Notes under the pieces: generated by a model
Database searches by the model: none
Told to the model about the DNA's origin: nothing
Seen by the model: only the letters and a program-made list of their open reading frames with translations
Shown: positions 1 to 34,599 of the stretch, piece after piece
Numbering within the stretch: the first letter of the stretch is position 1
Layout of the letters: the number at the start of each line of letters is the position of its first letter
Program-made: the position numbers and the translations under genes
From: a virus
Taxonomy: Duplodnaviria; Caudoviricetes
Strand: one strand, 5' to 3'
IMG/VR virus record: IMGVR_UViG_3300007988_000044
Span: 1-34,599 of that record
DNA length: 34,599 bases

Positions 1-216
1 CAAATGGCCAGAAACGGCATTAAGTGGGCCTAAAAAAATAGCCGTATTGTTCGCGGACTCTTGAAAGCCTTTAGCCATACGAGCATTAACATCGGCGGCT
101 TGCTTCGCATCTTTGCCATAGTCTCTAACCCGTTTTTTTGCCGCTTCCATTTCACTAATAAACTGAGCATTTTCAGCACCCAGTTTAATAATAAACTGAC
201 CAATTTCTTGACTCAT
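1..216 (-). CDS. tail tape measure protein, N-terminus (truncated by window edge)
   Basis: Hand-translated from ATG 216: MSQEIGQFIIKLGAENAQFISEMEAAKKRV...GPLNAVSGHL, open to the edge; follows the G/T chaperone pair. Confidence 0.8.
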   Translation of the reverse strand, partial: MSQEIGQFIIKLGAENAQFISEMEAAKKRVRDYGKDAKQAADVNARMAKGFQESANNTAIFLGPLNAVSGHL

Positions 217-219
217 GGA

Positions 220-495
220 TTATCCTTTTCTTACCACGCCGGACATGCCAGACATTGACGCTTTCATTAATCGCCAGTCTTTTTCTTCAACGGGTTTTTC
301 GCAGTGGTAAATATCGAAAATTTCAGGGCTGACAGGATTCTTGCTGTGCGCGTTATGAAACATGCTGAGTTGGTAATTGCCATAGTAACGCTGTGGGTCT
401 TGGTACCAAGGCCGATTAGTAATAGCCTGGTACCAACCATCTAAATCACTGCAAGTCATTTCTGATAACATCTGCTTTACGTCTAACCTGCCCAT
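220..495 (-). CDS. tail assembly chaperone gpT-like (C-terminal part of the G-T frameshift product)
   Basis: Reading frame stays open upstream to the slippery site at 543-549; lies between gpG and the tape measure gene. Confidence 0.8.
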   Translation of the reverse strand: MGRLDVKQMLSEMTCSDLDGWYQAITNRPWYQDPQRYYGNYQLSMFHNAHSKNPVSPEIFDIYHCEKPVEEKDWRLMKASMSGMSGVVRKG

Positions 496-536
496 GCGCT
501 CGGCAAGTTGGTACCCAAAGCTATAACCTGCCAGCC

Positions 537-935
537 CTAGGGGTTTCCCCCTTGTTCAACTTTGTCATCCATTCCTGAGACCTTAAACGCAGCCTGAGCA
601 AGCGTGTTTAGATCACCGTCTGGCAATTGCTCAACTTGATAAAGCAGCTTATCAAATTCTACTTCAATGCCAGGCTTTAAACAGATGGCCACTAAAAAAG
701 CGGTCTGCTTACGGTTATTTTTTGAAAGCACCCATGTTTGGGCATAATATCGGCCTAATTCCTGTGGATCATCAATATCCTCATCAATAGCGGCTGACTT
801 CATACTAGCCAAACCCTCAGAGCCAATCCTGAAATACTCACAGCGGTCAATAGCTGACGGTTCATAAATCGTAAACTCTTTACCCATACAGGGAACGGGG
901 ATCTGTTTACGTGATTCAAGGGGAAAAATATTCAT
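537..935 (-). CDS. tail assembly chaperone gpG-like
   Basis: Follows the tail tube gene; ends ...GGG GGA AAC CCC TAG. Confidence 0.8.
   Translation of the reverse strand: MNIFPLESRKQIPVPCMGKEFTIYEPSAIDRCEYFRIGSEGLASMKSAAIDEDIDDPQELGRYYAQTWVLSKNNRKQTAFLVAICLKPGIEVEFDKLLYQVEQLPDGDLNTLAQAAFKVSGMDDKVEQGGNP
543..549 (-). promoter_or_regulatory. -1 programmed frameshift slippery site G GGA AAC
   Basis: X XXY YYZ heptamer near the gpG stop; the -1 frame reads KPLGLAGYSFGYQLAERMGRLD into ORF 220..495, as in lambda G-T. Confidence 0.85.
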
Positions 936-943
936 TCATGCAC

Positions 944-1351
944 CTATACAGCAGGGGTTTCGAGGTATTCACCAGACAGTTTAAATTTCACTGTTCTCTG
1001 AATGGTTTCCTCTTTTGTGACTGATTTACCCCATCCGGTAATGTGGGCTTCAAAAGAGTCATAAGAGCCATCAGGATATTCAATCTTGTAAAAAAAGTTG
1101 CTCTTAGTCTGTTTGTCATCCTTCAGCGCCTGTTGGCCAGTATCCTTAGAATCAAACTCAAGAATAGCTGAAAGCTCACCAGGATCAGTTGTACCTGGCT
1201 CAAAGCGCTTAAATGAATCGTCACTATCTAAATAGCTTTTTTCTGAGCTAGAGCGGGTTTGTTCCGCTGGGGTAATATCTAAAAGTTTTGCAATACGGGT
1301 ATAGGTTACTCCGTCATTAGAACGGAAAAATTTAGTGCCTGAACCGATCAT
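944..1351 (-). CDS. major tail tube protein
   Basis: GSGTKF...PGTTDPGELS...YKIEYPDG...FKLSG pattern typical of siphovirus tail tubes; synteny. Confidence 0.85.
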   Translation of the reverse strand: MIGSGTKFFRSNDGVTYTRIAKLLDITPAEQTRSSSEKSYLDSDDSFKRFEPGTTDPGELSAILEFDSKDTGQQALKDDKQTKSNFFYKIEYPDGSYDSFEAHITGWGKSVTKEETIQRTVKFKLSGEYLETPAV

Positions 1352-1361
1352 ATAAAATTCC

Positions 1362-1781
1362 TCATTGCAGGGTTATTTTGAATGTAATAGTTAACGAACA
1401 TAAATTTGATTCAGTATCGGTTTCATACTCAAAACTAACACCTAGAATCTTGTTTTTTACGTGCTCAATTTTCTTATTATTGAACGTGTCCCAAATTACT
1501 TTCCCACGCTTATCAAGTAGCTCTTCAGGGTGATAATGATCTCCTTTTACACAGCTAATAATCTGCAATAAATACTGAGTTTCGTTTTCATCTTCATCAG
1601 GTTTACGGATAATCAGTGGATCAGATAAATAGATAAGTGAGGCGGGTAACTCATCGGGATTTACATTAGTGCGTCCTGGTAAAACACTATCGGTAAAAGC
1701 CTTTTCAGCAAATGCATCAGTAAGTAAGTTAACCGCCTCTAAACGGGCAGCATTAGTATGATCAAAAGGGTTATAACTCAT
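1362..1781 (-). CDS. tail terminator (gpU position)
   Basis: 139 aa acidic protein, ELPA motif, immediately upstream of the tail tube gene. Confidence 0.6.
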   Translation of the reverse strand: MSYNPFDHTNAARLEAVNLLTDAFAEKAFTDSVLPGRTNVNPDELPASLIYLSDPLIIRKPDEDENETQYLLQIISCVKGDHYHPEELLDKRGKVIWDTFNNKKIEHVKNKILGVSFEYETDTESNLCSLTITFKITLQ

Positions 1782-2419
1782 TTTTTAAGCAATCCTATTT
1801 TTGCCTGGCGCAATAGTTCTGCGGCTAAAAAATTGCCCGCATTATTTCTAAGCTGTGATCTGGTTTCTCTTATTGCATGGCGGGTAATGGCTGATTTTGT
1901 TTCGAGCTTAATGACTTCAAGAGGGTAACGGCTAGATCCAGTTCGGCGCATGACCTGGTAACGGCCCTTAAGCACCCCTTTAGCGTGTTTGGTAACACCT
2001 GCGGCCACAAAGGCACCACTGAAAACATGATTGCCCGCCTTAATCGTTTTGCGCTTACGCATACGTGGCAAACGAGTATCTTGGCTTTCAGGCTTACGAA
2101 TCAATCTAACTACTGGGATCGCAGTGCGGCCCATTTTTATTTGAGCCTCTAGCCGTTTTTGGCTGGCGAGGCGCATTCTAAAACGGGGCTTTTTCTGGCC
2201 CGCTTTCCCTTTTGGATCGTGATACTTGAGTACCGATACAGGGATTTTAAGCTGATTAGCGGCATTTTTTATCGTGGCGGTATTAATGGCCCTAGCCATT
2301 TTATTGGTACTGGCGGCGGCTGCCCTTGGTAATAATATTGAGCCAAGGCGAGTTAAGTTAGTAATCGCTCGATTCATTTCAGGTACAAAATCAACCTCAT
2401 ACCAACTTAACTTACGCAT
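1778..2419 (-). CDS. minor tail/tail completion protein gpZ-like
   Basis: Very basic; AFVA...QVMRRTGSSRYPLEVIK motif; start placed at ATG 2419 after the upstream stop. Confidence 0.75.
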   Translation of the reverse strand: MRKLSWYEVDFVPEMNRAITNLTRLGSILLPRAAAASTNKMARAINTATIKNAANQLKIPVSVLKYHDPKGKAGQKKPRFRMRLASQKRLEAQIKMGRTAIPVVRLIRKPESQDTRLPRMRKRKTIKAGNHVFSGAFVAAGVTKHAKGVLKGRYQVMRRTGSSRYPLEVIKLETKSAITRHAIRETRSQLRNNAGNFLAAELLRQAKIGLLKK

Positions 2420-2420
2420 A

Positions 2421-2615
2421 CTATTTGGCCTTTGGCTTATCGACTTCAGGCGTGAAGTTAACCTTCTCACCACGAGTTAACTTAGCCTTATAACAATTAA
2501 TGGCACTACGGGCCTCGGCATCAGGTAAATCAACAATACAAGGCTTACCATTAACATTGGATGGAATCTCACCTAATGTTGGTGATTTAAACGGGCTACG
2601 TACTTCAACAATCAT
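2421..2615 (-). CDS. hypothetical virion-operon protein (64 aa)
   Basis: Fills the gap; overlaps the upstream stop codon. Confidence 0.6.
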   Translation of the reverse strand: MIVEVRSPFKSPTLGEIPSNVNGKPCIVDLPDAEARSAINCYKAKLTRGEKVNFTPEVDKPKAK

Positions 2616-2902
2616 GATCTGTTCTCCAATTCAAACGGCGTATTACTGCCATCTTTAGGGTGAATTTTCCCCACTCGATGTTCAACACCGTTAATCAATA
2701 CCAGATAACCACGCTTAAACTGATTAGGCAGCAATGCCGTGGCAACCTGCCAAACATTAACATCTGAAGCCTGATCACCAAGGTAAGTCGTTATCGTGTC
2801 CTCAATGGCGCTAACATCAACGCCATCAATAGTGATAGTTTGCCCAAAAGCATCGACCTGGGCGCTATCAAGTAACGCATCAAACGCATCAAACGCCGTC
2901 AT
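2612..2902 (-). CDS. head-tail joining protein (gpFII-like)
   Basis: Size, FD...D...FG N-terminus, synteny. Confidence 0.6.
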   Translation of the reverse strand: MTAFDAFDALLDSAQVDAFGQTITIDGVDVSAIEDTITTYLGDQASDVNVWQVATALLPNQFKRGYLVLINGVEHRVGKIHPKDGSNTPFELENRS

Positions 2903-2903
2903 A

Positions 2904-3314
2904 TTAGACCTTGTTTTTTATGATCCCCTCTTCAACAAGATCATCCGCAACATCAGCGCTAACTTGCTGAGTCCCGGCTTTCAAATGAAGAGGTTTAGTA
3001 TCAACGAGAATGGTTACGGCATGGGGCAATTCGACCGTGACCAGGATTTTATCTTGTGGCTTGGTTGAACCTTCATTAAGGTTTTGTTTACCATTTGATT
3101 GCTGATTAGTGAGATCATCACCAGGCAAAATCTTATCAACCATTTCAGCTAATTGATCTAATGTTTTGCCATCAAGTTCAGAAAGTTCAATATTGTTTTC
3201 ATGCAAATATTCTAAGGCGAGATTCGTAGCATAGGCTTCTTTTACTTCTTTGTTGCCTGTTGGAATTTCACCACCAAGTAACTGAATCAGTAAATCAATT
3301 GCGGTAACTGTCAT
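2904..3314 (-). CDS. hypothetical protein at the gpFI (packaging accessory) position
   Basis: Acidic 136 aa directly after the major capsid gene. Confidence 0.55.
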   Translation of the reverse strand: MTVTAIDLLIQLLGGEIPTGNKEVKEAYATNLALEYLHENNIELSELDGKTLDQLAEMVDKILPGDDLTNQQSNGKQNLNEGSTKPQDKILVTVELPHAVTILVDTKPLHLKAGTQQVSADVADDLVEEGIIKNKV

Positions 3315-3328
3315 GTTATTTGTCTCAT

Positions 3329-3352
3329 AAAAAAGGCCGCTATCGCGGCCTT
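3329..3352 (-). terminator. intrinsic terminator after the major capsid gene
   Basis: AAGGCCGC-4nt-GCGGCCTT stem followed by a T run on the minus strand. Confidence 0.7.
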
Positions 3353-3382
3353 ATTAATGTTAAATAAAAGGGTTTGTTTGGA

Positions 3383-4408
3383 TTAGTACGCTTTTAAGTA
3401 CACAAAATCATCGGGATGATCCGGCACAGGCAATGGCGCTGATTGCGTCATTATAAACTCACCCGCTGGATCATCTTTAGTAAACTCTTTGGGGAAGCGC
3501 TCAAACGAATCATAATTCGCTTTTGGGTCATGGATCATGCCATAGCACATAGTACCTTCGGCACTGGCACCGCCCATGATGATTTCGCCATCGAGAACAA
3601 ATTTCTCTTCAACACCATCATCATTATCAAAGGTTCCGGTATAAACCCAAATTTCAATCGCGCCATAATCGCCCATTTTGACAAATAACTGGCCATTAAA
3701 GGCCGCCGTTTCAAGACGGCTGTCACTGCCTCGGCGGGTCTCCAATTTATCTTTGATACATTTAAACTCACAGAACTGGGCATAGGTATGTGAGTTCATG
3801 TAAAACGCAGTCACTGGATTGCGAGCATTAGCCATATACGCCGTTAGATCAGAATCTAAGGCATAGGTTTCTTTATTAAGTTGATCCCACTTTGCGGCAC
3901 CGACTAGCTTAATGGTGTTATTAGGATTGCGCCCAAAATCGATTTCAGATTTAGGGTAAAACTCAGACTCAATAACGACTTTGCCAAACTTAACTAACTG
4001 ACAACACATCCACTCTTCGGCAATGGTTATTTCATAGTCTTGTTCAATGGCCATATTGCCCATAATGGCATCACGGCGCTCTTCTGGCGTGAGTGGGGTA
4101 TCATACCCTTCACCAGGTAAGCGGCTTTGTAAATCACTAGGAACCAAAGCATCCAGCGGCTTTAAATACGCAGGAAAAACCGATTGCGTAGAACTGCCTT
4201 CGCGGCGGCGCGCAACACCTTGGATAATTGGGCTGACAAACGGTGCACGTTTGTTTTTACGAGTCACTTTATCTAAGTCAATTTTAGCTGACTTAAAAAA
4301 CATGCGTTTACTGAAAAATAGGCTCGCAAATACAGGCATAAATTTTTTACGTGTAGTTTGCAAACCAATCAGGGTAGCGGTTGTAAGGGCCATATACATT
4401 TTCTCCAC
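3383..4408 (-). CDS. major capsid protein (lambda gpE family); likely start at 4393
   Basis: APFVSP, PAYLKP, EEWMCCQ, IDFGR, MTQSAPLP motifs of gpE. Confidence 0.93.
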   Translation of the reverse strand: MEKMYMALTTATLIGLQTTRKKFMPVFASLFFSKRMFFKSAKIDLDKVTRKNKRAPFVSPIIQGVARRREGSSTQSVFPAYLKPLDALVPSDLQSRLPGEGYDTPLTPEERRDAIMGNMAIEQDYEITIAEEWMCCQLVKFGKVVIESEFYPKSEIDFGRNPNNTIKLVGAAKWDQLNKETYALDSDLTAYMANARNPVTAFYMNSHTYAQFCEFKCIKDKLETRRGSDSRLETAAFNGQLFVKMGDYGAIEIWVYTGTFDNDDGVEEKFVLDGEIIMGGASAEGTMCYGMIHDPKANYDSFERFPKEFTKDDPAGEFIMTQSAPLPVPDHPDDFVYLKAY

Positions 4409-4433
4409 AAAAAAACCGCCTATTGGCGGTTTT
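4409..4433 (-). terminator. terminator-like hairpin between gpD and gpE
   Basis: AAAACCGCC-TATT-GGCGGTTTT with A/T runs on both sides. Confidence 0.6.
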
Positions 4434-4472
4434 GGTGTTTATTAAAGGATGAATTAAACAGGATAAAGCGGG

Positions 4473-4838
4473 TTAAACTGGCAAGCTGATATTGATACCT
4501 TTACCAACAAAGGCTGCTTTTTGCTTATCTAATGTATCTAAACTGACATGCCAGTTAATTGCTTCAGCATTAAACTTACCGCCATCATAAATAGGCTGGT
4601 AAGCGGAGCCATCTGTCGTATCAACATCATGCACATTGATACCGATGGCATTTTGTGTACCGTCGGCAGCCGCTGGATCATGTTTGTATGCCAGTTTATC
4701 AGCGGTTTTAATTGCAATAGGTGTATGTGCCGAAATTGTTTGTCCGGCGGCAAAATGTAAGGTGCCAGTGGTATAGGTACCTAAAAAAAGTTGCGATAAT
4801 GTGTGATTAACCACACTTGATCCTGCTGGATTATACAT
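4473..4838 (-). CDS. head decoration protein gpD-like
   Basis: ADGTQNAIGI...GKFNAEAINW motif; upstream of the capsid gene. Confidence 0.85.
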   Translation of the reverse strand: MYNPAGSSVVNHTLSQLFLGTYTTGTLHFAAGQTISAHTPIAIKTADKLAYKHDPAAADGTQNAIGINVHDVDTTDGSAYQPIYDGGKFNAEAINWHVSLDTLDKQKAAFVGKGINISLPV

Positions 4839-4893
4839 AGTGTCATCCCCGATAAAACGTAAGTTAAAAATGCAAAACGTTAATTAATAGCTG

Positions 4894-5265
4894 TTACTTT
4901 TTCTTTGGCCCAAAAGCACGATCAAGTAGGCTATTTGCAGCTTGCAAATCATTTTTTTCAGGCGTGTTTTCATCATCGCCCAATGGCTTTTGACTGTGTT
5001 CTTGCATCAGTTCTTCTAACTGACCACCATCCGTAAGCTTTTCTTCACCAGCAACGGATAAAGTACCCTTAGCCTGTTCAAGCGTCATGCTTGGCATAGC
5101 AGCAAGTGCATGCGCCAGTTTTGGGCGGCTCTTAGCTTCATCACAACCCAATATTGATAAAACGCGCTCATTTTCAGCTTTTACAGCAGTGGCAACATCA
5201 GCATTAGCTTTTGCGGCAAGTTCTGCGGCTTCGGCGGCTGCGGCGGCTTTTTCTTCATCACTCAT
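4894..5265 (-). CDS. nested scaffold protein (Nu3-like) from an internal start
   Basis: AGGAG 8 nt before in-frame ATG 5265 (MSDEEKAAAA...ENERVLSILGCDEAK). Confidence 0.7.
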   Translation of the reverse strand: MSDEEKAAAAAEAAELAAKANADVATAVKAENERVLSILGCDEAKSRPKLAHALAAMPSMTLEQAKGTLSVAGEEKLTDGGQLEELMQEHSQKPLGDDENTPEKNDLQAANSLLDRAFGPKKK

Positions 5266-6186
5266 CTTCAACGCTCCTAACGGTTTTTGTGTGCCGGACT
5301 TGGCAGCATGATTAATTAACTCTAAATGAAATTCATCAGCACTCATAAGCGCATCAGCAAAACCAATATCGACAATTGCCTGACCTCTAAACGTGGCGCT
5401 TTGAGTGCTTAAAACACTTTGCACATCGATACCGCGCCATGTGGCAACTTTATTAGAAAAGAATTGGTGTAATTCAGCCATTTCATCTTGAATTTCGGCT
5501 GAAAGTTCAGTGCTAAGTGCATTGTATGGATTGCCATCAGCTTTTTTATCTCCGGCATAAAAAAGCGTGATTTTAAAACCTGCATCTTCAATCGCTTTTG
5601 ACATATCGGTATGAGCACAGATAACCCCAACGCTGCCAGCAATTGCTGTTTCAGTCACAATCACGCGATCACAACTGGCGGCTATCGCATAGCAGGCGCT
5701 ACAGGCTAACTCGTTAACAATGGCCCAAATCGGCTTTTTACCGCGCACATGGGCATAAATATAATCGCATAGTGCAAAGCATCCGCTTACCTCACCGCCT
5801 GAGCTGTCAGTGTCCAACCCAATAGCTTTAACATTAGGGTCGGCAAGCGCTAAATCGATATTTGCCCGAATGCCATCATAACCAGTCATGCCGGAATATG
5901 GCTTCAGCGTACCTAGCTTATGAACTAATGATCCGCTTAATGGGATATACGCCACACCGCCTTTAATTTGATAAGGCATATTAGTACCGCGTGGATTGCT
6001 ATAGCTTTCTGCCATTTCTAACAACTGCTGACCATCCAGTGACACATCACCATCTTGTAAGCTAGCGACAGGCATGCCACGCCCTTGCAGTGAGCCGATC
6101 ACAGTGGATAAATAACTCGCTTGCACCATTAAAGGCGTATTAAGTAAACGGCTGGCCAAGTGCAAACTAATTCGGGTCTTACTCAT
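4894..6186 (-). CDS. S49 prohead protease gpC with C-terminal scaffold
   Basis: DSSGGEVSG, ACSACYAIA, GSVGV, KADGNPY motifs. Confidence 0.92.
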   Translation of the reverse strand: MSKTRISLHLASRLLNTPLMVQASYLSTVIGSLQGRGMPVASLQDGDVSLDGQQLLEMAESYSNPRGTNMPYQIKGGVAYIPLSGSLVHKLGTLKPYSGMTGYDGIRANIDLALADPNVKAIGLDTDSSGGEVSGCFALCDYIYAHVRGKKPIWAIVNELACSACYAIAASCDRVIVTETAIAGSVGVICAHTDMSKAIEDAGFKITLFYAGDKKADGNPYNALSTELSAEIQDEMAELHQFFSNKVATWRGIDVQSVLSTQSATFRGQAIVDIGFADALMSADEFHLELINHAAKSGTQKPLGALKMSDEEKAAAAAEAAELAAKANADVATAVKAENERVLSILGCDEAKSRPKLAHALAAMPSMTLEQAKGTLSVAGEEKLTDGGQLEELMQEHSQKPLGDDENTPEKNDLQAANSLLDRAFGPKKK

Positions 6187-7735
6187 GGGTATTTACTCCG
6201 GGCGCTTCAGTAGTAACTTTGCCTTTGCTAGTGTTCCATGGCGCCGTTCTACCTCGCGCCTTCATGTCAAAATCTTCAATATCTTGCTGCTCAACAACTT
6301 CATCATAATCTTTGCTAAGGGCCGCCATTTCATCCTCAAGCGTTGTTAACCCAAGCTCTAGCTTTTCCCTGGCTTCCTTCATTTCTTTCAAGCCATCAAT
6401 GTTTGGCTTACCCGTACCCAACCATTTGCCGCGCGTTAACGCATTTTGACAGGCATAAAAATTATTAATGCCTGGCGGCAATTTAACCCGACCTGCGTTT
6501 ATTTCCTCTTCAAGCCAATTAGTGAGCATCATCTTACTGGCCCGCGCGGGAACTAAAGCGCGGCGGCCTGAGAAAAAGACAAATGACTGGGCGATACCAG
6601 CCCTTGCGCTTGAGTAATTTGTTTTACTGTAGTCACGGCTTAACATTTCATAAGAAACGCCTAAATTACTGGCTAAGTAACGTAAAATACTTGATTCATA
6701 CTCAGCCATACCGCCAGGCGCACTAGAACGATGTAGATTCAGTTTTTCATTCGGCAATAAGTGCGGTACGCGCATACCATTAAGGCGAATATCAGCGCCA
6801 TCGTGGTAAGCCTGGGTATTGCCTAAATAGTTGGCTAATGGATCAACACTGCTATCACCATTACCAGTACCTAACACCGCCGCGCGCATAATTTCTGAGT
6901 CCATTTCTGACTCAATTGTGGCGGCAAAAAACGCATTGATAATGGCATTTTGCAGCGTGGCATCTTGGAATTTATCCAATAGCTCAATGCGCCTTAATGA
7001 TGAAATCAAATCTGAAATGGCTCTAGTTTGGCCATCTTCCCACGGCTCAAATAAGTGCAACATTTGGCGACGGCCCCAAGGTAGGTATTGCTCGATATAA
7101 CGCCATGAATGTCCGCCGGGCTCGCTTGGGTGGCGCTCTCTAGCCCAGTAACCCATTACCCGACCATAATCGCCCAGTTTTACCCCATATTTGCAGGTAT
7201 CGGTATTTGATTTGCCATGCGGGTTTGAAATGCGATCAGGACTAATTAACTTAAATGAAGTCTTGTTTTTAGTACCTTGTTGACTAAACCAGGTACTTTG
7301 CATAAATCCTTCATTGCGGCGAGTGTGTGTTAATACCAGTTCACGCATCATCATCGTTAATGTGCGTTTACCTTCTGCATCAATAAAGCCACGATCATCA
7401 TCAGCATAATCATGAAAACGGCGCTCAATATCCTTTGCCCATTGGCGCCCGACCTGCGGATCAACACCTAATAAGGCCCAATCAGGTTTAAGCTGTAAGC
7501 GCCAGTGGCTGCCAACGATATAATCAACATGCAATTGCATACCACCACGCGCATAGGCATGGCCAGTAACTAACTTGTCACCCCTGGCATGGGTATTAGC
7601 TGCTAATGGCTGTAATAGCCTGTCAATCGACAAAGGACCATTACCAAACAGCATTGTGGTAGCGGTGGATTGGTTATTAGCGCTTGCGCTGGCAGCCATA
7701 GCGAATGGCTTACCGTTCATATCAACTATGCTCAT
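6179..7735 (-). CDS. portal protein (lambda gpB family)
   Basis: LGVSYEMLSRDYSKTNYSSARA, IDGLKE motifs. Confidence 0.95.
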   Translation of the reverse strand: MSIVDMNGKPFAMAASASANNQSTATTMLFGNGPLSIDRLLQPLAANTHARGDKLVTGHAYARGGMQLHVDYIVGSHWRLQLKPDWALLGVDPQVGRQWAKDIERRFHDYADDDRGFIDAEGKRTLTMMMRELVLTHTRRNEGFMQSTWFSQQGTKNKTSFKLISPDRISNPHGKSNTDTCKYGVKLGDYGRVMGYWARERHPSEPGGHSWRYIEQYLPWGRRQMLHLFEPWEDGQTRAISDLISSLRRIELLDKFQDATLQNAIINAFFAATIESEMDSEIMRAAVLGTGNGDSSVDPLANYLGNTQAYHDGADIRLNGMRVPHLLPNEKLNLHRSSAPGGMAEYESSILRYLASNLGVSYEMLSRDYSKTNYSSARAGIAQSFVFFSGRRALVPARASKMMLTNWLEEEINAGRVKLPPGINNFYACQNALTRGKWLGTGKPNIDGLKEMKEAREKLELGLTTLEDEMAALSKDYDEVVEQQDIEDFDMKARGRTAPWNTSKGKVTTEAPGVNTHE

Positions 7736-7923
7736 AGATTAATCCGTATAGCTGAACGTCCACCGCTTAATTGCTGAATATAGCGCTCAAGCTCAGCCAT
7801 ATTAGTTTGCTGAAATTGGACGTTTTTATCGCCGCGAGTAACACTAACCACCTTAGTTCCAGTTAAAAGAGCGTGTTTAGCGGCTTGTGCTTGTGCAAGT
7901 AATTGTGAATTAGTCAGGCTCAT
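7732..7923 (-). CDS. head completion protein gpW
   Basis: AKHALLTGTKVVSV...VQF...ELERYI. Confidence 0.9.
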   Translation of the reverse strand: MSLTNSQLLAQAQAAKHALLTGTKVVSVTRGDKNVQFQQTNMAELERYIQQLSGGRSAIRINL

Positions 7924-9938
7924 TATGTGTTGTTCCTTTGGCCGAGTTTGCCATACGGATTAGAGGATTTAGTGAGTGCCGGCTTTTCTTTATCCCGCTC
8001 TAATGCTTTGGCATTAAGATTTAAACCAAAGTGTTGAATGCTGAGTTCGAGGGCTGTAAAACTACCCACCGCGCAATCCCATGGCTCATTGCGGCGGCCT
8101 CGATCAATCCACACTAACCTTACTTTACGGTTATGGCGCTTAAGCTCTTTTTCTTCAGCGGTAAGCTGTTTGAAGTAAACCTCATCAGTAAAATCAGCAA
8201 TGGGGTAATGGCAATAACCACTGGGATAAAACCCATCATCACCCTTGATAAGATTGTGCCGATATTCCAATGTGTTTTTTACGCTTTCGGTATCAACCAT
8301 CGTTAGGTAAACACCATGCACATTCGCCTTACGCGGGAACGTGGTCGGCTTGTCGTATTCATTCCATCCCTTAGTGGGGATCAAAGTGAAAATACCTATG
8401 CGCTTACAAAATGAGTAAACCTCTTTGGTATAGTGACCACCTGAGTCAAAGCAGCCACGGGTTAACTTCAGTTTCCGACCATCTTCAGTGGTAAATTCAG
8501 CCTTAAGAATTATTTCTAATTCATTCCATATTTCAGGCTCTTTTGGATTACCAAATACCCTAAAATAACTAATCAGATAACTTTCGTTATTTTCGTCATA
8601 GGCCCTTAGTTCACCCTCAACCCGATCATTCTGCATATCGAGCCCGGCAAATATCACCAGGGCTTTGCGTGGTAATAGCAACTTACCATTCGCATCAACA
8701 GGGAAATGCTCCCGCCTTTCATACAATGATCCATGTTCTAGCGGTCGAGTGGCGTTTTTCCACGTTTCGCCAAGTGTGGTATTAACAAAGCCTTTAAACT
8801 TATCAATCAGACCTTTATTCTTTTTTTGATAATAAGCATCAAAAAAATCATGTAGCATTTCAGACCAGGTATACCAAGGGCTATATGCTGTCCAAATATG
8901 AAAGGCCACATGCCTAGGTGGATCAATTAGGTCGCCATCAACTGTCCTAAATGCGCTAGTGCTATCAATCCAAACACCACAGCTAGGATCTATCCATCGA
9001 CCATGCTTAATCATCCAATCAAGTTGGTCATTCGTGATTTTCTTATGGCAACTCTTATGCTCGCACTGGTAATAAATCGTTTTAGCGGCATCTTCCTTTG
9101 GGCTGAGTGAGTCGGGGAACTCATCTGGGAATGAAAACTTAAACCCATAATCTTTATCTTTACCGCCCCACTTTAATACCTGTTCGCCTTTACAGTGTGG
9201 GCAAGGTACGTGGTACCTAAAAAAGAAATCAGCATTATCGACTTCCTCCTGGATGATAGATCCCTCTTCATCCTTTGGCGTGGTACCTCTAACAGACTTA
9301 GGAAAAAGTGAGTTAGAGATACGTTTGTCACCCAATGTTAGCGGTGAACCTTCGCCCTCAATATCACGGTCAAATGCTTCTAGCTCATCGTAAAATGCAC
9401 AATCCTTTGTCATCCGACGATAGTTACCGCCAGACTTACCACCGCGAATGTCCATTATCGAACCGATAAAGGTTTTCTTTAAAATGCGGTTAAATTTATT
9501 ACTGGTAGCACCCCAAGGAAACACCTTGGCCATTACCTCAACGTCACGCAGCATAGGCGTAAGTTCGGTAAGTGAAAAATCCTCTGCATCGGGTTCGGTA
9601 GGCTGGAAAAGTACCGTATTGCGCTTTTTGTGCTCATGGAAATAGCCAAGCGCAGCCAAAATCATTTTGGTATAGCCAACCCTGGCAGATTTAATAAAAT
9701 CAACAATGCGAATGTCATCATTGCTAATGCAATCCATGATCGCTTTTTGAAATGGGATAGTTTCCCAGTTTCCTTCGGTATAACTGGATTCAGCAGACAA
9801 ATAAAAGTGTTTATCGGCCCACTCACTTAGGGTTAAGGATTCAGGCTTGCTAAGTGTCTGTTTCCATGCCTCCGCTATCGCCATACTTAAAGCAACTAGC
9901 GAGGTACGATTCCAGGTCAATTGGTTCCGTTGCTGCAT
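7923..9938 (-). CDS. terL: terminase large subunit (gpA family)
   Basis: KSARVGYTK Walker A, YDELEAF, TTP, VPCPHC, DSGG, RNEPWDC. Confidence 0.96.
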   Translation of the reverse strand: MQQRNQLTWNRTSLVALSMAIAEAWKQTLSKPESLTLSEWADKHFYLSAESSYTEGNWETIPFQKAIMDCISNDDIRIVDFIKSARVGYTKMILAALGYFHEHKKRNTVLFQPTEPDAEDFSLTELTPMLRDVEVMAKVFPWGATSNKFNRILKKTFIGSIMDIRGGKSGGNYRRMTKDCAFYDELEAFDRDIEGEGSPLTLGDKRISNSLFPKSVRGTTPKDEEGSIIQEEVDNADFFFRYHVPCPHCKGEQVLKWGGKDKDYGFKFSFPDEFPDSLSPKEDAAKTIYYQCEHKSCHKKITNDQLDWMIKHGRWIDPSCGVWIDSTSAFRTVDGDLIDPPRHVAFHIWTAYSPWYTWSEMLHDFFDAYYQKKNKGLIDKFKGFVNTTLGETWKNATRPLEHGSLYERREHFPVDANGKLLLPRKALVIFAGLDMQNDRVEGELRAYDENNESYLISYFRVFGNPKEPEIWNELEIILKAEFTTEDGRKLKLTRGCFDSGGHYTKEVYSFCKRIGIFTLIPTKGWNEYDKPTTFPRKANVHGVYLTMVDTESVKNTLEYRHNLIKGDDGFYPSGYCHYPIADFTDEVYFKQLTAEEKELKRHNRKVRLVWIDRGRRNEPWDCAVGSFTALELSIQHFGLNLNAKALERDKEKPALTKSSNPYGKLGQRNNT

Positions 9939-10392
9939 TTCTCGCCTTAGTAATTTGCTGTTCGATAATAGCTAAACGTGACTTAGGCAATTCAGGCATG
10001 GCGCGGGATATTTTTGCAGGAATACCATCAAGTATCCCGGCGACCTTCGCGCCTTTATCGGCGGTCATCTGCATGATCATTTCAATTGGAGCGACTTGGC
10101 CAAGCACTTTTAATACTTCAATTTCCATCTTGTCAGCTTTCATCTTTACCAATCTGGCATCATGCCAATCAGTATTAATGGGCTGTCCATCAGCAGTGGG
10201 GCTTGGTACTGACTCATCACCGCCTTTGATCTGTTGCTTAATATGCTGAATGTAATTTTGAACGCAGGTTTTTAGGCAAAACCCATTAGTGCCGCGCTTA
10301 TCTGATAAAATGCCCTGTTTCATCAGGTTTCTAACTTGCCGCTCACTTAAACCGATCATTTCACCGATTTCAGTTTGAGTCGCCATTACCAC
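9850..10392 (-). CDS. terS: terminase small subunit (Nu1-like)
   Basis: N-terminal wHTH ATQTEIGEMIGLSERQVRNL plus coiled coil; overlaps terL. Confidence 0.88.
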   Translation of the reverse strand: MVMATQTEIGEMIGLSERQVRNLMKQGILSDKRGTNGFCLKTCVQNYIQHIKQQIKGGDESVPSPTADGQPINTDWHDARLVKMKADKMEIEVLKVLGQVAPIEMIMQMTADKGAKVAGILDGIPAKISRAMPELPKSRLAIIEQQITKARNAATEPIDLESYLASCFKYGDSGGMETDT

Positions 10393-10687
10393 ACCTAACT
10401 AAATCGTTTATGTAAAGCATTAAGGCAGCAAGTTGGTCATCACTCCAAACTTGCCCACCTTCAACGTAATAATGCTTATCAGGGGTACTAATAACCGCCT
10501 TATCTATATCAATCGGTTCGATCACTGGCGGCGTTATGCTGCACTGAATCGGCGCCGTCATCTGGCTTAATCCCGTCATCTGGCTGCACCCTGCCAAAAT
10601 GGCTATGAACAGCCCGGCGAGGATTAGCCTTAATTGCGGTGCGGGTTTGCTCATTAACTTTGCGTTTTTTGGCACGATAGACCTCAA
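10370..10687 (-). CDS. o-spanin (Rz1-like lipoprotein)
   Basis: Lipobox LAGC, Pro-containing mature part, overlaps the i-spanin in another frame. Confidence 0.65.
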   Translation of the reverse strand: MRSIVPKNAKLMSKPAPQLRLILAGLFIAILAGCSQMTGLSQMTAPIQCSITPPVIEPIDIDKAVISTPDKHYYVEGGQVWSDDQLAALMLYINDLVRCGNGDSN

Positions 10688-10745
10688 TAAAAACGGTTAG
10701 AATTAACTGAAATAAAACCCGCAATAACCTAATCATGGCGGGCAT
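10509..10745 (-). CDS. i-spanin-like protein
   Basis: N-terminal hydrophobic helix followed by a basic stretch; within the lysis cassette. Confidence 0.5.
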   Translation of the reverse strand: MPAMIRLLRVLFQLILTVFIEVYRAKKRKVNEQTRTAIKANPRRAVHSHFGRVQPDDGIKPDDGADSVQHNAASDRTD

Positions 10746-11106
10746 TATTTTTATTGGGATTCAGCGCAACATACTTATCCATCCAGCCAGTGATCATGGC
10801 TAGAAACTTGGTAATTTTTAGTAGCCATACATCATCAAAAGTGTTTTCTGTCCACTTAGTAATAGGCACTAAAATCTTAACTAAGGCGCTGGCGAGTCCG
10901 ATAATGGAACAAGCAGTAATGAGGCAACTCGCCAAAATACCGCCGACCTCTACACCAAACACAGTAATGAATGCGTTTGGATCAGTGGCAAGTTGAGCGG
11001 TGGCGTCTGTGGTTAGCGTTGCCAGTTCGGCAAGCATTGGATCAGCGAAAACAAATACTGGCATAAAAAATACCAGTGCAGCTAAAAGCACTTTGCAGAT
11101 TTTCAT
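10729..11106 (-). CDS. lysis-cassette membrane protein (second holin/antiholin-like)
   Basis: Signal-like N-terminus, hydrophobic segments, T-x-N-T-F-D-D...ALNP motif. Confidence 0.55.
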   Translation of the reverse strand: MKICKVLLAALVFFMPVFVFADPMLAELATLTTDATAQLATDPNAFITVFGVEVGGILASCLITACSIIGLASALVKILVPITKWTENTFDDVWLLKITKFLAMITGWMDKYVALNPNKNNARHD

Positions 11107-11124
11107 GGGTTATCTCCGGTAGAG

Positions 11125-11592
11125 TTAGAGTTCTTCCCGATACGCCGGGACACTGATAAAGCCCCGTTTAGGGCTCCAAATTTTTAACGGTGAGTCATCA
11201 TAGTTTTGGCGGCAATCAATATGCAGCCAATTAATGTCAACCTCGATAAATCGAATATTGGAGTAAATGGTATGGTTATCGATAATATGCGCGTGAATAA
11301 ATGCCAGTGGCGTAGCAGTAATAATATCCAGTGCGCGGCCAAAGGTATGCTGGCTAGTCTGGGAAAAATCTTTACTATCAGCCGTTCTAAGACCGCTATA
11401 CTGACGAGCACCATTTAGGTGCCAGTTGTTTATTGTGAATCCGTTGTCATGCCCCAAAGATCGCAAGTTATCCCGCAATAAATCTGCGGCGGCAATGATC
11501 CTTTGATCCATGTACTCTATAGACGCATTGCCACGGCGCTGATACATAGCTTTTGGTACAAACTCTTGAACTACAAAATTATTCAGTTGCAT
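11125..11592 (-). CDS. endolysin, peptidase M15 family
   Basis: SGLR...SQHTFGRALD...WLHID zinc-ligand pattern. Confidence 0.85.
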   Translation of the reverse strand: MQLNNFVVQEFVPKAMYQRRGNASIEYMDQRIIAAADLLRDNLRSLGHDNGFTINNWHLNGARQYSGLRTADSKDFSQTSQHTFGRALDIITATPLAFIHAHIIDNHTIYSNIRFIEVDINWLHIDCRQNYDDSPLKIWSPKRGFISVPAYREEL

Positions 11593-11602
11593 CTGTTGTT
11601 AC

Positions 11603-11887
11603 CTATTGGATCTTTTTAATGTGCATGGCCAATTTAACGGCCCATTCCAAAGCTCTAACGCCGCCTAGACCAGCAGCAGAGCCAAGCAAGATCATGTGTA
11701 CCAGGCTTAAACCTTCCAACACTCCGGCAGACCAAAGCGCCACACCACCCATCAGTGCTAAAATCCATTCGCCAGCAAAGCGGCGCCAGTCGATAGCCTC
11801 ATCACTGATTAATTTTTTGGCTAATAATCCACCTGTTACAAAGCTCAAAATGGCTAGTAGACCTTTGAGGTGTTCAAGAGTGATCAT
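11603..11887 (-). CDS. holin (3 TM)
   Basis: Three hydrophobic segments and a basic C-terminus; SD AAGGA before ATG 11887; first gene of the cassette. Confidence 0.75.
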   Translation of the reverse strand: MITLEHLKGLLAILSFVTGGLLAKKLISDEAIDWRRFAGEWILALMGGVALWSAGVLEGLSLVHMILLGSAAGLGGVRALEWAVKLAMHIKKIQ

Positions 11888-11908
11888 GTCCTTCAATGAA
11901 AAAACCCC

Positions 11909-11937
11909 AAAAAAAAGCCCCTTCAGAGAAGAGGCTA
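11909..11937 (-). terminator. tR'-like terminator upstream of the lysis/late operon
   Basis: Minus strand AGCCTCTTC-TCT-GAAGGGGCT followed by a T run. Confidence 0.7.
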
Positions 11938-12004
11938 AACAGTGAATGCCAACAAAATGGATTGGATAAGCAGAAACGCCAGGCATGAAAATAGACGTAG
12001 TAAT

Positions 12005-12033
12005 ATGTTAAGCTTAGGCGTGTCATATTACAA
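12005..12033 (-). promoter_or_regulatory. late promoter (pR'-like)
   Basis: TTGTAA-17-TAACAT about 70 bp upstream of the terminator; a Q gene is present. Confidence 0.6.
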
Positions 12034-12060
12034 TAGTAAATAAGTAAAATATTACAATAT

Positions 12061-12076
12061 TAGGATTTTAATCCTA
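12061..12076. promoter_or_regulatory. 16-bp operator TAGGATTTTAATCCTA
   Basis: Near-perfect palindrome of the TAGDA-N6-THCTA family. Confidence 0.55.
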
Positions 12077-12271
12077 AATCTTTTTATCAAAAAACCACAT
12101 CAAACCAAAATAGATAACAGCTAAAAAATGATTGTTAAAAAATGCCATTCCCATGATAAGCCACCCTATAAACAACAAACATAAATAGCTGGTCGAGGCA
12201 TACACTAAAACCCTAAATTCACGCTTAAAGTAACGTTTATCTTCCTCAGTCATTATTAATAAACCCACCAT
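12074..12271 (-). CDS. small membrane protein
   Basis: Two hydrophobic segments. Confidence 0.55.
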   Translation of the reverse strand: MVGLLIMTEEDKRYFKREFRVLVYASTSYLCLLFIGWLIMGMAFFNNHFLAVIYFGLMWFFDKKI

Positions 12272-13013
12272 TTTCTAATAAAAATTTAGGGATGATTTCT
12301 AATGCTTGTCTGTTTTTATCAGCCTGAGCCTTAGCCCCCATAGAGCCCAAATTAAACCAAATAGCATCTAATCTATCGGTACTGGTTTTTAGCTCTAACA
12401 TTAAAAGGCGGTGATGAGATAGTACATGCAAAAAGGCAGTAAATATCTCTATCAGATACAAAGCCTCATGAATTGCATCATCAAGGGCATGGTGTTTTAT
12501 GCCATCGAATACCAAGTTATATTTAGGATCGATACCAAGCAGTGCTCGGCCCATTAACACCACTGTTCTTAAGCTCTGATTGGCGCCAAAATCCCAAGGT
12601 GGAACAATTCCAAACTGTTCGTAGGCATCAACTAAAATAACGTTGTCAAACTCACTACCATTGCCCATAACTTGTGGCCTAGCGCCATTAGGGTAATGCG
12701 CTGTGATAAACTGACTCAGTAGATCAAGCGCTTCATGCAATGGCAACCGATTCGATTGAGAACCAAAAACCTCATCATAGGCCACGGCATCTGTTTCTTT
12801 TTTATCATTCCACCACTGAGTAACTTCAAGGTTAATGCTGCGTTCTGGCTGTACTAAGTCACACCTAACGTAAAACTTACCTAAGATCTCACCACTAAAA
12901 ACATCAGCAACCGCCGCGCCAATAGTCGCAATTTTAGCATTGCTTGCCTTGCCAAGAGTCTCAACATCGACAGTGGTTATAACCTGGTAATCTTCTTTTC
13001 TAATCGGCTTCAT
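12246..13013 (-). CDS. DEDDh 3'-5' exonuclease/exoribonuclease domain protein
   Basis: DVETLG, GNGSEFDNVIL, PWDF, HHALDDA; start placed at ATG 13013. Confidence 0.85.
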   Translation of the reverse strand: MKPIRKEDYQVITTVDVETLGKASNAKIATIGAAVADVFSGEILGKFYVRCDLVQPERSINLEVTQWWNDKKETDAVAYDEVFGSQSNRLPLHEALDLLSQFITAHYPNGARPQVMGNGSEFDNVILVDAYEQFGIVPPWDFGANQSLRTVVLMGRALLGIDPKYNLVFDGIKHHALDDAIHEALYLIEIFTAFLHVLSHHRLLMLELKTSTDRLDAIWFNLGSMGAKAQADKNRQALEIIPKFLLENGGFINND

Positions 13014-13230
13014 TATCTTTGATCTCTCTAATACATTTAGGGCAAGCAATAGATGTAATTTCATCTGCTGTTTCAACACGATGCCAACCTTGAGAAGCCG
13101 CTTTAAATGCGACCTCTCCAACATTGCAATCTTCAGTGGATAAATGCAGCCTGTTCTCACAATTACAACAGCCAACAACATAAACGGCTATAACTGTGAT
13201 CTCATCAATTTCAACGTTTGATAACTTCAT
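13000..13230 (-). CDS. small zinc-finger protein
   Basis: CCNC...CPKC. Confidence 0.6.
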   Translation of the reverse strand: MKLSNVEIDEITVIAVYVVGCCNCENRLHLSTEDCNVGEVAFKAASQGWHRVETADEITSIACPKCIREIKDNEAD

Positions 13231-13676
13231 TTGTTTTCACCAAAGTGAGGGAATATAGGCGACTCATACTCTGCCCAACCTAACAAGCGATAATCATCAC
13301 TAAAGACTATGGGCTCATAAAAATCATCAAATTCATGATGTGATTTATTAGTTACCCACCCAATAGATTCGTGAGGTTCACCATCTGTATTAACCAAATA
13401 ATCATCATCAATTAAATCACCATTATCATCATAAGCGAGTGGCCTATTTTGATAGTTGGCTAAAAAAACGATAACCTTACAAGTTTTATCATTATAAATA
13501 GCTATCCAGTATTCACATTCTGTTCCTACTGGTATATCAGGGATTAAATCAGGCGATTGCCATTCTGGTCTATAAGAGGCCAATTCTTTTTCAAGCTTCA
13601 CATAGTCACTATAACGCACTAGCGAACCGTTGCGATCAGCATGACAAGTCTTTGGAGCCTTAATTCTAAGTACCAT
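13227..13676 (-). CDS. hypothetical phage protein
   Basis: 149 aa, SD GAGG, coupled to the next gene. Confidence 0.7.
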   Translation of the reverse strand: MVLRIKAPKTCHADRNGSLVRYSDYVKLEKELASYRPEWQSPDLIPDIPVGTECEYWIAIYNDKTCKVIVFLANYQNRPLAYDDNGDLIDDDYLVNTDGEPHESIGWVTNKSHHEFDDFYEPIVFSDDYRLLGWAEYESPIFPHFGENK

Positions 13677-13687
13677 AAAAACCTCTA

Positions 13688-13972
13688 TTAACTATGACTC
13701 TTTAAAATAACATTGTGATGAGGATAAGAGTTGCGAATAAAGCGGCTAATCCTAATGGCCAATCGAACATGGCCAAACCCCATTGATTGCCAGTAAAGGC
13801 AATCTAAAGCACCGAGCACTAAGGCAATATTGACATCAGCCTTACTTGCAATTGCAGCATCTAAGCTCTTCTTATGGTGAATAAAATGCTGTAAAAAGTG
13901 CCTCACACTATTGTTTTTCTTTCCGACGACCTTGCTGCTATCTTCATCTTCATTCGTTTTCTTTTTTGCCAT
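13688..13972 (-). CDS. hypothetical protein
   Basis: Operon packing. Confidence 0.6.
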   Translation of the reverse strand: MAKKKTNEDEDSSKVVGKKNNSVRHFLQHFIHHKKSLDAAIASKADVNIALVLGALDCLYWQSMGFGHVRLAIRISRFIRNSYPHHNVILKSHS

Positions 13973-14270
13973 TTTGCTTATCCACTCTCTTTTTTATAAG
14001 GGCATCAATACCAAGCTGTTGCCATTTTTTACGCTTAATATAACGAACCACTAAAGCAACAATGATGGGGCTGACTGGCCAAGTTAAAATTAACAACACA
14101 TTAAACAGTAACTTTGCGGTGATAACTAAAAATTGATACTGATAACTCAACAGTTCAAATATAAACGCTTCACTAAACACATTAAAAATATAATGTTTAA
14201 TCCATACCTTTATAGGCTTGTTGTAATCATCAACACCAAACCCAGTTAATAAATCAGAGGATTTTTTCAA
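13950..14270 (-). CDS. membrane protein
   Basis: TTG start; hydrophobic C-terminal half. Confidence 0.55.
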   Translation of the reverse strand: MKKSSDLLTGFGVDDYNKPIKVWIKHYIFNVFSEAFIFELLSYQYQFLVITAKLLFNVLLILTWPVSPIIVALVVRYIKRKKWQQLGIDALIKKRVDKQNGKKENE

Positions 14271-14364
14271 TTATTCCACCCTGTTCAATTATTAATAAAA
14301 ACAAAAATAGTGAAAATGCAAAAACTAAATAAGCATTGCCTTTATTTTTACTTTTTTTATCCAT
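14254..14364 (-). CDS. 36-aa single-TM small protein (not in ORF track)
   Basis: MDKKSKNKGNAYLVFAFSLFLFLLIIEQGGIIEKIL; SD GAGG; fills an operon gap. Confidence 0.55.
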   Translation of the reverse strand: MDKKSKNKGNAYLVFAFSLFLFLLIIEQGGIIEKIL

Positions 14365-14374
14365 AATAAGCCTC

Positions 14375-14812
14375 TTAAGTGTGTTTTTTAAGTGCTGCTA
14401 AAAGCATTTGATAAGCCTTTTCGGCGCCATTGCCACCATGAATATTGGCATCATCAAACACTTTTTTATGAAAATTAACGGCGGGCAGACGAACGGCTGG
14501 CGGCAAAGCAGCAATGATCAACTGAGCCTGAAGGTTACGTTTATCACATAACAATAATGGCACCTCGCCACCATGCTCGATGGCTAGGTTTCTTAATTTA
14601 TCATTACTGTATATTTGGCCAAATGATAAATAATCATTGTTATAATCTAATGCAACTGCTTGCTGCATCGACTCTGGTAAAACAAAAATCTGAGCCATGA
14701 TCCATCCCAAATCTGAACGGGAAGGGATGCCAAAGTAAAACAATGGCATCGGCGGCTCTTTTAGTTTCACTATCTCAGAGATCAATTTGAACTCGCTAAA
14801 ACTTTGGCCCAA
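14375..14812 (-). CDS. hypothetical protein
   Basis: 145 aa ORF in operon. Confidence 0.6.
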   Translation of the reverse strand: MGQSFSEFKLISEIVKLKEPPMPLFYFGIPSRSDLGWIMAQIFVLPESMQQAVALDYNNDYLSFGQIYSNDKLRNLAIEHGGEVPLLLCDKRNLQAQLIIAALPPAVRLPAVNFHKKVFDDANIHGGNGAEKAYQMLLAALKKHT

Positions 14813-15222
14813 CAGTTGATCGCGGCCTGAGTTGATCTAGTATTCATCCGGCTAACATCATGCCTAGATACTCCGGTTAAATTGGCTATCTCAGCATGAT
14901 CATGCTCTCCGGCTGCCAACAGACTAACAATTTTCATAACCACTTTTTCACTTAACAGCTTATTGCGCTTTTTAGATTGGGTCATGTTAGTCGTAGCACT
15001 ATTAAATGAACTTACCCCAATTGCTCGCCCGGCTGCAGTGACTTTCTTAGGTGATGAAACGTTATCAATAATAGGCTTTGGCGGCGGTATGTACGGCTCA
15101 CCACGGCGGTATCCCCCATGCGATAAATTATGAGAAATAACTTGTGTATAGTCGGCGCGGCTGACTGTTCCTGTGTTGAAGTGTGGAAATCTTAAAGAGG
15201 TTTCACTCATATCGTAACTCAT
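14782..15222 (-). CDS. protein with C-terminal HTH
   Basis: DHAEIANLTGVSRHDVSRM; SD AAGGA. Confidence 0.65.
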   Translation of the reverse strand: MSYDMSETSLRFPHFNTGTVSRADYTQVISHNLSHGGYRRGEPYIPPPKPIIDNVSSPKKVTAAGRAIGVSSFNSATTNMTQSKKRNKLLSEKVVMKIVSLLAAGEHDHAEIANLTGVSRHDVSRMNTRSTQAAINCWAKVLASSN

Positions 15223-15240
15223 GCCATATCCTTTCTAGTT

Positions 15241-15283
15241 TAGTATTATATTACTATTCTAATCCTTTAATTCTGTTCGTCAA
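15241..15283 (-). promoter_or_regulatory. sigma70 promoter with operator over +1
   Basis: TTGACG-16-TAGAAT (15283-15256); operator TAGTATTATATTACTA at 15241-15256. Confidence 0.6.
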
Positions 15284-15327
15284 TATTGCTGCTCATTTTT
15301 TGACAACCGGAAGTGAAAAGCGGAAGT

Positions 15328-15367
15328 GATATTTCGATATTTAAATATCATAATATTTAAATATTCA
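15328..15367 (+). repeat. 8-bp tandem array RATATTNN x5
   Basis: GATATTTC GATATTTA AATATCAT AATATTTA AATATTCA. Confidence 0.65.
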
Positions 15368-15397
15368 CGAAAAACAATGGCTTAAAACAGCCACTTA

Positions 15398-15496
15398 TGA
15401 AAAGCGGAAACGGAAACCAACATTTTCATTTTCAAAAAAATTGCGGGATTCCGAGCCCCCGCGACCCCTCAGTCAAGGGGCACCCCATAAGTACCT
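15398..15496 (-). other. putative cos site (cosQ-cosN-cosB, lambda-like)
   Basis: Minus strand: AGGTACT-22nt-GGGTCGCGGGGG (15467-15456) flanked by CTGAG/CTCGG, then TGAAAAT tracts and GTTTCCGTTTCCG resembling lambda R3. Confidence 0.65.
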
Positions 15497-15499
15497 TTT

Positions 15500-15626
15500 T
15501 AAGTCATTGATTTAAAAGGCTTTTCACCTACACTCACTGGTTGACCAGTTGTTTTTCAATCTGGTTGACCAGTTAGGAATCGGTGTAAGTTATTGATTTA
15601 TATAGATTAATGACAATGTTTGTCAT
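15500..15626. promoter_or_regulatory. two IHF sites bracketing two CTGGTTGACCAG palindromes, plus ATGACAA-N3-TTGTCAT
   Basis: TAAGTCATTGATT 15500-15512 and TAAGTTATTGATT 15586-15598 match YAANNNNTTGATW; palindromes at 15536-15549, 15561-15572 and 15610-15626. Confidence 0.6.
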
Positions 15627-15628
15627 GT

Positions 15629-15719
15629 CCGAGGCCATGCCGCCCCGGTAGCCTGGTCATATAGAAGCCGAGGCCATGCCGCCCCGGTAGCCTGGTCATA
15701 TAGAAGCCGAGGCCATGCC
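15629..15719 (+). repeat. 39-bp perfect tandem repeat, 2.3 copies
   Basis: CCGAGGCCATGCCGCCCCGGTAGCCTGGTCATATAGAAG at 15629 and 15668, partial at 15707. Confidence 0.95.
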
Positions 15720-15728
15720 ACTATAAAA

Positions 15729-15836
15729 AATATTTTAATATTTTAATATTTTGATATTGACACGCCCCGCCTTAATAATTAATATGAGGCTCATAGGGTA
15801 GCCACTAGGGCAGCCCATCACCAGGGAACTGAGACC
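15729..15836 (+). promoter_or_regulatory. conserved upstream module copy 1 (8-bp array, promoter, hairpin, leader)
   Basis: AATATTTT x3, TTGACA-17-TAATAT, GGGTAGCCACTAGGGCAGCCC-ATCACCAGGGAACTGAGACC-ATG. Confidence 0.9.
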
Positions 15837-16328
15837 ATGAAGATTCAAGATGCATTAAACCTACTGGGCCTAACTGGCACTGTCACAAAGCAAGAAATCA
15901 AAAAGGCGTACCGCGCCGCTTCTCTTAAATACCATCCTGACCGCAACCCATCTGGTAAAGAAATGATGCAAGCCATTAATGCTGCATTTGAAGCGCTAAA
16001 AGACTTAGAAGAGGTTACAGGCTCAGAAGATAGTCAAGAGGCTTACGACTTTGCAGAACAGTTAAGCGCAGCGCTAAACATGGTGAGTTCTCTAGCTGGC
16101 CTGGATATTGAGGTTTGCGGCAACTGGGTATCGCTGAGCGGTGACACCAAAACGCATAAAGAGGCGATTAAAGAGGCTGGCTTTAAGTGGGTCAAGAAAA
16201 AAGTCATGTGGTACTTCCGTCCTGAAGACTATAAAAGCTCAAATCGTGGCGGCTGGTCGATTGATCAGATTCGTGAGCAACACGGTTCAACTAAGGTCAG
16301 AACACAATACCGCACCGCATTAAACTAA
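15837..16328 (+). CDS. J-domain (DnaJ-like) protein
   Basis: EIKKAYR...KYHPDRNP...INAAFEAL; C-terminal GFKW..KK.MWY domain. Confidence 0.9.
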   Translation: MKIQDALNLLGLTGTVTKQEIKKAYRAASLKYHPDRNPSGKEMMQAINAAFEALKDLEEVTGSEDSQEAYDFAEQLSAALNMVSSLAGLDIEVCGNWVSLSGDTKTHKEAIKEAGFKWVKKKVMWYFRPEDYKSSNRGGWSIDQIREQHGSTKVRTQYRTALN

Positions 16329-16339
16329 GGGATAAGATC

Positions 16340-16777
16340 ATGGCTAAAGCATTAGTAACCAAAGGCGCGATAGCGCTATCCGGTAAACCAAGTGAAAAGG
16401 CGTTTATTGATGAATGGGCTAGGCAGGTTATCGGCAAGTGGTGTGCTATTGCGGCGGTTGACTCTGACGAAAACGAATACACCCTAATCTTAGGCTTTCG
16501 TTGCTGCAGCGTTGCGGAAATGCGCGAGGATGTTTCAGACGCCAAGAGTGTAGCAAAATGTGTGCTTGAAGAAAGGGCAAATCAAGGCCGTGATTACTTT
16601 GTACTGACATACGTTGATAACGGTGAAACGTTCGCTGAGTTTTCAGACTTTGACAAAGATAAAGTGAAGTATGAAAAAGAATGCGCTTGCATGAAAAAAA
16701 TGAAAATCCACAAAGTTAGTTATTCATCCGACTGCGTAAAACAACTGCTTATTGAGTTGAACAAAGAGCCATCTTAA
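16340..16777 (+). CDS. hypothetical protein
   Basis: 145 aa, SD AAGGGA. Confidence 0.7.
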   Translation: MAKALVTKGAIALSGKPSEKAFIDEWARQVIGKWCAIAAVDSDENEYTLILGFRCCSVAEMREDVSDAKSVAKCVLEERANQGRDYFVLTYVDNGETFAEFSDFDKDKVKYEKECACMKKMKIHKVSYSSDCVKQLLIELNKEPS

Positions 16778-16807
16778 GAGGGCTTTTATCGGCTAAACAA
16801 ACTTATA

Positions 16808-16847
16808 GGGCGGCCAATAGGGCCGCCCATCACCAGGGGACTGAGAC
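16808..16847 (+). repeat. conserved leader copy 2
   Basis: GGGCGGCC-AATAG-GGCCGCCC-ATCACCAGGGGACTGAGAC-ATG. Confidence 0.9.
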
Positions 16848-16958
16848 ATGATAAACGTATATACAATAAGAGAAGGGCGCGAAATTTGGATCGCTCGCAT
16901 CAGACCAGCAGCGGCGATAACCTGGGAAAAGCGCCATCCTTACCACATTTTCAAATAA
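16848..16958 (+). CDS. 36-aa small protein (not in ORF track)
   Basis: MINVYTIREGREIWIARIRPAAAITWEKRHPYHIFK; ATG supplied by leader copy 2; followed by a terminator-like hairpin. Confidence 0.7.
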   Translation: MINVYTIREGREIWIARIRPAAAITWEKRHPYHIFK

Positions 16959-16962
16959 ACTA

Positions 16963-16988
16963 AGGCCGCGTAAGCGGTCTTTAATTTT
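16963..16988 (+). terminator. intrinsic terminator
   Basis: AGGCCGC-GTAA-GCGGTCT followed by TTAATTTT. Confidence 0.55.
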
Positions 16989-16990
16989 AA

Positions 16991-17098
16991 AATATTTTAA
17001 TTTTTTAAAATTAAAATATTGACTCGTTTTAATATTATCGACTAAAATAAAACTCATAGGGCGCCACTTGGGCAGCCCATCACCAGGGAACTGAGACC
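16991..17098 (+). promoter_or_regulatory. conserved upstream module copy 3
   Basis: Degenerate 8-bp array, TTGACT-18-TAAAAT, GGGCGCCACTTGGGCAGCCC-ATCACCAGGGAACTGAGACC-ATG. Confidence 0.88.
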
Positions 17099-17590
17099 AT
17101 GACCGAATCACAAGCCATTATCACCCGCGCTTTCAATGCTAACGCCGCCGAGTTTCTTACAACAATCTGTAAGCGCGAGCATATCGATTTAAACTCTATC
17201 AAACACACTAATGATCGCTTTGTTATCGGGTTCGTAAATACGGGCCGCTATGTCACGATCAGAACGGTTACAGATATTAAGAACAATGAAACTTATCCCA
17301 CTTATACAAAATTAGTTTTTTCGGTCTCAACGCCTGGCCAAAATTATCATGAACATTTAAGCGCCATCGAAGCCGGGGCCGTTCGCTACACTGGCGAGGA
17401 TCTAAGGGCAAGGCCATTTAATGTTGACGGTGTTAATTATTGGGGCTTATGGTCTGAAGAACATCAAGGCTTCATCGGCTTTGATAATAAGCTCAGCGCT
17501 TACGCGCCAGCGGGCGGCTTTCACTCAGTAAAAAGTTTAACTAGCGGTGGAATCGCCAACAATGCAGCCATATTCATTTGCAAGATTTAA
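17099..17590 (+). CDS. hypothetical protein
   Basis: 163 aa starting at the leader ATG. Confidence 0.8.
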   Translation: MTESQAIITRAFNANAAEFLTTICKREHIDLNSIKHTNDRFVIGFVNTGRYVTIRTVTDIKNNETYPTYTKLVFSVSTPGQNYHEHLSAIEAGAVRYTGEDLRARPFNVDGVNYWGLWSEEHQGFIGFDNKLSAYAPAGGFHSVKSLTSGGIANNAAIFICKI

Positions 17591-17593
17591 TTA

Positions 17594-17634
17594 AGGCAGC
17601 CACAAGGGCAGCCCATCACCAGGGAACTGAGATC
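17594..17634 (+). repeat. conserved leader copy 4 (no own promoter)
   Basis: AGGCAGCCACAAGGGCAGCCC-ATCACCAGGGAACTGAGATC-ATG, 3 nt after the upstream stop. Confidence 0.9.
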
Positions 17635-17931
17635 ATGAAAGCAATCAATGCAAAAGAGTTTAAAAACGCTTGCCGAGCTTATAGCCGTTCAAACTCAAAA
17701 TTTCGTCCAACTCATACTGAAAGCCTAGTAAGGGTTTACGGTTATGAATTAGCTTATTTAGTTGAAAAGTTTGAACACTATAAAAACCAACTAGGTACAA
17801 CAAACATCCATGTTAGAACTAATTATCGAGCTTATGCCGTGGCTCAATTTAGCCATCAAGAGTGGTTATCTCAAGCTAAGCGATTAACGCTATCTTGGCG
17901 CTATTTTGACACCACAAAAAAACACAAATAA
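17635..17931 (+). CDS. hypothetical basic protein (98 aa)
   Basis: Start at the leader ATG (MKAINAKEFK). Confidence 0.8.
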   Translation: MKAINAKEFKNACRAYSRSNSKFRPTHTESLVRVYGYELAYLVEKFEHYKNQLGTTNIHVRTNYRAYAVAQFSHQEWLSQAKRLTLSWRYFDTTKKHK

Positions 17932-17940
17932 CTCTAACTA

Positions 17941-17970
17941 AGGCGGCCAGATTGGCCGCCTATTTTTTTT
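17941..17970 (+). terminator. intrinsic terminator
   Basis: AGGCGGCCA-GAT-TGGCCGCCT-ATTTTTTTT. Confidence 0.85.
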
Positions 17971-18068
17971 GATATTTTAATATTTTGATATTGTGATATT
18001 TTAAAATCTGTGTAAAATTAAGTCATAGGGTAGCCACTAGGGCCGCCCATCACCAGGGAACTGAGACC
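17971..18068 (+). promoter_or_regulatory. conserved upstream module copy 5
   Basis: GATATTTT AATATTTT GATATTGT GATATTTT, TTGTGA-16-TAAAAT, GGGTAGCCACTAGGGCCGCCC-ATCACCAGGGAACTGAGACC-ATG. Confidence 0.9.
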
Positions 18069-18230
18069 ATGAAAAAATATCTCTCTGAGTTAGCCATACT
18101 GCTAAGCATCATCATCTTTCAAGCCGTAAAGGATGGCTTTAACCCACTGCTAGGGCTCGTTTTAGTGGTTATCCCTTGCGCCATCGTTTTAATAGTAAAA
18201 TTGCTTGATATTAAAAAATTAAAATATTAA
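18069..18230 (+). CDS. 53-aa two-TM small protein (not in ORF track)
   Basis: MKKYLSELAILLSIIIFQAVKDGFNPLLGLVLVVIPCAIVLIVKLLDIKKLKY. Confidence 0.7.
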   Translation: MKKYLSELAILLSIIIFQAVKDGFNPLLGLVLVVIPCAIVLIVKLLDIKKLKY

Positions 18231-18280
18231 TATGTGTTGAGGGTGGCTACTGGGCCACCCATTACCAGGAAACTGAGATC
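18205..18280 (+). promoter_or_regulatory. conserved upstream module copy 6
   Basis: TTGATA-17-TAATAT; GGGTGGCTACTGGGCCACCC-ATTACCAGGAAACTGAGATC-ATG. Confidence 0.85.
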
Positions 18281-19174
18281 ATGATTACATCACAAGATAA
18301 ATACTCAATCGTACTAAACTTAATATACTTTTCGTTTATCTTACTGCTGATTAGTTGCGGTGCTAAATCACATTTCTTTATTCCTTTCTACCTCATCACC
18401 TGCGGCATTCCATCGGCACTAATGGCCATCATGCGCCATAAGTCAGACCTAAGCCCAACCCAACCACCAAAAGCCATCACAGCGCCAATTGCGGCGCCAA
18501 TGAATAACGTTGTACAGCTACCAAAACAACTCAATATAAAAAAGCCGGTACTGTGGGACGGGAAAAATTTACGCGGCACCTGGACAGCAACACGTAAGGC
18601 CGATGGCGTAAGAGCAACAGTGATAAACGACCAAGTGTTAACGACTGGCGGCAATCCTTGGCCAATCAGTTTACAGCAGATGAAAGGCGCAAAAGATGCA
18701 GAGATCTACTTCGGCGACTGGTACACCAGCATTAAGGCCATGCGCGGCCAAGTCGAAGTAAATCCCGAAAATGTATACCCACTCGATACCCCAGATCCCC
18801 GCCTAATGATTGGCAGCCTAACCAACCCAACAGCCGAACAAATTACCGATCTACTCAATCAAGTGGTTTTGGCAGGGTGGGAAGGGCTGGTATTACGCCA
18901 GGGCGATACATGGATCAAAGTCAAAAAATCAGAAACCCATGATCTCGAAATTATCGCAATCAACTACAACAAAAATAAAACGGTTAAATCCCTTGTCACC
19001 TGCATGGGCTCCGTTGCCAGTGGCTTAACCAACGAGCAAAAAGCCGAGATCAAGCGCAACCCTAAAGCCTATATAGGCAAAATTATTGAGGTTTCAGCCC
19101 TAAGCACTACCGCCAACGGCAAACTAAGAGAACCGCGCTTAGAGCGCTTCCGCGATGACAAGGGGGCTAAGTAA
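18281..19174 (+). CDS. minimal ATP-dependent DNA ligase with hydrophobic N-terminal extension
   Basis: Motif I KADGVR, III DAEIY, IV EGLVLR, V KVKK, OB-fold ending LREPRLERFRDDK. Confidence 0.88.
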   Translation: MITSQDKYSIVLNLIYFSFILLLISCGAKSHFFIPFYLITCGIPSALMAIMRHKSDLSPTQPPKAITAPIAAPMNNVVQLPKQLNIKKPVLWDGKNLRGTWTATRKADGVRATVINDQVLTTGGNPWPISLQQMKGAKDAEIYFGDWYTSIKAMRGQVEVNPENVYPLDTPDPRLMIGSLTNPTAEQITDLLNQVVLAGWEGLVLRQGDTWIKVKKSETHDLEIIAINYNKNKTVKSLVTCMGSVASGLTNEQKAEIKRNPKAYIGKIIEVSALSTTANGKLREPRLERFRDDKGAK

Positions 19175-19776
19175 TGGCCTCATTCACTGCGGAACACATG
19201 GACACGCTAAAAGCAATAGTGAGGCACTTACCCGGCTGGCGGTTAGAAACTCGTTTAAATGAGGTCTATGACCACACAGCCGAAATCATAGGCCCGAACA
19301 AGGCCATGCTAAACATCACCCAAGAAAAGGATAAATGGAAGGTGTACGGCTCATGGCCATCAATCCGGGGCTATCACTCGTTTAATGTCCATACGCTAGA
19401 AAGGGATCATCCCTATGGTGCAATTAGGCTCGACCCGCGCCGCAACCCTAAAAGCATTGCGGCCGATATAAAGCGCCGCATCATGCCGCAATACCTGGAC
19501 GGCCTAGCCAAAGTGCAAGCGTACATTAAGCAGCGAGCCCAAAAGCAAGAAAGCTTTAATTTGGTATGCCACACAGTAAAAACCTATTTACCTGTGAAAC
19601 AAAGCAACTACCAACGCCAGCAAGGCATAACTCAATATTATTTTACTGACTGCGGGATAAATGGAGATCTGCAACTGTACGAGAGCGGCGGCGCTGGCCT
19701 AACACTGCCGGACCTCACCATTGAGCAAATTTTTTCAATCGTAAACCTACTGAAAAAGGAACAAGCAACATGCTAA
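19174..19776 (+). CDS. hypothetical protein
   Basis: 200 aa, TAATG-coupled to the ligase. Confidence 0.8.
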   Translation: MASFTAEHMDTLKAIVRHLPGWRLETRLNEVYDHTAEIIGPNKAMLNITQEKDKWKVYGSWPSIRGYHSFNVHTLERDHPYGAIRLDPRRNPKSIAADIKRRIMPQYLDGLAKVQAYIKQRAQKQESFNLVCHTVKTYLPVKQSNYQRQQGITQYYFTDCGINGDLQLYESGGAGLTLPDLTIEQIFSIVNLLKKEQATC

Positions 19777-20207
19777 AACTAGCAATCACCCCGGCGGCCA
19801 TTGAGGCTGGGATCAACTTAAATGCAATGCTGCACATAGATGATCCTGATTTTACGCACCCCACTGTAGCGGACGTTCACGCCCTAAAAGATGTGTCCGG
19901 CTGGACCCGTGGCAAAATTGCCGCTCGCTTAGGGGCTAAAGATAAAGCCGTTGATAAATGGTTAGCCGCTAGTGCTGCGAGTCACCAGCCAATCCCCTAT
20001 ACCGCCTGGGTGACTTGGTTACTCGATAGCGGCCTGTGCTACCAAGAAAATAGCCACTGCAATGATCATGAGTTAGAAAAAATCATCACCCTGGGCAATC
20101 AGTTTTTAGACGATATTTTTCCGCAACTCGGCAAAATCGCTTTACAGGATTATGCCGCCCTCAACGAGTTAGCCATGCTGCTAACCAAACATAAAGCTAA
20201 GGAATAG
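19770..20207 (+). CDS. KorC-like HTH transcriptional regulator
   Basis: P..ADVHALKDVSGWT..KIAARLG....AVDKW......IPYTAW..WL...GL resembles the KorC pattern. Confidence 0.65.
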   Translation: MLKLAITPAAIEAGINLNAMLHIDDPDFTHPTVADVHALKDVSGWTRGKIAARLGAKDKAVDKWLAASAASHQPIPYTAWVTWLLDSGLCYQENSHCNDHELEKIITLGNQFLDDIFPQLGKIALQDYAALNELAMLLTKHKAKE

Positions 20208-20209
20208 CC

Positions 20210-20506
20210 ATGAAACAACTAATAGTCGGCCAAACATACTTGGCCATAAGTGAAGCATGTGAGTTTGAAGGGTTAGAAAACGAGATCCACAAATTTGAAG
20301 AGGTAAGAAAAACAGTTGAAATCCTACCTAAGCCCGCAACAGTGTTTGAGGATGATGGCCATCGCCAGCGCGAGATCCCACTACCAAAACACTTAGCCCA
20401 GGATAACTGGTACCGAGTGAAGAACGTCAACACCAATGTCATTCACTGGCTTTGTGTGGACTATTTGAAAATAAGCCAAGTGGCTGAATCGGAGCAAGCA
20501 CAATGA
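20210..20506 (+). CDS. hypothetical protein
   Basis: SD AAGGA; operon packing. Confidence 0.7.
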   Translation: MKQLIVGQTYLAISEACEFEGLENEIHKFEEVRKTVEILPKPATVFEDDGHRQREIPLPKHLAQDNWYRVKNVNTNVIHWLCVDYLKISQVAESEQAQ

Positions 20507-20967
20507 AAAAAATATGGGTTATTCATCTACTCGCACACTTTGGGCCATTTCTTTTTACGGGTACCGAGAAACAAGCGGAGCAAATGCGGAAAGATAAGGC
20601 CAACTATGAGCGCGAGCCAGCAAGAAAACGCCTCGCAACTGAGGATGAAATCAGGCGCAATGATCCCAGTAATTGCCTAAATCATCCGGCATACGGAAAT
20701 GAGTTCAAGATTAAATATTCCGGTGAATGCGCTTACTGCGTAAAAGTCAGTAAGGCTCAACGCCGAGTGTTAGATCAAATGCTATCAATGAGGCCACAGA
20801 CACCAACAGCTAAAGAACTAGGCGCACCGATGCGAACAATGCAAGCGCTAAAAGCTGAAGGCTGGATCGAAAATATCGAGTTATTTGGAGCCGAGGAAAC
20901 CCACGGCAAGGAACTCGATTCAATACATTGGCAACTCACTCGCATTGCAACAAACCACAGGGGCTAA
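20503..20967 (+). CDS. hypothetical protein with possible C-terminal winged helix
   Basis: SKAQRRVL...TAKELGAPMRTMQALKAEGWI. Confidence 0.65.
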   Translation: MKKIWVIHLLAHFGPFLFTGTEKQAEQMRKDKANYEREPARKRLATEDEIRRNDPSNCLNHPAYGNEFKIKYSGECAYCVKVSKAQRRVLDQMLSMRPQTPTAKELGAPMRTMQALKAEGWIENIELFGAEETHGKELDSIHWQLTRIATNHRG

Positions 20968-20969
20968 TC

Positions 20970-22435
20970 ATGGCCAAACGCAAAATAGCTGAAGTTCATT
21001 TTCAAGTTGAAGGTGAATTTATCACAGAACACATGCGGTCATTAGTGCGTGAGGGCAATTGGCGCAAAGCACTTGATGATTTAAAGCACTCTTTAATAGG
21101 TATCAATAGCGATCAATGCTTTGATATTTTATCTGGCAAGTATCAACTAAAAGGGATAAATACGGTTGATTTTGTACCAGATGATAAACACTTAGATAAA
21201 GAATGGCGCGAGGCACAATATTACACTTATTTCAGAAATGTTTTTTACCATGATGGGCAATTTTATAATCCTTACGGATGCGTAAGGTACTTAAACAAAC
21301 ATGACTTAGAATTAGCCATGTTAAAGCTAGAAATTGAAGAGCTACCTATTTCAACTGGTCTCAGTGGCGCCACGGAATCAGTCACAGATTTAAACTATGC
21401 CAGGGCAGAAACCTATAGAAAATCATCTAATGATTTTGTTTTTTACTCAAATGCTTATCACAACTTTGTTATATCGAGAAAAATAGAAAACCCAGATTAC
21501 CCCATTTGGTTAACTAAAAATCAAGCCGCTGAGTTATCCATGCAACAGTTATCATCAAATCATTCGTTAGATGATGGCGAGTTAGATGGGATTGACGTAC
21601 TGCGGGAACTGGCAGCCACTAAGCGCATAAATGACAAACTTGAGTCGGCGGGTATTGCAGCGCCAGACGCATTAGATGATACATAGTAAACCTGAAAAAA
21701 TCCAAAGATTTTAGCGAAAATATCGACACGATAAAACAAGAGATAAGCAACCGCGCGGATAAGGTCGGCGGCTGGTTAACGCTTGAAAATAGTAAATCGG
21801 GTACGAAATACACTATCCCTAAAAATGCGTTTTATCGCTGGTGCCTATCAACCAGTTCAGGCTATCGCGCGATTGAATGGCAGCCTGTTTCACCTCGCGG
21901 GGTAAAAATGGGCGGTGATGATCCCAATCACACTGATTGGTGGCTGTTTACCAGGTTAAATATAGGTGATGCACATAACACTGATAATTCAGAGGTCAAA
22001 TTTTTCTTTGATATGCGCCATAAATACACCAAGTTATTGACTGGGGCTGACTTGGCTCTTTTAACCAATCAAAAAGGCCATAAAGGCTTTGAAAGCGCCT
22101 TTGTTCGCCATGTGAACACATCATCAGAGATTAATTTAATCAATAACAATGATGTGGTGATCATCCCTCAAGCATCACCAGAATTTGAGGCTGTGGCTCA
22201 CAGATGCGCTCAAAAAAATTGCATCTTAATAACACAAACAGGCGGCAAACTTTGCCATTTAGCAACCATTGGCCGCGAATTTGGATTAGCACTTTATTTA
22301 CTACCAAATGCAGCAAGTAAATACCCAATGGGTAGCAATGTTTGCATAGACCTAGTTAAAGGCACGATGAAAACCTTAGATTTACCAATTAAAGATTTAA
22401 TGCAGTTAAAGCTTACAGGTCTGTTTTATAAATAA
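20970..22435 (+). pseudogene. frameshifted ~488-aa gene with C-terminal PEP-utilising enzyme phosphohistidine domain
   Basis: First frame stops at 21686; the frame of ORF 21908..22435 is open from 21680; C-terminal ILITQTGGKLCHLATIGREFG. Confidence 0.7.
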
Positions 22436-22453
22436 TAGATAAGGATTAATAAC

Positions 22454-22666
22454 ATGAGTATTTTTGCAGAAGTAAATGAGTTCGCCAAAGATGACGGGTT
22501 TGACGTTGAACATGCTGTATTCGTAAATAGGATTGAGAAAGTAGTCACACCAGGGATAAATATCTTGCATAAAGATGGTGATGCACCACTGTTTTTATCT
22601 GTCGATGAATTGCGCCGTATGGCCGATGAGGCAGAAAAACTCACTATTGAAATGATGAATAAATAA
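22454..22666 (+). CDS. small acidic hypothetical protein
   Basis: SD AAGGA. Confidence 0.65.
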   Translation: MSIFAEVNEFAKDDGFDVEHAVFVNRIEKVVTPGINILHKDGDAPLFLSVDELRRMADEAEKLTIEMMNK

Positions 22667-22675
22667 GGATAACCC

Positions 22676-22906
22676 ATGAAAAACCTACACATAGGAACTA
22701 GCCCATTAACAGGGACGATTTACGCAGGTAATATCGTAGCAAATGGCACTCGATGGGGCGCGAATAAAAAAGATGTAACCATTGAGGCGTTAGTGGCTGT
22801 AGCGGAGCACGTACAACGCTTTAACGCCCCTGTAGTGATAAGCAAGGCTGACGGTACGCCTGAATATGAAATCACTGTAAAGGCTCTGAATAAGGCGGAC
22901 AAATGA
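22676..22906 (+). CDS. hypothetical phage protein
   Basis: SD AAGGA; SPLTGTIYAG...KKDVT. Confidence 0.7.
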   Translation: MKNLHIGTSPLTGTIYAGNIVANGTRWGANKKDVTIEALVAVAEHVQRFNAPVVISKADGTPEYEITVKALNKADK

Positions 22907-23124
22907 TGAATAAGGCACACTTTGAAACCTTAAAAACATTGCAAGAAAAAGCTAAATACCTGCTGACATTAGAGATCACAACTAAACTTGAAATAGTAGA
23001 ATTAACCCCTGTGTTAAAAGCCTATATCGGCGAAGTTGGCTTGCCGATATTTAGTGAAGGTAATGAAACTGAAGAGGATGTAATCAAAAAAGCGCGCGCC
23101 TGGTTAGAACAGAAGGCCGCTTAA
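22903..23124 (+). CDS. hypothetical protein
   Basis: Overlap-coupled to the upstream gene. Confidence 0.65.
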   Translation: MMNKAHFETLKTLQEKAKYLLTLEITTKLEIVELTPVLKAYIGEVGLPIFSEGNETEEDVIKKARAWLEQKAA

Positions 23125-23126
23125 AC

Positions 23127-23181
23127 TTGCTCAATAAAACCCTATCCGTTAACCTTGCAAAAACATTGGAGGTTAACGGAT
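23127..23181 (+). promoter_or_regulatory. promoter with RBS-sequestering inverted repeat
   Basis: TTGCTC-17-TAACCT; ATCCGTTAACCT (23144-55) pairs with AGGTTAACGGAT (23170-81). Confidence 0.65.
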
Positions 23182-23674
23182 GATCCCGCACTTACTCTTA
23201 TCATTAAGCCTAAGCATTACCCCACTACCAACAACCTGGACTTACGAACAAGGCAGTGATGAATTTACTGAGGAACAATCAGCAATAGCCATCGGCCAAA
23301 CCTCTGATAATGATTTTCTCTCTATCCGATGCCAGGATAAAAAATACTTGCGGATCACGGTCACAAACCACAACCACAATGAAGCGTTTAAGCCTAAAGC
23401 CTATGCCAAAATCGACCAAAACCAAGCCATAGAACTAACTGGCAAGGTCTGGCCCGTTGGCCTATCCATAAACCAGCAGTATGCGGATATTAAAGCCTGG
23501 GGAAGTGTAGAGGAATGGCTGCAAGTGATAGAACAAATGCAGCAAGGCAAGATAGTGAAGTTTAGACTGTTTGATGATCAATGGCTGGCCCAAGAAATGA
23601 CCTTTGATTTAACGGGTAGCCAAATGGCGATAAAAGATGTTCTCGCCGAATGTCATGACTCTAAATTGTACTGA
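23180..23674 (+). CDS. exported/periplasmic protein (moron-like)
   Basis: Hydrophobic N-terminus; W.Y....DEFT...FDLTG pattern; SD GGAGG. Confidence 0.7.
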   Translation: MIPHLLLSLSLSITPLPTTWTYEQGSDEFTEEQSAIAIGQTSDNDFLSIRCQDKKYLRITVTNHNHNEAFKPKAYAKIDQNQAIELTGKVWPVGLSINQQYADIKAWGSVEEWLQVIEQMQQGKIVKFRLFDDQWLAQEMTFDLTGSQMAIKDVLAECHDSKLY

Positions 23675-24078
23675 GGTAAATCGGACTCACGTACTTTCTT
23701 AATGGCAATTTTCAGGCTTTCATCTAAAAAATCAGTAATACCATCATCCTCGTTAATCCGGTTTGCCTCTTCGAGAAAGATGGTCTTTGCTTTAGCTGGC
23801 TCCAGCGTGTAGCGCATGCTATACAAACCAGTAATGGCAAATACCTCAATGGTTTTTTCCTGAGTAAGTAACTCCATCCTTTCTTGTGCCAATTGCATAA
23901 AGTGCTTTAGTTCACTATGGCCGATATGTTTAAAGGTAAAATTTTCATTTACGCGAACTAAATCAATAGCATGACCAACACAGTTGCGTAAACTATTCCC
24001 AATATCAGTATCAGTGCGGTATTCATTTTGCAGGGTTTCGAGTCTATCAATAACTAATTTTCTACTGATTAGATCCAT
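23653..24078 (-). CDS. hypothetical protein
   Basis: SD GAGGT; last gene of the cro-Q operon. Confidence 0.7.
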   Translation of the reverse strand: MDLISRKLVIDRLETLQNEYRTDTDIGNSLRNCVGHAIDLVRVNENFTFKHIGHSELKHFMQLAQERMELLTQEKTIEVFAITGLYSMRYTLEPAKAKTIFLEEANRINEDDGITDFLDESLKIAIKKVRESDLPQYNLES

Positions 24079-24250
24079 TACTTACCTCACTATTATTTGC
24101 ATCATTGGTAATTTCAACGCACTTGAAAATGCGACTACCGACATAAAACGAGCCCAACTTGCGGCACTCTGAAGCAATAGTATGATGAGCCTGAACCCAA
24201 CCTATCCAAATACCGATAATCAATACAATAAACAATAAAAAAATATTCAT
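24062..24250 (-). CDS. small membrane-anchored protein
   Basis: N-terminal TM; ECRKLGSFYVG..FKC. Confidence 0.65.
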   Translation of the reverse strand: MNIFLLFIVLIIGIWIGWVQAHHTIASECRKLGSFYVGSRIFKCVEITNDANNSEVSNGSNQ

Positions 24251-24453
24251 TTATTGACCTTCTCAAACAGTAACGCACCGCGCGAACCGTCATGATGCAG
24301 TGGCAACAATCTACCGCTGGCAACCGATACCACAATTTCAGTCATCACATTAGGGTTCAACAGCACCGGATTAACGATCACATAATTGCCAATCATAATG
24401 TAACTAGGGCCATCACTGGCCCCAATTTGATTAATTATGCTTAGCATATTCAT
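24247..24453 (-). CDS. hypothetical protein
   Basis: ATGA overlaps on both sides. Confidence 0.6.
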   Translation of the reverse strand: MNMLSIINQIGASDGPSYIMIGNYVIVNPVLLNPNVMTEIVVSVASGRLLPLHHDGSRGALLFEKVNK

Positions 24454-24818
24454 GCGGCTAAATCTTTCCGCTCAACCGCTTTCAAGATAGCCTGTTCTAA
24501 GCCATCAATGCCCCAATCAGGATGCCATTCAATAGACGGGATCTGAATGCTCTCACCATAGTATTTTTCAGCCCTGCCACCCTTACTGTTTTCGTGACCG
24601 GGCAGCGAAATAATCACATCGCTTGCAGCCACTAAAACTAAATCGAGTTGCATATAAACCCGATAGCTTAACCCTTTTGGCATCTTAGCCGGATTCAGCG
24701 GATTAGCACCAATAGCATCAAGCAGCCCTTCCATGCGGTTAAACGCCGGGAAATTATCCAGCGGCAAGCCAGACATAGGGCCGCTAATATAAACGTTAAG
24801 TGGCTTACGCATCATCAC
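24450..24818 (-). CDS. DUF4406-like (deoxyribosyltransferase-fold) protein
   Basis: VYISGPMSGLP..NFPAF, LNPA, YMQLDL, LPGHENSKGGRAE. Confidence 0.8.
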   Translation of the reverse strand: MMMRKPLNVYISGPMSGLPLDNFPAFNRMEGLLDAIGANPLNPAKMPKGLSYRVYMQLDLVLVAASDVIISLPGHENSKGGRAEKYYGESIQIPSIEWHPDWGIDGLEQAILKAVERKDLAA

Positions 24819-26040
24819 CGCCTTTTAGCCCTGGCGTATCTAAATTCACTGTTAATAGACGGCGAACACCTAATGTATCTGGCGTGGTCACAATGCCATT
24901 AAGCTCAAGCAGTTCTACCATTCTTGCCGCATTATCATAACTGAGTTTAAATTTTCGCTGAATGTTCGAAATACTTACCGCATTATTTGCAATGACATGC
25001 AACCTGACATTTTCATACACATCACGGTCAACGCCAGGGATAAAAAGCTGCTTATCCTCAATATGGACGATCTTATCAGCCACGGCGCTTAACCAATGAT
25101 CTGAGTCATCCCTATCAAACCCAAATGTATTAATCACTAACTGGCCGTATAACTGGCGCCACAAAGTTACATAATGCTCAAATAGTGCTTGTTCGTAGTC
25201 AGCGCGATCATCGCACTCGTTAAGAGTCTCATCATCAACTAACCAGCACAGGCTTGATAAGTCGCCATTGGCCTTAATTTTGCCGCTAACATAGCGCCAA
25301 CTAAAACCGGAGTCTGTTTTCATAAAGCCAGAAAAAGACGCCTCACTAAATTCAAAGAAACTTAACACATCACTTAAGCCTTCACTGGTTAAGTCAGCAT
25401 TTTCTAATTTTATTTTGCACTTTTCATACTGGCCACTCAACGACCCCGAAAGCTCAAGGCCGCTTCCTATAGTGCCATTTCTTACCCATGACCTTAACTG
25501 ACCACCAATCGCACTGCCAAGCTCTCTATCAGCATGAATATGTAACTCATCAGCCACTTTCTTTAATGCGGCCATGGCTAATGTTACATCGGCTTTTGAG
25601 GTACTAGAAAGCATCCCAGTGCCAAGCTTACGGTCAATCAATACATAGACAACAGAATAATGTGAAACTTCTCTGGCCAGCATATCGAGTCGAATGCTGT
25701 TACGAATCTTGGCAATTTGCTCGTCATCTAAAATGGTGCCATCTTTCTCAAGAATTTTAACGGCTTTATCAACCTGTTTTTCCCTGACTTTGGCATTAAT
25801 ATCACGAGTCTCAATAATCAGCCGTAATACCATAACATTGCAGTTATCAGCAGTGGCAATAAACTCATCAGTATCAGATGAGTGACTAGACCAACCAACT
25901 GAAAAATCTTTAGGATCACTATCTGCAATCGGCACATGGCGATCTCTTAATAGTGCCTGATTAAGATCAAGAATAGAGGGCAAATCTGAGCGTTCAAAAA
26001 CAAAAAATGAAGCGCTTTTAAACTGAGATAGATTAATCAT
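24805..26040 (-). CDS. RdgC-like protein fused to a C-terminal FtsK-gamma winged helix
   Basis: FK....F, S.GW N-terminus; SISNIQRKFKLSYDNAARMVELLELNGIV. Confidence 0.7.
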   Translation of the reverse strand: MINLSQFKSASFFVFERSDLPSILDLNQALLRDRHVPIADSDPKDFSVGWSSHSSDTDEFIATADNCNVMVLRLIIETRDINAKVREKQVDKAVKILEKDGTILDDEQIAKIRNSIRLDMLAREVSHYSVVYVLIDRKLGTGMLSSTSKADVTLAMAALKKVADELHIHADRELGSAIGGQLRSWVRNGTIGSGLELSGSLSGQYEKCKIKLENADLTSEGLSDVLSFFEFSEASFSGFMKTDSGFSWRYVSGKIKANGDLSSLCWLVDDETLNECDDRADYEQALFEHYVTLWRQLYGQLVINTFGFDRDDSDHWLSAVADKIVHIEDKQLFIPGVDRDVYENVRLHVIANNAVSISNIQRKFKLSYDNAARMVELLELNGIVTTPDTLGVRRLLTVNLDTPGLKGGDDA

Positions 26041-26569
26041 CGTAGTTATAATCCCTAAAACCGAGTGAAACACGGCTTAATGCTTCAGCATCAAGCTTAC
26101 TTACAACATCATTTAGAATGCGCCACCACGGCAACCAATCACGGCGCCAATTCGATGCAGATACACCGCTTATTTCAATGATCCGCGAAATGGTATGGGC
26201 TGGCTTTCCATGAATAATTTGATGTTTGTGGTCTTGCATCGCCAAATAACAAAGCCCTGAAAACTGCCTGACTTTGTTTCTTTTAATGAGGTGTTCACTT
26301 GAGAACTGCTGCCAAATCAACTTCACAGCATCGGCTTCAAAGTGCCAAGAGGGATTATCAGAATAGAGATAATGCAATAGGCTGGCTTGAGGATCTTGGC
26401 AAATAAGCTGATAGATATGGGTTAACTCAAACTGCCATGGCGGCAAGGGACAATGAGAACCATAAACCCCTTTAGAACCTGTATCCGAGGGCTTGCTGAT
26501 CTCTGCTACTGGCGCGAATGCTTGCTTGACAGCAAAGCGAACCTGTAAGAGCAGATCATGACTAAGCAT
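26033..26569 (-). CDS. late-gene antiterminator Q
   Basis: PLPPW, LHYLY, LAMQD, GVSASNWRRDWLPWW; directly downstream of cro. Confidence 0.8.
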   Translation of the reverse strand: MLSHDLLLQVRFAVKQAFAPVAEISKPSDTGSKGVYGSHCPLPPWQFELTHIYQLICQDPQASLLHYLYSDNPSWHFEADAVKLIWQQFSSEHLIKRNKVRQFSGLCYLAMQDHKHQIIHGKPAHTISRIIEISGVSASNWRRDWLPWWRILNDVVSKLDAEALSRVSLGFRDYNYDD

Positions 26570-26801
26570 CTATGCTGACCTGTATATCGAGCGCTTTCAG
26601 TACAGCCTCGACTTTACGTATGCCGTGATCGCGATTTTCCGATGTTTTACGCATAACAAAATGCAAAAAACCAACAGGAACCCCGGCTTTTTCAGCGATA
26701 TGATTAAAATCACCTTTGCGCTTTTCCAACTCAGTTTTTAAACGCTCAAGCAATAAGCTATGCTTAACATCATTGTTATCTATCAAAAAAATTGCCCTCA
26801 A
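26562..26801 (-). CDS. Cro-like HTH protein
   Basis: IAEKAGV HTH; divergent from the repressor, upstream of Q. Confidence 0.65.
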   Translation of the reverse strand: MRAIFLIDNNDVKHSLLLERLKTELEKRKGDFNHIAEKAGVPVGFLHFVMRKTSENRDHGIRKVEAVLKALDIQVSIDA

Positions 26802-26814
26802 GCTATTTATTGCT

Positions 26815-26878
26815 TAGAATTATAATACTATTTAGACACTTTAAAAAGTATTACTTTCCTATCGGATGGGGCTATAGT
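26815..26878. promoter_or_regulatory. switch region: two operators and a leaderless repressor promoter
   Basis: TAGAATTATAATACTA 26815-30 and AAGTATTACTTTCCTA 26846-61; -10 TATAGT 26873-78 ends 6 nt before ATG, no SD. Confidence 0.6.
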
Positions 26879-26884
26879 TATTTC

Positions 26885-27373
26885 ATGAAAATTAATTCTA
26901 GAAAAATCCTTGCCAGGAACCTTGACGCACTAATGCGAGAACACCAACTTAACCAAGTTGAACTTTCGAAAAGGAGTCAAAAGTACGGCACAGGTATTAA
27001 TCAAAAGACGATTAGCAACTATCTGGATCAAAGTGATGATTCGGTGGCTAACCCCTGTCTTAATAAAATAGAAATTTTGGCGCAATGTTTTAAAATTGAG
27101 CCATCGAGATTGCTTAGCCCCAATTTAGAAGAGCAAAAAACACAAATTAGTGTGAATGAAGAGCTGCTTGTTAAATCAATGAGTGATGCAGTGGCGTTAC
27201 TATTTGAGGCGGGTATTTTTTCGGCTGAAAACGCCCAATATATCTTGGGCTTTTCAGATGATATTGCGAAAGCAACGGCGATTATTTACAACGGTAAAGC
27301 GCAAGATCCGAATAAAATTGTATTTGATTTTATGGCTTATCTTAACGCGCGAAAGGCTTCAAATGCTCTTTAG
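26885..27373 (+). CDS. XRE-family immunity repressor lacking an S24 peptidase domain
   Basis: LARNL..LM....LNQVELS...INQKTISNY...NP.L.KIEILA..F; start at ATG 26885. Confidence 0.8.
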   Translation: MKINSRKILARNLDALMREHQLNQVELSKRSQKYGTGINQKTISNYLDQSDDSVANPCLNKIEILAQCFKIEPSRLLSPNLEEQKTQISVNEELLVKSMSDAVALLFEAGIFSAENAQYILGFSDDIAKATAIIYNGKAQDPNKIVFDFMAYLNARKASNAL

Positions 27374-27674
27374 TTTTATCCATTCTCTTAGCATCAACTC
27401 TCTGCCAACTATCTAATCTCTTCTGCCACAATATAAGCTTTACAATCCTATCGCCGGGCGGTAAAGCTTGTATTTCTGCATATTCACGCAATAAAGAACA
27501 TGCCTGATAATCAAGCGATGCCCGAGTGTTCAGCATCACAATGTTATCTGTATCATTATCTATCTGATCAATCTGTAAAACTAAGTTATTATCATGCACG
27601 AAGTTGCGGCAGGCGGCTATGGCCAAACAAACAGATGTAACCAATACAGCTAATGAAATATATAATATGAGCAT
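27342..27674 (-). CDS. membrane-anchored protein (110 aa)
   Basis: N-terminal TM; last gene of the peptide operon. Confidence 0.6.
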   Translation of the reverse strand: MLILYISLAVLVTSVCLAIAACRNFVHDNNLVLQIDQIDNDTDNIVMLNTRASLDYQACSLLREYAEIQALPPGDRIVKLILWQKRLDSWQRVDAKRMDKTKEHLKPFAR

Positions 27675-28143
27675 TTAAAAGTCCCTTTAATCGACCAACT
27701 GATTTTAGTAAAAAAACACCAACTATTGGGCTGACCATAACCCAACAATACAACAGGTAACTTAATAAAACTAATGGCTTATAATATGCCTGTAACACAT
27801 TATCGCCATGATAACGATCAACATACCGCACCACATTGGTGAACACGAACAGTAAACTGGCGATTGACGCTGTAACTAGATGTAAATTCACGCGATAACG
27901 TAATATTTTAAACCCACCAAATAAACAGCCATACATCGTTACCTCGATGCCTGACCAAATGATGTACCACCATGGGCCAGTCTGACGAACCACCTCAATA
28001 ATGAGATAGTTAAACACCGCAAAAGCCGCAATGATGAGCGATAAGAATCTATGCTCACCAATGCGCCAATTACAGGCCATGGCTATCATGCAAACGCACA
28101 TAAACCAATTTGCAATGATAAAACCCTTGACCTCAAGCAGCAT
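27592..28143 (-). CDS. multi-pass membrane protein (~5 TM)
   Basis: Repeated hydrophobic segments, RYVDRY motif; TAATG-coupled to the peptide ORF. Confidence 0.75.
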   Translation of the reverse strand: MLLEVKGFIIANWFMCVCMIAMACNWRIGEHRFLSLIIAAFAVFNYLIIEVVRQTGPWWYIIWSGIEVTMYGCLFGGFKILRYRVNLHLVTASIASLLFVFTNVVRYVDRYHGDNVLQAYYKPLVLLSYLLYCWVMVSPIVGVFLLKSVGRLKGLLNAHIIYFISCIGYICLFGHSRLPQLRA

Positions 28144-28250
28144 TATTTTTCCTCTTCAGGAATATTTTGCTGCTGTTGCTCTTCTGGCTCATCACCGCCG
28201 CCGCCAGGCATATAACAACCACGTTTAACATCATTTAAAAAATCACGCAT
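28143..28250 (-). CDS. 35-aa peptide with PGGGGDEPE motif (not in ORF track)
   Basis: MRDFLNDVKRGCYMPGGGGDEPEEQQQQNIPEEEK; SD AGGGG; stop overlaps the next ATG. Confidence 0.75.
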   Translation of the reverse strand: MRDFLNDVKRGCYMPGGGGDEPEEQQQQNIPEEEK

Positions 28251-28266
28251 AAAAACCCCTTTAATA

Positions 28267-28524
28267 CTATGCAATTACACTTATTTTAGTGGCAGAACCA
28301 CCGACTTTAACGATACCGCTAGGCGAATAAATCTCACCAACTTCAGCACTGTTAATAGGTTGACTAGCAGTATCGCTATTCTGACTAGAACGGAGTAATA
28401 ATTCTGGCTCATCACCGCCGCCACCAGGCTTAAGCATGGGCAAAACGGGTGTTTGATTCGTGCCAGCTATATTAGAGTTTTGGCTCAAAACTGAATAACT
28501 ATTTGATAAATTGACGTTAATCAT
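28267..28524 (-). CDS. 85-aa low-complexity protein with PGGGGDEPE motif
   Basis: MINVNLSNS...LKPGGGGDEPELLL...KISVIA; start placed at ATG 28524. Confidence 0.7.
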   Translation of the reverse strand: MINVNLSNSYSVLSQNSNIAGTNQTPVLPMLKPGGGGDEPELLLRSSQNSDTASQPINSAEVGEIYSPSGIVKVGGSATKISVIA

Positions 28525-28606
28525 CTTTTTGCAACAATCCTTATCCACAAATACAACAAATGACTGAGGTGCTGAATATACAGAACCACGTTTTTTTATC
28601 AACTGC

Positions 28607-28659
28607 TAGTAATATATTTCTATTTCAGTAATCATATATTGAATAGGATCTAATTTCTA
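28607..28659. promoter_or_regulatory. two 16-bp operators
   Basis: TAGTAATATATTTCTA 28607-22 and TAGGATCTAATTTCTA 28644-59. Confidence 0.55.
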
Positions 28660-28708
28660 GCGTAGAATTGGATCGCGTTGAGATTGTTTGATGTTGCATA
28701 GATCGCGG

Positions 28709-28737
28709 TTGATCGTTGGCGTGTACTAAAGTAGATT
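28709..28737 (+). promoter_or_regulatory. putative repA promoter
   Basis: TTGATC-17-TAGATT. Confidence 0.55.
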
Positions 28738-28751
28738 GGCGGGTTAGAAAG

Positions 28752-28890
28752 CAAAAACGCCCGCAAAATGCGGGCGTTATAAACCGTAAAAACTTTGGTC
28801 TAGCAGACGATTAATGTTACCAGCACTAACCGCCTAAAGATTTAAAGCTGTGGTAGGGACAAAAACCAAACACAACATAAACCCAAATAC
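28752..28890 (-). ncRNA. putative antisense RNA to the repA leader
   Basis: Minus-strand TTGCAG-17-TAACAT (28925-28897) and terminator AACGCCCGCA-TTT-TGCGGGCGTTTTT. Confidence 0.5.
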
Positions 28891-28923
28891 AGTTTTATGT
28901 TATGTGTATTTTGTCCCTGCTGC

Positions 28924-28963
28924 AATATTAAACAATAAAAATATTTTAATATTGTGATATTAA
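28924..28963 (+). repeat. 8-bp RATATTNN array upstream of repA
   Basis: 28940-28961 matches 17979-18000 at 21 of 22 positions. Confidence 0.7.
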
Positions 28964-28973
28964 GGGATTTACA

Positions 28974-31900
28974 ATGGACAACCGTTTGAGCATAAAACAG
29001 TTTTTTGATAAAGAATATTCATCAAGCGCAGAAGAAATCCTCAATACTCATCTATCTGATCTCAGTTTCATTGCTAATGAGCTGGATATCGATATTTATG
29101 ACGCCATCAATGTCATCAGTGTTCCAACCTCAATCGGTACTGAAGATAAATACAGTGATAAAGAAGGCGCCAGATTTGTTAAAAACAAAGATATGCGAGG
29201 CCGCGCTGCAATTTGGGTAAGACTCAAATCGACTAAAGGCGGTATTCAATACCCATTCATAACCCTGAAAGCCAAGGGGCAAGTGCGAACCTGGTCGGGA
29301 TATGAACCATTCAAAGAAGCCTATACTCGACAAAAAGCCATAGCTGGTAATAGCCAGGCACAACAGCAAATAGATGCCGCGCAACTGGCAAAGAAAAAGG
29401 CGGCAGCCGAACGTGAAGTCGAGCGCCAAAAAAAATTAGCCGCGGCTAAAATTGAAGCCGAAACCAAAAAAGCAAAATCACTTCAGCTTTATAATGAATA
29501 TATGGCCGCCTATGCGCGGGCATCAACTTCAGATGGCACTGAACCTTACTTAGTGACTAAATCACTCACTGGGCTGGTAAAGCGTCACAGTAATATAAAA
29601 ACCCTCTTTGAATACTATGACCGCACACTAGACGAGTGGCGGCCAATACTGACCGATGAAATACCGCATAATGCGAAAAAAATTACCGTTGTACCTCTAG
29701 CCCGGCTTGGTTCACTCCCAGCCGGGCTTCAGCGTTTATCAGCAGAGGGTAAATATCAAACTCAGGCAGTTAACGAGGGTGATTACTCAGAAGCATTTGC
29801 ACTAATTGGCCCACCCCTTAACAACGGTAAGCCAATCGATATTTGTGAAGGGTTCGCCACCACTCTATCAACTCAAGCGGTGACAGGTAATTCAACACTG
29901 TTTGGCGTTTCTGCTGACAACGTTAAAAAATTGGTACCGATTATCCTGGCAGCATATCCAGAATCGAAAGTTAGACTGATCTCCGATAATGACCATGCTA
30001 AAGCGAAAAAAGGATCAGGTAATAAGGGTATGTTAATCGGCATGGAAGTATTGCAACTCCATGGCCATAAACCTAACTTAAGTGTATTTATCCCCAAAGT
30101 TAAAGACTTGCCAAAGCCCGGAACAGATACCAACGATATTCATGTTTTTCATCCGTTAGGGTTAACAGAACTAGGGCGCCAGTTAAGAGCCAAAGAGCAA
30201 AATTATAAAGTATCTAGTTTTGATGACAGGTTTCAACTAGCGCTGGCTCGATTTACCTGCTTGCCACATGCACAGCAAATTAAAGAGCACAATCTCAAGC
30301 CTGTTATTTTATCTGGACTAGCGTTAACCCCGTCAAAATATGCAGTTGATGATATTATCAACAGCATCATCGGAGCTGCTCGCAAAGCGGGCCACAATAT
30401 CAATATCAAGCTGGTTAAAGCGATGGTATTCAAAAACCTAAAAGGTGCGGTTTGGTCAGCACAAAAAAGCCGGGCTTTCAGTCGTAAAAAACTACTTGGC
30501 CCAAACATCATTTATCGCCACTTCAATACATCAAAGATCACCCCTGAAATTTTTGATTACATCAATAATATTCAAAATGGCCAGATCATTATCAGGGCAC
30601 CAATGGGATCAGGTAAAACCCAAGGGCTGATAAAACCACTCATGGATCAACCTGGCCGCGCAATTTATCTGGCACATCGAGTCAGCCTGATTACAGGGGC
30701 CACTTCAGCGCTAAATAAGCGCGTTGATAAGTTTGGCAACACTACCTGGCTAGATGAATCATTATCGGTAAAACATTACCGCAATGATCTGACGGCTGAG
30801 TCGGCGCCATTTATACAAAAACTGGCCTGTTGTATAAACAGTATCGTGAACCCGATCCCCGATGCGGTTTGTCAAAACCTAGACCAATTGTTTTTAGACG
30901 AAGCGGCCCAAATGCTGAACTCTATTACGATTGATGGGGCGATGTTTGCACCACAATTAGTATTTAAAAAGTTAGTAAACCTTATGGTTAATACCAGAAG
31001 AGTTATTTTATGTGATGCCGATGCCAATGATAATTTGATTAATCTATGTGAACTGGCGGCAAAGCAGCGTGAAGATCAGACAATCCACATCATAGAGTTA
31101 AAGACTGACTGCCAGAATATCGAGTTAAACCATACTGACCATGCCACGCTGGTTTCAAACATTGAACAAGCGGCAATAAACAATCAGCGTATTGTGATTG
31201 CAACCGATAATTGTGCTGAAGCCGATGCAATGCATCAAATGCTGATTGAGGCCACGAACGGCGGCAATGGGATGATCATTACTGGCCAAAACTCAGGTGA
31301 TACTAAACAACAGCAGTTTTTAGAAAACCTGAATAACTATGTCGACAAAAATGGTAATACTGTCGAACATAAAAGCCAGGGCAAACCTTGGCTTGAGCAC
31401 GAAGGTTATCAATGGCTAATTTATAGCCCAGCGATCACATCCGGCGTTTCAATCGAAGTCGATTATTTTGATTCTCACTTTGGCCGTTTTTCTGGTATTT
31501 CAATTTCGCCGAGTGAAGCCATTCAAATGCTACGCCGGGACAGAACAGCCAAAAAATTCACCGTGGGCCTAAAACCTTCTCAAAACAATGCAGAAACCGA
31601 CCCTAATCGTATTATCAGCGCATTTTATAAAGCTGAATCAGAAAAAAATAGCATTCAATATGAAATCAATGATGATTTTCAGACCATTGTAAAAACAGCA
31701 GATCCCGACTTTGACCGAATGAGAGCATTAGCCCTGGCAAATATCGCCAGTGCAAAGGCAAACTTTGCTAATAATATCCTATGGGCCATGTATTCAGATG
31801 GCTATAACGTGCGCGCAGCAGAGGCAAACGATTTAGATAAAGAGCATGGTAAGTCTTTGATTGAATCGAGCCGTGAACTGGCGAGAGAATCATTAATCAA

Positions 31901-32870
31901 CTTGGTCCTAGGTGTCAGTTCTCCATCCGATGAACGCCTATCAAGCCTGAACAGCAAAAAAATGATTTATGGCTTAACGGCAAGTGAACAAGCAGAAATA
32001 GTACGCCATGAAATTGAAATGAAAATGCAGGTACCTGTTACCGATGAAAGCATTCTGCTGCATAAAAATGGTTTTCTATCACAGCTAAAACGGGCTGAAC
32101 TGTTATTCATTGAACAAGATAAATTAGCTGTTTTTGACAATGAGCAAAAAATTAGCGGCAGAGCTGCCAGCCGCTTAGACCACGCCAGCAAACGCGCTAA
32201 TGCACTTAAGTCGATGTTTGATTTAATGAGCTTAGATGTTGAAACTGGAACAGGCCAAGCGAGCAGCGATCAGATTAAAGCAGTTTTTGATTATTTCACT
32301 TCAGATGATATGCGCGATATACACAACTCAGTGTTACGCATAGGCTCGCCTGTACGCGCAAATTCAATTAATCATGTAGATCCTACTAAGTGGGTTCAAG
32401 GCGCATTTGAACGCTGTGGATTGAAGCTAGAACGTTCTGAGCGTAAGAGAATTGATGGCCGTAGCATGTGGCACTTTAGAATTAACCCGGCCAGCTTTGC
32501 ATTACTGAAAGAAACCATGAAAAGACGAAAAATAGCAGAAGTCTTTGACTGGATAATTTCCCCGGTAAATACCGCACAAACTGGCACAACCAAGGCAAAA
32601 AAGGATCAAGCACAGCCCTGTAATACTCTTTTAACCCTGCGAAATGTTATGCACAAACAAGAAAGCGTTATAAAACGTACACTTAGAGGCGTTTCTGACT
32701 TCCTCAATATACCTGCTGAATACATTAAAACGCAGATTAACAGGCAAGATATTCGCGATTTCAATGCTGGTCGGACAACATTAGATGAGTTAGCCACCAT
32801 GATCCGTGGTTTATGGGATTTTGACGGCCTAACGTATCGAAAAAAATCGCTAGAACAGGTTATTTTTTAA
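28974..32870 (+). CDS. repA: N15-type replication protein RepA (TOPRIM primase + helicase/origin-binding)
   Basis: ICEGFAT, DND, GTDTND; APMGSGKT, AHRVSL, LDEAAQ, YSPAITSGVSI, QMLRRDR; 1298 aa. Confidence 0.92.
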   Translation: MDNRLSIKQFFDKEYSSSAEEILNTHLSDLSFIANELDIDIYDAINVISVPTSIGTEDKYSDKEGARFVKNKDMRGRAAIWVRLKSTKGGIQYPFITLKAKGQVRTWSGYEPFKEAYTRQKAIAGNSQAQQQIDAAQLAKKKAAAEREVERQKKLAAAKIEAETKKAKSLQLYNEYMAAYARASTSDGTEPYLVTKSLTGLVKRHSNIKTLFEYYDRTLDEWRPILTDEIPHNAKKITVVPLARLGSLPAGLQRLSAEGKYQTQAVNEGDYSEAFALIGPPLNNGKPIDICEGFATTLSTQAVTGNSTLFGVSADNVKKLVPIILAAYPESKVRLISDNDHAKAKKGSGNKGMLIGMEVLQLHGHKPNLSVFIPKVKDLPKPGTDTNDIHVFHPLGLTELGRQLRAKEQNYKVSSFDDRFQLALARFTCLPHAQQIKEHNLKPVILSGLALTPSKYAVDDIINSIIGAARKAGHNINIKLVKAMVFKNLKGAVWSAQKSRAFSRKKLLGPNIIYRHFNTSKITPEIFDYINNIQNGQIIIRAPMGSGKTQGLIKPLMDQPGRAIYLAHRVSLITGATSALNKRVDKFGNTTWLDESLSVKHYRNDLTAESAPFIQKLACCINSIVNPIPDAVCQNLDQLFLDEAAQMLNSITIDGAMFAPQLVFKKLVNLMVNTRRVILCDADANDNLINLCELAAKQREDQTIHIIELKTDCQNIELNHTDHATLVSNIEQAAINNQRIVIATDNCAEADAMHQMLIEATNGGNGMIITGQNSGDTKQQQFLENLNNYVDKNGNTVEHKSQGKPWLEHEGYQWLIYSPAITSGVSIEVDYFDSHFGRFSGISISPSEAIQMLRRDRTAKKFTVGLKPSQNNAETDPNRIISAFYKAESEKNSIQYEINDDFQTIVKTADPDFDRMRALALANIASAKANFANNILWAMYSDGYNVRAAEANDLDKEHGKSLIESSRELARESLINLVLGVSSPSDERLSSLNSKKMIYGLTASEQAEIVRHEIEMKMQVPVTDESILLHKNGFLSQLKRAELLFIEQDKLAVFDNEQKISGRAASRLDHASKRANALKSMFDLMSLDVETGTGQASSDQIKAVFDYFTSDDMRDIHNSVLRIGSPVRANSINHVDPTKWVQGAFERCGLKLERSERKRIDGRSMWHFRINPASFALLKETMKRRKIAEVFDWIISPVNTAQTGTTKAKKDQAQPCNTLLTLRNVMHKQESVIKRTLRGVSDFLNIPAEYIKTQINRQDIRDFNAGRTTLDELATMIRGLWDFDGLTYRKKSLEQVIF

Positions 32871-32893
32871 CCCGAAAAAAAATAATTTCCCAC

Positions 32894-32925
32894 AAAAAAA
32901 ATACCCGCCTAAATAGGCGGGTTTA
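32894..32925. terminator. terminator between convergent repA and telN
   Basis: ACCCGCCTA-AA-TAGGCGGGT with a flanking A run. Confidence 0.7.
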
Positions 32926-32951
32926 GTGCTTTCTAAAACCAATGGTTTTTT

Positions 32952-34517
32952 TTATTGGCTAAATGACTCATACCATTCATTGAGTTTTGCACCTTCGGCC
33001 CAACCGTTCGCCGTTGGTGCGCCCAATGCCTTACCATCAATCTTGATATTTTTGCGGGCATAGCTTGCGAATTTAGTAGCTATTTTCGTTGGTGTACCGT
33101 CTTTATCAAGTTTTCCTTTTTCGGCATCATCTTTTAATGAGTTCTCTAACTCGATCAATGTCACTCGATTTTCAAGTAAGTTAATAAACTCATCATGAAT
33201 GGTATGCCAGGCTTTTGCCCTGCTATTCCATCCGCTGCGATCAAAGCTTTTTAGATACTCAAGTAAAGCAGCATCAAACGGGGATAAATCACTGCCATCA
33301 TCTGTTGTTTCGGCTTCAGGCCGATGCACAAAAATAGTATCAACGGCATCACTGGCTTCAAAACCATCATAATGCTCTTGAGTGCTAAGATCCCCGCCTG
33401 TATGCCCTAATGCTTGGGCTCGATATGCTGCCTTAGTTTGATTGCTTTTTGCTGCCTCATGGTAACTAAGCTCGGCCCAAATTGCCCTGGTACTCTTAAA
33501 AGTCATATCCGGGCCAAGCACTATTTTTGCATGATGATTGAGCGTACTCGCGTATTTTGATGAGACAGCGCCATTATGCGGAATATCAAAAATATCGCCC
33601 TCAATGATAGTTTTAGTTTGTTCAACACCACTGCGGTCAATGAATGAAACCGTTTCCGCTTTAAGTCTAAGCCTTAGTTTTTTAAAGGCTTTTAATACTA
33701 AGTCTGCATCGACTAGCGAATGGATAGGGTAAGGCTTTAACTCTTCAAATAACTTGCGGTTTTTTGTCTTTAGTTGACCTGAAAACAATAATGTTGATTG
33801 GTCTATTTTTTTGAAATTTCCGGTGCGAAAAATCTCTGTTAATCGGCGCCCGGTAGCAAGTGCCAGGGCAAACCCAAGCTCACCTATCGTTGGTGTCTTA
33901 TTATTAAACGTGTCGCTAATAATGCGTTTTATCCAATGTGGGTTAATCTCCACTTTATTGTTATGTGTCTTTTCAAGCCTTTTCGATTGTTGCTCTTCTT
34001 TCTTCTCTGAAACGATACTTGGTACGATCAAGTTATAGTACAAGGCAAAGTGAATCTTTAGTGAATTAAGGGCCATGCCAAACTCACTTTTTTTATCAAC
34101 CTGGCTTTTAATTTTTATCAAGTTTTCATGCAAATCAATACTAGGTAAATCTGGGTTTAGAAGTTCGGCTAAATCACTCCTAATGTCTGAAAAATCATAG
34201 ATTATCTTATCAACTGATTTTTTCAACAGGTGATGTTTAATCCCTTTATGAATAATCGTTTGTCGGTAAATACTGAGGGTATTTGCAAGCGTAGCATAAG
34301 AGCATTTTGGTACCCCTTCAAGCTCACCCGTTCTAGGGTTCACATACCATCCAAGGCGCCGCAATTCATCACGAACCACCCTGGCGCACATCGTTGTTAT
34401 ATAACTCGATTGCTTATCTTCTGGCAGGGTTAAAGCATGTTCATGGGTATTGCTAACAAAGTCGGCAATATACTTCTTTCTAGCTACTGGTTTAGTACCT
34501 TTACTCATTTTCGTCAC
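32952..34517 (-). CDS. telN: protelomerase (telomere resolvase); ATG 34508 may be the true start
   Basis: LALATGRRLTEI, FSGQLKTK, FKSTRAIWA, LGH, TQEHY catalytic pattern. Confidence 0.93.
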   Translation of the reverse strand: MTKMSKGTKPVARKKYIADFVSNTHEHALTLPEDKQSSYITTMCARVVRDELRRLGWYVNPRTGELEGVPKCSYATLANTLSIYRQTIIHKGIKHHLLKKSVDKIIYDFSDIRSDLAELLNPDLPSIDLHENLIKIKSQVDKKSEFGMALNSLKIHFALYYNLIVPSIVSEKKEEQQSKRLEKTHNNKVEINPHWIKRIISDTFNNKTPTIGELGFALALATGRRLTEIFRTGNFKKIDQSTLLFSGQLKTKNRKLFEELKPYPIHSLVDADLVLKAFKKLRLRLKAETVSFIDRSGVEQTKTIIEGDIFDIPHNGAVSSKYASTLNHHAKIVLGPDMTFKSTRAIWAELSYHEAAKSNQTKAAYRAQALGHTGGDLSTQEHYDGFEASDAVDTIFVHRPEAETTDDGSDLSPFDAALLEYLKSFDRSGWNSRAKAWHTIHDEFINLLENRVTLIELENSLKDDAEKGKLDKDGTPTKIATKFASYARKNIKIDGKALGAPTANGWAEGAKLNEWYESFSQ

Positions 34518-34530
34518 CTTTCCTTAATTT

Positions 34531-34585
34531 AACTATACACAAGTTCAATGTAGACAATAGACCATTCGCCAACTATACGCAAGTT
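34531..34585. repeat. two 15-bp AACTATACRCAAGTT sites upstream of telN
   Basis: 34531-45 and 34571-85, 40-bp spacing, imperfect palindromes. Confidence 0.75.
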
Positions 34586-34599
34586 AAACTTTTATAAAC

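Follow-up and report, generated by a model that had tools for sequence, protein, structure and literature searches.

A repeated two-hairpin leader beside the predicted cos site of an N15-like telomere phage heads genes that may form an Aca/KorC-type entry regulon

When one and the same short sequence precedes a series of unrelated genes, one has to ask what reads it, and whether it is read as DNA or as RNA. This question is raised by a locus of the window, by which we mean the whole 34,599-nucleotide stretch of viral DNA analyzed here. The window is that of an N15-like telomere phage, with a protelomerase, a RepA primase-helicase (28% against those of N15/PY54/phiKO2-type telomere phages) and lambda-like head genes; it shares these genes and a cos site with N15, PY54 and phiKO2, but differs from them in that about 5 kb separate cos from terS. 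A first-pass annotation had described a row of leader-headed genes there and likened it to the PeSL cassettes of T4-type phages, to the CUP repeats of plasmid pKM101 and to SAS of mycobacteriophages, a conserved motif found immediately ahead of start codons. We will argue that the six-gene row likely is, with a probability of roughly one half, an Aca/KorC-type entry regulon, in which a burst of expression upon infection would be shut down by an HTH protein acting on the leader RNA. The features on which the argument relies are collected in Table 1.

Table 1. Features of the array and of related sites, in window coordinates
Feature	Position	Strand	Remarks
ATATT box upstream of holin gene	12024..12072	.	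same site in both relatives
Predicted lambda-type cos	15290..15500	-	order conserved in 3/3 phages; aligns with lambda cos
ATATT tandem within predicted cos	15329-15367		
R3-like GTTGGTTTCCGTTTCCGC	near 15420	-	part of predicted cos; more R-like repeats present
cosN-like GAGGGGTCGCGG	near 15470-15460	-	part of predicted cos
cosQ-like AAAAGGTACT	15499	-	part of predicted cos
GC-rich 39-bp tandem repeat, 2.3 copies	15629..15719	+	between cos and first promoter
ATATT 8-bp tandem box and promoter P1 (TTGACA-17-TAATAT)	15727..15785	+	
Leader 1	15796..15839	+	interrupted hairpin SL1 15796-15816; SL2 CAG-GGAA-CTG 15822-15831 covering SD; ATG at 15837
J-domain protein, HPD motif, conserved C-terminal domain	15837..16328	+	core gene; Pfam DnaJ E 3.5e-14
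145-aa ORF, leaderless	16340..16777	+	absent from both relatives
Leader 2	16808..16850	+	without promoter; SL1 perfect; ATG at 16848
36-aa peptide	16848..16958	+	core gene, leader-headed in 3/3 phages; 56% and 44% identity
Terminator-like hairpin	16962..16981	+	
ATATT-type box and promoter P3 (TTGACT-18-TAAAAT)	16989..17048	+	
Leader 3	17059..17101	+	ATG at 17099
163-aa ORF	17099..17590	+	homologue in L007 only, 40%
Leader 4	17595..17637	+	without promoter; core has 11/12 bases of JBD30 Aca1 RNA motif; ATG at 17635
98-aa ORF	17635..17931	+	absent from both relatives
Terminator-like hairpin	17941..17961	+	
ATATT box and promoter P5 (TTGTGA-16-TAAAAT)	17969..18018	+	weak match
Leader 5	18028..18071	+	ATG at 18069
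53-aa hydrophobic ORF	18069..18230	+	
ATATT box and promoter P6 (TTGATA-17-TAATAT)	18197..18233	+	inside 3' end of 53-aa ORF
Leader 6	18241..18283	+	ATG at 18281
Hydrophobic N-terminus fused to ATP-dependent DNA ligase domain (KADG, EGLV, KVK motifs)	18281..19174	+	phrog_114 E 2e-28
200-aa core protein, wide unnamed family	19174..19776	+	313 representatives
KorC/Aca3-related HTH (residues 1-90)	19770..20207	+	last conserved gene of unit; candidate regulator
ATATT box upstream of repA	28924..28970	+	same site in both relatives

The six-copy leader is real: six matches are found, all on the plus strand and each ending at an ATG, against none in 100 shuffles, and the whole record holds no further copy outside the array. 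The six ORFs behind the leaders show no BLASTP match to one another at E<=0.01. The stem had been said to vary while keeping its pairing; pairing is predicted in all copies, but it is perfect in copies 2 and 6 only, while 1, 4 and 5 have a central mismatch and 3 has a bulge, so that this stem, SL1, is an interrupted hairpin. In the window, SL1 has a length of 20-22 nt, and 19-20 nt separate its end from the ATG. A second hairpin, SL2 (CAG-N4-CTG), had been overlooked, and it lies over the Shine-Dalgarno (SD) site. In its predicted fold, the leader is an interrupted hairpin followed by a small one that covers the ribosome site, which is a new observation.

The leader recurs at the same location in two relatives, L007 (7 copies) and the Shewanella linear prophage pSH190041-1 (4 copies), so that 17 leaders from three phages can be compared, the three records being two incomplete IMG/VR records and one linear plasmid. 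From phage to phage, the loop, the bulge and SL2 change in length, yet all 17 copies are predicted to pair. SL1 has folding z-scores of -1.4 to -4.1, and the outer pair of SL2 has a probability of at least 0.76 in 16/17. Covariation is weak in these 17 related copies (in two pairs, both partners have changed, a level reached by 20-22 of 500 shuffles), and the SL2 pairs are invariant. The exact leader sequence has no match in IMG/VR, and a loose pattern found multi-copy loci in the known relative only (10 of 64 IMG/VR parts; 80 of 121 loci listed). Among the best 80 of 173 loci of a terminase search, the close ones were again this relative, plus two fragments of 100% identity. A BLASTN search of GenBank phages with the array gave no match, the right 10 kb of N15 hold no leader match, and Rfam returned eight matches, all far under their gathering scores. 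Contigs of run X2 span 14500-16960 with no base difference listed.

The array lies just outside the predicted cos, on its cosQ side, in all three phages, and as the order of the cos elements is kept in 3/3 genomes, the proposal of a co-regulated array next to the end packaged last in an N15-like phage is supported. This end was predicted to be first-ejected because the last-in-first-out rule of lambda was assumed, a rule that is disputed in vitro (PMC10287942). The GC-rich tandem repeat between cos and the first promoter has counterparts in L007 (73 bp, 4.4 copies) and pSH190041-1 (40 bp, 2.3 copies), and a shorter form in run X19. An integron-like or CRISPR reading of the locus was discarded, integrase and cas genes being absent among the 49 ORFs scanned.

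How are these genes expressed? Sigma-70 promoter-like hexamers precede copies 1, 3, 5 and 6, as first annotated; they lie 8-11 nt ahead of the hairpin and score 9.5-10.7 (background median 8.0, 95th percentile 9.5), while the bare count of such hexamers is not enriched (17 found versus 18.4 expected). Copy 4 is kept without a promoter, and so is copy 2 (both 7.2, under the background median). Some units were said to be closed by terminators, and terminator-like hairpins are found at two sites. A second element, which had escaped notice, is the ATATT 8-bp tandem: it is present at all ten promoter-bearing copies as well as at repA, the holin gene and cos, and the three phages have 6, 6 and 9 boxes versus 0.03-0.13 in local shuffles. 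Promoter and box occur together in 10/17 leaders and neither is present in 7/17, which fits an action on RNA. A partition protein was considered as binder of the boxes, as one stands ahead of parA in pSH190041-1, but the two incomplete IMG/VR records contain no par genes. One contig in three runs has a further ATATT-TTGAC box with other flanks that is not found in IMG/VR. CI was rejected as the binder of the boxes, as the cI-cro interval has none.

Among the cargo, the J-domain protein is 83% and 66% identical to its relatives and belongs to a family found in 2,127 plasmid records; genome and metagenome scans with its profile returned mostly ordinary dnaJ, and its C-terminal domain has no clear fold (best Z 5.9). 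Run X19 covers this gene and not the following 145-aa gene, the uncovered part being uninformative. In L007, the slot of the 53-aa ORF is filled by a 43-aa hydrophobic ORF with no detectable similarity, and the counterpart of the ligase fusion has its N-terminal 92 aa only. The 200-aa protein, modeled with a pLDDT of 95, resembles the type III chaperone/YbjN fold weakly, in its N-terminal half; it finds no clear fold match (best structural match: Z 7.4, rmsd 4.0, 102 aligned; one unnamed viral model with TM 0.71). No match of the cargo to known anti-defence proteins and no known acr gene in the unit were recognised in PHROGs, Pfam, NCBIfam and PDB, none of them a dedicated anti-defence library.

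Five core genes keep one order, and whatever genes the three phages share are colinear, while non-core genes are gained, lost or replaced and several variable genes are leaderless. The core order is fixed while the others come and go, and the process is therefore a turnover of slots, not a reshuffling. The cargo behind the leaders is variable, as expected from the first-pass annotation, with 6/17 headed ORFs lacking a homologue in the other two phages. The shuffling that had been proposed between leaders is not borne out as a reordering, considering the colinearity in 3/3, the leaderless variable genes, and four runs with no joint of a leader-to-leader deletion between copies 1 and 2 (their contigs show presence only).

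These data bear on a first alternative, that the units are cassettes of PeSL type which no dedicated RNA binder reads, the leader being a portable strong 5' UTR (a stabilising hairpin or attenuator plus a ribosome site) spread by recombination and controlled only at the ATATT boxes. The likeness to PeSL and CUP seen at first stands: AT-rich tract, sigma-70 promoter, G/C stem-loop, SD and ATG before ORFans are what defines PeSL cassettes (PMC2839356, PMC4122927), this full layout is present in 4/6 copies in the window and 10/17 overall, and units are gained and lost in both systems. Phage-specific ORFs behind the leaders would also be expected from it, as would leaders more alike within a phage (0.21) than between phages (0.39; 0/20,000 permutations). 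However, the stem-loop here lies in the 5' UTR throughout, a U tract does not follow SL1, and SL2 covers the SD; interrupted stems are retained though a perfect stem would stabilise better; and the fixed core order, the leaderless variable genes and the missing deletion joint do not favor portable cassettes. Unlike PeSL, moreover, the 43-nt leader is conserved in sequence, has promoter-less copies, and forms a single 2.5-kb array with a linked regulator. We thus consider this alternative rather unlikely. The CUP/ArdK regulon of IncN pKM101 has in common with the array that one repeated element, here the ATATT box, links entry genes to repA (PMC6289460); unlike in that regulon, no ardA, ardB or ardK homologue is recognised, and the repeat is seemingly unrelated.

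What, then, would read the leader? The evidence points to an HTH protein of Aca/KorC type as the regulator, judging from its sequence. Its gene, the last core gene in 3/3 phages, lies beyond the array as first delimited, for which no regulator had been named, and the unit extends to it. Its profile matches Aca3 best in the PDB (E 4e-4), followed by HipB (E 0.025); it resembles KorC (30% across 56 aa, with a pairwise E of 4e-7; hhalign probability 93% with KorC of R751) and, weakly, Aca1 (hhalign 24%), and it matches none of the curated Aca and KorC models. Its closer plasmid homologues (L253, L343, L345) have no descriptor hairpin upstream, with the same ORF caller missing the R751 leaders, and a plus-strand hit in L344 has no repeated leader.

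The leader itself recalls those of acr-aca1 and acr-aca2 operons. The motif bound by Aca1 is described as a hairpin of about 20 nt right after the TSS that ends about 20 nt before the start codon, made of two 3-bp stems split by at most two unpaired bases, with copies ahead of neighbouring operons and between genes within an operon, and with the HTH gene last in the operon (PMC13551039); an interrupted hairpin of this size and placement, such copies and the terminal HTH gene are shared here, the TSS being predicted. A short core is common to the JBD30 UTR and our leaders: its 12-mer is matched at 10-11/12 by 6/17 leaders, at 37-40 nt ahead of the ATG (JBD30: 36 nt), versus 0/276 other ORF upstream regions, a count to be read knowing that the 12-mer was picked after the resemblance was noticed. 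The four Shewanella copies have no in-register match to it. A hairpin descriptor fits 13/17 leaders versus 8/276 other upstream regions, while a covariance model of the 17 leaders recovers neither JBD30 nor KorC leaders. The two-hairpin topology is also found ahead of R751 klcA and kleA, and ahead of four genes in a Paraburkholderia plasmid array, the last gene of which is KorC-like. The array differs from acr-aca operons in that no acr gene is recognised, the HTH is nearer KorC/Aca3 than Aca1 and outside curated models, the copies number 4-7 (up to three are cited for Aca motifs in PMC13551039), and it stands beside cos in a temperate telomere phage. With the KorC regulon of IncP-1 (R751, RP4) it shares a KorC-related HTH, repeated promoter-leader units, the two-hairpin topology and, presumably, an entry-induced logic, RP4 klcA being a gene that entry induces about 120-fold and that KorA/KorC repress (PMC7314908). 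That regulon, however, is hosted by conjugative plasmids and not by a phage, and its klcA/kle homologues are not recognised here. None of the 10 promoters examined has, between -35 and -10, the inverted repeat TAGG..CCTA of KorC/Aca1 type that occurs in R751, PPGU16_p3 and JBD30.

Could the GC-rich inverted repeat nevertheless be a DNA operator just past +1, bound by the HTH in the manner of KorC, with the promoter-less copies acting as roadblocks or being relics? Its arms begin with TAGGG(C/T), near KorC/Aca1 half-sites, and KorC and Aca proteins are described as DNA-binding repressors (PMC9410906, PMC7314908). But spacing and bulges vary among copies and phages, 7/17 copies are away from any promoter, the conserved quantity is the distance to the ATG, and KorC regulons have such hairpins besides their DNA operator, all of which makes this decidedly improbable. 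Even lower is the chance that the leader is read by a host RNA-binding protein of the CsrA/RsmA type or processed by an RNase, the HTH gene being unrelated. CsrA prefers GGA in loops, GGA is in or at the SL2 loop in 16/17 copies, and A/U-rich stretches lie ahead of some internal copies; yet this GGA doubles as the SD, the ANGGA hexaloop of CsrA-type sites is not formed, and both the Aca1-like SL1 and the linked HTH are left unexplained.

The Aca/KorC-type entry regulon would then work as follows. In a naive cell, the host sigma-70 polymerase very probably fires P1, P3, P5 and P6, and each cistron would start with or follow SL1 and SL2, with the SD inside SL2. As it accumulates, the HTH protein may, at even odds, bind SL1 as Aca1 and Aca2 bind 5' UTR hairpins and block ribosome loading; promoter-less copies would persist because it acts on the leader RNA. 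The ATATT boxes would serve as an operator of their own, on the DNA, to which the HTH or some other factor binds and which couples these promoters with repA, lysis and cos. The cargo might, with slightly less assurance, help establishment, in part by countering defence, and recombination or gene conversion among leaders could, again at even odds, keep them alike and let single units enter or leave.

A broader and rather doubtful extension is that KorC-, Aca1- and Aca3-type HTHs are one family of dual regulators reading interrupted 5' UTR hairpins, and that in the present clade the RNA site has grown into a translational operator that acts one cistron at a time (4-7 copies, 7/17 promoter-less) and DNA control has moved to the ATATT box, the leader tagging counter-defence proteins that include the J-domain family of more than 2,000 plasmids. 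If this were true, IncP KorC would bind RNA too. The question opened is whether RNA binding by HTH repressors reaches beyond Aca1/Aca2 to KorC-type proteins, and the system is small and tractable for it, with an HTH of about 90 residues, a 43-nt leader and a relative in a cultured Shewanella lysogen. An entry-type regulon would thus be found in a telomere phage, whose dozen or so unannotated genes become candidates for entry or counter-defence functions, as does the J-domain family that is common on conjugative plasmids.

The first-pass annotation had described a six-copy element whose copies each end at a start codon, and this description holds: an 18-nt core occurs six times on the + strand of the window, as against none in 100 shuffles, and an ATG closes all six copies. 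No seventh copy was found across the whole window record. Promoter-like hexamers lie 8-11 nt upstream of copies 1, 3, 5 and 6, as proposed, and are absent upstream of copy 4, as also proposed, and likewise of copy 2. As a bare count, promoter matches are not enriched (17 found, 18.4 expected), and the evidence for the leader promoters is the location of these matches, not their number. Contigs of sequencing run X2 span 14500-16960 with zero listed base differences from the window.

The leader carries two hairpins ahead of the ATG. The first, SL1, is interrupted, its stem being perfect in just two of the six window copies, and its fold is predicted in all 17 leaders of the three phages compared here (z -1.4 to -4.1). 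The second, SL2 (CAG-N4-CTG), contains the SD and is lengthened by one pair, through a 2-nt insertion, in all four Shewanella copies. Only weak covariation was detected: two pairs, with a value as high in 20-22 of 500 shuffles; in the alignment used, the lower stem of the Shewanella copies is displaced by one column. The leader can be compared with SAS and with the CsrA motif; that a host RNA factor reads it seems to us very unlikely.

The window (record completeness 76%) carries lambda-like head genes, Q, cI/cro, RepA (28% to N15, PY54 and phiKO2) and a protelomerase, the gene set of an N15-like telomere phage. The searches brought up two relatives: IMGVR_UViG_3300042206_000080 (L007), with seven leaders, and pSH190041-1 (L249), a linear plasmid of Shewanella sp. 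NFH-SH190041, with four. The core order is fixed in all three: J-domain, 36-aa peptide, membrane(-ligase), 200-aa protein and HTH. Variable cargo behind the leader, anticipated earlier, is indeed observed, 11 of the 17 leader-headed ORFs having a homologue in another phage and six having none, and several variable genes have no leader. Units thus turn over in slots; the reordering implied by the suggested shuffling between leaders is not seen among the three phages, and four runs showed no joint of the kind that a deletion from copy 1 to copy 2 would leave. Leaders are closer within phages (distance 0.21, 42 pairs) than between them (0.39, 94 pairs; 0 of 20,000 label permutations), and the ATG-proximal segment has phage-specific letters even ahead of orthologous genes, a likeness expected from gene conversion and from co-evolution with a binder alike. 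The par genes mirrored at the left end of the pSH190041-1 record are likely hairpin read-through during assembly. A 99-bp direct repeat in the same record flanks a small two-gene unit downstream of the HTH gene. In the window, phrog_11532 matches two ORFs, the second with a PEP-utiliser-like mobile domain; the pair is a split or frameshifted gene, and it is not present in either relative.

Minus-strand cosQ-like and cosN-like motifs and an identical R3-like motif align with lambda cos in all three phages. The predicted direction of packaging is towards the head genes, which would put the start of the array about 300 bp in from the last-packaged end, with its genes pointing inward, in agreement with its earlier placement. 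Its first entry would depend on the lambda last-in-first-out rule, which was found not to hold in vitro (excerpt of PMC10287942). Unlike in lambda and N15, some 5 kb that include lysis and other genes separate cos from terS. The GC-rich tandem repeat near cosQ varies in copy number (run X19), and its L007 unit includes leader-like pieces.

Coordinates of features in the window phage, its relatives and compared elements
Feature	Record	Position	Strand	Detail
GC-rich tandem repeat	window	15629-15719		39-bp unit; between cosQ and first promoter
GC-rich tandem repeat	L007	9564-9883		73-bp unit; between cosQ and first promoter
GC-rich tandem repeat	L249	32307-32400		40-bp unit; between cosQ and first promoter
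cos	window	15290-15500
terS	window	9850-10392
ATATT tandem in cosB	window	15329-15367
HTH gene	window	19770-20207	+
phrog_11532 ORFs	window	20970-21686, 21908-22435
Mirrored par genes	L249	1-5900
99-bp direct repeat region	L249	37801-38851
Repeated units	L250 (pVCGX4)	6163-13313
J-domain small-gene run	L252 (MW202738)	6766-8507
Two-hairpin 5' UTRs	L342 (R751)	8475, 6357	-
Two-hairpin 5' UTRs	L344 (PPGU16_p3)	10733, 10262, 9586, 8308	-

A second element, ATATT at 8-bp intervals, stands at or before the -35 of all ten promoter-bearing leaders and of none of the seven internal ones. These boxes number 6, 6 and 9 per phage (0.03-0.13 in 40 local shuffles) and also occur within cosB and upstream of the holin gene and repA in all three, with further boxes in pSH190041-1 upstream of parA and of the first array gene, which is without a hairpin leader. 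In the window the cosB tandem sits between R-like repeats, the position of the IHF site in lambda, and the binder may act in packaging too. An ATATT-TTGAC box with different flanks was found in contigs of three runs (records matching window 15729-15762); these contigs, whose depth in X2 is phage-like, are possibly the absent left arm of the phage.

No known anti-defence protein was recognised among the cargo. Of 987 candidates, 451 are homologues of the J-domain protein, which also matches 2,127 plasmid records, 1,878 of them predicted conjugative. Its gene's upstream region recurs at least two more times in 6 of 66 loci (of at least 6 kb), five of the six resembling one related group; none of 69 loci with a chaperone-type dnaJ shows this. 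In the related elements L051, L052, L055, L056 and L176, the gene stands amid 5-6 further upstream-motif copies. Vibrio campbellii pVCGX4 carries ten 98-nt promoter + GCTAGGGA..CCCTAGC hairpin units ahead of small genes, one of which belongs to the array's J-domain family, and in the unrelated podovirus MW202738 the same J-domain gene stands first in a row of small genes divergent from terS. Phage RB43 has a J protein of another kind, Rki, whose expression is early and which acts on DnaK (excerpt of PMC3486835). The ligase domain, whose motifs are retained in the window and which is lost from L007, may seal nicks or breaks following entry.

The last conserved array gene encodes the HTH protein, which no curated model names. 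Its profile (9 sequences) matches Aca3 best in the PDB (E 4e-4), ahead of HipB (0.025) and AcrIF24 (0.08), and aligns with KorC of the IncP-1 plasmid R751 at 93% and weakly with JBD30 Aca1 (24%). Excerpts of PMC13551039 report that Aca1 and Aca2 bind hairpins in 5' UTRs, Aca2 so preventing ribosome binding; that the hairpin bound by Aca1 is ~20 nt long, has two 3-bp stems and ends ~20 nt upstream of the start codon; that Aca motifs also lie ahead of neighbouring operons and between genes; and that predicted Aca10 and Aca12 motifs were not bound by the purified proteins. The JBD30 UTR fold resembles SL1, and its 12-nt core, chosen post hoc, is matched at 10-11 positions in 6 of the 17 leaders and in none of the 276 other upstream regions; the Shewanella copies give no in-register match. 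Repeated two-hairpin 5' UTRs with the topology of the leader and of the Aca1 motif also head klcA and kleA in R751 and four genes upstream of a KorC-like gene in plasmid PPGU16_p3, in addition to a DNA operator; their TAGG..CCTA repeat between -35 and -10 is absent from all ten phage promoters. We consider it unlikely that SL1 itself works as a DNA operator. A model built on the leaders does not detect the JBD30 or KorC-type UTRs, and no repeated leader was found at the closer plasmid homologues of the HTH protein. In RP4, klcA is an anti-restriction gene under KorA/KorC repression, induced ~120-fold on entry (excerpt of PMC7314908).

Excerpts already in print describe repeated promoter-stem-loop units (PMC2839356, PMC4122927), CUP/ArdK (PMC6289460) and Aca repression (PMC9410906, PMC8434428). 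Multi-site Aca regulons are likewise in print. The excerpt of PMC11054321 mentions neither DnaJ nor promoters. Searches of the open literature that did not name the Shewanella plasmid or ask directly about KorC binding to RNA turned up no array of this kind in a telomere phage. The leaders might be plain PeSL-like expression cassettes, a possible but doubtful reading. We rather favour, at a probability of about 0.5, an entry regulon in which the host polymerase would switch on the array genes at entry, the HTH protein would turn them off by acting on the RNA hairpins, and the ATATT box would serve as a distinct DNA operator. The array would work in the manner of an acr-aca system or a KorC regulon, and it is classed as neither, since no acr was recognised and the promoters lack the KorC operator. 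KorC, to go by the two-hairpin UTRs of KorC-type regulons, may itself bind RNA.

What the first reader, a model, noticed from the sequence alone, without database searches (positions are those of the whole stretch)
27342..28659. PGGGGDEPE peptide pair plus membrane protein inserted between repressor and repA: candidate peptide-signalling system
Seen: a minus-strand four-gene operon with an 85-aa protein containing KPGGGGDEPE, an unannotated 35-aa peptide containing MPGGGGDEPE, a ~5-TM protein translationally coupled to the peptide (TAATG), and a single-TM 110-aa protein overlapping the 3' end of the repressor gene. The two small ORFs share only this 9-residue motif, with a synonymous codon difference, which suggests selection on the peptide. 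Two operators of the switch family sit upstream. Established: in N15 the repressor gene is adjacent to repA; peptide-guided lysis-lysogeny (arbitrium) is known from Bacillus phages; agrD/agrB is a precursor plus membrane maturase pair. Inference: precursor(s) plus a processing/export or sensing membrane protein feed into a repressor with no autocleavage domain. The second motif copy could be a decoy or alternative substrate.
Basis: partly seen in the sequence, partly recalled or inferred. Interest (0 to 1): 0.86.

Follow-up and report, generated by a model that had tools for sequence, protein, structure and literature searches.

The report
Phage peptide-code membrane signalling cassette
A bacterial virus that lives as a plasmid carries, beside its master on/off switch, two tiny genes sharing a short peptide "password" that changes in both copies together, plus two membrane proteins that likely read it, which would be a new kind of peptide signal for viruses of Gram-negative bacteria.

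Summary
The cassette is real and conserved. In an N15-like linear plasmid prophage, two small ORFs share PGGGGDEPE (9 aa; shuffles reach at most 7). They precede a ~5-TM protein and a 1-TM protein, between repA and a repressor lacking a cleavage domain. Gene order and a 16-bp operator shared with the cI/cro switch recur in a viral contig and a Shewanella linear plasmid. In 5 of 5 two-copy cassettes the copies match: three D/D, two G/G, including a haplotype 95-98% identical to the window in which both copies switched. The motif therefore behaves like a specificity code read by one partner. It is not arbitrium, agr or a TF-smORF module. The TM protein's predicted fold weakly resembles uncharacterised phage proteins that also follow a coupled Gly-motif micropeptide, often repeated, and sit beside a holin-like gene (35 of 35 loci of one family); sequence homology to them was not significant. 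Best reading: peptide ligand, membrane receptor, membrane-anchored output acting on phage development. Export, binding, translation and any effect on the repressor are untested. Only one strong upstream operator was found, not two.

The parts
28756..28778 (-). Terminator-like hairpin insulating the cassette from the repA side
   Evidence: a similar hairpin is visible in L019, L020, L021
28644..28659 (.). Weak second operator-like site (6 mismatches), lying in the spacer of a promoter-like site that points to repA
   Evidence: doubtful
28607..28622 (.). Strong 16-bp palindromic operator, same family as the cI/cro switch operator, 4 nt upstream of the cassette -35 box
   Evidence: same place in L019, L020; L021 has the perfect palindrome; 0 of 30 shuffles per sequence gave a site with <=2 mismatches
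28575..28602 (-). Promoter-like site TTGATA-16-TATATT for the cassette
   Evidence: 10 of 12 matches; similar boxes in L019 and L020, less clear in L021; consensus match only
28267..28524 (-). ORF1, 85 aa, hydrophilic, no TM segment; motif copy 1 at 28402-28428; absent in the Shewanella plasmid
28143..28250 (-). ORF2, 35 aa: 13-aa leader, conserved C-x-MPGGGG[D/G]EP (copy 2 at 28182-28208), acidic tail; coupled to the TM gene
27592..28143 (-). TM183: five core membrane helices plus a C-terminal helix; no family match; predicted receptor or partner of the motif
27342..27674 (-). TM110: one N-terminal TM, predicted cytoplasmic domain of about 85 aa; overlaps TM183 by 83 nt and cI by 32 nt; predicted output
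26885..27373 (+). cI-like XRE repressor, 162 aa, no autocleavage domain detected
26815..26830 (.). Switch operator containing a TATAAT box on the cro strand
   Evidence: conserved in L020, L021
26562..26801 (-). cro-like gene, followed by Q-like antiterminator 26033-26569
28974..32870 (+). repA primase-helicase, divergent from the cassette
32952..34517 (-). telN protelomerase
   Evidence: PF16684, E 3e-27

Best explanation
The cassette is a conserved four-gene unit whose two small proteins carry the same PGGGG[D/G]EP code, which likely acts as a ligand for the five-helix membrane protein, and that protein likely controls the membrane-anchored 110-aa protein, predicted to tune the phage's lysis-or-dormancy decision. 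SHOWN: the genes, their conservation and order, the shared operator, and the matched D/G switch in both copies. INFERRED step 1: one partner reads both copies, and it is TM183, because the peptide is translationally coupled to it in 4 of 4 loci and look-alike TM genes in unrelated phages also have a coupled Gly-motif peptide. INFERRED step 2: the operator puts the cassette under the repressor, so it is made on infection or induction; LexA-like boxes over the -10 region in two relatives fit this. INFERRED step 3: the peptides have no signal sequence, so they would leave by lysis or membrane lesions and reach the outer face of TM183, where its conserved polar residues (Y60, E67, R106, D109, R110) tentatively lie, reporting nearby kin infections. 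INFERRED step 4 (weakest): TM183 holds or releases TM110, whose cytoplasmic domain would act on the non-cleavable repressor, in the slot where look-alike modules have a holin-like gene.
For: Synteny in window, L020 (TM 47% identical) and Shewanella plasmid NZ_AP026071.1. Matched copies in 5 of 5 two-copy cassettes: window, L019 and an X15 contig D/D; L020 and the X17/X19 haplotype G/G. Copies within L019 and L020 differ at 3 and 4 synonymous codons, and 4 in the X17/X19 haplotype (read by hand), so gene conversion does not explain the match. The flanks of the motif diverge while it stays. Operator conserved beside the cassette promoter and in the switch. All 5 proteins found with the TM110 profile are 92-110 aa and two lie on the L020 and Shewanella contigs. 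AF2 model pLDDT 84.6; 17 of 50 listed viral fold matches have Foldseek probability >=0.6 and are 139-178 aa. The two named ones I located (PEi21 ORF50, Barba gp127) each follow a coupled Gly/Ser-motif micropeptide and neighbour a holin-like gene. 35 of 35 PEi21-family loci have a coupled small ORF; 33 of 35 fit a Gly-motif filter against 3 of 372 ORFs in a control set.
Against: No expression, translation, export or binding data. The fold matches all have E > 0.2 (0 with E <= 0.001), and profile comparison with the PEi21 family is not significant (E 0.16; 12 of 60 block shuffles scored as high), so kinship with the lysis-region modules is unproven. Those peptides are basic, these acidic. The control filter was written after seeing the peptides, and most of the 35 loci are close relatives. 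Neither ORF has a hydrophobic export segment, which fits a cytoplasmic inhibitor more simply. Topology is not clean: the supposedly outer loop 106-124 also holds three K/R. Nothing ties TM110 to cI except position. The LexA-like box is absent in the window and L019 (3 arm mismatches). The X17/X19 haplotype comes from one study and is linked through overlapping contigs, not one molecule. The family is tiny (8 plausible 50% clusters).
Confidence: 0.36

Rival explanations
1. Intracellular inhibitor-and-toxin (antiholin-like) pair: TM183, alone or with TM110, damages or depolarises the membrane, and the peptides bind it from the cytoplasm as an allele-specific antidote. It times lysis or stabilises the plasmid prophage, with no cell-to-cell signal.
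For: No export signal in either ORF. Translational coupling fixes stoichiometry. Matched D/G switching is equally expected of an antidote. Look-alike modules sit beside holin-like genes. A small phage membrane protein that tunes holin is known (ORF52, PMC11657625, results part 1 read).
Against: No PADLOC match for the cassette proteins. The window has a separate lysis cluster about 15 kb away. Two or three repeated short motifs per precursor in relatives look more like ligand copies than a folded antitoxin. Conserved polar residues tentatively face outward.
Confidence: 0.28
2. Superinfection exclusion or kin recognition in the lysogen: the repressor bound just upstream of the -35 box activates the cassette, and the membrane proteins block or abort incoming related phages, with the peptide as a self password.
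For: The operator ends 4 nt upstream of the -35 box in 3 of 4 loci, a position compatible with activation. Immunity-region membrane genes are often exclusion genes (own knowledge).
Against: LexA-like boxes over the -10 region in L021 and L020 suggest silence in the unstressed lysogen. Look-alike modules lie in lysis regions of other phages.
Confidence: 0.14
3. AgrD/AgrB-like maturation: TM183 cuts, cyclises at the conserved Cys, and exports ORF2, and ORF1 is a Cys-free competitor.
For: ORF2 has a short leader, a Cys two residues before MPG in 4 of 4 loci, and an acidic or charged tail. TM183 has a Cys near position 18 and a His at 31 in most members.
Against: No AgrB (PF04647) match in 11 members; no PDB fold match. 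No PxxP motif, which PMC3901668 gives as characteristic of AgrD. No sensor kinase in the cassette. C18, H31 and H88 are not invariant. Most look-alike peptides lack a conserved Cys.
Confidence: 0.12
4. The peptides are direct antirepressors (smORF/Qtip-like) that bind cI, and the membrane proteins are an unrelated passenger or the sensor.
For: The repressor lacks a cleavage domain, and such repressors need extra factors (PMC10432266, part 1 read). LexA-like box in L021.
Against: The peptide is coupled to the TM gene, not to a transcription factor. The D/G switch occurs between phages whose cI is nearly identical (few differences in X17). Look-alike modules have no neighbouring repressor.
Confidence: 0.08

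Closest known systems
Arbitrium (AimP-AimR-AimX) of SPbeta-type Bacillus phages
   Same: Phage-encoded short peptide with allele-like variants, next to lysis-lysogeny genes; proposed density signal.
   Different: Arbitrium uses a Sec-exported precursor and a soluble TPR receptor (recalled). Here there is no signal peptide, the partner is a 5-TM protein, and the one named host is Gram-negative.
agr AgrD/AgrB(/AgrC), including the phage-borne set of phiCDHM1 (PMC3901668, passages seen)
   Same: Small precursor beside a membrane protein; leader, Cys, acidic tail layout in ORF2.
   Different: No AgrB domain, no PxxP motif, no kinase; second copy without Cys.
TF-smORF and VqmA-Qtip modules of linear plasmid phages (PMC10432266, part 1 of 10 read)
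   Same: Same phage class; small proteins near repA; repressor control by an accessory module.
   Different: Those lie between repA and telN (an 81-nt gap here), use a divergent transcription factor and were studied with autocleaving cI. This cassette lies between cI and repA and consists of peptides plus membrane proteins.
T4 lysis inhibition (T holin, RI/RIII antiholins; recalled) and BSPM4 ORF52 (PMC11657625)
   Same: Membrane-level sensing of neighbouring infection that tunes the phage cycle.
   Different: No sequence match; no peptide code in those systems; this cassette is detached from the lysis genes.
Unnamed micropeptide + 4-5 TM + holin-like triads (Edwardsiella PEi21 ORF49-51, Jedunavirus, Aeromonas 4_L372X 021-019, Vibrio 367.14, Rheinheimera Barba gp125-127)
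   Same: Coupled hydrophilic Gly-motif peptide, often 2-3 motif copies; similar predicted fold; G-x3-Y-x6-[DE] in the third helix aligns with PEi21-family proteins; a small membrane gene alongside.
   Different: Basic motif (GG[R/N]GK[Q/T]R) instead of acidic; holin-like third gene; usually at the lysis cassette; profile homology not significant. These are themselves uncharacterised.

Membership tests
N15-like linear plasmid prophage | Convergent repA and telN within 10 kb | tested here: met
   the Shewanella relative is a linear plasmid
N15-like linear plasmid prophage | cI-like gene is the gene upstream of repA (271 of 274 loci in PMC10432266) | tested here: not met
   four genes, 1.6 kb, lie between cI and repA
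Arbitrium / RRNPP | Soluble TPR-type receptor next to the peptide gene (feature recalled) | tested here: not met
   neighbour is a membrane protein with no Pfam, PHROG or NCBIfam family
Arbitrium / RRNPP | Precursor with a hydrophobic Sec signal peptide (feature recalled) | tested here: not met
   no 19-aa window above 1.5 hydropathy in ORF1 or ORF2
Arbitrium / RRNPP | Extracellular peptide shifts lysis-lysogeny | not testable with these tools
   needs experiment
agr AgrD/AgrB | AgrB domain PF04647 | tested here: not met
   0 of 11 members match at E <= 1
agr AgrD/AgrB | AgrD P-x-x-P motif (PMC3901668) | tested here: not met
   absent from ORF2 in window, L019, L020, L021
agr AgrD/AgrB | Leader, conserved Cys, acidic tail forming a thiolactone (feature recalled) | tested here: inconclusive
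   layout present in 4 of 4 ORF2s; cyclisation untestable; ORF1 lacks the Cys
[quoted passage not shown]
   repA ends 32870, telN ends 32952; no TF in the cassette
TF-smORF / Qtip modules | Small protein inactivates cI | not testable with these tools
Known anti-phage defence or exclusion systems | PADLOC model match | tested here: not met
   0 families for P0001-P0004 at E <= 0.1
Micropeptide + TM + holin-like triads (informal group seen here) | Coupled hydrophilic Gly-motif ORF upstream of a 4-5 TM gene | tested here: met
Micropeptide + TM + holin-like triads (informal group seen here) | Same fold | tested here: inconclusive
   Foldseek probability 0.82-0.98 but E 0.8-4.4 for the two located matches
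Micropeptide + TM + holin-like triads (informal group seen here) | Significant profile homology | tested here: not met
Micropeptide + TM + holin-like triads (informal group seen here) | Adjacent holin-like gene | tested here: inconclusive
   TM110 has one TM but no holin match; PEi21 ORF51 has weak holin matches

The most novel reading that the evidence does not exclude
This is the first recognised member of a widespread, unannotated peptide-receptor system of phages of Gram-negative bacteria: Gly-motif micropeptides released at lysis are read by a 5-TM receptor. Most phages wire it to a holin to time lysis by local infection density, and this plasmid prophage has rewired it to a membrane-tethered regulator of its non-cleavable repressor, with D and G dialects.
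Probability: 0.22. Interest if true: 0.93.

Novelty: categorically new. Interest (0 to 1): 0.74.

Why it matters
Peptide-guided phage decisions are established for Bacillus phages; in Gram-negative hosts the known cases eavesdrop on host autoinducers (PMC10432266). A phage-made peptide read by a membrane protein would extend phage-to-phage signalling to Gammaproteobacteria by a different chemistry. It would also offer a route by which non-cleavable repressors are controlled, a class that study set aside. Even under the antidote rival, the work exposes an overlooked module (micropeptide + multi-TM + holin-like gene) whose TM gene matches 93 GenBank phage records for one family alone, including Klebsiella, Vibrio, Aeromonas and Edwardsiella phages, with the peptide often unannotated. 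The one-residue D/G dialect and a cultured Shewanella host make it directly testable.

Tried and rejected
Motif-only scans gave chance hits: 16 viral loci for PGGGGDEP, none with the cassette layout; 32 GTDB loci for MPGGGG[G/D/E]EP, all apparently chance; 2 viral loci, one being L020's contig and one unrelated. TM183 had no match in GenBank phages or in 250 sampled genomes of one class, with no positive control in that set. repA and cI scans of viral contigs added no new cassette; L024 and L025 are unrelated. PDB searches showed only generic helical bundles. The single-sequence cI model was unusable (pLDDT 48). The atlas search for TM110 did not complete. No RNA holder was on record; runs labelled RNA are guesses held as contigs, and the one raw-read run laid 0 reads, so expression is untested. 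Three phage records fetched on a guess showed no such module: Aeromonas vB_AsaM-56, Shewanella 1/44 and 18 kb of Shewanella 1/41. phiCbK and the unnamed fold matches were not located. P0016 (1492 aa, E 7e-4) was dropped from the family as a likely hydrophobic artefact; L017 and L018 are 100% identical in TM183 and were not counted. Rejected: recent DNA duplication as the cause of the shared motif (synonymous differences in homologues); the second upstream operator as a firm feature. Literature: 9 searches found no description of the cassette or motifs; the library lacks most subscription papers, and no supplements were read.

Full report
Context. The window is a linear plasmid prophage: protelomerase (PF16684, E 3e-27), a 1298-aa repA, an XRE-like repressor, cro, Q, and separate lysis and head genes. 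In 271 of 274 such loci the gene upstream of repA is cI (PMC10432266, part 1 of 10 read). Here 1.6 kb with four minus-strand genes lies between them.

Observation. The ORFs, the motif pair and the TAATG coupling are as described. A shared 9-mer is far above 200 shuffles (maximum 7). None of the four proteins matches Pfam or PADLOC, and PHROGs gives only one marginal unknown-function hit for TM110. TM183 and 10 relatives also lack NCBIfam matches.

Homologues. A profile search of 1.84 billion representatives gave 9 hits, 8 plausible. Three distinct loci with flanking DNA were obtained. L019 (TM 85% identical over 120 aa) keeps both ORFs and both motifs while ORF1 drifts to 46% identity with its frame intact. 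L020 (47%) keeps the whole order repA / ORF1 / ORF2 / TM / 1-TM / cI / cro / Q. The linear plasmid of Shewanella sp. NFH-SH190041 keeps it with one peptide. dN/dS against L019 is 0.11 (ORF2), 0.08 (TM) and 0.45 (ORF1), so ORF2 is under strong purifying selection and ORF1 mainly preserves its motif.

The D/G code. Window, L019 and a contig from run X15 read D in both copies; L020 reads G in both. Runs X17 and X19 (one study) hold a haplotype with 12 differences over 233 nt of ORF1 and its flank (14 over 706 nt), in which 28412 gives D38G in ORF1 and 28192 gives D20G in ORF2. The two are chained by shared variants at 28244, 28258, 28265 and 28278 on overlapping contigs. Its ORF2 tail diverges right after the motif. 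Because this ORF1 is much closer to the window's than L019's is, ORF1's residue changed in step with ORF2's at least once. The copies differ at 3-4 synonymous codons in L019, L020 and this haplotype, which excludes simple conversion. Five of five two-copy cassettes match. This is the strongest evidence that one partner reads both copies with single-residue specificity. It does not say whether the reading is inside or outside the cell.

Regulation. A 16-bp palindrome lies 4 nt upstream of the cassette's -35 box in window, L019 and L020 and slightly further in L021, and again in the cI/cro switch. 0 of 30 shuffles per sequence produced a site within 2 mismatches. A third copy is at 15241. L021 and L020 have a LexA-like box (1 arm mismatch; consensus recalled) over the -10 region; window and L019 do not. 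Control by the repressor is likely; repression is my inference, and activation is possible.

Structure and look-alikes. AF2 gives six helices at pLDDT 84.6. PDB has only generic bundles. In the viral library 17 of 50 listed rows have probability >=0.6, all 139-178 aa, none with E <= 0.001. The two named ones I located follow the same grammar. PEi21 ORF49 (three DAGGRGKTR repeats) precedes ORF50 (143 aa) and a holin-like ORF51, beside the endolysin. Barba gp126 (24 aa) precedes gp127 (139 aa) next to spanin-like genes. Shewanella phage 3/49 has an unannotated peptide overlapping the start of a 171-aa membrane gene in its lysis region, matched to a fold row by length only. All 35 PEi21-family viral loci have a coupled small ORF (22 distinct). 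33 fit a Gly-motif filter and 29 hold repeats by a loose count, against 3 of 372 ORFs in 8 phage sequences, those 3 being these modules (filter written afterwards; loci mostly close kin). Aeromonas 4_L372X and Vibrio 367.14 repeat the triad, and one family member matches 93 phage records. Against kinship: profile comparison is not significant, and three records fetched on a guess lacked the module. A G-x3-Y-x6-[DE] pattern aligns between the families, which is a lead only.

Mechanism. I commit to ligand, receptor, output: the motif binds TM183, and TM183 governs TM110, whose predicted cytoplasmic domain takes the place of the holin-like gene and would act on the developmental switch. The pairing of motif and TM183 I put at about 0.65, extracellular action at about half of that, and an effect on cI lower. 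The chief rival is an intracellular antidote for a membrane-active protein; exclusion, AgrB-like maturation and direct antirepression follow.

Comparison and novelty. It fails the defining tests for arbitrium, agr and TF-smORF modules, though it may work like the first. Nine literature searches found neither the cassette nor the motifs. Seen: PMC10432266 part 1; PMC11657625 abstract, outline and results part 1 of 3; PMC12802170 and PMC3901668 passages only; others as listings; no supplements. Features of AimR/AimP, AgrD chemistry, T4 lysis inhibition and the LexA box are recalled.

Verdict. A real, conserved, undescribed peptide-membrane module wired to a prophage switch operator, with good comparative evidence for a specificity code and no direct evidence yet for signalling. 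Interest 0.74.

Noticed in passing
window 15241-15256: A third copy of the switch operator (1 mismatch) lies 19 nt upstream of the 146-aa gene 14782-15222 (-), at the head of a leftward gene run that leads towards the lysis and head genes.
   Followed up: partly
window 26851-26887: The cI promoter looks leaderless: a TATAGT-like box lies about 6 nt before the ATG, and an AGTA[A/T]TACTTTCCT-like element over the -35 region is conserved in L020 and L021.
   Followed up: partly
window 28924-28961: An AT-rich palindromic element just before repA is nearly identical in window, L020 and L021; possible RepA site or promoter.
   Followed up: no
L021 6074-6089; L020 about 4652-4667: LexA-like box over the cassette's -10 region in two relatives, absent in the window and L019.
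   Followed up: partly
L062 27644-28484; L064 28478-29269; L065-L068; L071-L105; L108; L109; L106 about 30820-31321: Widespread micropeptide + 4-5 TM + holin-like module in phage lysis regions; the peptide is often unannotated and often carries 2-3 repeats of GG[R/N]GK[Q/T]R or DAGGAxVK. It deserves its own study.
   Followed up: partly
window 24805-26073: RdgC-like protein fused to a C-terminal FtsK-gamma domain, also in L020 and L021 by sequence.
   Followed up: no
window 15837-22435: A plus-strand island with a DnaJ-domain gene, an ATP-dependent DNA ligase-like gene, and two ORFs (20928-21686, 21908-22435) matching the two ends of one PHROG (11532), possibly a split gene.
   Followed up: no
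run X17, loose end at window 28049: The loose letters read like the P0007 allele of TM183, hinting that the G-type peptide travels with a different TM allele; not linked on one contig.
   Followed up: no
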